A stretch of 32,000 bases of DNA from Aquifex aeolicus VF5 (lineage in GTDB: Bacteria > Aquificota > Aquificia > Aquificales > Aquificaceae). Below are positions 1 to 32,000 of this stretch, one piece after another (positions within the stretch are counted from its first letter, which is position 1; every line of letters starts with the position of its first letter). Position numbers and translations under genes: made by a program. The notes beneath the pieces were generated by a model, which saw only the letters and a list, made by a program, of their open reading frames with translations, was not told the DNA's origin and made no database searches. The DNA lies in NCBI RefSeq assembly GCF_000008625.1, contig NC_000918.1:1260001-1292000 (forward strand), written 5' to 3'.

Positions 1-371
1 GGTGTGTGGGAGTCCGAACCGAGAAGCGTCTTTCCGGGTTTTGCGAACCTTTCTAAGTGAACTTGGTGACATATGCCGTTTCCGGGCTTTGAGAGCCATA
101 TACCGAACTTCTTAGCTACGCTCATCAAGTACTTGTGGTCGTCCGCGTTCCTGAAGTCCGTCTGGAGCATGTTGTGGTCTATGTAGGACACGGAGAGTTC
201 CGTCTTTACCTCGGGAACGCCCATCGCTTCGAACTCGAGGTAACACATAGTTCCCGTAGCGTCCTGAGTCAGAGTCTGGTCAATCTTTATCGCTATCTCC
301 TCACCGGGCTCCATTTTTCCCGAAACAAGGTGGTTTTTAATGATCTTCCACGCAACCGTCCCTTTAGCCAT
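1..371 (-). CDS. Aconitase-family hydratase, N-terminal part (gene continues beyond the window start)
   Basis: My translation of the minus strand from ATG at 371-369 gives MAKGTVAWKIIKNHLVSGKMEPGEEIAIKIDQTLTQDATGT...GNGICHQVHLERF...LLGSDSHT. These match aconitase-superfamily motifs (QDATG, ICHQ, GSDSHT). A GGAGGT RBS lies 5 nt upstream. The ORF track omits it because there is no stop in the window. Confidence 0.8.
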   Translation of the reverse strand, partial: MAKGTVAWKIIKNHLVSGKMEPGEEIAIKIDQTLTQDATGTMCYLEFEAMGVPEVKTELSVSYIDHNMLQTDFRNADDHKYLMSVAKKFGIWLSKPGNGICHQVHLERFAKPGKTLLGSDSHT

Positions 372-391
372 ACTGACCTCCTTTCAAAACA

Positions 392-413
392 ATTTTAAAA
401 CTTCATTTTAAAA
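392..413 (-). promoter_or_regulatory. Candidate promoter/operator of the aconitase gene: ATTTTAAAA twice (392-400, 405-413)
   Basis: A direct repeat of a 9-mer lies 21-42 nt upstream of the ATG at 371. On the minus strand each copy reads TAAAAT, which resembles a -10 box. Sequence pattern only. Confidence 0.25.
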
Positions 414-423
414 TTAGAAACCT

Positions 424-1197
424 TCAAAAGCCCAGCAACTCTTTTAACTTCCTGTAAGGATTCTCACTCTTCATAAGGGAAGTGCCTATTAAAAAGCCGT
501 CCACCTGATAATTCATAAGTTCAAGGATCTCCTCCCTTTTGGATATCCCGCTCTCGGAAATCACGAACTTCGCCCCGAGATCCTTTATCTTGGGTGCAAG
601 TTCCTTAGTTTTGTTTATATCAACTTTAAACGTTTCGAGATCCCTGTTGTTTATACCTATAATTTTTGCTCCGGCGTCGAGTGCCCTCTTTGCCTCGTCC
701 AAGGTGAATACCTCAACGAGTGGTGAGAGACCGAGCTCCTCGGAAAAATCGAGTAATTCCTTTAACTCCTTGTCTGAGAGCATTCTCACTATTAAGAGGA
801 CTATGTCCGCACCGTATGCCTTTGCTTCCAGTATTTGAACTTTGTGAACAGTGAAGTCCTTCCTCAGAAGCGGAAGTTTTACACTTTCCCTTACATTTCT
901 CAAATCCTCTAAAGAACCTTTGAAGTACTTTTCATCCGTCAGAACGGATATTGCAATCGCCCCAGCTTTTTCGTAGAGTTTTGCCTGTTCTTCCGGGTTA
1001 ACCTCCTTTATATTCCCTTCAGAAGGGGAGGCTTTTTTAACTTCTGCGATAATTTTAGTCCCGCAACTCGTGAGGGCTTTCTCAAAGTCGTAAAACTCCT
1101 TCCTCTCTTCTATTAATTCTTCAAGTTTCCTGAGGTATTCCGGGGAAGTGTCAATTTGACTCTCTTTGTAAGATCTTACCTCTTCTAAAAATCCCAT
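424..1197 (-). CDS. trpC: Indole-3-glycerol-phosphate synthase
   Basis: 257 aa. Contains IAEVKKASPSEG, LRKDF and the overall TIM-barrel IGPS pattern. The start overlaps the murJ 3' end by 47 nt. Confidence 0.9.
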   Translation of the reverse strand: MGFLEEVRSYKESQIDTSPEYLRKLEELIEERKEFYDFEKALTSCGTKIIAEVKKASPSEGNIKEVNPEEQAKLYEKAGAIAISVLTDEKYFKGSLEDLRNVRESVKLPLLRKDFTVHKVQILEAKAYGADIVLLIVRMLSDKELKELLDFSEELGLSPLVEVFTLDEAKRALDAGAKIIGINNRDLETFKVDINKTKELAPKIKDLGAKFVISESGISKREEILELMNYQVDGFLIGTSLMKSENPYRKLKELLGF

Positions 1198-2650
1198 AAC
1201 TAATTAAGATAGCGAGTTCTTCTCTCAAAATAATAAGAAAGACATAGTAGAACAGGGCGTAAATGGGGATAAAGGATACGAGGATAAACGGATTTTGAGT
1301 CAAAGACTCCGTTAAGTATACTAATCCTCCCATAAAAGATGAGGCGATAAGGTACTTTATCAGGTTTCCGAAGGGAATACTCACCTTTTGAGGGAGTTTT
1401 TGGTAGAGATATACAAGGACTGAGGAGGAAGAAATCAAAGCGGCGAGGGGAAAGGAGTAAACGCCGAAATTAAGCAGAAAGATAAATACTGAACCGAATA
1501 AAGCCTCCAGAAAGACGCTCAGGAAGGCACTTTTTGTGGGTATTTCCACGTTCTTTTTTGAGTAGTAGACGGTCTTTAGTATGTGCTGGAGTGAGTAAAA
1601 GGGAACGCTAAAGGCGTAAAGACTGAGAAGTCCCGATGTGTAGAAAAGGTCTTCCTCCGAAAAATTTCCCCTTTTGTAAAGTACGCTCACGATTTCCCGC
1701 GAAAGAAAGAAAAGTCCGAAGGAAGATGGAATACTCAACATTAAGGTGAGCTTTAAGGCTGTATCCGTGTCCTTTTCCTTATCTTTTTTTGTGGACACGA
1801 GGGCAAGGAGCGTATTGCTCAAACTTATTGAAAAAAGGCTTATAGGGAGAAGGTAAATCCTAGCAGCGTAGTAAACGTAGGAGATGCTACCTACTTTCAG
1901 GAAAGATGCGAGAAAGGTATCTACAAATAGGGAAAGCTGGTTCGCGGAAAATCCTCCTAGCGTAAATAAAAACTTCTTTAAAAAGGTTTTAATCTCTCTA
2001 TCTAAAGAAAACTTCGGGATTTTCAGGAGTTTTTCCTTAAAAAGCAAAAAAGTGTTTGGAATTATTTGGAAAAGTCCTCCGATCAAAACCGCGAGTGCGA
2101 GAGAGTAATGTCCCAAGGTGTGGAAAAGAATTACCAAAGAAAGTATAAAACCTAAGTTGAAGAGCGTTTGAGAGACGGAAGGAACGAAGAACTTTCCCTG
2201 AACGAGGAGTATAGCCATACTGTACGCGTAAAAGGAAACTAGGGGAAGGTACAGAATCGTGAACTTCAGAAACTCAACAGCGTAACTAAAAGTCTCCTTT
2301 TCCTTTATACCGGGAGAAATTACGGAGATAATTTCCTCGGGAAAGAGCAAACCGATAATAACAACGGAAAGAGAAAAAGTTATCAGGAGTCCGAAGGTTT
2401 TCCTTAAAAATTCCTCTTCCCTGTTTTGCTTTACAGCTTCACCGTAGAAAGGGATAAATACCGCGTTAAATCCTCCCTCTCCAAAAATCCTCCTGAAGGC
2501 GTTCGGTATTCTAAAGGCTATGAAGAAGGCGTCGGATACTGCACTCGCACCGAAGTAATAGGCTACCGTTGCGTCCCTGACGTAACCGAAAATCCTGCTG
2601 AGAAGTATTCCTAAGGAAAATAGGAGGGAAGCGCGAAAGAGGGAAGGCAA
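1151..2650 (-). CDS. murJ: Lipid II flippase MurJ/MviN
   Basis: 499 aa, polytopic membrane protein. The N-terminal LSRIFGYVRD...YFGAS..SDAFFIAFRIPN..RRIFGEGGFNAVFIP signature is typical of MurJ. The ORF-track start is a TTG, so the exact start is uncertain. Confidence 0.85.
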   Translation of the reverse strand: MPSLFRASLLFSLGILLSRIFGYVRDATVAYYFGASAVSDAFFIAFRIPNAFRRIFGEGGFNAVFIPFYGEAVKQNREEEFLRKTFGLLITFSLSVVIIGLLFPEEIISVISPGIKEKETFSYAVEFLKFTILYLPLVSFYAYSMAILLVQGKFFVPSVSQTLFNLGFILSLVILFHTLGHYSLALAVLIGGLFQIIPNTFLLFKEKLLKIPKFSLDREIKTFLKKFLFTLGGFSANQLSLFVDTFLASFLKVGSISYVYYAARIYLLPISLFSISLSNTLLALVSTKKDKEKDTDTALKLTLMLSIPSSFGLFFLSREIVSVLYKRGNFSEEDLFYTSGLLSLYAFSVPFYSLQHILKTVYYSKKNVEIPTKSAFLSVFLEALFGSVFIFLLNFGVYSFPLAALISSSSVLVYLYQKLPQKVSIPFGNLIKYLIASSFMGGLVYLTESLTQNPFILVSFIPIYALFYYVFLIILREELAILISYGIFRRGKILQRESN

Positions 2651-2654
2651 GTTT

Positions 2655-3800
2655 TTAGTCCATATCCTCTTTTTCTATTTTTTGTTCCTCGGATAACTTC
2701 TCGACTTCCGTGTCGTAGAACCTGTTTTCGAGCTTCTTGAGAACTTTCGGGAGCGTTGTATACTCCATCTCTTCCGCAGGGAGTCTGTGAGGTTCGAATA
2801 TTCCCTGTCTCCTGAGTATATCCGCCATATCTTGAGCTACCTGTCTTGCCTTATCAAAGGCAGGATCTTTGAACATATCAGCAGGTCCAATGAGTTTTCC
2901 GTTGGCGAGCTGGTATCCCGCACCTATTACTCTGGGAGGTCCGTCAAATCTGGAGGGTCTTGCGTCTTCAAAGGAAACGGGCATTAAAGGTCCGTTGTGG
3001 GAACCCCTCATCCATCCTTCAACTATCCAGGGTCTTGCAAAGGGTTCGAGAATTTCTCCCACTGCGGGAAATCCGCTCTGAGCCCTCACGATCAGGACGG
3101 GGTCGTCCTTTCCTACGTACTGACCCGCTATGAGTGAAAGCCTTTGAGTTGAAGCCGTTGCGGCAATTTCCCCGTCGTAATTCCTGTAAACGTTCTTAAC
3201 GACGTACTTTCCGACGGAACCTATTAACGCAAGGAGATCGTAGACTTCAGCAGGGGTATTAAGCTTTACCGCCTTTCCCGTGTAAACGTCCAGAACTTCA
3301 AAGGTAAATCCGTCGTGCATTTTGGGGTCTATTACGAGCCCGGCTGTGTTCATGGGATCTGCGAACATCTCGTAAAGCGGTAAGTTCCAAGCACTCGGAG
3401 AAGTTTTGTCCGCAAAGAACACTATTACGGGTTCAGAGGGTCTTTCTTCAAACTCCATTTCCGCTACGCCCGGACCCATTCCCTTAACGTTTCCGCTGAA
3501 GGTATCCGTGAGGAGGTCCTGTCCCGCTCCGTAGAGTTTTAACTTCTTTGCGACTTCCGTTCCCTTCATAAAGGCGTCCCAAGCTATCTTGTGAACCAGT
3601 TCCGCGTCCACTCCGTGAGTATGAGTCATAACTATCGCTATATCGTCACCGCAGGTCAAAATATCACAGTCTATGAGGTTTCCCTTCTCTACTTCTTTTT
3701 CAACGTGTTCTCTTACAGCGTTTACAACATCAGGGTGAGTTGAAGAGTGTCCCACAAACCCCCCTATGTCCGCCTTAATCACGCTCAAAGTTACCTTCAT
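2655..3800 (-). CDS. fbp: Fructose-1,6-bisphosphate aldolase/phosphatase (class V, archaeal type)
   Basis: 381 aa. Starts MKVTLSVIKADIGG.VGHS..HP, and its length and overall similarity fit the bifunctional FBP aldolase/phosphatase family. GGGAGG RBS upstream. Confidence 0.93.
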   Translation of the reverse strand: MKVTLSVIKADIGGFVGHSSTHPDVVNAVREHVEKEVEKGNLIDCDILTCGDDIAIVMTHTHGVDAELVHKIAWDAFMKGTEVAKKLKLYGAGQDLLTDTFSGNVKGMGPGVAEMEFEERPSEPVIVFFADKTSPSAWNLPLYEMFADPMNTAGLVIDPKMHDGFTFEVLDVYTGKAVKLNTPAEVYDLLALIGSVGKYVVKNVYRNYDGEIAATASTQRLSLIAGQYVGKDDPVLIVRAQSGFPAVGEILEPFARPWIVEGWMRGSHNGPLMPVSFEDARPSRFDGPPRVIGAGYQLANGKLIGPADMFKDPAFDKARQVAQDMADILRRQGIFEPHRLPAEEMEYTTLPKVLKKLENRFYDTEVEKLSEEQKIEKEDMD

Positions 3801-3812
3801 AATTTACCTCCC

Positions 3813-4196
3813 TTAAACTTTTAGCTCTTCAATTTTCTTTTCTATCTCGGATAGTTTTTCTTTGAGGGCTTCAACTTCCTTCATTATCTTGGGATTGTAG
3901 GCTATTTCACCTTTGGATATGTACTTCGCCCTGTTCTTGAGCTCTTTTATCCTTCTCCTGATTCTCCTGTACTCCCTCAGGTAGAACCACCTCGCTATTG
4001 CGGAAGCGGTTTTTAATATATCCTTGTCGTACCACCTGAGTTCTCTTTTGAACCTCCTCCTTTCCCTCGGTGGTGCATGCATGCAGAGTATCTGTATTTC
4101 CTTTCCCCTGCCGTCTTTTACTAAATTCTCCATTACGCTCTGGAAGGAACCTTGGTACTTTTTCTTCTCATCGCCTATCTTAACCCACAATTCCAT
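3813..4196 (-). CDS. Hypothetical protein: small N-terminal domain, very basic helix, C-terminal coiled coil
   Basis: 127 aa with a GGAGG RBS, packed between the sigma-54 activator and fbp. I recognise no family. Contains an R/K-rich stretch (RERRRFKRELR, REYRRIRRRIKELKNR) and a heptad-like tail. Confidence 0.6.
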   Translation of the reverse strand: MELWVKIGDEKKKYQGSFQSVMENLVKDGRGKEIQILCMHAPPRERRRFKRELRWYDKDILKTASAIARWFYLREYRRIRRRIKELKNRAKYISKGEIAYNPKIMKEVEALKEKLSEIEKKIEELKV

Positions 4197-4236
4197 TTCC
4201 GAACCTCCGTTTCGTGTGGTGGACTAATATATTTTA

Positions 4237-5730
4237 TTAAAATTTCTTAAGTTCTATGCCGTACTTCTTTATCCTGTAATCCAGCTGCCTTAAGGTGTAG
4301 CCGAGGAGTTTTGCCGCACGTGATTTTACGTAACCCGTTTTCTCCAGAGCTTCTATTATCCTTTTCTTCTCCGTCTCCTCTATAAACTTCGGAAGGTCAC
4401 CCGTTTTCCTTTCTCTCTTCCTCAAAAGTTCGGGAAGTTCAGAAGAGGTAACTCTTCCGTTGTTTAAGATGACGACCCTTTCTAGTATGTTTATCAATTC
4501 CCTTATATTACCTGGATAATCGTACTCCAGTAAAACTTCCAAAGCGTCTTCCGAGAGGTAAACTTCCTTGCCGTACTTCTTATTCAATTCCTTTAAGTAA
4601 TACTCAATCAATATCGGGATGTCTTCCTTCCTTTCCCTGAGGGGCGGAACGTAAAGAGGTACAACGTTTATCCTGTAGTAAAGATCTTCCCTGAACTTGC
4701 CTTCTTTGACTAGTTTTTCAAGGTCTTTGTTCGTTGCCGTTATTATCCTCACGTCCACTTTTATAGGTTTTTCACTTCCGAGTCTCTCAATCTCCCTTTC
4801 CTGAAGGGCTCTCAGGAGTTTTGCCTGGAGGGAAAGGGGCATGTCCCCTATCTCGTCGAGGAAGATGGTACCCCCGTTTGCCAGTTCAAACTTTCCTTTT
4901 TTAGTCGTATAAGCTCCCGTAAAGGCTCCCTTTTCGTACCCGAAGAGCTCCGACTCCAGAAGAGTTTCCGGAATGGAGGCACAGTTTACGGTAAGGAAGG
5001 GCTTTTCCCTCCTGCTGCTCTCGTAGTGGATTATCCTCGCAATTAAGCTCTTTCCAGTCCCGCTTTCTCCGAGTATGAGAACGGTGCTGTCGGTTTTCGC
5101 CACCTTTTCTATAGTGTCTATTAATTCCCTCATAACCTTACTCTTTCCGATGAGACCGTGAAGGGAATACTTTTCGCTCAGTTCCCTCGTCAGTTCCTTT
5201 CTCTGCTCTTCCCAAGCTTTTTTCTCACTCTCAAACTTTTCCCTTAACTTGAAAAACATACCGAGGAGGTTTCCGATTACGTTAATCGTCTGGTAGAAGT
5301 TCTCTAGACTCTCTTTATCACTAAACTCCTTGAATATCGTAATAACACCCTTAACCTCTCCACCAACCTTTATGGGAGCTGCTATGAGAGCGTGTTTTTC
5401 CGTGAGAAGCCTGCCTATTCCCGTTTTATTGGCAAAGGCGGAATTGTGTTTTACGTTAGGTATAACGAGGGGAATCCCCCTCTGGAACACCTTACCCGTT
5501 ATCCCTTCACCTTTTTTAAATGCCACGTCCTTATTCAGAAAGTACCCGTAAGAACTAGCAATCCTTAAGGTATTACCCTCCCTTATTGCTATAAAACTGT
5601 GTTCCACACCGAGGTAAGAGTAAAGGACCTTCAAAACTTCCTTTAAGCTCTCTTCAAAGGTATAATCACCCGTGAGGATTTTCGTTATCTCGTTTACAAC
5701 GTTTATCTCCTTTAATTTCAGTCTCTCCAT
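4237..5730 (-). CDS. Sigma-54-dependent transcriptional activator with an N-terminal GAF domain (NifA-like bEBP)
   Basis: 497 aa. GAF-like N-terminus, Walker A GESGTGKS, the sigma-54 contact loop GAFTGA, and a C-terminal Fis-type HTH (RAAKLLGYTLRQLDYRIKKYG). Confidence 0.92.
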   Translation of the reverse strand: MERLKLKEINVVNEITKILTGDYTFEESLKEVLKVLYSYLGVEHSFIAIREGNTLRIASSYGYFLNKDVAFKKGEGITGKVFQRGIPLVIPNVKHNSAFANKTGIGRLLTEKHALIAAPIKVGGEVKGVITIFKEFSDKESLENFYQTINVIGNLLGMFFKLREKFESEKKAWEEQRKELTRELSEKYSLHGLIGKSKVMRELIDTIEKVAKTDSTVLILGESGTGKSLIARIIHYESSRREKPFLTVNCASIPETLLESELFGYEKGAFTGAYTTKKGKFELANGGTIFLDEIGDMPLSLQAKLLRALQEREIERLGSEKPIKVDVRIITATNKDLEKLVKEGKFREDLYYRINVVPLYVPPLRERKEDIPILIEYYLKELNKKYGKEVYLSEDALEVLLEYDYPGNIRELINILERVVILNNGRVTSSELPELLRKRERKTGDLPKFIEETEKKRIIEALEKTGYVKSRAAKLLGYTLRQLDYRIKKYGIELKKF

Positions 5731-5736
5731 TTATTT

Positions 5737-5943
5737 TTAATTTAGCTTTTCAAGAACTTTCTTCGGAACGAAGCGCCTTACCTTTTCACTGTTTAAAACC
5801 TTTTTCACAAAGTTCGGATAGGCTTTGTAAAAGCAAAAGAGCGCAGGAATGAAAAAGGGGCTTGACGGAATTATCGGTAGTATAAGACCTATAATTCCGA
5901 ATATTGAAAGGATAACTCCGCAAATCACGTAAAGAAACTTCAT
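5737..5943 (-). CDS. Small inner-membrane protein, DUF454/YbaN-like
   Basis: The LPIIPSSPFFIPALFCF motif resembles the YbaN family. I prefer the ATG at 5943 (MKFLYV...) because it forms an ATGA overlap with the upstream stop and follows a purine-rich AAGGGAAGGA RBS. The ORF track starts at 5961. Confidence 0.6.
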   Translation of the reverse strand: MKFLYVICGVILSIFGIIGLILPIIPSSPFFIPALFCFYKAYPNFVKKVLNSEKVRRFVPKKVLEKLN

Positions 5944-6704
5944 TTTCCTTCCCTTTTCCACAACAAATAACTTACGCTTATAACTCCGAATAAGTATATA
6001 AGTAAAGTGTTTGAAAATGCCACGAAGTAGGTCAGGAAAAAGAGAGGCGGAAATAAATGACTCATAACAAACTGAAACAGGAAGATAAAAAGGGAAAAGA
6101 AACCTATTACAAAAGACGAAAATAGGACTTCTAAGGAAAAGGCGAGTTTCCAGAGGAGCTTTGAAAAAGGAGCGGTCAAGAATAAAAAGAAAAAGTCCCT
6201 AGGCGTTTGCCCTTCTATAACCGTTCTCGCAAAAAACACGGGATAGGAGGTAATTATCCAGAAGTACAGGATTAAAAGAAGAACTATAAAAATCAAGTAG
6301 GCGATAATAAAGTCCGTTCCGAAAGTAAATACGGTAATCCCTGTTATTAATCCTAATATCAACAGAGAAACGAACAACAAAATCAGGTAAGCTACCGTCA
6401 TGGCATAGGTCGCAAACGTCAGTGTTACGGCGTGCGGAAGGTAGGTTTTTAAGGCCTGTGCAAGTTTAGTTCTTTCTATTTCCCTTTTATATTCTTCTTC
6501 ATTTCCTTTCACCTTAAGGTAGAGTTTTGAAAAGTAAATAATGAGTGAAAAATTCACAACGTTGTGTATAAAGAAGGCAAATACATTCATTACAGGAATT
6601 AAAAAGAGAAAGTTCAAAAGTGTAAAAAGGATAATAAGTTCGGCGGTTAAGCGGAAATTTTGGAAAAGTGTGATGGACCACACATTAAGAGCGTGCTTCC
6701 ACAT
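5940..6704 (-). CDS. Polytopic membrane protein of unknown family
   Basis: Hydrophobic multi-helix ORF. I chose the start at ATG 6704 (MWKHALNV...). The track's 6797 start would run 77 nt into the divergent ymdB gene. Confidence 0.55.
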   Translation of the reverse strand: MWKHALNVWSITLFQNFRLTAELIILFTLLNFLFLIPVMNVFAFFIHNVVNFSLIIYFSKLYLKVKGNEEEYKREIERTKLAQALKTYLPHAVTLTFATYAMTVAYLILLFVSLLILGLITGITVFTFGTDFIIAYLIFIVLLLILYFWIITSYPVFFARTVIEGQTPRDFFFLFLTAPFSKLLWKLAFSLEVLFSSFVIGFFSLFIFLFQFVMSHLFPPLFFLTYFVAFSNTLLIYLFGVISVSYLLWKREGK

Positions 6705-6720
6705 TCTAAAATGAGTATAC

Positions 6721-7503
6721 ATGAGAATACTTGCCATCGGAGACATCATAGGCAGACCCGGAAGGAAAGCCTTAAGAGAACTCCTGCCGCAACTCAAGGA
6801 AGAGGTAGCCTACGACGTCGTTATAGCAAACGTTGAAAACTCCGCAGGAGGCTTTGGGATAACCAAGAAGGTTTACGAGGAGCTCCTTGAGATAGGCATA
6901 GATGTAATGACTTCGGGAAATCACATCTGGGATAAGAAGGAGGTTTACAACTTCATCGGTGAAGCCTACAACCTTCTGAGACCAGCAAATTACCCCGAAG
7001 GCGTTCCCGGGAGGGGTTACGGGATATTCAAGAAAAACGGCGTTGAGTTCGCGGTAATAAACCTTATGGGAAAGGTTTTCATGGACTGTAACCTAGAAAA
7101 TCCATTCAAAACCTTTGACAGGATATACGATGAACTGAAGGACAAGGTAAAGATAATTGTCGTAGACTTTCACGCAGAAGCTACTTCCGAGAAGTGGGCT
7201 TTCGGGATTTACGTGGACGGGAGGGCTTCCTTTGTGTACGGCACGCACACACACGTCCCCACCGCGGATGAATTTATCCTGAAAAAGGGAACTGGTTACG
7301 TGAGCGATATCGGAATGACTGGTGTATGGTACTCCGCAATAGGAATGAAACCAAAGGAGGCGATAGAACGTTTTCTTTTAAGCCTGCCGAGGAGGTTTGA
7401 AGTGGAGGATAAAGGAGAGATAATGTTCAACGCAGTTCTCGTTGACATAGATGAAGAAACAGGTAAAACTAAGAGTATAGAGAGGATAAAGAGGTTCCTA
7501 TGA
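6721..7503 (+). CDS. ymdB: YmdB-like metallophosphoesterase (2',3'-cyclic-nucleotide phosphodiesterase family)
   Basis: 260 aa. MRILAIGDIIGRPGR, NVENSAGGFG, GNHIWDKKE and DFHAEATSEK are typical of the YmdB/TIGR00282 family. Confidence 0.85.
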   Translation: MRILAIGDIIGRPGRKALRELLPQLKEEVAYDVVIANVENSAGGFGITKKVYEELLEIGIDVMTSGNHIWDKKEVYNFIGEAYNLLRPANYPEGVPGRGYGIFKKNGVEFAVINLMGKVFMDCNLENPFKTFDRIYDELKDKVKIIVVDFHAEATSEKWAFGIYVDGRASFVYGTHTHVPTADEFILKKGTGYVSDIGMTGVWYSAIGMKPKEAIERFLLSLPRRFEVEDKGEIMFNAVLVDIDEETGKTKSIERIKRFL

Positions 7504-8042
7504 GGGAGGTAATAACGCTTCTCTTTGCACTCGTTTCGTTTATACACGGAAGCATTTCGGAGAAGTACGAACTATACAGAGAGTTTTTAGAAACAAAGAA
7601 TGTAAAACTCGCGGAGAAAATTCTCAGAAAGTATCCGAACGCACCTTTTAAGAACGAGCTTTATATATTTCTTATTGAGAAGTACTACAGGACGAACCCG
7701 CGTAAGGCGAAAATTTTTATAAAAAAGCTGAACGTAAAAAGAATTCCGTATTACAAGGTAAAGGAATTTGTAAAGATTTACAAAAAGCTGGGACTTAATT
7801 TAAAACCTTTTGTGGTACAATATCCCGAGTTTTTCTTAAAAGATTTAAGAAAGTTCAAACTTTCCCAGGAGGAAAGGGAAAAAATAGCAAAGAGATTGTA
7901 CAGATTGAGGAAGTACAGGTACGTACTGAAATTAACAAAGGACTGTTACCTCAAGGGAAAAACTTATTACAGATTAGAAAAGTACAAAATAGCGGAAAGG
8001 ATATTAAAAAACTGTCCAAAGAAAGAGCCCAAAAGTTTTTGA
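7500..8042 (+). CDS. slt: Soluble lytic transglycosylase, N-terminal fragment (signal peptide plus helical-repeat region)
   Basis: 180 aa with a signal-peptide-like N-terminus and a K/Y/L-rich helical-repeat composition. ATGA overlap with the ymdB stop. Its reading frame continues into the next ORF after a -1 shift at 8006-8012. Confidence 0.7.
   Translation: MREVITLLFALVSFIHGSISEKYELYREFLETKNVKLAEKILRKYPNAPFKNELYIFLIEKYYRTNPRKAKIFIKKLNVKRIPYYKVKEFVKIYKKLGLNLKPFVVQYPEFFLKDLRKFKLSQEEREKIAKRLYRLRKYRYVLKLTKDCYLKGKTYYRLEKYKIAERILKNCPKKEPKSF
8006..8012 (+). other. A_AAA_AAC heptamer in the zero frame of the slt N-terminal ORF (possible -1 slip site or homopolymer indel site)
   Basis: Zero-frame codons are tta|aaa|aac, so positions 8006-8012 fit the X_XXY_YYZ pattern. 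The -1 frame is open from here into the SLT-domain ORF. Confidence 0.3.
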
Positions 8043-9118
8043 TTTACGTTTACCTAAAGCAACGTGCCTATAAAAAAGCCGAAAAATTTGTAAGGAGTAA
8101 GAAAAATCCTGAGCTTTACTTTATCCTTGGAAGGGAGTTATTAGAAAGGGGACTTGCGAACAGAGCTATTACTTTTCTGAAAAACTCTATGAATACGGAA
8201 GCGAACTTTTCCCTTGGCTTGGCTTACTACCTGAAAAAAGACTACGAGAAGGCTAAACACTACTTTTTGAGCTACCATCCGCCAGACGAACTGGGAAAAG
8301 GAAAAAGAGATTTCTGGCTTTTTAAAACGTATCTTCAGCTGGGAAACTCCGAGAAAGCTCTTGATTACTTAAAAAAGGCTTCTTCTTACGATAACTTCTA
8401 CGGAGCTGTTTCAAGAAAGTTATTAGGTTTGAGGGTGTATAAACCTGTTCAGTTTTCTTCCGTTGAACCGCCGAGGTTGTTTCCCGAACTTTACAGAATA
8501 AGAGAATTGGGATTTTTGTCTTACATGCGATATGAAGCTTTCAGGCATGAACACCTGGCTACCACGGGAGATGTCCTTTTGATTTCAAGGATTGATCCGT
8601 ACACGTCAATAAGACTCGCCGTAAAAAAGTACGGTGTGAAGTCGGAAATATACAGGGTGGTTTCTCATCCCACTCCCTACGAAAATCTGGTTTTTGAAGC
8701 TGCCCAAAAGTTTGAAGTACCGGTTCCCCTTATATACGCAGTTATGAGACAGGAAAGTTTATTTGATCCGTACGCTGTTTCCTCTTCAGGAGCAAAGGGG
8801 TTGATGCAGTTGATTGATTCAACTGCGAGGTGGAAGGCGAAAAGGCTCGGTTTAAAGATCAGGAGCGTGTTTGATCCAGAGACGAATATAACACTCGGTA
8901 CAGCTTACCTGGCTTTTTTAATGGATTACTGGAACGGAGATTTAATTAGAGTTATTGCTTCTTACAACGCCGGACATGGAGCCGTTAGTAGATGGAAGAG
9001 GTACGAGGACGACTTCTTATTTATAGAACTGATTCCCTACAACGAAACGAGGAATTACGTAAAAAGGGTTTTATACAATTACTACGTTTATTCGGAAAAG
9101 TTAGAAAAGGGTCTCTGA
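8039..9118 (+). CDS. slt: Soluble lytic transglycosylase, C-terminal fragment with the catalytic SLT domain
   Basis: 359 aa. Catalytic motif VMRQESLFDPYAVSSSGAKGLMQL plus SYNAG. The TTG start is an ORF-caller artefact: the frame is open upstream to at least 7979. Confidence 0.85.
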   Translation: MIYVYLKQRAYKKAEKFVRSKKNPELYFILGRELLERGLANRAITFLKNSMNTEANFSLGLAYYLKKDYEKAKHYFLSYHPPDELGKGKRDFWLFKTYLQLGNSEKALDYLKKASSYDNFYGAVSRKLLGLRVYKPVQFSSVEPPRLFPELYRIRELGFLSYMRYEAFRHEHLATTGDVLLISRIDPYTSIRLAVKKYGVKSEIYRVVSHPTPYENLVFEAAQKFEVPVPLIYAVMRQESLFDPYAVSSSGAKGLMQLIDSTARWKAKRLGLKIRSVFDPETNITLGTAYLAFLMDYWNGDLIRVIASYNAGHGAVSRWKRYEDDFLFIELIPYNETRNYVKRVLYNYYVYSEKLEKGL

Positions 9119-9493
9119 CTCTTCCAGTTCTTCTACTGGTCTTCTTCCCGCAAAGCCTTCGTTCAATTCGTGCCAGTACATAATCGTTTCTTCATCTTCC
9201 TTCCAGCATAGCCATATGTACCTTCCGTTGTGTTCGGAGAGGAAATCAACCAGTAAGGGGTCAAGACCTTTTATAACTCCCCCGAGTTCCTCTATACGAG
9301 CGAGATGTCTCTTTATTTGGGCTTCCAGTTCTTTTATTCTCGTCTTTACGTACATTTGTTCCAGTTCGTCTTCCTGAGCGTTTAACTCTTCGTACAGGTT
9401 TCTCAACTCTTCTTTTTTATGTCTTATGTCCTCCGCAATTGGCTTTATCTTGACAAGCAGGTCTCTTGCCTCTTTTAACGTAAATACCCTCAT
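9101..9493 (-). CDS. DUF2203-family protein
   Basis: 130 aa. N-terminal coiled coil, then GGVIKGLDPLLVDF...IWLCWKEDEETIMYWHELNEGFAGRRP, which matches my memory of the DUF2203 pattern. Its 3' end overlaps slt by 18 nt (convergent). Confidence 0.7.
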   Translation of the reverse strand: MRVFTLKEARDLLVKIKPIAEDIRHKKEELRNLYEELNAQEDELEQMYVKTRIKELEAQIKRHLARIEELGGVIKGLDPLLVDFLSEHNGRYIWLCWKEDEETIMYWHELNEGFAGRRPVEELEESETLF

Positions 9494-9540
9494 GCCACAA
9501 ATATACTAACTTTTCACAGACAGATTTATGAGGAAAACCA

Positions 9541-10521
9541 TCACTCTCCCATCAGGATTTCGTTTTCTATTTCAAAGTAAACGTAGTAGGCGTTTACAGG
9601 GTTCACGTTAAAGAATACAGGCACCTGAGCGTAAGAGGGATCTATCTTTATCAACTCCTCGTTTATCCTCTCCCTTACGCACTCAACGTCACAACCCTCT
9701 TCGTAGAGTTTCCTTATAGTTTCCCTCAGATCCTTTATGTACTTCCTCGTCCAGCTTACCGCTTCTTTTATCTTTTTCTCACCAATTAAAGCTTCCCCGT
9801 GTCCCGGAAGGAGTATTCTTGGTTTCATCTTAAGAATTTCGTCAAGACAAACAAGCCAAGTTCTTGAGTTCCCAGAGCCTAAAAAGGGCAGTCTTCCGTC
9901 AAATACTATGTCCCCGCTGAAGAGTACCTTTTCGTCGGGTATCCATACGACTATATCTCCGTTCGTGTGAGCCCTGCAAAGGTGCAAGACTTCAAACCTT
10001 TTGTACTCCTTTCCCACCTGAAGGTAGACGTTTAAGTTTTTGGTAAGTGTTATAGTTGGAGGAGTTAATTCCGTTCCTTCCAGATGTTCCTTTAAAATTT
10101 TCTTTCTTGCTAAAAAGAAGTTGTAACTCGAAGGTTGGGATATGTAATCGAATGCCCACTCGTGGGCTATAACTTCAGCTCCAACTTCTCTGAAAGCTTT
10201 TGCACCGTAGAAGTGGTCGGTGTGATAGTGTGTGACGACTAAAAACCTTATGGGTTTATTCGTAACGCTCCTGATGCTTTCTATTAATTCCTTCCCTAGT
10301 TTGTAAGTGCTCAAAGCATCCACAACGAGAACGCCGTCATCGGCTACGTAGAAGTAGGCGTTGGATATAAAACCCCTGTTTTCGTAAGATACCTGTTCGT
10401 AGACTCCGAAAACTCCGTAAATCCTGTCGGTTATCTTCCTTAACGTTTCCTTTACGTGTTTAGGATACTCACTCGAGAAGGAGAATAAAACCAGGAGAAA
10501 AAAGAAGAGAAAGCCCCCCAT
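9541..10521 (-). CDS. Secreted metallo-beta-lactamase-fold hydrolase (SoxH-like)
   Basis: 326 aa. Signal peptide, HxHxDH motif (THYHTDH), and later H/D ligands (HTNGD, PGHG). It is the last gene of the sox operon. Confidence 0.8.
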   Translation of the reverse strand: MGGFLFFFLLVLFSFSSEYPKHVKETLRKITDRIYGVFGVYEQVSYENRGFISNAYFYVADDGVLVVDALSTYKLGKELIESIRSVTNKPIRFLVVTHYHTDHFYGAKAFREVGAEVIAHEWAFDYISQPSSYNFFLARKKILKEHLEGTELTPPTITLTKNLNVYLQVGKEYKRFEVLHLCRAHTNGDIVVWIPDEKVLFSGDIVFDGRLPFLGSGNSRTWLVCLDEILKMKPRILLPGHGEALIGEKKIKEAVSWTRKYIKDLRETIRKLYEEGCDVECVRERINEELIKIDPSYAQVPVFFNVNPVNAYYVYFEIENEILMGE

Positions 10522-10542
10522 AATACTCTCCTGAGTTTCTAT

Positions 10543-11424
10543 TCAGGGTTCTTTTGGCAGGTTTGTTTGTGAGTACTCGTTCCAAGAACCGTCGTACAAC
10601 CTCACCTTATCCGTAAGCCCGAGGTAATACTTTATCACATAGTAAGTTGCCGCGGACATAAGCCCCTGTCCGCAGTAAAGGATTACTTCCTTTCCTTTTC
10701 CTATACCGAGACTCTCGTAAAAGAGGCTTATATCTTCCTTCGGTTTTAGTAAGTAGTACTTTTTTCCGTACTTGTTAACGTGCTCTTCAAAATCTTGTTT
10801 CCAGAACCTGTTTACGGCTCCCTTTATGTGTCCCAGCCTCTTCCAGAATCCGGCCTTTCCTTCGTAAAGTTCCGGTGTCCTGGCATCGAGAAAGACTACG
10901 TCTTCTCTGTTTAAAGCTTTTTTAACGTAATCGAGGTCGGCTCTTATACTTTTGTTTATCGTATACTTTCCGTAACGTTTTTCTTTAACTTTCGGATAAT
11001 CCTTTGTCGTAGGTAGATCCTTATCCTTCCAGTGGTTAAATCCTCCGTGAAGGACGTATACTTTTTTGTGGTTTATGTAATCAAGTCCCCAAGCTACGTA
11101 AAAGGGGATGAAAGTCCCCTCAGCGTCGTATAGAACGACGGGAGTGTTCTTATCTATTCCGAGTTTTTCGAGTTTTTTGACGAATATTTCCGTGTGTAAG
11201 AAGAAAGCAGGAGTTCCACCTTTCGGAAATCTGAAGGCTTCAAAGTGCACCCACTGGGCTCCGGGTATGTGCTCCTTCCAGTATTCCTTTATGCTTTTCC
11301 TGAGGTCTATTATGACAAGGTTTTTCTCCTCTTTTATAAGTTTGTGGAGTTCTTCAGGCGAGATTAAGTAAATCTTTGCAAAGGAAAGTGTAAAAAAGAG
11401 TAAAAACAAAATTACTCCTCTCAT
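10543..11424 (-). CDS. Secreted tandem-rhodanese sulfurtransferase
   Basis: 293 aa. Signal peptide and two rhodanese-like halves. The second half carries a candidate active-site loop, YCGQGLMS. Confidence 0.85.
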   Translation of the reverse strand: MRGVILFLLFFTLSFAKIYLISPEELHKLIKEEKNLVIIDLRKSIKEYWKEHIPGAQWVHFEAFRFPKGGTPAFFLHTEIFVKKLEKLGIDKNTPVVLYDAEGTFIPFYVAWGLDYINHKKVYVLHGGFNHWKDKDLPTTKDYPKVKEKRYGKYTINKSIRADLDYVKKALNREDVVFLDARTPELYEGKAGFWKRLGHIKGAVNRFWKQDFEEHVNKYGKKYYLLKPKEDISLFYESLGIGKGKEVILYCGQGLMSAATYYVIKYYLGLTDKVRLYDGSWNEYSQTNLPKEP

Positions 11425-11425
11425 C

Positions 11426-11860
11426 TCAGAACCCTCCTTTTACCTCTTTAATAGCTTCTTTTATGTCTTTGTCAGCCTGCAAGAAAACTTCCTGTGCCTG
11501 AGGAGTCAGGTACTTTCTGAAACCCTTCACGAGGTTAGGTATATTTATGTAACCCACCTCAACGCTTCCATCTTCCTTTTCAAGTATATAAATCCTGCAG
11601 GGTGCTAGTGCCCCAAATTCGGGAAAAGTTCTGAGAATTTTTTCACCGTAGGATAAGTTACAGACGTAGAATACTGTCATTCTTGGTTTTTGAGAGACAT
11701 CTTGAACAGCCAGAACGTTCATATTCTTACCGTCAAGGGCGGTTTTCAGGAGTATTTTCACGTCTTCGTAGGGTATGCCCTCAATCTTTTCCTTATAGAG
11801 CATTTTCTCCTGGGCTAAAACCAAGAGAGGTAATAAAAGAACTATTAAGAACTTCCTCAT
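11426..11860 (-). CDS. DUF302 protein with a cleavable signal peptide
   Basis: 144 aa. LLLPLLVLAQE signal. DUF302-like core (...VFYVCNLSYGEKIL...GALAPCRIYILEKEDGSVEVGY). ATGA overlap with the upstream gene. Confidence 0.75.
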   Translation of the reverse strand: MRKFLIVLLLPLLVLAQEKMLYKEKIEGIPYEDVKILLKTALDGKNMNVLAVQDVSQKPRMTVFYVCNLSYGEKILRTFPEFGALAPCRIYILEKEDGSVEVGYINIPNLVKGFRKYLTPQAQEVFLQADKDIKEAIKEVKGGF

Positions 11861-12345
11861 TTCCTTACCTCGTCAAGGGTTTTTCTCAAGTTTCTGTAAG
11901 TGTTTATTATGAGGTTTGCTTCCTCGTCCTTAAGTTGTTTTGCATACTCTGCAAGGAAAACCATTTCCTTCATGGTTGTTATTCTTAGAACTTCTTTTGT
12001 TTCGTAAACCGCAACGCTACAGGGGATTAAGTTCGTGAGTGCAGGGTATTTGGGAAGTATATTCTCCTTTCCGGGAACGTCGCAGGCGAGTATTATGGAG
12101 TACTTTGGAAAATCTTTTACTCCTCTTCCTTCAAGAGCCTTTGAAAGGGGAAGGACTCTTACGACTTTCAGTCCGTTTTGGTTGAGCTTTTCCTCCAAAG
12201 TCTTTACAACGTCGTCAAAGCTTTTGTTCTGTACTTCCACGGTGTAGAAGAGTATCCTGAAGGGATTACCGAAGTAATACCTTATGAAGTAAAAGATTGA
12301 AAGGGCGATGACCGCCCCGATCAGGAAAGCGATTAAAGCTCTCAC
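11857..12345 (-). CDS. DUF302 protein with an N-terminal membrane anchor
   Basis: 162 aa. One N-terminal TM helix and a DUF302-like core (...YSIILACDVPGKENIL...NLIPCSVAVYETKEVLRI). The GTG start forms a GTGA overlap with the soxB stop. Confidence 0.7.
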   Translation of the reverse strand: MRALIAFLIGAVIALSIFYFIRYYFGNPFRILFYTVEVQNKSFDDVVKTLEEKLNQNGLKVVRVLPLSKALEGRGVKDFPKYSIILACDVPGKENILPKYPALTNLIPCSVAVYETKEVLRITTMKEMVFLAEYAKQLKDEEANLIINTYRNLRKTLDEVRK

Positions 12346-14120
12346 TTACCACCTCCGTAGCACTCGTCGTAGGTGTGGTACTCTGCATCGAGAACCTTTA
12401 CGTTCGGCTTGGTTCTCACGTTTATGCTTCCCTTCTTCTTAATGTAGTTTATCAGTATCTCGTAAACGGGTACCGGTTTGTAGCCGGGTTCTACGGCTTC
12501 GGGCGGTGGCGGTGGTCCTCCGTAAACCGCGACGAGGTACTCCTTCTTTGGTTTCAGTTCTTTTCCGCCTATCCACACTCTCTTTATCCTGTTGTACTGG
12601 GGTCCGTTTACCTCTATTTCGTACTCAACGTTCCAGATTCTGGACATGTCACCACCTTGCTGGTAGAAGGGGTTAGGATTGAACACGTTGTCCGCAACGT
12701 CTTCCCATACGGCCTTTAGCTGTTCTCCCGTTCTCTTCAAGACGTAAACGTTCGGGTAAGTTATAGCCGTAAAGGCGTAAACGTGATCTACAGTTATCTT
12801 TTGTCCGGGAAGGACTACAGTTCCCCACCTGTAACCGGGAGATGTAACTACGTCAAGGTCTCCTCCGTAGTAATCGTTTATGGCTTCCCCAACGAGCCAG
12901 TCCCATGTGCTGAAGAAAGTGTCACGTTTGTAGAGCATCACCTCGGCGGTTCCTATTTCTTTGGAAAGTCCCAGTTTTTTATCCACTTCCCTGTAATACT
13001 TCTCAACAAGTTTTTCCGCTTCCTTGTCCGCGGGTATGAGGTTGGAAGCCACGGGATAGAGTTTGTAACTGAAGTCCATTATCTTTCCATTTCTGATGTC
13101 GAGGTCAAGTCTTCCTACGAATTTACCGTGGGATCCTGCAATTACCACTATAGTATTCGTTCCAGGAACCTTGTAGGCTTTTGGCACTACGTCGTGGGTG
13201 TGTCCCGAAATTATTACGTCTATTCCCTTTACCTTCTTTGCAAGGGCAATATCGAGGAGCAATCCGTCGTGGGATAGCAGTATTACAGCGTCAACCTTGT
13301 GCTTTTCCCTGAGTTCGTTTACGTATTCCTGCAGTGTATCTTCTCTTACTCCGAAGCTCCAGCCTTCTACGAATTGTCTCGGGTTTGCTATGGGAGTGAA
13401 GGGGAAGGAGTTTCCTATTATGCCGAGCTTCGCACCACCCACTTCCTTGATAGCGTAGGGCTTGAATACGAGGTCTCCTTCAAAACCGAATTCATCAACT
13501 TCCCTAATGTTTTGGGATATAAACTCACATCCTGCCTCTTCAAGTTCCTTTATCCTCTTTAAAACAATGTCTTTTCCGAAGGTGAATTCCCAGTGTCCAA
13601 CCATTAAGTCGTAGCCCGTGAGCTTCATCCAATCTACTACGGACTTTCCGTCTGTGAACGTTCCTACCGCGGTGGTTATCCAGGTGTCTCCACCGTCGAG
13701 GACCAGCACCTTGTCCCTTCCCCTTTCAGCTATTACGTGTTTTATGAGCCACGTTATGTGGGCTGCACCGCCCATTTTGCCGAACTTCTGGGCGAGAACC
13801 GGGAAGTCTACACAGCTCATAAAGTAAGCTTCAAGGGTTCCGGGGGCTATTTTGTACATTTTCAGGAAGTCTCTTCCCGTTATCGTTCCGGGAAGTCCCT
13901 TTAGATTTTTGGGAGCTACGAGGTTTATGGGTTCGGAAAAGTAGTGGGGTTTTAGGTGTGCGTGCATGTCTGTTGTGAAAAGCAAGGTAACGTTTCCCAC
14001 GGGTTTGAAGGAAAGTATGTCGTCGAGAGTCATCTTTGCGAGGGCGGATACGGGATTTGTGGCGAGGTATGCCCCCGTGACTATTGCGAGCTCCAGAAAG
14101 TCCCTGCGGGTCAGATGCAT
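12342..14120 (-). CDS. soxB: Thiosulfohydrolase SoxB (dinuclear-metal 5'-nucleotidase family)
   Basis: 592 aa. Twin-arginine signal MHLTRRDFLE, metallophosphoesterase motifs (TTDMHAH, GGDTW, GHWEF, SGHTHD), and a C-terminal nucleotidase-like domain. Strong AGGAGG RBS. Confidence 0.93.
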   Translation of the reverse strand: MHLTRRDFLELAIVTGAYLATNPVSALAKMTLDDILSFKPVGNVTLLFTTDMHAHLKPHYFSEPINLVAPKNLKGLPGTITGRDFLKMYKIAPGTLEAYFMSCVDFPVLAQKFGKMGGAAHITWLIKHVIAERGRDKVLVLDGGDTWITTAVGTFTDGKSVVDWMKLTGYDLMVGHWEFTFGKDIVLKRIKELEEAGCEFISQNIREVDEFGFEGDLVFKPYAIKEVGGAKLGIIGNSFPFTPIANPRQFVEGWSFGVREDTLQEYVNELREKHKVDAVILLSHDGLLLDIALAKKVKGIDVIISGHTHDVVPKAYKVPGTNTIVVIAGSHGKFVGRLDLDIRNGKIMDFSYKLYPVASNLIPADKEAEKLVEKYYREVDKKLGLSKEIGTAEVMLYKRDTFFSTWDWLVGEAINDYYGGDLDVVTSPGYRWGTVVLPGQKITVDHVYAFTAITYPNVYVLKRTGEQLKAVWEDVADNVFNPNPFYQQGGDMSRIWNVEYEIEVNGPQYNRIKRVWIGGKELKPKKEYLVAVYGGPPPPPEAVEPGYKPVPVYEILINYIKKKGSINVRTKPNVKVLDAEYHTYDECYGGGK

Positions 14121-14165
14121 ATTTAATCCTCCTTAGAGAAAAGTATAAAGAAAAAGGAAGGGAAA

Positions 14166-14786
14166 TTACTTGTTAATTGGACTTTCGGGATCGTGGAGGT
14201 AGGCGACGATGTCCGCAATTTCTTCAGGTGTGAGAAGACCGTGGTAACCGAACCTAAACATAGTTGAACATGGAACCTGAGACCATGGGTTGTAAATCCT
14301 TTCGTAAGTCATCTTGGGATCTATGCCTTTGTTTCCGTAACCTCTAAGAGAGGGTCCTATATTACCGCACGCTATTATTCTCGGGTCTCCGCAGTGACAT
14401 GCGTAACAATTACCCTTTTTGCTTCCACCCTTCTTTCCGTAAAGTGCCTTATACTCCTTCTTTAAAAGTGCAAGGCTTTCGCCTTTTCTCCAGTCTCCCA
14501 CTACGTTGCCGTCCTCGGGGTACTTTATGGTGGCCTTCATTTCTTTTATAAATTGGGCTACATCTACGCCTTCAGGTGCTATTTGTACGGGATTAGAACA
14601 GGCCTTTTGCCACTTGTCCTGTGCAGCGAGTGCCTTTCTGAACTTCTCCGCCTTGCTTTCTTTCTTTTTAGTCTTCGTCTCAGCCTTCGCTACCTTAACT
14701 TCCTGCTGTTTTGCAGCCTGAGAAGCAGGCTGACAAGCTATAACTCCCGCACTCAAAAACAACGCAAAGAGAATTTTACCTTTCAT
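14166..14786 (-). CDS. soxX: Monohaem cytochrome c SoxX, with a lipobox-like signal and a K/A/E-rich linker
   Basis: 206 aa. A single CxxCH in the context KKGNCYACHCGD, typical of SoxX. Located between soxA and soxB. The signal ends VIAC. Confidence 0.8.
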   Translation of the reverse strand: MKGKILFALFLSAGVIACQPASQAAKQQEVKVAKAETKTKKKESKAEKFRKALAAQDKWQKACSNPVQIAPEGVDVAQFIKEMKATIKYPEDGNVVGDWRKGESLALLKKEYKALYGKKGGSKKGNCYACHCGDPRIIACGNIGPSLRGYGNKGIDPKMTYERIYNPWSQVPCSTMFRFGYHGLLTPEEIADIVAYLHDPESPINK

Positions 14787-14798
14787 AACAGCCCCTCC

Positions 14799-15602
14799 TT
14801 ACCTAATTAGACCGGGAACTTCTATCTTTGCCCCATTAGCAGCCTTCTTCATGTAAAGTTCAAGGGCAACAACTTCCTCTATGTAGAACGGGGGTTTCTT
14901 TACCCAGTTCTTCTTAAAATCAAACTTTCCTTTTTCAGGGTCAAATAGGAAGAAGCTCTTGTAACATCCCCTTATCCTGTCTTCCATAGTCCAGAGTTTG
15001 TCTTTGGATATTCTGTAAGCGGGCCAATGAGCGTAGAGCTTGTCCCTTACAGGAGCTCCCAGTTTCTGCAACCTTATCCTCTTTCCGTCAAGAACCTCGT
15101 GACATATAGCACAGGAGAAGTCCCTCGCTCCCACTCTCTTGTACCAGAGTTCTTTACCGAGTTCGTAGAGCCTTTTTTCCTCAGGGTGCTTTAACTCAAC
15201 GTTTATGGGCATTCCGTTACTGAGAGTTGCCACGTATCCTGCGAGGGGAACTATGTACTTCCTTCCCTTTTTACCTTTAGCGTCTACACCTACGTATTTT
15301 TCTAAGCAAGCCTTTATCCTGACGTCTATGTCGGCAACCCTCTTTATATCCGTGTAGTACCTTGGCATTTTGGCGTAAGCTCCAACGAGGTTAGCTCCGT
15401 CCTGTCCGTGGCAGGAAGCACAGGTCTTTCCAGTTTTTCCCTTCAGGTTGTGGTAGTAATCCCTACCTTCCTCCACTATTACGTCCGCCGGTGAAACTCC
15501 CATTTCTTTGAGTATTTTCAACTGCTCGGGTGTTGGAGCTTCAGCCTTTACAGAAAAGAAAAGAGCCCCACTGAGGAGTGAGGCAAAAACTATTTTTCTC
15601 AT
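14799..15602 (-). CDS. soxA: Dihaem cytochrome c SoxA
   Basis: 267 aa. Signal peptide, two CxxCH motifs (CASCHG, CAICHE), and a conserved downstream Cys (IRGCY) that is a candidate haem ligand. Confidence 0.88.
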   Translation of the reverse strand: MRKIVFASLLSGALFFSVKAEAPTPEQLKILKEMGVSPADVIVEEGRDYYHNLKGKTGKTCASCHGQDGANLVGAYAKMPRYYTDIKRVADIDVRIKACLEKYVGVDAKGKKGRKYIVPLAGYVATLSNGMPINVELKHPEEKRLYELGKELWYKRVGARDFSCAICHEVLDGKRIRLQKLGAPVRDKLYAHWPAYRISKDKLWTMEDRIRGCYKSFFLFDPEKGKFDFKKNWVKKPPFYIEEVVALELYMKKAANGAKIEVPGLIR

Positions 15603-15615
15603 GACAGCCCCTCCT

Positions 15616-15948
15616 TTAAGCTACGTTGATCTTAACTTCCTTCTCCCACTTTCCACCTTTGTTATCTTCGTAAACTATCTTCAAAGTTCCGGCCTCTTCA
15701 GCCTTCATCTTAATGGCAAAATACGGGTTCTTACTTATCCCAGGAGAAGTGTTGATCTTCGTTACGAGCTTTCCGTTGAAGTAGAGATCAACGTGAGTTA
15801 TGTAGTGAGCAGGAATCTTCTTTCCGGTTTTGGGGTCCTTTCTGAGACCCGTTTCCATGGGGTGGATGATCACCATTTGAACCTTGAAGATTTGACCCTT
15901 CTTAACGTTTTTGGGTACTCTAACGATAGCTCTTCCTATTGAAGCCAT
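15616..15948 (-). CDS. soxZ: Sulfur-compound chelating protein SoxZ
   Basis: 110 aa. Ig-like SoxZ pattern (IIHPMETG, THVDLYFNGK), immediately downstream of soxY. Confidence 0.88.
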   Translation of the reverse strand: MASIGRAIVRVPKNVKKGQIFKVQMVIIHPMETGLRKDPKTGKKIPAHYITHVDLYFNGKLVTKINTSPGISKNPYFAIKMKAEEAGTLKIVYEDNKGGKWEKEVKINVA

Positions 15949-15969
15949 ATCCCACCTCCAGAGTTTTTA

Positions 15970-16422
15970 TTAACCACATCCACCAACAGTTACCTTAACT
16001 TCCTTGTAAGCCATAAGGTAAGAACCATCTTTGAGCTTTAGTATTGCCCTTACGGGAGAAGTAGCTCCCATCTTAATTCTTGTTGCAAAGAAGACTTCAC
16101 CGTTCATAGGTGTGAACTCAACGTGAGCTATGTAGGGGTTGGGGTTCTTGTCAACGAATATGTAAAGAGCCTCTACCTTTTCTATGGGAACGGTTGCGCT
16201 TATCTGTATAGGAACGTTCGCACCGGATTCCGCTATGGAAGGTGCCTTTACCTTTATCTCGTTGGATTCCTTAATCTGGGAAAGACCTACTCCGAGATGC
16301 TTCTTGAGTGCCTCTTCGAGGCTTATCTTAGCAAAAGAGGGGTTCAGAACGGGTGATATACCGAGAGTGAGTCCCAGGGCCGCTACACCCGCCACCTTTA
16401 AAAAGTCTCTCCTCGTGCTCAT
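15970..16422 (-). CDS. soxY: Sulfur carrier protein SoxY
   Basis: Tat signal STRRDFLK and the diagnostic C-terminal GGCG swinging-arm motif. I prefer the ATG at 16422, which has a GGAGG RBS 8 nt upstream, over the track's GTG at 16431. Confidence 0.9.
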   Translation of the reverse strand: MSTRRDFLKVAGVAALGLTLGISPVLNPSFAKISLEEALKKHLGVGLSQIKESNEIKVKAPSIAESGANVPIQISATVPIEKVEALYIFVDKNPNPYIAHVEFTPMNGEVFFATRIKMGATSPVRAILKLKDGSYLMAYKEVKVTVGGCG

Positions 16423-16424
16423 AT

Positions 16425-16832
16425 CTAACACCTCCTTACACTTGATTTATTACACACTCTGGTAAGCATAGAAAGAAAAGTCTGAGCGTCTAAACTCCCG
16501 AAAAACTTAGCCAGGACTTTACCCCTTAAAGGGTCGTATATAACGAAAGTAGGAGTCCCGAATACGTCGAATTTTTCTGATAAATTGCTGTTAATATTAA
16601 CACTAATTACAATAAAATTCTTATTTAAAAATTTTTCCACGTCTTCATCTCCAAAAACGAATTCCTCAACTTGGTGACAATATGGGCAGTGATCACTGTA
16701 AAAGTATATTAACACTAATTTCTTTTCCTTTTTTGCGGTATTTACTCCCTTATCGAAATCTGCAAACCATTCTTGAGAGAAAGTAACTGATAGGAACATC
16801 AGGAAAATCAAGAAGAACCTGAGTGCGAGCAT
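16425..16832 (-). CDS. Periplasmic thioredoxin-like protein (SoxW/SoxS-like), first gene of the sox operon
   Basis: About 135 aa. Signal peptide and a CPYC redox motif in a thioredoxin fold context (LIYFYSDHCPYCHQ). The probable start is ATG 16832; the track's 16835 start is a TTG. Confidence 0.8.
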   Translation of the reverse strand: MLALRFFLIFLMFLSVTFSQEWFADFDKGVNTAKKEKKLVLIYFYSDHCPYCHQVEEFVFGDEDVEKFLNKNFIVISVNINSNLSEKFDVFGTPTFVIYDPLRGKVLAKFFGSLDAQTFLSMLTRVCNKSSVRRC

Positions 16833-17000
16833 CAAGTATAAAAGATACAGGACAAAGGGTTAAAGGACTATTAAGAAATACTTATGAATGCATAAAATGT
16901 CTTAATTTTCAAAAATGATAAAATGGTAAATTAAACATATAAAAATTAGTTTAAGTCTTAAGTCCTTGTCCCCCTTTTAAAAATAAAGGATAATTCTCTT
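16833..17000. promoter_or_regulatory. AT-rich divergent control region between the sox operon and hom
   Basis: The largest non-coding gap in the window (about 165 nt). Contains several TATAAA/TAAAAT-like boxes, a tandem TTAAGTC TTAAGTC (16951-16964), and an imperfect inverted pair GGACAAAGG (16850-16858) / TCCTTGTCC (16963-16971). Confidence 0.35.
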
Positions 17001-18308
17001 ATGGGCTTTGTAAGGGTCGGAATAATCGGTTGCGGTACGGTTGGAACGGGAACCGCCAAACTCCTCATACAGAATGCAGACCTAATAAAGAAGAAAACGG
17101 GTATAGAGTTCAAACTCGTGAAAGTTGCGGACATAGACTGGGAGAGAAAGAGGGAGTTTGAAGTTCCGAAAGAACTGAGAACCACAGATTATAAAGAAGT
17201 TATAGATAATTCGGACGTGGTCGTTGAACTCGTAGGCGGTAAAACTTTCGCTAAGAAGGTAATACTGGAAGCTCTGGAAGCGGGAAAGTGCGTTGTTACA
17301 GCAAATAAACACCTCCTCGCAGAGGAAGGGAAGGAGATTTTTGAAGAGGCCAAGAAGAGAAACTTATTTATAGGTTTTGAAGCCTCGGTGGGAGGAGGGA
17401 TTCCCGTGATAAAAGCGTTAAGGGAAGGACTTGCGGGGAATAAAATTCTCAACATCCTCGGTATCCTCAACGGAACGACAAATTACATACTCACGAGGAT
17501 GTTTGAGGAAAATCTTGACTTTGAAACGGCTTTAAAGGAAGCAAAAGAAAAAGGGTATGCGGAGGCAGATCCAAGTCTTGACATAGACGGGTGGGATGCG
17601 GCTCACAAGATTGCTATTCTCGCCATGCTCGCCTACGGTGGGTATCTAGACTTTAACGACGTTTACGTAGAGGGTATAAGGAACGTTGATAAGCTCGACG
17701 TAGAACTGGGAAAGGAACTGGGATACACACTGAAACTCCTCGCAATCGCGAAAAAAGTTGACTCGGAGGTTGAGGTGAGGGTTCATCCCACCTTTATACA
17801 CTCCGAGGAAGCCCTTGCAAAGGTCTCCGGAGTTTACAACGCAGTCATGATAGAGGGAGATTTTGTAGGGAAAACCATGTTCTATGGTCAGGGGGCGGGT
17901 TCACATCCGACCGCTTCTGCGGTGGTGGCGGACGTGATAGACGCGGGGAGGTTCTTACTCTGTAGCTCTAAGGTTCTTCCTCCCGTGAACTGGGAAGAAG
18001 GAGAACTGAAGGTCAGGAAGAACTTTTACTCCAGGTACTACCTTAGGTTTGACGTTCCTGACAAGCCCGGAGTTCTGGCAAAGATAGCGAATGTACTTGC
18101 GGATTACAATATAAGCATAGCCTCGGTTCTCCAGAAGGAAATGGTTTGTAAAATCGCGGGCAGGGAGGGTGAAACTATAGTTCCTCTGGTTATCCTGACT
18201 CACAAAGCTTTTGAAGAGGATATACAGAACGCTTTAAAGGAGATACAGAAGCTCCCCGTAGTTGTTGATAAGCCCGTGCTGATACGTGTGGAAGAGGAGG
18301 CTTACTGA
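17001..18308 (+). CDS. hom: Homoserine dehydrogenase
   Basis: 435 aa. N-terminal Rossmann motif GIIGCGTVG, the catalytic-domain pattern (NGTTNYILT, AEADPSLDIDG.DAAHK), and a C-terminal ACT domain. Confidence 0.93.
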   Translation: MGFVRVGIIGCGTVGTGTAKLLIQNADLIKKKTGIEFKLVKVADIDWERKREFEVPKELRTTDYKEVIDNSDVVVELVGGKTFAKKVILEALEAGKCVVTANKHLLAEEGKEIFEEAKKRNLFIGFEASVGGGIPVIKALREGLAGNKILNILGILNGTTNYILTRMFEENLDFETALKEAKEKGYAEADPSLDIDGWDAAHKIAILAMLAYGGYLDFNDVYVEGIRNVDKLDVELGKELGYTLKLLAIAKKVDSEVEVRVHPTFIHSEEALAKVSGVYNAVMIEGDFVGKTMFYGQGAGSHPTASAVVADVIDAGRFLLCSSKVLPPVNWEEGELKVRKNFYSRYYLRFDVPDKPGVLAKIANVLADYNISIASVLQKEMVCKIAGREGETIVPLVILTHKAFEEDIQNALKEIQKLPVVVDKPVLIRVEEEAY

Positions 18309-19044
18309 AAAAGTGGAAATACTTCTAATCGCTTCTCTTCTGAGTTTAGGTACTTTCCTTGGCAGTTTTCTTTCTCTGTTTTTCAGGAGTGTGAACGTAG
18401 GTGTGAGTTTAGCCTTTGCGGCGGGTGTTATGCTCGTTGCGAGTTTCACGAGTTTAATACTTCCGGGAATAGAAATCGGCGGTTTCTGGAAAACCGCTAC
18501 TGGTATAGTTCTCGGATTCTTCCTTATGATGCTCGTTGAAGTTTTATCCCCACACGAGCACGTAGTTAAAGGAAAGGAGGGACTGATTAAGAAGGAAAGT
18601 TTAAACCGCTTAATCCTGATAGTTATCGGCATTACGATTCACAACGTGCCTGAAGGGATAAGCGTGGGTGTCGCTACCTCACATTCATGGAATACGGGAT
18701 TTCCTCTGGCAATTGCCATAGCCGTGCAGGACATTCCCGAAGGCTTAGTGGTTTCCCTTCCTCTCATGGTCATGATGAAGAGTACCTTAATCCCGCTAAT
18801 AATTGGTTTTCTCAGCGGTTTTATAGAGTCAATTTTTGCGGTTTTCGGTTACTACCTCATGGAAACCTTTAAAAACCTTCTGCCCTACGGTCTCGGATTT
18901 GGCGGAGGTGCTATGCTATACGTTACCGTAAAAGAGGCTCTACCGGAAATCTACGCTTCGGGAGAGAGGGAAACTAAAATAACGCTTAGTTTCCTGACAG
19001 GTTTCCTGCTTATGCTATTTCTGGATTCCATTGAGATTAAATAA
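18286..19044 (+). CDS. ZIP-family divalent metal transporter (ZupT/GufA-like)
   Basis: About 250 aa, multi-TM, with HNVPEGISVG and QDIPEGL motifs. The start is uncertain: GTG at 18286 overlaps hom, and GTG at 18313 is an alternative. Confidence 0.85.
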   Translation: MWKRRLTEKVEILLIASLLSLGTFLGSFLSLFFRSVNVGVSLAFAAGVMLVASFTSLILPGIEIGGFWKTATGIVLGFFLMMLVEVLSPHEHVVKGKEGLIKKESLNRLILIVIGITIHNVPEGISVGVATSHSWNTGFPLAIAIAVQDIPEGLVVSLPLMVMMKSTLIPLIIGFLSGFIESIFAVFGYYLMETFKNLLPYGLGFGGGAMLYVTVKEALPEIYASGERETKITLSFLTGFLLMLFLDSIEIK

Positions 19045-19050
19045 TTCCTT

Positions 19051-20328
<1,278 letters not shown>

Positions 20329-20344
20329 CTATTAAAATAACTCT

Positions 20345-21196
20345 ATGCAAAACGCCATACTTCTCGTATCCTGCCCAGATAGGAAGGGACTCGTAAAGGA
20401 AATTTCCTCCTTTATAGCGGACAACGGGGGAAACATAGTCAGCTTTGACCAGCACATAGACGAGCAGACGAAAACCTTCCTTGCAAGGGTGGAGTGGAGT
20501 CTCGAGGATTTTAAAATCCCAAGAGAAAAAATTGAAAATGAGTTTAAAAAAGTTGCCCAAAAGTTTTCTATGAATTTCCAAATTAGTTTTTCCGATTACG
20601 TTAAAAAGGTTGCCATTTTCGTTTCAAAACAGGAGCACTGCTTTTACGACCTAATGCACAGATTTTACTCGGGAGAGCTAAAGGGGGAGGTGAAGCTCGT
20701 TATAAGTAACCACGAAAAGGCGAGGAAAACAGCGGAGTTCTTCGGCGTTCCCTTTTACCACATTCCGAAAACCAAGGAGAATAAACTTGAGGCTGAAAAG
20801 AGAGAGCTTGAGCTTTTAAAGGAGTACGGTGTTGAACTTGTAGTTCTCGCAAGGTACATGCAAATTCTTTCCCCTAAATTCGTAAAGGAGTATGAAAACA
20901 AGATAATAAACATACACCATTCCTTCCTGCCAGCCTTTCCAGGGGCAAAACCCTACGAGAGAGCTTTCGGGAAAGGCGTGAAGATTATAGGTGCTACCGC
21001 CCATTACGTTACGGAGGAGCTGGACGAAGGCCCCATAATAGAGCAGGACGTGGTTCGTGTAAGCCACAAGGACAGTCTTGAGGACTTCATAAGAAAGGGG
21101 AAGGACATAGAAAAAGTAGTTCTCGCAAGGGCGGTAAAGTGGCACCTTGAGGACAAGATACTCGTCTACAATGGAAAGACAGTAGTTTTTGAATGA
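20345..21196 (+). CDS. purU: Formyltetrahydrofolate deformylase
   Basis: 283 aa. N-terminal ACT-like domain (LLVSCPDRKGLV) plus a formyltransferase core (LARYMQILS, IINIHHSFLPAF.GA.PY). Confidence 0.92.
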   Translation: MQNAILLVSCPDRKGLVKEISSFIADNGGNIVSFDQHIDEQTKTFLARVEWSLEDFKIPREKIENEFKKVAQKFSMNFQISFSDYVKKVAIFVSKQEHCFYDLMHRFYSGELKGEVKLVISNHEKARKTAEFFGVPFYHIPKTKENKLEAEKRELELLKEYGVELVVLARYMQILSPKFVKEYENKIINIHHSFLPAFPGAKPYERAFGKGVKIIGATAHYVTEELDEGPIIEQDVVRVSHKDSLEDFIRKGKDIEKVVLARAVKWHLEDKILVYNGKTVVFE

Positions 21197-21206
21197 AAAT
21201 TTAATT

Positions 21207-22484
21207 ATGAAGATAATTCTACTTTCACTCTTCTGGGTATTCTTTTCCTTCGGAAAGATATTCGTAGCCCAGTGGGAAGGCCCCATAACGCCCACTACCG
21301 CTGACTACGTTGAAAGGACTATACAGAAAGCACAGAAGGAAGGGGGAACGCTGTACATACTTCTCTTAAACACTCCCGGCGGACTTGTGGAGAGTATGAG
21401 GAAGATAATTCAGAGTTTCGAGACCGCTCCCTTTCCCATAGTAGTTTATGTTTATCCGCCGGGCGGGAGAGCTGCTTCAGCAGGGGCAATTATAACTATA
21501 GCCGCGGACATAGCCGCGATGGCCCCGGGCACCAATATAGGCGCGGCACACCCGGTCCTTGCAACACCGCAGGGTCGCGAAAAAAAGGAAAAGGGAAAGG
21601 ACGTTATGATGGAAAAGGTACTACAGGACATGCTCGCCTTCGTAAGAGCCATAGCCAAAGAAAAGGGAAGAAACGTAAAAGTAGTTGAAAAGATGGTAAA
21701 GGAGAGTCTTTCCCTTTCTGCGGAAGAAGCTCTGAAAAAGGGAGTAATAGACCTGATAGCGTATAACCTTGAGGACTTACTCACGAAACTAGAGGGTAAA
21801 AAAGTTAAAAAACTTAACGCGGTTTACGAAATAAGAACAAAGGGCAAAGAAGTAGTGTTTTTAAAACCGAGTCTGAGAGAAGAATTTCTGAAAATCATTA
21901 CAAATCCGACAGTGGCTTACCTCCTGCTCATGCTTGGATTTTACGGAATATTCTTCGAACTTTACAACCCTGGTGCCATAATCCCCGGTGTTCTGGGGGC
22001 TATATGTCTGCTCCTCGGTCTGTACGGTCTGAGCGTTATATCTATAAACTGGCTTGCCTTATTGCTTATAGTCCTCGGGATACTCTTTTTTGTCCTTGAA
22101 CTCCTTACTCCAACTTTCGGGGCCCTTGCCCTCGGAGGTGCTATTTCCATACTCCTAGGCTCACTTTTCCTCGTAGAAGAGGGTTCACCGTACGGAGAAA
22201 TCCCAAAGCAATTAATAATCAGTGTTTCCATTTTTAGTGCCATTTTCTTCCTCGGGGTAGGTTATCTTGGCTTGAAGGCTCAAAAGAGGAAGAAGCTCAC
22301 GGGAATTGAGGGGATGATAGGAGAAGAGGGAGAGGCTATTGTAGACTTTAAAAACGGGAGGGGAAAGGTATTCGTTCACGGGGAGATATGGGACGCTGTA
22401 TCGGAGGACGATATAAAGAAAGGGGATACGGTTAAAGTAGTAGGCGCTAAAGGTCTTAAATTAATCGTTAAGAAATCTTCGTGA
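21207..22484 (+). CDS. nfeD: Membrane-bound ClpP-class serine protease, long NfeD family
   Basis: Signal peptide, ClpP-like domain (NTPGG, RAASAGA), a multi-TM middle region, and a C-terminal OB-like NfeD domain (GRGKVFVHGEIWDAVS). I prefer the ATG at 21207; the track's TTG at 21189 overlaps purU. Confidence 0.85.
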   Translation: MKIILLSLFWVFFSFGKIFVAQWEGPITPTTADYVERTIQKAQKEGGTLYILLLNTPGGLVESMRKIIQSFETAPFPIVVYVYPPGGRAASAGAIITIAADIAAMAPGTNIGAAHPVLATPQGREKKEKGKDVMMEKVLQDMLAFVRAIAKEKGRNVKVVEKMVKESLSLSAEEALKKGVIDLIAYNLEDLLTKLEGKKVKKLNAVYEIRTKGKEVVFLKPSLREEFLKIITNPTVAYLLLMLGFYGIFFELYNPGAIIPGVLGAICLLLGLYGLSVISINWLALLLIVLGILFFVLELLTPTFGALALGGAISILLGSLFLVEEGSPYGEIPKQLIISVSIFSAIFFLGVGYLGLKAQKRKKLTGIEGMIGEEGEAIVDFKNGRGKVFVHGEIWDAVSEDDIKKGDTVKVVGAKGLKLIVKKSS

Positions 22485-22505
22485 AAGGGCTATATTTATT
22501 CCTTA

Positions 22506-22994
22506 ATGGAACTGGATCTCATAAGTTACGAACTTGACGAGAAAACTAAGGAAGGAATAGAGAAGGTTGTTGAGAAGTTCTTTACTAAAGCTGAACCAGA
22601 TTTAGTGCTCATATTTGACAAAGCAGGCAGGATACTCGCCTGTAAGGGGATGGATATCTCCGATACTTACTCCGAGTTCATATCAAGTATTCTCAGTGCT
22701 CTGTTCTTCGCCTCCGAAGAACTCACATCGATGCTGGACAAAAACGACGAGATGAAGGACGTGTTTTACGAGACAAAAAACAGGGTGTTTTTAATGGCAA
22801 GACTTGAAAAAGACTTCCTTATCGGAGTAATATCGAGGAAAAACCTATCTCTGGGAAGTATCAGACTCTTTTTCAATCACCTTGTGTCCGACCTCAACGC
22901 AGTTCTTAAAAACCTTAAAGAAGTAGAAAAGAAGAGTCTTAAAATTTCTAAGGAAGAGTTGAAGAAGAAACTGGATCAGATTCTGGGAAGCTGA
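22506..22994 (+). CDS. Roadblock/LC7 (MglB-like) protein with a C-terminal K/E-rich helix
   Basis: 162 aa. DLVLIFDKAGRILACKG...SSILSALFFASEEL...VFLMARLEKDFLIGVISRKNLSLGSIRL follows the Roadblock/LC7 alpha-beta-alpha pattern. Its stop lies 1 nt before the GTPase start. Confidence 0.7.
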   Translation: MELDLISYELDEKTKEGIEKVVEKFFTKAEPDLVLIFDKAGRILACKGMDISDTYSEFISSILSALFFASEELTSMLDKNDEMKDVFYETKNRVFLMARLEKDFLIGVISRKNLSLGSIRLFFNHLVSDLNAVLKNLKEVEKKSLKISKEELKKKLDQILGS

Positions 22995-22995
22995 A

Positions 22996-23421
22996 ATGAA
23001 GCTGAAAATAGTGTTCTTCGGTGCAAGTCTTGCAGGTAAGAGTACCACGGTGAGAAAGCTTTACGAGATTTTAAAGGAAAAGGGACTAGTAAAGGGAGAG
23101 TTTATGAGTATAGACACCGACGAAAAAAGGACACTCTTTGTGGAAATGTTCCTCAGTAAGATTCCTATAGACGGTCAGGAAATAGACTTTAAAATCCTCA
23201 CCACTCCCGGGCAGTTCAGACTTCACCCCCTCAGAAAGGCAATAATGCAGGGGGTGGACGGTCTTGTGTTTACCGTCGACTCTCAAACGGGAAGGGAAGA
23301 AATAAACTTTCTCGTTCTTCGTGAAACGGCACACGTGCTTAAGGACTCAACATGGATCTATACTCAATACCCGTCGTTGTTCAGTACAACAAGAGAGATC
23401 TTCCCGACGCACTTCCCATAG
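22996..23421 (+). CDS. MglA-type Ras-like small GTPase, N-terminal fragment (G1-G3)
   Basis: P-loop GASLAGKST, switch I TDEKRTLF, and G3 TTPGQ, as in MglA. From about 23347 this frame reads unrelated sequence (STWIYTQYPSLF...), while the -1 frame carries the rest of the G domain. Confidence 0.8.
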   Translation: MKLKIVFFGASLAGKSTTVRKLYEILKEKGLVKGEFMSIDTDEKRTLFVEMFLSKIPIDGQEIDFKILTTPGQFRLHPLRKAIMQGVDGLVFTVDSQTGREEINFLVLRETAHVLKDSTWIYTQYPSLFSTTREIFPTHFP

Positions 23422-23564
23422 ACGAACTCCAGCCTATATGTAATCCTTGGGACGCACCCTATACGGAAACCGTAGCCACAGAAGGAAAAGGTGTGCTCGA
23501 AACCTTTAAACTAATAGTGGAGAGGGTTCTGGAGAGGGATGTGGAAAGAGAAGGTAAGAGATAA
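23352..23564 (+). CDS. MglA-type small GTPase, C-terminal fragment (G4-G5)
   Basis: IPVVVQYNKRDLP (G4, NKxD) and ATEGKGV (G5). The frame is open from 23343, just after a TAA at 23340-23342. Confidence 0.75.
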   Translation: MDLYSIPVVVQYNKRDLPDALPIDELQPICNPWDAPYTETVATEGKGVLETFKLIVERVLERDVEREGKR

Positions 23565-24606
23565 CATCCTCGGTGAAGTTATCGACTGGAAGGCTTTAAT
23601 AGATTCCTTAAAAAAGGAAAGGTTTACAGGCTACATAAAAGTAGAGAGTTGGGATGAAACGGATTACGTGATACTCGCTGAAGGGAGTGTAAAGAAAATC
23701 GTAAGACATAAGGATAATAAGAAAACCTTTCTGGATACCTCAAATTACACACCCTCTTCGGAGAGTAAGATATCCGTTTACAAATCCTCACCTCTCACGA
23801 CTGCACACATATGCAAAGACTTAAATTTCTTTGAATACCAGACGCTCAGTTTATCGGGTTACGGGGAAGAAATATTCCACTCGGAATTGAATTTAGTGAA
23901 TCCCGAAAAGCTGGAGACCTTCTTCCAGAAAGTTAACCTTAACGGTTACGCTGTGATCTACACGTACACCAGCATTTACTGTAACGTTTTCCTGCTCCAG
24001 GGACATTTGGTAGGAATAAACGGTGGAAACACATGGGATAGTGAAGTTCCTTCACAAAAGGATTTATGGCAGGGAAAAGTCTTTTTATCCGCCTATTTCA
24101 TAGAGCCCGACGAAGTACTTCTTCTCATTTCCCTTAAAAGGGGCTTTAAAGAAAAGAATGAACTTAATGGAAACGGGTTTTTCGTGAACGGAAATTACGT
24201 AGGCTTTGTGGAAAACGGAAACATCAAGAAAGGTTTATTAATCCTTCCTGAGGAAATAGTGGAAACGCAGGAAGTAAAAGGAGAAAAGTTTCTGGAAGTG
24301 AACCTGATAGAAAATCCCGAAAGGCTTGAAATTTCTTTTAAAGACCTCATACCTAAGGAGGAAAAGAAAATCAAACCAGACGTACCCTTAAAGGTAAGAG
24401 AGATATTCCTCGACTACATAGGGCCGGTGGGTAAGATTTTGTGGGACAAGGTACTGCAGGAACTCGACATAAGCCCGGAGGAGTTTACACATCCTACGTT
24501 CAGGATGTTTATAAACAGACTTGCTCAAGAGATACCCGAAGAAGATCTCAGTAAAGAGTTCTTAAATAAAGCCTGGGAGGTTCTGGATGAAAGCACTTCT
24601 ACCTAA
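23539..24606 (+). CDS. 355-aa protein with two DUF4388/PATAN-like modules and a C-terminal helical domain
   Basis: ATG preceded by GGAGAGGG. Overlaps the GTPase 3' end by 26 nt. An approximately repeated pattern: ALIDSLKKERFTGYIKVES..DYVILAEGSVKKI and LETFFQKVNLNGYAVIYT..NVFLLQGHLVGI. The C-terminus reads IFLDYIGPVGKILWDKVLQEL... The family assignment is from memory only. Confidence 0.6.
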   Translation: MWKEKVRDNILGEVIDWKALIDSLKKERFTGYIKVESWDETDYVILAEGSVKKIVRHKDNKKTFLDTSNYTPSSESKISVYKSSPLTTAHICKDLNFFEYQTLSLSGYGEEIFHSELNLVNPEKLETFFQKVNLNGYAVIYTYTSIYCNVFLLQGHLVGINGGNTWDSEVPSQKDLWQGKVFLSAYFIEPDEVLLLISLKRGFKEKNELNGNGFFVNGNYVGFVENGNIKKGLLILPEEIVETQEVKGEKFLEVNLIENPERLEISFKDLIPKEEKKIKPDVPLKVREIFLDYIGPVGKILWDKVLQELDISPEEFTHPTFRMFINRLAQEIPEEDLSKEFLNKAWEVLDESTST

Positions 24607-25486
24607 ATCCATTAAAGGTAAAGTGAGCTTAATTATCGGTTCTATCGCGGTTGCGAGCGGACTGATAACGGGTTTTTACACCTATAACGAAGAAGTAAAA
24701 AAAGCCAAGGAAGTGTCCAAGGAAAAGGTGAGGTTGACTCTTGCCTTTTCAAAGTCTATCAGAGGTTATGTGAGAGAAACACTTAGACCCAAAATATACG
24801 AGCTGATGAACGAGTACAAGTGTATTAAGGAAGACTTCATACTGGAAGCTCAATCCTCTTCCTTCTTGACTTCGAACATTTTCAGAAGTGTAAGCAGAGA
24901 GTTTCAGGGGTTGACTTTAAGGCAAGTGGCTTTCAAACCTTTAAATCCAAAGAACGAACCGACTCCCGTTGAGCAGAAGATAATAGAGTACTTCAGGAAA
25001 ACTAAAGCACCTGAGTACACGGAAATCGTTAACATAAACAACTACAGGTATTTGGTCTCAGCTTTTCCGGTTAAAGTAGAGGCTTCCTGTCTCATGTGCC
25101 ACGGAAAAGTGGAAAATATGCCAAAAGCTGTAAAAGCTATATATAAACCCAAAGAGGACCCGAACTGGAAAGTTGACGAGATACAGGGAGGAATTTTCGT
25201 ATACGAACCCTACGAGGCTACACTTTTGAGGGCACAACTGAGCGGTCTCATAAAGGGAGGAACTATATTCTTCGTAAACATACTCGTTCTCGGTATCATA
25301 CTCTGGATACTAAACCGCTACGTTTTCAGCCCTATAAACGTTCTCAAGGAACACGCGGATAAGATAAGCAAGGGTGAAATAGATGACAGGATACCTGTAA
25401 AGGGAGAAGACGAGATAGGAGAACTCGCAAAGGCTTTTGAGAGAATGAGGATAAGCATAAAGAAAGTTATGGATCTACTCAAGTGA
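24587..25486 (+). CDS. Membrane sensor: TM, periplasmic c-haem domain (DUF3365/Tll0287-like), TM, HAMP, with no output domain
   Basis: 299 aa. N-terminal TM helix, periplasmic domain with CLMCHG (CxxCH, nt 25088-25102), a second TM (about aa 224-244), and HAMP (PINVLKEHADKISKGEIDDRIPVKGEDEIGELAKAFERM). The stop comes 9 residues later. Overlaps the upstream gene by 20 nt. Confidence 0.75.
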   Translation: MKALLPKSIKGKVSLIIGSIAVASGLITGFYTYNEEVKKAKEVSKEKVRLTLAFSKSIRGYVRETLRPKIYELMNEYKCIKEDFILEAQSSSFLTSNIFRSVSREFQGLTLRQVAFKPLNPKNEPTPVEQKIIEYFRKTKAPEYTEIVNINNYRYLVSAFPVKVEASCLMCHGKVENMPKAVKAIYKPKEDPNWKVDEIQGGIFVYEPYEATLLRAQLSGLIKGGTIFFVNILVLGIILWILNRYVFSPINVLKEHADKISKGEIDDRIPVKGEDEIGELAKAFERMRISIKKVMDLLK

Positions 25487-25783
25487 TCTGATAACCTCTT
25501 CTAGGAAGCCCTCCGCTTCCTTCAGAGCTTCGTCACTTCCCTTTAGCTTCGTGTACAGCTCAAGAACTTCCCTTCCTCTGCTGTCGGCAATAAGGGGATA
25601 AATCATCCTAAGCAGAATCATAAGCTCCTTCTTCCTCTCTTCTCCGTTTTTAGATTTGATATTTTCCCACCTTTTCTTTATCAGGCTCACTTCTGTCTTT
25701 CTGATGTCCATAGGGAAAATTTTAAAATACTTGAGGTAATGCCCAGAGCTATTCTGGAGATAAACAGTGAAAGGATAAGACAC
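25475..25783 (-). CDS. Small hypothetical helical protein
   Basis: 102-aa ORF with no recognised family. An alternative start at ATG 25711 (MDIRKTEV..., 78 aa) would remove the 45-nt divergent overlap with alr. Confidence 0.45.
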   Translation of the reverse strand: MSYPFTVYLQNSSGHYLKYFKIFPMDIRKTEVSLIKKRWENIKSKNGEERKKELMILLRMIYPLIADSRGREVLELYTKLKGSDEALKEAEGFLEEVIRSLE

Positions 25784-26755
25784 AACGTCAAGAAGTTATC
25801 GGAGTTTTCCGGGAAAAAGGTTATAGCGGTTATAAAGGCGGACGCCTACGGTATAGGTTCTATACAAATGGCAAAAATACTAGAGCCTATTGAAGAAGTG
25901 GACGCTTTCGCGGTAGCCTGCGTTGAAGAGGGGGTTGAACTCAGGAAAATGGGAATAAAAAAGGAAATACTCATACTGGGAGGAGTACTGAAGGATGAAG
26001 TCCCTTTAGTAGAGGAGTACTTCCTTACCCCCGTTGTTTCGGATATTGAGCACCTGAGAGCTATAGGAAACAGGGATATAAAGTTTCACGTAAAGTACGA
26101 CACGGGAATGGGAAGACTTGGGTTTTTGAACGAAGTTATACACGACCCGAGGGTGGAAGGGATAATGAGTCACCTCTCGAGCCCGGCGGACGAAGAATTT
26201 TCCAAACTCCAGATAAAGAAGTTTGAGGAGATAGTTAAGAAGTACACAAAAGTTGAGAAAATCCACATGGAGAGTTCAGCAGGTGTTGTGTACAGAGTGC
26301 CTTTTACCACTCACATAAGGGTAGGGCTTGCAATGTACGGCGAAAAACCCCTGAAGAATTACCCCGTTGATATAAAACCCGCACTCACTCTTAAAGCTAA
26401 GTTAATATCCGTAAAGGAACTTCCTGAAAATTATCCGGTATCTTACAGCAGGACGTACGTAACTAAGAAAAAAACGAAAACAGGTGTAGTTGCCTTCGGG
26501 TACGCGGACGGACTCATGAAAACACTGTCCAACAGGAGTTATTTGCTTTATAAGGGAGAAAAGCTACCAATTTTCGGGAACATTACCATGGACATGACAA
26601 TAGTGGACCTGAAAAATACGGACGCAAAGGTAGGGGATTGGGTTTACGTGGTAAACGAAGAAAGAACCTTTACGGAACTTGCAAGAGAAGCGGGAACGAT
26701 ACCCTATGAGCTCATGTGCAACTTATCAAAAAGGATTAAAAGAGTCGTAGTGTAG
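25739..26755 (+). CDS. alr: Alanine racemase
   Basis: 338 aa. PLP-lysine motif AVIKADAYGIG, then SHLS and YGYADG-type motifs (FGYADGL). Confidence 0.92.
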   Translation: MPRAILEINSERIRHNVKKLSEFSGKKVIAVIKADAYGIGSIQMAKILEPIEEVDAFAVACVEEGVELRKMGIKKEILILGGVLKDEVPLVEEYFLTPVVSDIEHLRAIGNRDIKFHVKYDTGMGRLGFLNEVIHDPRVEGIMSHLSSPADEEFSKLQIKKFEEIVKKYTKVEKIHMESSAGVVYRVPFTTHIRVGLAMYGEKPLKNYPVDIKPALTLKAKLISVKELPENYPVSYSRTYVTKKKTKTGVVAFGYADGLMKTLSNRSYLLYKGEKLPIFGNITMDMTIVDLKNTDAKVGDWVYVVNEERTFTELAREAGTIPYELMCNLSKRIKRVVV

Positions 26756-27396
26756 ATTAAAGTAAATAGAGCCACAAATAAAAAGTAAATTTTTAGTTTC
26801 TTACTCCCGAATATAATCGCGTATCCAGACTTAAATAAATTGTTGGACATAACCGCGAGGAGTATCCCCATCGCCGCAACGTCTACGCCTATTTCCCCCT
26901 TATCGGAAAGTCTCGCGAGGAGCAGTGTAATTGCGTCTATGTCCATTATTCCAGATAAAAAACTCAAGACGTAAATTCCCTCGTCACCAAAGTGAGTCTT
27001 CAAATAGTGAGAAATAACGCTTATAGTGGAGTAAATTAAACCGAAGGTAAAAGCCTGAGAGAGGGAAAAGGGATTTTTTATTGACATGCTCCCACCTTCC
27101 TCGTGGTTCTTGTTACCTTTCAAGTACAAAAATATTGCAAACATAAGCAATAAGGCAAAATACGGAAGGAGTAATAGGACGAGTTTATAAATCATTCCCT
27201 CAAATATGATGAAGGTGTAAAAGATAACCCTGAAAAACATAACGAGCCAGGAAAGGATTATTGAAAAGAAGAATAGTTCCGAGAGGTATGAGAATTTTCT
27301 TGAGAGATTAGAAAAAGCCATAGTTACCGCGGTACTGGAAGGGATACCGCCGATGAGTGCTGTGAGGATTAAACTTCCTGTTCCTTTGTACTTCAA
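26704..27396 (-). CDS. DUF4010 membrane domain: C-terminal fragment of a split MgtC/DUF4010 gene
   Basis: LTALIGGIPSSTAVTMAF is the typical DUF4010 motif. The TTG start is an artefact: the frame stays open upstream to at least 27637 and reads ...REDVITVLKFFTISFVVFPLLPDREIIRGLNPSEVWKFVILVSSVDFVGYFLLKYKG. Confidence 0.7.
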   Translation of the reverse strand: MKYKGTGSLILTALIGGIPSSTAVTMAFSNLSRKFSYLSELFFFSIILSWLVMFFRVIFYTFIIFEGMIYKLVLLLLPYFALLLMFAIFLYLKGNKNHEEGGSMSIKNPFSLSQAFTFGLIYSTISVISHYLKTHFGDEGIYVLSFLSGIMDIDAITLLLARLSDKGEIGVDVAAMGILLAVMSNNLFKSGYAIIFGSKKLKIYFLFVALFTLIYTTTLLILFDKLHMSS

Positions 27397-27539
27397 AAGG
27401 AAGTAACCTACAAAGTCAACCGAGGAAACGAGTATAACGAACTTCCAGACTTCTGAAGGATTTAAACCTCTAATTATTTCTCTGTCCGGAAGCAGGGGAA
27501 AGACTACGAAGGAAATTGTAAAGAACTTAAGAACGGTAA

Positions 27540-27965
27540 TTACGTCCTCTCGTCCAGTCTTTTTGCGAGGTTCTCCATACTGTCTCTGAGGACGAGGATA
27601 AAAGTCGTAAGGATTGTGGTAACAACGGCCAAGTAGTACTCGCCTGCAGAAACAAGTAGACCTACTATAAATGTAATCAACGCGGAAACTTCGGTGGTTA
27701 TACCCATACTTCTGTCCTTCCAGTAACTAATGGACGCAAGGATTATAAGCCCAAGAAAACTCAAGAAAACGTAAGGAAATTCCCTGTAAAGGAAACCCGA
27801 AAGTGTTCCCAGAACCGCTATCAAAGGGAATGTCCTTATTCCCGCGAAGATGTCGTGTCCGAATTTAGCCCTTATCTCCCTTTCAAGTCCGATAATAAGT
27901 CCGAGGAAAGCAGAAAAAACGATTTTAAATTCGGGGGAGGCGGAGAACTCCTTAAAAAAATCCAT
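27540..27965 (-). CDS. MgtC/SapB-family membrane domain: N-terminal fragment of a split MgtC/DUF4010 gene
   Basis: 141 aa. GLIIGLEREIRAK...AGIRTFPLIA is the MgtC-family signature. Its ATG is directly adjacent to the stop of the upstream membrane-protein gene. Confidence 0.75.
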   Translation of the reverse strand: MDFFKEFSASPEFKIVFSAFLGLIIGLEREIRAKFGHDIFAGIRTFPLIAVLGTLSGFLYREFPYVFLSFLGLIILASISYWKDRSMGITTEVSALITFIVGLLVSAGEYYLAVVTTILTTFILVLRDSMENLAKRLDERT

Positions 27966-28373
27966 TTACCTTATATATGTAATTATCATCACTATTAAGG
28001 TTCCGAGGATTAGGTTTATGCTGACAAAAACAGGTATAGAAGAAAACAACCTTTTCCTGTAGAGGTAAAGGTGTATGTAGATGAATATTAAGGTCATTAT
28101 TCCGAAGAGAAAGAGCTTAAAGTGAAAGAGTGGGTTCTGGGAAAAGTCCTTCCTGTAGCCGTGCCAGAGTGCCATTCCCGTGGTGAAAAGAACTATTATC
28201 GCGAGCCAGACTACTAAGAAAAACCTTCCGAGTGTCCTTTGAGCTACCTCTTTCCTGCAGTCCTCAGAAGCACTCCTGAGTGCGGGGGTTAAAAACAGAA
28301 CGTTGAAGAACATACCCCCTATCCAGACTATTGCAAAAAATATATGTAAAAAGAGATAGGCTTTGTAATCCAT
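27966..28373 (-). CDS. Small 4-TM membrane protein (CopD/HemJ-like fold; family uncertain)
   Basis: 135 aa. N-terminal LFLHIFFAIVWIGGMFF resembles the first helix of CopD/HemJ-type proteins. Lies 24 nt downstream of rpsG. Confidence 0.55.
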   Translation of the reverse strand: MDYKAYLFLHIFFAIVWIGGMFFNVLFLTPALRSASEDCRKEVAQRTLGRFFLVVWLAIIVLFTTGMALWHGYRKDFSQNPLFHFKLFLFGIMTLIFIYIHLYLYRKRLFSSIPVFVSINLILGTLIVMIITYIR

Positions 28374-28397
28374 CCCACCACCTCCAAGATAAAAAGC

Positions 28398-28880
28398 TTA
28401 CCACCTGAAGTGAGAGAAAACCATGTTCGCATGTGCCATCCTGTGCGTCTCTTCCTTCTTCTTGTACGCTCCTCCCCTCTCGTTGAGCGCATCTAACAGT
28501 TCTGCCTTCAACCTCTCTATCATAGTGTACTGTTCCCTTCCCCTCGGTCTTTCCCTCGCAGCTTGAACTAGCCACTTTATCGCCAAACTTATCTGCCTCC
28601 TCTCTGGCACTTCTATCGGCACCTGATACGTAGCTCCTCCCACTCTTGTGGGTCTCACTTCCCACTCGGGCTTTAACTTCTCTATTACCTTATGAAGCAG
28701 TTCAACAGGGTGCATGTTTACCTCTTTCGCAGCCTCTTCCAGTGCAGTGTAGACTATCCACTCAGCCACGCTTTTCTTTCCGTCCTTCATCACTTTGTTT
28801 ATTAACTTCTGAACGAGCACGTCCCCGTACTTGGGGTCGGGCGGTATTTCTCTCGGAGGTACTGGTCCTTTCCTTGGCAT
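28398..28880 (-). CDS. rpsG: 30S ribosomal protein S7
   Basis: 160 aa. MPRKGPV...DPKYGD...[21 protein letters not shown] is unmistakably S7. Confidence 0.97.
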
Positions 28881-28883
28881 CTA

Positions 28884-29270
28884 TCAACCTCCTTTTTCTT
28901 CCTTCGGTCTCTTGGTTCCGTACTTGGAACGGGATTGTCTCCTTCCTTCAACACCGGCTGCATCAAGCGCTCCTCTGATAATCTTGTATCTCACACCGGG
29001 AAGGTCCTTCACTCTTCCTCCTCTTACGAGAACTATGGAGTGTTCCTGAAGGTTGTGACCTTCACCGGGGATGTAGGCAGTGACTTCAATACCGTTGGAG
29101 AGCCTGACTCTTGCGACTTTTCTGAGGGCAGAGTTTGGCTTTTTTGGAGTGACTGTGTAGACTCTCACGCACACTCCTCTCTTTTGAGGGCAGCCTTGAA
29201 GTGCCGGAGCTTTAGACTTTTTCTTCCTCTTTTCCCTTCCGTACTTAACTAACTGGTTGAACGTCGGCAT
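28884..29270 (-). CDS. rpsL: 30S ribosomal protein S12
   Basis: 128 aa. MPTFNQL...[52 protein letters not shown] is unmistakably S12. Confidence 0.97.
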
Positions 29271-29322
29271 TCGCTTCCTCCTTCGGTAAGTAAAATTATA
29301 AGGTTAAAATAAAAACTCTAAA
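29271..29322. promoter_or_regulatory. Short divergent intergenic region between rpsL and purL
   Basis: 52 nt and AT-rich (TAAAATTATAAGGTTAAAATAAAAA). The GGAGGAAGCGA RBS for rpsL is on the minus strand. No promoter boxes can be assigned with certainty. Confidence 0.3.
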
Positions 29323-31560
29323 ATGGAAAGGGTTTGGGAAGCCTACGGATTGACCGAAGAAGAATACAGAAAAATACTAAAAACCTTAAAAAGGGAGCCC
29401 AACCACGTTGAACTCGGCGTTTTAGGAGCTCTGTGGTCGGAACACTGCTCTTACAAGTCCAGCAAAAAGCACCTGAAAAAGTTTCCCACAAAAGCGGAAT
29501 GGGTTGTTCAGGGACCGGGTGAAAACGCCGGGGTTGTAAAAATTGACGAAAAGGTTTGGGTAGCCTTTAAAGTCGAGAGCCACAACCACCCCTCTTACAT
29601 AGAGCCCTTTCACGGTGCGGCTACAGGAGTTGGCGGTATTATCAGAGACGTACTGTCCATGGGAGCGAGACCCATAGCCCTCGCGGACAGCCTGAGGTTC
29701 GGCGAGTTTAATTACCATGAAACGAAGAGGCTCGTTAAAGGAGTAGTAAGCGGTATCAGTTTCTACGGAAACTGCATAGGAGTTCCCACGGTTGCCGGAG
29801 AAACGGTTTTCGAACCTTCTTATAAAACGAACCCGTTGGTAAACGCCTTTTGTCTTGGAGTTATACCCGCAGGGAGGATGTACAGGGCAAGGGCTACTAG
29901 GGAAGGACAGCTCCTCTTTTTAATAGGTTCTTCCACGGGAAGGGACGGGATTTTTGGAGCCGTAATGGCCTCGGGAGAGTTTTCCGAAGACGTGGAAGAA
30001 AAGAGACCTAACGTACAGATAGGGGATCCGTACTTTGGGAAGAAGCTCGTGGAAGCAATAATGGAGATAGTGGAGAAGGATTTAATCGTCGGAATGCAGG
30101 ATCTGGGAGCTGCAGGGCTTGCAGGCTCTGCTTCCGAAATAGCTGCAAAGTCCGAAAAGGGTGTGGAACTTTACCTAGAAAACGTCCCCTTAAGGGAAAA
30201 GGATATGAACCCCTACGAGATACTCCTTTCAGAGAGTCAGGAGAGGATGCTTCTCGTTGTGGAAGAAGAAAACGTTGAAAAGGTCAAAGAGATAGCCAAT
30301 AAGTGGCACCTTGAGGGTGCGGTAGTAGGAAAGATAACCGATGACGATACATTCAGGGCTTACTACAAAGGAGAACTGGTTGCAGAACTACCCGTTTCAC
30401 TTATAGTAGACGAAGCTCCCGTTTACGATAGACCCTACAAAGAACCCGAATACATGAAGGAAGTGAGGAATTTCAATCAAGAGGAGCTTCCTCAAACAGA
30501 TGTAAAAGAAGCCCTCAAAAAACTCCTATCTTCGCCAAACATTTCGTGCAAGGAGTGGGTTTACACTCAGTACGACTATCAAGTAGGAACGAACACCCTC
30601 CTTATCCCCGGGCACGACGCAGCGGTTTTAAGACTCAAGTGGGTTCTAAGACCGGAGCTCACAACAGAAAAAGGAATAGCCATATCTTCCGAAGGAAACG
30701 GCAGGATGGTTTACCTCAATCCCTACGAAGGGGGGAAGTTCGTAGTCGCGGAAGTTTGCAGAAACCTCGCGTGTGTAGGAGCAAAACCCTTAGCCATAAC
30801 GGACTGTCTTAACTTCGGAAATCCAGAAAGACCGGAGATAATGTGGCAGTTCGTAAAGGCTGTAGAGGGAATGGCAGAAGCGTGTGAGGAACTCGGTATT
30901 CCGGTAGTGAGCGGGAACGTATCCCTTTACAATGAAACCGTTGAGAAAAACGAAATCAGGAACGTATTTCCTACTCCCATAGTCGTAGGTGTGGGTGTCT
31001 TAGAAAAGGCGGAGAAGTATACGCCTTCAAAAGTAGAAAAGGAAAGTGAGCTGTACCTCGTTGGAAACCTTGAGGAGAACTTAAGACTTGACGGAAGTGA
31101 GTACCTCAAAGTAATCCACGGACTTATAAAGGGAGATGTGCCTCCTGTAGACCTTGAAAAGGAAAAGATACTTATAAACCTTCTCATCTCTTTTAACAAC
31201 AAGGAATTGATAACCTGTGCCCACGACGTTTCCGTAGGAGGACTGTTAATCGCACTCCTTGAAATGGTCTTTAGAACACCCTACGGTCTTGAAGTGGAAG
31301 TTTACACCGATGAAAGACCGGATGTGTTCTTCTTCTCGGAAAACCCCACAAGGGTGATTATAGGCGTGGAAAGTGATAAGGCGGAAGAGGTAAAGAACGC
31401 CGTTGAAAAGGCTGGACTTGAGTGGATGTACATAGGAAAAACGACGGAAGAGAAAAAGATAAAAGTAACCTTCAACGGAGATACTCTCTTAGAGGACGAG
31501 CTTGAGGAGTACGAAAAGTTATGGAGAACTTCCTTAGAAAAACTGCTTGGCTCTACTTAA
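29323..31560 (+). CDS. purL: Phosphoribosylformylglycinamidine synthase subunit II
   Basis: 745 aa. SEHCSYKSS, ESHNHPS, GGIIRD and the duplicated AIR-synthase-like domains are typical of small PurL. Confidence 0.95.
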   Translation: MERVWEAYGLTEEEYRKILKTLKREPNHVELGVLGALWSEHCSYKSSKKHLKKFPTKAEWVVQGPGENAGVVKIDEKVWVAFKVESHNHPSYIEPFHGAATGVGGIIRDVLSMGARPIALADSLRFGEFNYHETKRLVKGVVSGISFYGNCIGVPTVAGETVFEPSYKTNPLVNAFCLGVIPAGRMYRARATREGQLLFLIGSSTGRDGIFGAVMASGEFSEDVEEKRPNVQIGDPYFGKKLVEAIMEIVEKDLIVGMQDLGAAGLAGSASEIAAKSEKGVELYLENVPLREKDMNPYEILLSESQERMLLVVEEENVEKVKEIANKWHLEGAVVGKITDDDTFRAYYKGELVAELPVSLIVDEAPVYDRPYKEPEYMKEVRNFNQEELPQTDVKEALKKLLSSPNISCKEWVYTQYDYQVGTNTLLIPGHDAAVLRLKWVLRPELTTEKGIAISSEGNGRMVYLNPYEGGKFVVAEVCRNLACVGAKPLAITDCLNFGNPERPEIMWQFVKAVEGMAEACEELGIPVVSGNVSLYNETVEKNEIRNVFPTPIVVGVGVLEKAEKYTPSKVEKESELYLVGNLEENLRLDGSEYLKVIHGLIKGDVPPVDLEKEKILINLLISFNNKELITCAHDVSVGGLLIALLEMVFRTPYGLEVEVYTDERPDVFFFSENPTRVIIGVESDKAEEVKNAVEKAGLEWMYIGKTTEEKKIKVTFNGDTLLEDELEEYEKLWRTSLEKLLGST

Positions 31561-32000
31561 GTATAGCAGTAAGCGTCTTTTTACTCGACATAATTACCAA
31601 AAATCTAGCGGAGAAGTTATTTACAACTCACGTTGAAGTGTTTCCCTTTCTGGAGTTTTACCTGATATACAACAAAGGCGTAGCCTTCGGTCTCCTTTCC
31701 GAACTTCCTGATCCTTTGAGGCTTCCTTTGCTCTTGATAACTCCCGTTATAGCCCTGATAATTACGTTCCTTTACGCGCTATACAGCGGAGACAGGATTG
31801 TTGCAATCTCCATGGGATTAATAGGAGGAGGTGCACTCGGAAACCTCTACGACAGGTTATTTCTCGGAATGGTGAGAGACTTTATACACCTACATATAGG
31901 GGAGTATTACTGGCCAGCCTTTAACATCGCAGACGCTTCCATAAGTATAGGTATTGCTCTCTTAATACTCAAGTACTTCTTCACTAAGCCTGCCCTCAAA
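31521..32000 (+). CDS. lspA: Lipoprotein signal peptidase II (runs to the window end; no stop seen)
   Basis: Absent from the ORF track. My translation from ATG 31521 gives MENFLRKTAWLYLSIAVSVFLLDIITKNLA...IYNKGVAFGLL...GGGALGNLYDRLFLGMVRDFIHL...WPAFNIADASISIG, which carries the LspA motifs (NKGVAFG, GN.YDR, VRDF, FNIAD). Overlaps purL by 40 nt. Confidence 0.85.
   Translation, partial: MENFLRKTAWLYLSIAVSVFLLDIITKNLAEKLFTTHVEVFPFLEFYLIYNKGVAFGLLSELPDPLRLPLLLITPVIALIITFLYALYSGDRIVAISMGLIGGGALGNLYDRLFLGMVRDFIHLHIGEYYWPAFNIADASISIGIALLILKYFFTKPALK

Follow-up and report, generated by a model that had tools for sequence, protein, structure and literature searches.

We analyzed a window of 32,000 nt from the genome of Aquifex aeolicus VF5 and focused on four functions encoded head-to-tail on its forward strand, from aq_1822 to a membrane sensor. 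The features, with positions counted within the window, are:

22468..22496, +: promoter-like −35/−10 pair (TTAAGA, 17 nt, TATATT) just 5′ of the Roadblock start codon; weak
22506..22994, +: Roadblock/LC7 (MglB-like) protein aq_1822, 162 aa (Pfam Robl_LC7, E 2.9e-16)
22996..23564, +: MglA-family small GTPase gene (frames A and B), broken by a 1-nt deletion; 189 aa when intact
22996-23421, +: frame A, 141 aa, with G1 GASLAGKST, G2 K-R-T with intrinsic Arg, and G3 TTPGQ
23344..23345, +: frameshift point, one A missing (AAGG-ACTC versus AAGGAACTC, alignment with contig L001)
23352-23564, +: frame B, 70 aa, with G4 NKRD and G5
23539..24324, +: residues 1-262 of the adaptor aq_1824, three tandem PATAN/DUF4388-like alpha/beta modules (1-106, 107-203, 204-262; hhalign, AlphaFold2)
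24376..24597, +: four-helix DUF8082 domain, aq_1824 residues about 280-353 (precomputed Pfam PF26309)
24394-24465, +: proposed HAMP-docking helix DYIGPVGKILWDKVLQ, residues 286-309, then an EIPEED motif (motif likeness)
24587..25486, +: Cache_heme-HAMP (CHH) receptor, 299 aa (Pfam Tll0287-like E 4.7e-32, HAMP E 6.8e-15)
24821..24823, +: invariant periplasmic Cys79, candidate distal haem ligand (10/10 orthologues)
25088..25102, +: CxxCH haem-c attachment motif C168-L-M-C171-H172, aligned with Tll0287 C141-x-x-C144-H145
25310..25483, +: HAMP domain with the nearly invariant AS2 helix EDEIGELAKAFERMRISIKKVMDLLK, proposed DUF8082 docking surface

The gene order and the junctions given in the first-pass annotation proved to be real. 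In the ORF check the Roadblock ORF (22506-22994, +) is separated by 1 nt from the next ATG at 22996, the adaptor ORF (23539-24606, +; 355 aa) overlaps the GTPase gene by 26 nt (23539-23564), and the sensor ORF (24587-25486, +) overlaps the adaptor gene by 20 nt (24587-24606). We compared the neighbourhoods of the 25 informative loci, i.e. those whose contig permits reading (Aquifex, Thermocrinis-type and other Aquificaceae or metagenome contigs), and observed the order Roadblock-MglA-adaptor-sensor in every one of them. Junctions of −4, −23 and −4 to −17 nt are kept in 19 intact loci, and synteny persists despite adaptor identities as low as about 20%; the four genes are clustered far beyond chance. 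The genes upstream of the Roadblock gene vary between genera, so the conserved unit begins at the Roadblock gene. A promoter consensus scan found 8 sites versus 6.5 expected, which is not significant alone. In at least 8 Thermocrinis-type loci a soluble HisKA+HATPase_c kinase (maximum hydropathy 1.39, no TM segment) is encoded 15-27 nt upstream of the cluster, and this gene is missing from Aquifex and from about half of the loci. The earlier statement that the system has no HATPase domain thus applies to Aquifex but not to the Thermocrinis-type loci. No Pkinase gene was found in any Aquificaceae locus examined. Sulfur-oxidation genes are present elsewhere in the window.

The Roadblock protein and the interrupted GTPase gene

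Profile searches with the gene products matched Robl_LC7, Ras, Tll0287-like (formerly DUF3365) and HAMP, whereas DUF4388 was left unmatched by aq_1824. The Robl_LC7 match agrees with the initial Roadblock/LC7 call for aq_1822, a protein entered as ‘orphan MglB’ in a supplementary table of Wuichet & Sogaard-Andersen 2014. By sequence aq_1822 appears weakly MglB-like: its best solved relative is M. xanthus MglB (E 0.04), and it scores 18.9 bits against the NCBIfam Thermus MglB equivalog, for which the cut-off is 200. Its C-terminal helical extension resembles that of MglB proteins whose partner is a Group 1 MglA.

The second gene had been described as a Ras-like GTPase with MglA-style G1-G5 motifs. 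The family assignment stands, but the gene is not a single ORF because 22996-23564 spans 569 nt, which is no multiple of 3; the motifs lie in two ORFs in different frames, a frameshift that the first-pass annotation missed. Frame A covers positions 1-100 of the Ras profile followed by an out-of-frame tail, and frame B covers positions 105-161. As a reference for the missing A we used L001, an A. aeolicus contig 99.9% identical to the window, from which it differs over 10.9 kb by 3 substitutions and 3 single-base indels. Restoring the A at 23344/23345 yields a 189-aa MglA-type GTPase, which matches Pfam Ras over profile positions 1-161 (E 4.7e-12), Thermus MglA 3t12 (E 6.8e-35) and Myxococcus MglA (E 8.6e-32), and at every other orthologous locus with an unbroken gene the GTPase measures 186-189 aa. 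We found no slippery heptamer at the frameshift point. The Group-1 criteria of Wuichet & Sogaard-Andersen 2014 are R-T in G2 and TTPGQ in G3, and with Arg beside the G2 Thr, TTPGQ and NKRD the repaired protein is assigned by its motifs to the Group-1-type MglA proteins.

Judged from the assemblies, the unit in this window is either inactivated or mis-sequenced at mglA. We give an even chance to the reading that the VF5 unit is a decaying remnant, with function confined to relatives carrying intact genes; if the frameshift is genuine, no functional switch would be made in VF5. Besides the A missing from the window, the independent assembly SRR29904083 has the identical truncated 141-aa ORF as well as the identical split MgtC/DUF4010, and in another A. 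aeolicus assembly mglA is intact but the sensor gene is frameshifted and split. However, apart from one base the mglA of the window equals the intact L001 copy, with zero further substitutions or indels, as would be expected if the base was lost very recently or misread in sequencing, and artefactual single-base frameshifts are common among the metagenome contigs (L015, L016, L019, L022, L028). Since this reading is about the condition of a single genome and not the nature of the unit, it is compatible with the explanation of the unit that we prefer below.

The haem receptor and its putative adaptor

The fourth gene had been read as a two-TM sensor with a periplasmic CxxCH and a cytoplasmic part made up of HAMP only, and Pfam and hydropathy analyses agree: TM1 (~13-33) is followed by a periplasmic Tll0287-like haem-c domain (39-208), TM2 (~220-245) and a HAMP domain (242-299) that ends the protein. 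The sensor matches Tll0287 (5b82; E 1.7e-7 to 3.6e-7), its HAMP domain matches that of Af1503 (E 1.6e-7), and it shares 27% identity (E 5e-26) with a CHH receptor that is linked to a kinase. On this sequence evidence we place it in the CHH class (bioRxiv 10.64898/2026.05.25.727664), which the first-pass annotation had not noticed; CHH receptors have been described in 2026 preprints that are not peer reviewed (bioRxiv 10.64898/2026.05.25.727664, 10.64898/2026.02.01.703092). The CxxCH motif is invariant in 10/10 aligned sensor orthologues and was also found in all 4 that were checked separately. When Cys79 was compared with Tll0287 Cys68, the Tll0287 alignments stopped at chain residue 82. Mean pairwise identity of the sensor is 91% in AS2, 65% in AS1 and 59% in the periplasmic domain.

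According to the preprint, the NO-binding CHH receptor has no axial Cys, while Cys/His-ligated members of the family show poor NO and O2 binding and resemble redox proteins. Because the Aquifex sensor has the invariant Cys79, its signal may be redox rather than NO. One could go further and assign the haem protein chiefly a role in periplasmic redox chemistry or electron transfer instead of signal reception, like that suggested for stand-alone sCache_haem proteins with Cys/His ligation, a reading to which the extra Cys and the sulfur-oxidation genes elsewhere in the window would lend themselves. We consider it very unlikely, since the sensor crosses the membrane twice and has a HAMP that hardly varies (AS2 91%), a domain without electron-transfer role, translational coupling ties its gene to those of cytoplasmic signalling proteins, and sCache_heme domains fused to signalling modules fall in the preprint's signalling cluster.

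The adaptor had been proposed to have two similar modules at its N-terminus and a tail of helices. We confirmed this organization and raised the number of homologous modules to three, as internal hhalign comparisons gave probabilities of 96% (module 1 versus 2) and 95% (module 1 versus 3); the AlphaFold2 model has a mean pLDDT of 92.8. The description as ‘DUF4388-like’ holds as remote homology: in a whole-library search the N-terminal profile matched DUF4388/DUF2226 proteins (E 1e-8 to 1e-4), and 4/27 adaptor family members, a family that also includes Hydrogenobacter thermophilus, match DUF4388 weakly. A direct match is lacking, as the Pfam search of aq_1824 itself returned zero matches and reached no DUF4388 threshold. 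A PDB search with the whole aq_1824 fold gave no neighbour. What had been called the helical tail corresponds by its precomputed Pfam assignment to DUF8082, which was not recognised initially, with helices at 281-294, 298-309, 318-329 and 335-353 in the AlphaFold2 model. DUF8082 is the best-conserved part of the adaptor (mean identity 36-46% versus 18-24% for the modules), and across the whole system conservation peaks in its helix (46%) and in the HAMP AS2 (91%).

In the published CHH system HAMP is bound by two C-terminal four-helix bundles of a partner Ser/Thr kinase, and the cryo-EM structure shows the helices IGPLARFLVRKSLN and IGPIARIVVSRALR of these bundles touching HAMP (bioRxiv 10.64898/2026.05.25.727664). 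The DUF8082 helix of aq_1824 carries the same IGP-x-G/A-K/R motif as these contact helices. Among 1.8 billion proteins the aq_1824 family profile detected the kinase P0043 (705 aa, cyanobacterial MAG; E 5.7e-8), and the matched region consists of five C-terminal repeats ‘VGPLSRFIVKDVL...AAEIPD’. Both P0043 and aq_1824 bear precomputed PF26309 DUF8082, and the P0043 gene adjoins a gene for a 312-aa Tll0287-like+HAMP (CHH) protein. The homology between DUF8082 and kinase repeats is observed in P0043; the bundles of the Pseudomonas azotoformans kinase probably correspond to DUF8082 as well, judged from the published 14-residue motifs and the analogous kinase P0043 instead of the full P. azotoformans sequence. 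DUF4388, DUF8082 and a Cache+HAMP-only protein are also adjacent in an unrelated MAG, and P0059 is a DUF4388-DUF8082 fusion. The shared DUF8082 and the HAMP-contact helix motif therefore offer a concrete docking mechanism for the adaptor.

A proposed receptor-to-GTPase unit

Taken as a whole, we find it reasonably probable that the locus encodes a four-gene Aquificaceae unit in which a CHH haem receptor acts through a DUF8082 adaptor on an MglA/MglB switch. A dimeric membrane receptor would sense a periplasmic haem ligand or the redox state; by analogy, the foremost candidate is NO. The signal would pass via the output-less HAMP to the cytoplasmic aq_1824, which may dock on HAMP through its C-terminal four-helix DUF8082, while the three PATAN-like modules would engage the Group-1-type MglA together with the Roadblock/MglB protein that presumably serves as its GAP. 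Because the adaptor would link HAMP to the MglA/MglB switch, the state of the receptor could govern where or when MglA-GTP is available. The downstream target is most likely the type IV pilus or the cell-polarity machinery. In yeast two-hybrid assays the PATAN domain of PixE interacts with PilB1 and PilC, and PilB1 is bound by every PatA-type regulator tested; A. aeolicus has a second MglB-PATAN-MglA cluster, followed by a PilM/FtsA-like gene. The core idea of the first-pass annotation, a non-enzymatic sensor coupled to Roadblock/MglA via a non-catalytic adaptor, holds and is strengthened by synteny.

Alternatively, sensor and GTPase module might be neighbours that act separately, the CHH receptor signalling to a kinase elsewhere, either a Ser/Thr kinase or the soluble histidine kinase found upstream in Thermocrinis-type loci, and aq_1824/MglA/MglB forming an independent polarity module. 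The known CHH partner is indeed a kinase, a histidine kinase gene lies 15-27 nt upstream in at least 8 loci, and MglA-PATAN neighbourhoods without HAMP receptor exist (e.g. aq_1560, aq_1844). However, adaptor and sensor genes overlap by 4-20 nt at each locus, the sensor gene is detached in 0/25, the Aquificaceae loci have no Pkinase gene, the adaptor contains the very module with which kinases attach to the HAMP of CHH receptors, and Hydrogenothermaceae repeat HAMP, DUF8082 and MglAB with different fusions, so we judge separate action unlikely. In the coupled unit that we favour, a haem receptor without enzymatic output is apparently wired via a newly recognisable docking domain to a Ras-like GTPase, a wiring not previously described; the parts are known and their combination is new.

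Comparison with known systems

The first-pass annotation had likened the locus to a conservon, and the analogy of roles holds: a HAMP membrane sensor, a Roadblock protein, a protein of uncharacterised function and an MglA-family GTPase are shared, and Thermocrinis-type loci have a HisKA+HATPase_c kinase directly upstream. As a divergent conservon member the sensor would act CvnA-like on CvnB/CvnC/CvnD-like Roadblock, adaptor and GTPase, but we regard such membership as extremely improbable. CvnA is a histidine kinase, CvnC a DUF742 protein and CvnD a Group 2 MglA without Arg finger (Thr replacing Arg, GTPGQ, NxFD), and all are missing in the Aquifex unit: the GTPase has Group-1 features, the four-gene unit gave no DUF742 match, the adaptor is PATAN-like plus DUF8082, and a kinase domain is lacking from the sensor. 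The kinase of Thermocrinis-type loci is soluble and is missing in Aquifex and about half of the loci.

The closest parallel on the receptor side is the P. azotoformans CHH system, which likewise has a periplasmic DUF3365/Tll0287 haem-c Cache with CxxCH, two TM segments, a HAMP without output domain, and an adjacently encoded partner with a four-helix IGP-x-[GA]-[KR] module that contacts HAMP in the kinase. Unlike this kinase, aq_1824 has no kinase domain, three PATAN-like modules and one bundle instead of two; the Aquifex unit, from Aquificota and not gamma-proteobacteria, co-encodes MglA and Roadblock, and its sensor keeps the invariant extra Cys, unlike the NO-binding receptor. Af1503 of Archaeoglobus fulgidus, the best solved HAMP sequence match, is also a two-TM receptor with a HAMP-only cytoplasmic part, but without haem sensor domain and without established partner.

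With the Group 1 MglA/MglB pairs of Myxococcus xanthus and Thermus thermophilus the unit shares the Arg finger, Thr-x-Pro-Gly-Gln in G3, NKRD in G4 and a translationally coupled Roadblock gene immediately upstream, and the GTPase matches Thermus MglA nearly full-length. It differs in the strong divergence of aq_1822 from MglB and in its input, apparently a dedicated membrane receptor acting via an adaptor; we saw no RomR/RomX or Frz-type input for the Aquifex unit. At the orthologous Hydrogenobacter thermophilus locus HTH_1830, where MglA is MglB-coupled, solely MglA and MglB have been recorded (Wuichet & Sogaard-Andersen 2014). MglA/MglB genes often adjoin PATAN genes, an association already on record for aq_1560, aq_1844 and HTH_1432 of Aquificae (Makarova et al. 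2006; Wuichet & Sogaard-Andersen 2014), and the unit resembles such MglA-PATAN(-MglB) neighbourhoods in its PATAN-superfamily modules beside MglA and MglB. In PatA-type regulators (Synechocystis PixE, PixG) PATAN is a protein-binding output domain contacting the type IV pilus motor; unlike these, aq_1824 is too divergent for Pfam and has three tandem modules, no receiver domain and a DUF8082 end.

The components recur in unfused form in Hydrogenothermaceae (Persephonella sp., Hydrogenothermus marinus), where a tight cluster encodes in a row a HAMP-only membrane protein (129 aa), a Roadblock-DUF8082 fusion, Robl_LC7, PatA_N and a Ras-like, MglA-family GTPase. In this variant a periplasmic domain is lacking from the receptor, a canonical PATAN protein stands on its own, and the GTPase, with TT in G2 and GTPGQ in G3, belongs to the Group 2-5 type. 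DUF8082 is joined by an acidic linker to an MglB-like Roadblock, the N-terminal domain of the fusion matching MglB structures (Foldseek E 4e-7, target TM 0.75-0.79). The HAMP domain of the Aquifex sensor is 41% identical (E 1e-16) to that of the 129-aa Persephonella protein.

Gene layout, the split mglA gene and synteny

The window comes from Aquifex aeolicus. Its four genes lie head-to-tail on the forward strand, and the overlaps of 26 and 20 nt that the first-pass annotation had given for them were both right.

Features of the four-gene unit in the window
22506–22994, + strand: aq_1822 Roadblock ORF, 162 aa
22996, + strand: start ATG of mglA, one base past the stop codon of aq_1822
23539–24606, + strand: aq_1824 (adaptor) ORF, 355 aa, 100% identity to aq_1824
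24587–25486, + strand: sensor ORF, 299 aa

The GTPase had also been taken for a single ORF, which is not the case: the stretch 22996–23564 measures 569 nt, and the gene is split between two frames. The frame opened at 22996 ends in an out-of-frame tail and a stop at 23421, and the G4/G5 half of the GTPase is found in the other frame (23352–23564). The observation of the locus is real, but it had been read through a frameshift. L001, an A. aeolicus contig that was assembled from separate reads (ERR15087784) and is 99.9% identical to the window, has one extra A at 23344/5 (AAGGAACTC versus AAGGACTC in the window) and encodes an uninterrupted product of 189 aa. A single ORF of 186–189 aa is also observed in the orthologous loci, except for a few contigs with breaks of their own. 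We ruled out a programmed frameshift, since neither a slippery heptamer nor a homopolymer occurs at CTTAAGGACTCA and the orthologues have a single ORF, which argues for a 1-nt deletion or a sequencing error rather than recoding. The truncated ORF of 141 aa recurs in a third A. aeolicus assembly (SRR29904083), and one strain lineage may therefore genuinely carry the deletion. In L001, where mglA is intact, the sensor gene is split at a run of As that has lost 1 nt (L001 7049–7947, corresponding to window position 25113). One of the four genes is broken in each A. aeolicus dataset; chance, errors of sequencing or loss of the pathway in the laboratory could account for this. Over 10.9 kb the window shows two single-base frameshifts relative to L001, the second being in an MgtC + DUF4010 gene that is split into 27540–27965 (−) and 26704–27396 (−) with one T missing at 27550; its L001 counterpart is one ORF of 420 aa.

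We scored 28 related loci with custom profiles, comprising two Aquifex MAGs, Thermocrinis ruber and hot-spring or vent metagenome contigs; a scan of the genome collection with a narrow Aquifex alignment gave two loci, and a 13-sequence subset of 27 was used afterwards. That the four genes belong together, as first proposed, was borne out: they co-occur in the order Roadblock–MglA–adaptor–sensor in 25 of the 25 loci reaching far enough (the window counted), the other four being cut by contig ends. In the 19 intact loci the Roadblock/MglA junction is typically −4 nt, the MglA/adaptor junction −23 nt and the adaptor/sensor junction −4 to −17 nt, and adaptor identity goes down to about 20% across loci. 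Upstream of the unit lies NfeD in A. aeolicus and opposite-strand ORFs in the Aquifex MAGs. Taking the fixed order and the differing flanks together, the four genes are the conserved unit. NfeD was rejected as a further member because other genera have different genes on the upstream side.

Several neighbouring genes are recorded here in their own right. Thermocrinis-type loci carry a gene for a soluble PAS-like HisKA+HATPase_c kinase 15–27 nt upstream of the Roadblock gene; it shares 4 nt with the epimerase gene before it and is absent from Aquifex. In the Thermocrinis ruber locus and one related contig (L004, L029), the next gene after the sensor is PhoU. The window has a small ORF (25475–25783, −; 102 aa from GTG, 78 aa as called in other assemblies) that is convergent to the sensor gene, overlaps the last 12 nt of it as well as the start of an alanine racemase gene, and matches no Pfam or NCBIfam family. 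Genes of sulfur-oxidation type occur elsewhere in the window (10543–15602, −), and no pilus or flagellar genes were found among the ten further window ORFs annotated.

Further features in the window and in related loci
4237–5730, − strand: GAF-containing sigma-54 activator
10543–11424, − strand: rhodanese
12342–14120, − strand: protein with a 5'-nucleotidase C-terminal domain, may be SoxB-like
14799–15602, − strand: SoxA/TsdA cytochrome c domain protein
2955–3935 of L004 (Thermocrinis ruber locus): HisKA+HATPase_c kinase gene, with equivalents in the related contigs L005–L007, L012–L018, L021 and L029

The MglA/MglB switch and the haem sensor

The repaired 189-aa GTPase matches Pfam Ras over profile positions 1–161 (E 4.7e-12) and the MglA proteins of Thermus (E 6.8e-35) and Myxococcus (E 8.6e-32). 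The MglA family was defined by a length under 240 aa and a Ras-superfamily G domain with G1–G5 motifs (Wuichet & Sogaard-Andersen 2014); this size and G domain are found in the repaired protein, the gene being split in the window itself. For Group 1 the same survey lists an Arg finger beside the G2 Thr, a G3 motif TVPGQ with Thr first, and an mglB homologue within four genes. We observed the Arg adjoining the G2 Thr (K-R-T-L-F in A. aeolicus, N-R-T-L-F in orthologues), a G3 motif TTPGQ in 4 of 4 orthologues examined, which keeps Thr, Pro, Gly and Gln and has T, not V, in second position, a G4 motif NKRD, and a Roadblock gene directly upstream of mglA (junction −11 to +3 nt in 19 loci). These motifs place the repaired GTPase clearly in the MglA family, with the hallmarks of Group 1. 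The Hydrogenobacter orthologue HTH_1830 (189 aa) was placed in Group 1 with the arrangement '<MglA<MglB' (Wuichet & Sogaard-Andersen 2014), and aq_1822 was entered there as an orphan MglB; its partner mglA had presumably gone unrecognised owing to the frameshift. The Roadblock protein itself is well above the Pfam Robl_LC7 cut-off (E 2.9e-16, 59.4 bits, cut-off 23) and far below the MglB equivalog level (NCBIfam GTPaseActivMglBThm, 18.9 bits versus a cut-off of 200); its best solved relatives in the PDB are MglB proteins, matched weakly (E 0.037–0.08). aq_1822 is a presumed GAP of its MglA.

The periplasmic domain of the sensor matches Pfam Tll0287-like, formerly DUF3365 (E 4.7e-32), and its CxxCH motif, invariant in 10 of 10 orthologues, aligns with C141/C144/H145 of 5b82. 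Two hydrophobic segments and a HAMP domain (residues 242–292, E 6.8e-15) complete the protein, which ends at residue 299; all orthologues have 298–303 aa. Two preprints of 2026 by the Crane and Zhulin groups, not peer reviewed, recast DUF3365/Tll0287 as sCache_heme, a Cache domain with haem c, and define the Cache_heme–HAMP (CHH) receptor as Cache_heme, TM region and output-less HAMP (bioRxiv 10.64898/2026.05.25.727664, 10.64898/2026.02.01.703092). By its domain matches the sensor is a receptor of this CHH class. Besides CxxCH it has a further invariant Cys, Cys79, which may make the haem six-coordinate Cys/His; two profile searches align the sensor with Tll0287 from chain residue 82 onwards, so that Cys68 falls outside. 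The NO-binding CHH receptor has no axial Cys, and family members with Cys/His ligation show the behaviour of redox proteins. For the signal, NO would have the precedent, and redox sensing is equally open because Cys79 is invariant and the NO-binding receptor is without an axial Cys.

The adaptor aq_1824 and a possible DUF8082–HAMP contact

In our direct searches aq_1824 gave no match at E ≤ 1 in the Pfam copy used and none in NCBIfam either. A family profile searched against 1.8 billion representative proteins found about 30 full-length relatives (350–395 aa) and partial matches covering either the first ~65 or the last ~80 residues. All named family members, among them those of Thermocrinis minervae and Hydrogenobacter thermophilus, belong to the Aquificaceae. 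The N-terminal partial matches are DUF4388 (PATAN) or DUF2226 proteins (DUF4388 in 11 and DUF2226 in 3 of the 34 partial matches); P0040, P0042 and P0045 were found at E 1e-8 to 7e-7 in this search, and P0042 and P0056 score above the DUF4388 cut-off. aq_1824 itself missed the gathering score of PF14332, and a weak DUF4388 match was seen in 4 of 27 family members (best E 8.8e-4). The profile matches thus point to the N-terminus of aq_1824 as a remote homologue of bona fide DUF4388 proteins. An AlphaFold2 model (mean pLDDT 92.8) consists of three alpha/beta modules followed by four helices, and the three modules are mutually homologous (hhalign 96% and 95%). The whole fold found no PDB neighbour (Foldseek best E 3e-3, TM about 0.13), the profile matched nothing among PDB sequences at E ≤ 10, and sliding-clamp matches of the model were dismissed as noise from the repeated alpha/beta modules.

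The C-terminal helices of aq_1824 correspond to Pfam DUF8082 (PF26309), the evidence for aq_1824 and nearly all homologues being precomputed annotation. The most conserved motif of the family, DYIGPVGKILWDKVLQ (consensus EEIGPIGxLxWxKIL), lies in the first long DUF8082 helix, and the domain carries IGPVGKILWDKVLQ. A homology search with DUF8082 only, limited by the word index, found five small proteins, of which one is a frameshift fragment of the aq_1824 family and one adjoins an unrelated two-component/HD/STAS/MshEN cluster at a contig end. In a further protein, P0059, a bona fide DUF4388 domain is fused to DUF8082. The literature searched holds no mention of DUF8082, aq_1824, Hydth_1812 or THERU_00935.

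For the CHH receptor of Pseudomonas azotoformans the 2026 preprints report NO binding and an operon-encoded Ser/Thr kinase that binds the receptor with nanomolar affinity, and by cryo-EM two C-terminal four-helix bundles of the kinase touch the HAMP dimer via the helices IGPLARFLVRKSLN and IGPIARIVVSRALR. GTPases, Roadblock, PATAN and Aquificota are not mentioned in the CHH preprint (bioRxiv 10.64898/2026.05.25.727664). The aq_1824 profile matches P0043, a 705-aa kinase from a cyanobacterial MAG, with E 5.7e-8 and in five repeats of the form '...ELAxFVGPLSRFIVKDVL...LAAEIPD...F'. P0043 is annotated DUF8082, and its gene directly adjoins that of a 312-aa Tll0287-like+HAMP protein with 27% identity to the Aquifex sensor (Cache core, TM2 and HAMP). 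On the profile evidence the helical tail of aq_1824 is homologous to the DUF8082 repeats of this CHH-adjacent kinase, and by motif comparison it shares the contact-helix motif of the P. azotoformans bundles, whose identification as DUF8082 is based on the published 14-residue helices and the analogous kinase P0043. We propose the IGPVGKILWDKVL helix of aq_1824 DUF8082 as the HAMP-contacting helix. Mean pairwise identity is 46% in the DUF8082 helix versus 18–24% in the PATAN-like modules, and 91% in HAMP AS2 versus 59% in the periplasmic domain; these two segments are the best conserved of the whole system, in agreement with the docking link. The P0043 repeats (residues about 340–705; L033, the contig of P0043, 5001–7118) also match Pfam NGO1945_C (34 bits), and DUF8082-like modules may occur in the NGO1945_C system as well.

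Other arrangements, proposed wiring and relation to known systems

A tight cluster in Persephonella sp. and Hydrogenothermus marinus (Hydrogenothermaceae) opens with a 129-aa two-TM+HAMP-only protein, whose HAMP is 41% identical to that of Aquifex, and a 284–347-aa DUF8082 protein, and continues with a canonical Roadblock, a canonical PATAN and a Ras-like GTPase. In a sequence comparison of the DUF8082 protein (P0044 family) with Roadblock the hhalign probability was 19%; by structure prediction and Foldseek its N-terminal domain is an MglB-type Roadblock fold, with M. xanthus and T. thermophilus MglB as top matches (E 4e-7, probability 1.00, target TM 0.75–0.79), joined to the four-helix bundle by a disordered acidic linker. 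The predicted structure makes this protein a gene-fusion link of the putative HAMP-docking module to MglA regulators. The GTPase of the cluster is of Group 2–5 type (TT in G2, GTPGQ in G3), which means that both MglA classes occur together with a HAMP/DUF8082 input. The combination of HAMP-only receptor, DUF8082, PATAN, Roadblock and MglA recurs in two gene layouts. In an unrelated MAG (GCA_030153585.1; L032 4496–6788) we observed in a row a DUF4388 protein (170 aa), a DUF8082 protein (101 aa), a 102-aa ORF, a Cache+HAMP-only protein (213 aa) and a DUF4388-like protein (146 aa), a row which suggests that non-haem Cache–HAMP receptors use the same docking logic. A. aeolicus also has a second MglA system (aq_1844 of the 2014 survey; L037 5315–9589, −) about 5 kb past the window end, in which neither the 203-aa nor the 210-aa neighbour resembles HAMP, DUF8082 or the adaptor.

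Second A. aeolicus MglA cluster (L037, − strand)
Start: 203-aa single-TM coiled-coil protein, Robl_LC7 protein (117 aa), PatA_N protein (230 aa)
Middle: Group 2–5-type GTPase (186 aa), 55-aa ORF
End: PilM_2/FtsA-like protein (344 aa), polytopic membrane protein (290 aa)

We propose the following wiring for the Aquificaceae unit. The receptor dimer would sense a haem ligand or a redox change in the periplasm, and DUF8082 of aq_1824 would read the conformational state of the HAMP domain. Two adaptors probably bind each receptor dimer, because aq_1824 has one bundle and the kinase two. The three PATAN-like modules would hold MglA, its Roadblock partner or both, or set their position, and the state of the receptor would then alter the GTP/GDP cycle or the location of MglA. 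In cyanobacteria the PatA-type regulators contact the pilus motor proteins PilB1 and PilC through their PATAN domains, and in Myxococcus the pilus ATPases are sorted by MglA/MglB; together with the PilM/FtsA-like gene that follows the second A. aeolicus MglB–PATAN–MglA cluster, this makes control of type IV pili or polarity our best guess for the output, one we hold with rather low confidence. With some hesitation we also put forward a wider reading, in which DUF8082 would be a general plug connecting output-less HAMP receptors either to Ser/Thr kinases, in proteobacteria and cyanobacteria, or, via PATAN/Roadblock fusions, to MglA/MglB switches in Aquificota. The Aquificaceae operon would then be a true bacterial receptor-to-G-protein pathway in which a periplasmic haem-c signal (NO or redox) would set the nucleotide state or location of MglA and, via MglA, type IV pilus polarity, evolved independently of eukaryotic GPCRs and of conservons.

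The locus joins two problems, the control of MglA and the partners of output-less HAMP receptors. In Myxococcus the Frz chemosensory system feeds into MglA, and to our knowledge the control of bacterial MglA-type GTPases is largely unknown elsewhere; the partners of output-less HAMP receptors were, as far as we know, an open question until the kinase partner was reported in 2026. If the DUF8082–HAMP contact is true, the outputs of CHH receptors fall into two or more classes, a role is found for DUF8082, so far a domain of unknown function, and the 'orphan MglB' aq_1822 is reclassified into a complete, frameshift-hidden system. The system is experimentally very approachable and offers a compact thermostable set for reconstitution, comprising a transmembrane receptor, a docking adaptor, a GAP-like Roadblock and a small GTPase.

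The first-pass annotation had interpreted the operon as conservon-like. The idea of a receptor feeding a small GTPase stands, and in this broad sense only the unit resembles the actinobacterial conservons (CvnA–D); the family was wrong, as the sensor is without a kinase, DUF742 is absent and the GTPase is of Group 1, not Group 2. Neither HisKA nor HATPase_c was found in the sensor, as would be CvnA-like, and no cluster protein matched the CvnC-like DUF742 at E ≤ 1. CvnD is a Group 2 MglA with Thr replacing the Arg finger, GTPGQ and NxFD (Wuichet & Sogaard-Andersen 2014), whereas the GTPase found here has R-T, TTPGQ and NKRD. The upstream kinase of Thermocrinis-type loci is soluble, whereas CvnA is a membrane histidine kinase. 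The likeness to CHH systems is closer in that the neighbouring partner, aq_1824, carries the putative helical HAMP-recognition module DUF8082; however, this partner is PATAN-like and not a PknB-like Ser/Thr kinase, and a Pkinase domain is absent from every gene of the Aquificaceae loci. The switch itself belongs to the Group 1 MglA/MglB family, and the unit fits the previously noted theme of MglA–PATAN neighbourhoods. In the literature searched we found no description of a CHH or HAMP-only receptor coupled to an MglA/MglB module and no function of DUF8082 outside a kinase context. Taken together, the description that fits the locus best is that of a CHH-receptor-coupled MglA/MglB switch with a PATAN–DUF8082 adaptor, a new assembly of known kinds of parts that is so far restricted to Aquificota.

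Follow-up and report, generated by a model that had tools for sequence, protein, structure and literature searches.

The window, a stretch of 32,000 nt from the Aquifex aeolicus VF5 genome, carries a four-gene cassette in the order Roadblock/MglB-like protein, MglA-family GTPase, DUF8082 protein and putative haem sensor, an order conserved in Aquificaceae. Searches for promoter and terminator signals gave none above shuffled expectation. The features of the cassette are as follows.

22506..22994, + strand: Roadblock/LC7 (MglB-like) protein, 162 aa, first cassette gene (Pfam Robl_LC7, E 2.9e-16)
22996..23564, + strand: MglA-family small GTPase, in two ORFs (22996-23421 and 23352-23564), one base missing
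23539..24369, + strand: N-terminal part (aa 1-277) of the DUF8082 protein, three alpha/beta modules (AlphaFold2 pLDDT 91)
24370..24606, + strand: C-terminal four-helix domain (aa 278-355) of the DUF8082 protein with IGPVGK motif, AF1502-like (STAC-like)
24587..25486, + strand: putative haem receptor with terminal HAMP, 299 aa, last gene of the cassette
24626..24688, + strand: TM1 (about aa 14-34), read from the sequence, inside model helix 9-76
24701..25210, + strand: predicted periplasmic Tll0287-like/sCache_haem domain (aa 39-208; Pfam E 4.7e-32)
24821..24823, + strand: Cys79, invariant in 20 orthologues, candidate for the distal side of the haem pocket
25088..25102, + strand: CLMCH c-type haem attachment motif (C168, C171, H172), invariant in orthologues
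25256..25321, + strand: TM2 (about aa 224-245), read from the sequence, inside model helix 209-261
25310..25462, + strand: HAMP domain (aa 242-292) with DEIG connector motif (Pfam E 6.8e-15)
25436..25459, + strand: AS2 signature FERMRISI, an instance of [FI][EDQ]R[ML]RxS[ILM]

The sensor ORF starts with ATG, is preceded by GGGAGG and begins with a Lys-rich N-terminus predicted to be cytoplasmic. Its AlphaFold2 model (pLDDT 81) showed an alpha/beta domain between the long helices 9-76 and 209-261, the latter followed by the HAMP helices, and in Foldseek the full-length model had a topology like that of WalK. The original prediction, which had read TM1, an extracytoplasmic domain, TM2 and HAMP in this order, was borne out by the hydrophobic segments, Pfam and the model, and it had placed the CLMCH motif exactly. 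C-terminal of the HAMP, no further domain was found in Pfam or NCBIfam; HisKA and HATPase were absent from the sensor, and NCBIfam kinase models matched the TM2-HAMP stretch alone. The stop, predicted to come 9 residues after the HAMP, actually lies 7 residues past the Pfam match and 12 past DEIGELAKAFERM. That it is genuine, as had been assumed, follows from about 59 Aquificaceae orthologues (44-77% identity, 294-300 aa), all of which possess Tll0287 and HAMP only and end at the same point, so that a chance ORF can be discounted. The end point is kept across Aquifex, Hydrogenobacter and Hydrogenivirga, no orthologue runs on into a kinase, GGDEF or MCP domain, and the last 15 residues are among the best conserved of the protein. 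Downstream lie a convergent ORF and then the alanine racemase gene. In both the window and A. pyrophilus, the opposite strand carries a gene for an MgtC/DUF4010 membrane protein about 1.2 kb downstream.

The sensor domain scored 111.8 bits (cut-off 24.1) against the Tll0287-like family profile PF11845, with positions 3-144 of its 144 aligned. In Foldseek, its model matched 5B82 (E 9.4e-7, TM 0.71) and also GSU0935 3B42 (E 3e-3), while the family profile matched 5B82 at E 5.6e-9. Thus the DUF3365/Tll0287 resemblance suggested originally was correct, and both DUF3365 and HAMP were recovered by the profile search; the label "PAS-type" given along with it did not stand, as the fold, formerly regarded as PAS-like, is now classed as Cache and termed sCache_heme (bioRxiv 10.64898/2026.02.01.703092). 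The sensor CLMCH aligned with the CLACH motif of Tll0287. Conservation of the CxxCH cysteines, on which the haem assignment had been made to depend, was complete: C168, C171 and H172 did not vary among 20 orthologues, and the Desulfuromonadaceae homologue has them too. Met178-Pro179 downstream of the motif, Cys79 and the DFxLE-QSSSF segment that comes after it in the 20 orthologues were likewise invariant, although aa 81-89 had low AlphaFold2 confidence. Cys79 and Met178 are therefore listed as invariant candidate axial ligands; neither could be aligned with the axial Cys of Tll0287, the profile alignments to 5B82 spanning aa 106-208 only. The domain is predicted to be extracytoplasmic, lying between two hydrophobic helices with the Lys-rich N-terminus and the HAMP on the opposite side. 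Attachment of c-type haem requires an extracytoplasmic location, and the predicted topology fits this; haem is presumably bound covalently.

The HAMP domain directly follows TM2 and is the sole cytoplasmic domain, an arrangement kept in the orthologues; its DEIG motif occupies aa 275-278. Among PDB entries, the best HAMP match to the sensor family profile was that of Af1503 (E 1.6e-9), whereas the best natural chemoreceptor (MCP) and NarQ HAMP entries gave E 1e-3 or worse. Of 32 HAMP-terminal receptors representing six lineages, 31 had the motif [FI][EDQ]R[ML]RxS in the AS2 helix, as against none of 31 HAMPs with output domains, showing that the motif is specific to the HAMP-terminal class.

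The gene immediately upstream, for the DUF8082 protein, overlaps the sensor gene by 20 nt. Profile-profile comparison matched its module 1 (E 2e-5) and module 2 (E 2e-4) with the N-terminal domain of archaeal DUF2226, and on this sequence evidence the first two modules appear related to PATAN/DUF2226; DUF4388/PATAN was present in 33 of 149 distant relatives of the protein. No relation of the modules to Roadblock was found. A DUF742 match was absent from the protein and present in one of the 149 distant relatives. Whole-chain Foldseek of the model returned sliding-clamp matches only, which at TM 0.14 were meaningless and were rejected. The C-terminal domain is modelled as four helices (281-294, 297-309, 318-330 and 335-353). 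Its family profile matched PDB 5A1Q (AF1502) at E 2.2e-9, and hhalign against the archaeal AF1502 family gave a probability of 88% and E 3e-6, establishing homology to AF1502 at the level of profiles. This domain is also carried by Ser/Thr kinases and winged-helix proteins and is thus not exclusive to HAMP receptors. Among the bacterial lineages, fusion partners of the AF1502-like domain are PATAN-like or Roadblock-like modules, both belonging to families linked with small GTPases. We propose that the C-terminal domain is a HAMP-docking module.

The GTPase is split into two ORFs by the lack of a single base between 23344 and 23345. An independent assembly (L009, 99.9% identical) reads AAGGAACTC where the window has AAGG-ACTC, and its gene encodes 189 aa; the orthologues are intact as well (187-193 aa). 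The intact protein, with the motifs GASLAGKS (P-loop), TTPGQ and NKRD, aligned nearly over its full length with Thermus thermophilus MglA 3T12 (E 6.8e-35) and matched M. xanthus MglA at 9e-32, versus about 1e-7 for Rab/Ras; it is a member of the MglA family. The Roadblock gene lies directly upstream of the GTPase gene in every Aquificaceae locus, and the best matches of its product to PDB sequences were MglB, though weak (E 0.04).

The flanks of the cassette differ: Aquifex has NfeD and alr there, Hydrogenobacter type IV pilus genes and Hydrogenivirga leuA. In loci of the Hydrogenivirga type, a second pair consisting of a DUF8082 protein (395 aa) and a dCache_3/HAMP-only protein (371 aa) is located on the far side of the same Roadblock-GTPase pair, and some loci carry just this second type of pair. 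This modularity indicates that each HAMP-only sensor has its own DUF8082 partner while one GTPase module is shared. Neither MCP or kinase genes near the cassette nor a transporter gene accompanying it were conserved across Aquificaceae loci. The original prediction had looked for the output in the overlapping upstream genes; the conserved, modular gene order supports this, as does the relationship of the DUF8082 protein to AF1502, whose gene is known to accompany that of the HAMP-only receptor Af1503.

A HAMP-only receptor adjoins a gene for an AF1502-like domain in six lineages, irrespective of the type of sensor. The C-domain was encoded within 3 kb of 28 of 31 HAMP-only receptors and of none of 31 HAMP proteins with output domains, counts drawn from few lineages and phylogenetically non-independent loci, several of them retrieved through the adaptor itself. 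Loci from Acidobacteria, Desulfuromonadaceae and Archaeoglobaceae were reached by HAMP similarity alone. In Acidobacteria, a 4HB_MCP+HAMP protein of 262 aa has as neighbours a REC-PATAN protein and one that contains the DUF8082 C-domain, and in Desulfuromonadaceae a Tll0287+HAMP protein of 302 aa is likewise associated with a C-domain gene; the Roadblock-likeness of single proteins in these two groups was weak (E 1e-3 to 1e-2). Among the Archaeoglobaceae, represented by orthologous Archaeoglobus genomes other than A. fulgidus itself, the AF1502 orthologue comes next after 10 of 11 Af1503 orthologues, the receptor matching 4CQ4 at E 1e-151 and the small protein being about 93% identical to 5A1Q. 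A DUF2226/PATAN-like gene is near 7 of the 11, accompanied in 5 of these 7 by a Roadblock gene, four of which were assigned by profile or Pfam match and the fifth (L022) by eye only. Three metagenome loci (L056 type), found by adaptor search alone in a scan run with a narrower C-domain family than the full diverse alignment, encode TM+HAMP-only proteins of 128-134 aa, followed in order by a Roadblock-like+C-domain protein, a Roadblock protein, a PATAN protein and a small GTPase. A GTPase gene beside the receptor was thus seen in two of the six lineages only, Aquificaceae and the L056 type; the loci of Archaeoglobaceae, Acidobacteria and Desulfuromonadaceae have none within 10 kb. The occurrence of HAMP-only receptors in Aquificaceae and other bacteria extends to bacteria a class described as archaeal.

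Taken as a pathway, the cassette probably connects a haem-based NO or redox sensor through its HAMP and the AF1502-like adaptor to an MglA/MglB-like switch. The sensor would be a dimeric inner-membrane receptor with a periplasmic single-Cache domain carrying covalent c-type haem and with the HAMP as its only cytoplasmic part. A ligand or redox change at the haem would be transmitted through TM2 to the HAMP four-helix bundle, which would drive no fused kinase or MCP module; instead, the AS2 helix and short tail (FERMRISIKKVMDLLK) would be read by the AF1502-like domain at the C-terminus of the DUF8082 protein, whose gene lies immediately upstream and is presumably translationally coupled to that of the sensor. 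The PATAN-like modules of this adaptor would then act on the MglA-family GTPase and its Roadblock/MglB-like partner, altering the nucleotide state of the GTPase or its recruitment to the membrane, and MglA-GTP would be the actual output, with the polarity or motility machinery as probable target. Both the physical contact between HAMP and adaptor and the effect on the GTPase are what we infer from these relationships. Judged by the only protein of this architecture that has been characterised, the ligand is most likely NO; otherwise redox or O2 status would be sensed.

That characterised protein is the TM-sCache_haem-TM-HAMP protein of P. azotoformans (34.5 kDa), a dimer with an NO koff of 6e-4 per s and no stable O2 complex (bioRxiv 10.64898/2026.02.01.703092). 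It belongs to the same Pfam family, has CxxCH and, compared by description, apparently shares architecture and size with the Aquifex sensor, no cytoplasmic domain besides the HAMP being mentioned for it. The paper names no downstream partner of its HAMP (bioRxiv 10.64898/2026.02.01.703092); the Aquifex locus offers a candidate module.

In archaea, receptors of the Af1503 type are coupled to AF1502-like proteins both in gene order and in translation; AF1502 folds as a bundle of four helices, has an LGPx(x)A motif and is related to the STAC domain (PMC4834066). Like the Aquifex sensor, Af1503 of Archaeoglobus fulgidus (PDB 2L7H, 4CQ4) has the HAMP as its only cytoplasmic domain, ends 6-10 residues later, carries ER[ML]RxS in AS2 and has an adjacent, overlapping gene for an AF1502-like domain with the motif [IL]GPxx[AG]. 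The Aquifex sensor differs in being bacterial and in having a c-haem Cache input. AF1502 is a free 68-aa protein, whereas the Aquifex domain is encoded upstream of the receptor and fused to about 277 aa of PATAN-like modules, in an operon that, unlike the Af1503 locus, includes an MglA/MglB-like pair. Separate, convergent genes encode the DUF2226/PATAN-like and Roadblock proteins of Archaeoglobaceae, with no GTPase gene close by.

That a membrane sensor can work together with a Roadblock protein and a small GTPase has a precedent in the actinobacterial conservons (PMC4316618). The conservons (CvnA-D, Mfp) resemble the Aquifex cassette in combining a HAMP sensor, a Roadblock/MglB protein, a third protein of adaptor or GEF type and an MglA-family GTPase in one operon, and the GTPase is the presumed output, as proposed here (PMC4316618). 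However, CvnA has a histidine-kinase-like ATPase module, which the Aquifex sensor lacks; CvnC is a DUF742 protein, whereas the third Aquifex protein is DUF8082 (PATAN-like plus AF1502-like); and the Aquifex GTPase belongs to a different MglA group, in a different phylum. With the MglA/MglB systems of Myxococcus and Thermus, the cassette shares a clear MglA homologue and an adjacently encoded Roadblock partner, the latter resembling MglB only at the weak level given above. In Myxococcus and Thermus, mglBA is not known to be accompanied by a gene for a dedicated membrane receptor. In M. xanthus, mglA is not near the genes of the known signalling partners Frz and RomR (PMC4316618).

Among the other explanations, the receptor and its AF1502-like partner might modulate a transporter, the MglA/MglB genes being merely co-located. 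The paper that describes AF1502 suggests that it acts in solute transport rather than GTPase signalling, and notes its relationship to the STAC domain of SLC5-linked kinases and the transporter genes around Af1503-like receptors, including the MgtE-like gene that opens the Af1505-Af1502 operon (PMC4834066). The MgtE-like gene is also present in locus L013 (7347-8507), and the MgtC/DUF4010 gene mentioned above could be counted on the same side. Nevertheless, what is conserved with the cassette is not a transporter but Roadblock, GTPase and PATAN-like modules, and it is to modules of GTPase-linked families that the bacterial AF1502-like domain is fused, which makes a transport function unlikely.

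The haem might also serve electron transfer or scavenging, with the HAMP as a dimerising anchor that tethers the adaptor and relays no signal. This would accord with the report that about half of the sCache_haem domains are stand-alone and redox-protein-like (bioRxiv 10.64898/2026.02.01.703092) and with the L056-type proteins, which have no sensor domain at all. It is nonetheless improbable, for the same adaptor and HAMP class are combined with dCache_3, 4HB_MCP and the Af1503 sensor, as is typical of interchangeable inputs; a canonical DExG HAMP stands right behind TM2; and the characterised protein of the same architecture has NO-binding kinetics of the sensor type.

A co-receptor, associating through its membrane and HAMP helices with a full-length chemoreceptor or histidine kinase encoded elsewhere, is conceivable in that HAMP bundles are dimeric and modular, the Af1503 HAMP functioning in Tar, EnvZ and cyclase chimeras (PMC3585426, PMC3570549). 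We regard it as very unlikely, since MCP and kinase genes are not conserved around the cassette and since a dedicated partner is indicated by the AS2 motif, which is specific to the class, and by the strict adjacency of AF1502-like genes. Finally, a truncated sensor kinase or MCP, its stop due to sequencing error or recent mutation, is refuted by the identical stop in orthologues down to 44% identity, the conserved final residues and the convergent ORF and alanine racemase gene that follow, even though the window has two single-base deletions relative to the independent assembly, at 23344/23345 and 27549/27550, both in other genes.

With the adaptor-mediated GTPase pathway as the preferred reading of the cassette, a wider generalization may be put forward more tentatively: HAMP-only receptors, Af1503 included, might be a widespread class in bacteria and archaea in which, instead of a fused enzyme being driven, an AF1502/STAC-like domain would dock on the ER[ML]RxS surface of AS2 and control Roadblock/PATAN regulators of MglA-family GTPases. 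Haem-Cache sensors, including the HAMP-only one of about 300 aa that binds NO, and the coupling of Af1503 to AF1502 are already published. The searchable literature yielded no report that links a HAMP-only receptor to a GTPase module, and searches for DUF8082, DUF2226, Af1503 with Af1504, DUF4388 with HAMP, and PATAN with HAMP and Roadblock returned nothing relevant.

Af1503 gave the first HAMP structure and much of what is understood of the HAMP mechanism. To our knowledge, its output was never identified, and it is usually labelled an orphan or non-signalling receptor. The Aquificaceae cassette suggests a partner, acting as a Rosetta stone in which the AF1502-like domain is fused to PATAN-like modules and linked by operon to an MglA/MglB-like pair, so that a concrete pathway from HAMP through the AF1502-like domain to a small GTPase can be drawn. 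If correct, this would be a prokaryotic counterpart of receptor-to-G-protein coupling, with the window containing its NO- or redox-responsive version. It would suggest what acts downstream of the periplasmic NO sensors of the haem-Cache type, which were described only recently, and "bacterial G-protein" signalling of the conservon kind would then also occur outside Actinobacteria, in deep-branching thermophiles and in archaea. Every component is small and thermostable, with structures available for the Af1503 HAMP, AF1502 and MglA/MglB.

The sensor was encoded by the last of four genes in a cassette in which neighbouring genes overlapped or sat within 1 nt of each other. The cassette and the features downstream of it were as follows:

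22506-22994: Roadblock/LC7 gene, cassette gene 1
22996-23564: small GTPase gene, cassette gene 2
23539-24606, plus strand: gene for a 355-aa DUF8082 protein, cassette gene 3 (PF26309 by public precomputed annotation)
24587-25486, plus strand: sensor ORF, 299 aa, with an ATG start and a GGGAGG ribosome-binding site
25088-25102, plus strand: CLMCH motif of the sensor, C168-H172
25475-25783, minus strand: convergent 102-aa ORF overlapping the sensor stop codon
26704-27396 and 27540-27965, minus strand: MgtC/DUF4010 membrane-protein gene, split by a deletion at 27549/27550

The original prediction, that the ORF at 24587-25486 encoded a Tll0287-like domain, a second transmembrane helix (TM2) and a HAMP domain, was borne out by sequence reading and Pfam, with PF11845 at aa 39-208 (E 4.7e-32) and PF00672 at aa 242-292 (E 6.8e-15), and the CLMCH motif was found where it had been placed. 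No domain was detected by Pfam C-terminal of the HAMP, matches to NCBIfam kinase and MCP models were confined to the TM2-HAMP stretch, and the protein ended 7 residues past the Pfam HAMP match. An AlphaFold2 model (pLDDT 81) consisted of a TM helix, an alpha/beta domain, a TM helix and the HAMP, in that order; in Foldseek searches, the whole chain was WalK-like and the periplasmic domain matched Tll0287 (5B82, E 9e-7, TM 0.71) and also GSU0935. The stretch aa 143-183, containing the CxxCH and, a few residues on, Met-Pro, resembled haem-binding stretches of cytochrome c7-like proteins (domain profile to PDB 8K9E, E 1.7e-3), which fits a published proposal that a piece of a cytochrome was the source of the haem motif.

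About 59 sensor orthologues were found among 5.8 billion proteins searched. They came from Aquifex, Hydrogenobacter, Hydrogenivirga, and uncultured Aquificaceae, had 44-77% identity, and without exception were 294-300 aa long and possessed Tll0287 and HAMP without a further domain. In an alignment of 20 orthologues, C168, C171, and H172 were invariant, as were C79, the DFxLE-QSSSF segment, M178-P179, and most positions of the last 25 residues. The original prediction could have failed through orthologues reading into an output domain or through non-conserved CxxCH cysteines; since all of the approximately 59 were Tll0287 and HAMP only and the CxxCH was invariant, neither was observed. Judged from these sequences, the stop directly past the HAMP is real.

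The four genes and their order were kept in A. pyrophilus, Hydrogenobacter thermophilus, and Hydrogenivirga caldilitoris, where the flanking genes differed from one genome to the next. The GTPase was an MglA homologue (E 6.8e-35 to T. thermophilus MglA 3T12 versus about 1e-7 for Rab/Ras); for the Roadblock protein, MglB gave the best matches among PDB sequences, and these were weak. In Hydrogenivirga-type loci, a second pair, encoding a 395-aa DUF8082 paralogue and a 371-aa dCache_3+HAMP protein that likewise stopped 7 residues past its HAMP, lay upstream of the Roadblock and GTPase genes, and certain loci carried this second pair alone. Each HAMP-only sensor therefore has a DUF8082 gene of its own, while the GTPase module is shared. 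In H. thermophilus (locus L002, nt 6923-10735), genes for a T2SSE ATPase, an FtsA/PilM-like protein, and T2SSK were located directly 3' of the cassette; these are of the type IV pilus or type II secretion type and, in this one genus, hint at motility or polarity as the target of the MglA-like switch.

In its AlphaFold2 model (pLDDT 91), the DUF8082 protein was composed of three alpha/beta modules and, C-terminal to them, a four-helix domain (C-domain) whose first and second helices had an IGPVGK motif between them. When 1.84 billion cluster representatives were searched exhaustively with profiles, full-length relatives numbered only about 28, and the N-terminal modules matched DUF4388/PATAN and archaeal DUF2226 proteins. 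The C-domain (about 75 aa) was found again in many proteins of other kinds, and in 105 of 133 occurrences it ended no more than 15 aa before the C-terminus; its carriers included PATAN-like, Roadblock-like, and winged-helix proteins, as well as a few Ser/Thr kinases and proteins of 60-110 aa in which it stood alone, so a weakness is that it is not exclusive to HAMP partners. Its profile matched PDB 5A1Q (E 2.2e-9), which is AF1502 of Archaeoglobus fulgidus; this protein has been described as a bundle of four helices with an LGPx(x)A motif and has been related to the STAC domain (PMC4834066).

Korycinski, Hartmann and Lupas described the HAMP as the sole cytosolic part of Af1503-like receptors, to which AF1502-like proteins of 60-90 residues are often genomically coupled, translationally in A. 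fulgidus; Roadblock and GTPases go unmentioned there (PMC4834066). Af1503 is the classic receptor without an output domain (PMC3570549, PMC3585426), and the sensor resembled it in being HAMP-only and in the HAMP itself, that of Af1503 being the closest of all PDB HAMP domains to the sensor family profile (E 1.6e-9 versus 1e-3 or worse for the best natural chemoreceptor and NarQ entries). The likeness extended to gene arrangement. When genomes were scanned with the HAMP peptide of Af1503, 11 Archaeoglobaceae loci were obtained. In one of them (L013), the receptor was orthologous to Af1503 over its full length (E 1e-151 to 4CQ4), and its gene shared 4 nt with a 68-aa ORF whose product was about 93% identical to AF1502. 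Such small ORFs were present in 10 of the 11 loci (E 6e-7 to 2e-4 with a broad C-domain profile), and seven had a DUF2226 (PATAN-like) gene nearby, five of these together with a Roadblock-type gene (four by profile or Pfam match, L022 by eye only). Another gene of L013 (nt 8553-9158), with equivalents in L014-L016, L022, and L023, overlapped the start of the Af1503 orthologue; its product of about 200 aa, a coiled coil with a C-terminal CDC48_N/AbrB-like barrel (Pfam CDC48_N, E 1.5e-6), may be an additional part of the archaeal system. In L012, an 84-aa ORF (nt 1533-1787) with the motif YLGPEAKLFL overlapped the end of another HAMP-only receptor; it was AF1502-like in appearance and below significance with the C-domain profile.

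By HAMP similarity alone, two further receptors were reached: a 262-aa 4HB_MCP+HAMP protein of Acidobacteria, neighboured by a REC-PATAN protein and a 206-aa protein with a C-terminal C-domain (E 1e-10), and a 302-aa Tll0287+HAMP protein of Desulfuromonadaceae, two genes from a 221-aa protein with a C-terminal C-domain (E 2e-8). In the reverse approach, a Roadblock-like+C-domain adaptor family (hhalign probability to Roadblock 89%) led to three metagenome loci with the order TM+HAMP-only receptor (128-134 aa), Roadblock-like+C-domain, Roadblock, PATAN, and small GTPase. As a control, 31 HAMP proteins with output domains (457-1248 aa) were taken from the same Af1503-HAMP scan; a C-domain lay within 3 kb of none of these versus 28 of 31 HAMP-only receptors (Fisher p about 2e-13, for loci that are phylogenetically non-independent and were in part retrieved via the adaptor itself). 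In the AS2 helix of the HAMP, 31 of 32 HAMP-only receptors shared the motif [FI][EDQ]R[ML]RxS[ILM], whereas all 31 HAMPs with outputs had the usual FNxM-type sequence.

We infer haem attachment, ligand, HAMP-adaptor contact, and GTPase effect alike: a periplasmic haem-ligand or redox event would be relayed through TM2 to the HAMP, the AF1502-like domain of the DUF8082 adaptor, which is translationally coupled to the sensor, would read the conformation of the AS2 helix and tail of the HAMP, and the PATAN-like modules of the adaptor would act on the MglA-like GTPase together with its MglB-like partner, with MglA-GTP as output. A weakness is that only two of the six lineages have GTPase genes alongside the receptor. 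NO is the favoured ligand, because the sole characterised protein of this architecture, the TM-sCache_haem-TM-HAMP protein of P. azotoformans (full-length, 34.5 kDa), is a dimer that releases NO slowly and does not form a stable complex with O2 (bioRxiv 10.64898/2026.02.01.703092). The main rival is that the AF1502-type partner serves solute transport, the role proposed and favoured by those who described AF1502 (PMC4834066), but it is weakened because no transporter gene was conserved with the cassette among the Aquificaceae loci compared. Haem-Cache sensors, HAMP-only receptors, Af1503-AF1502 coupling, and conservons, operons joining Roadblock, small GTPase, and sensor, are already known. 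Absent from the searchable literature outside subscription journals were an AF1502-like partner common to bacterial HAMP-only receptors of several sensor types, its fusion to PATAN- or Roadblock-type modules, a receptor, adaptor, and MglA/MglB-like pair in one operon, and the AS2 signature of the HAMP-only class.

The GTPase gene was split into two ORFs by one A missing at 23344/23345 of the window; it was intact in L009, an independent assembly 99.9% identical, and in all orthologues, and the frameshift is either a mutation of the strain or an error made in sequencing the source genome. Compared with L009, the window lacked one further base, at 27549/27550 (CCTC-TCG versus CCTCTTCG), within the MgtC/DUF4010 gene that is a single ORF of 420-427 aa in L009 and A. 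pyrophilus. The presence of two such frameshifts within 9 kb suggests that the source record contains sequencing errors. In L009 (nt 5001-5899), the sensor gene itself was split (181 and 122 aa) because one A of the run GTGGAAAATATG was missing, which may be a homopolymer assembly error or real variation. The convergent ORF at 25475-25783 had no match in Pfam or NCBIfam; at its place, a gene of 76-78 aa was called in A. pyrophilus and L009.
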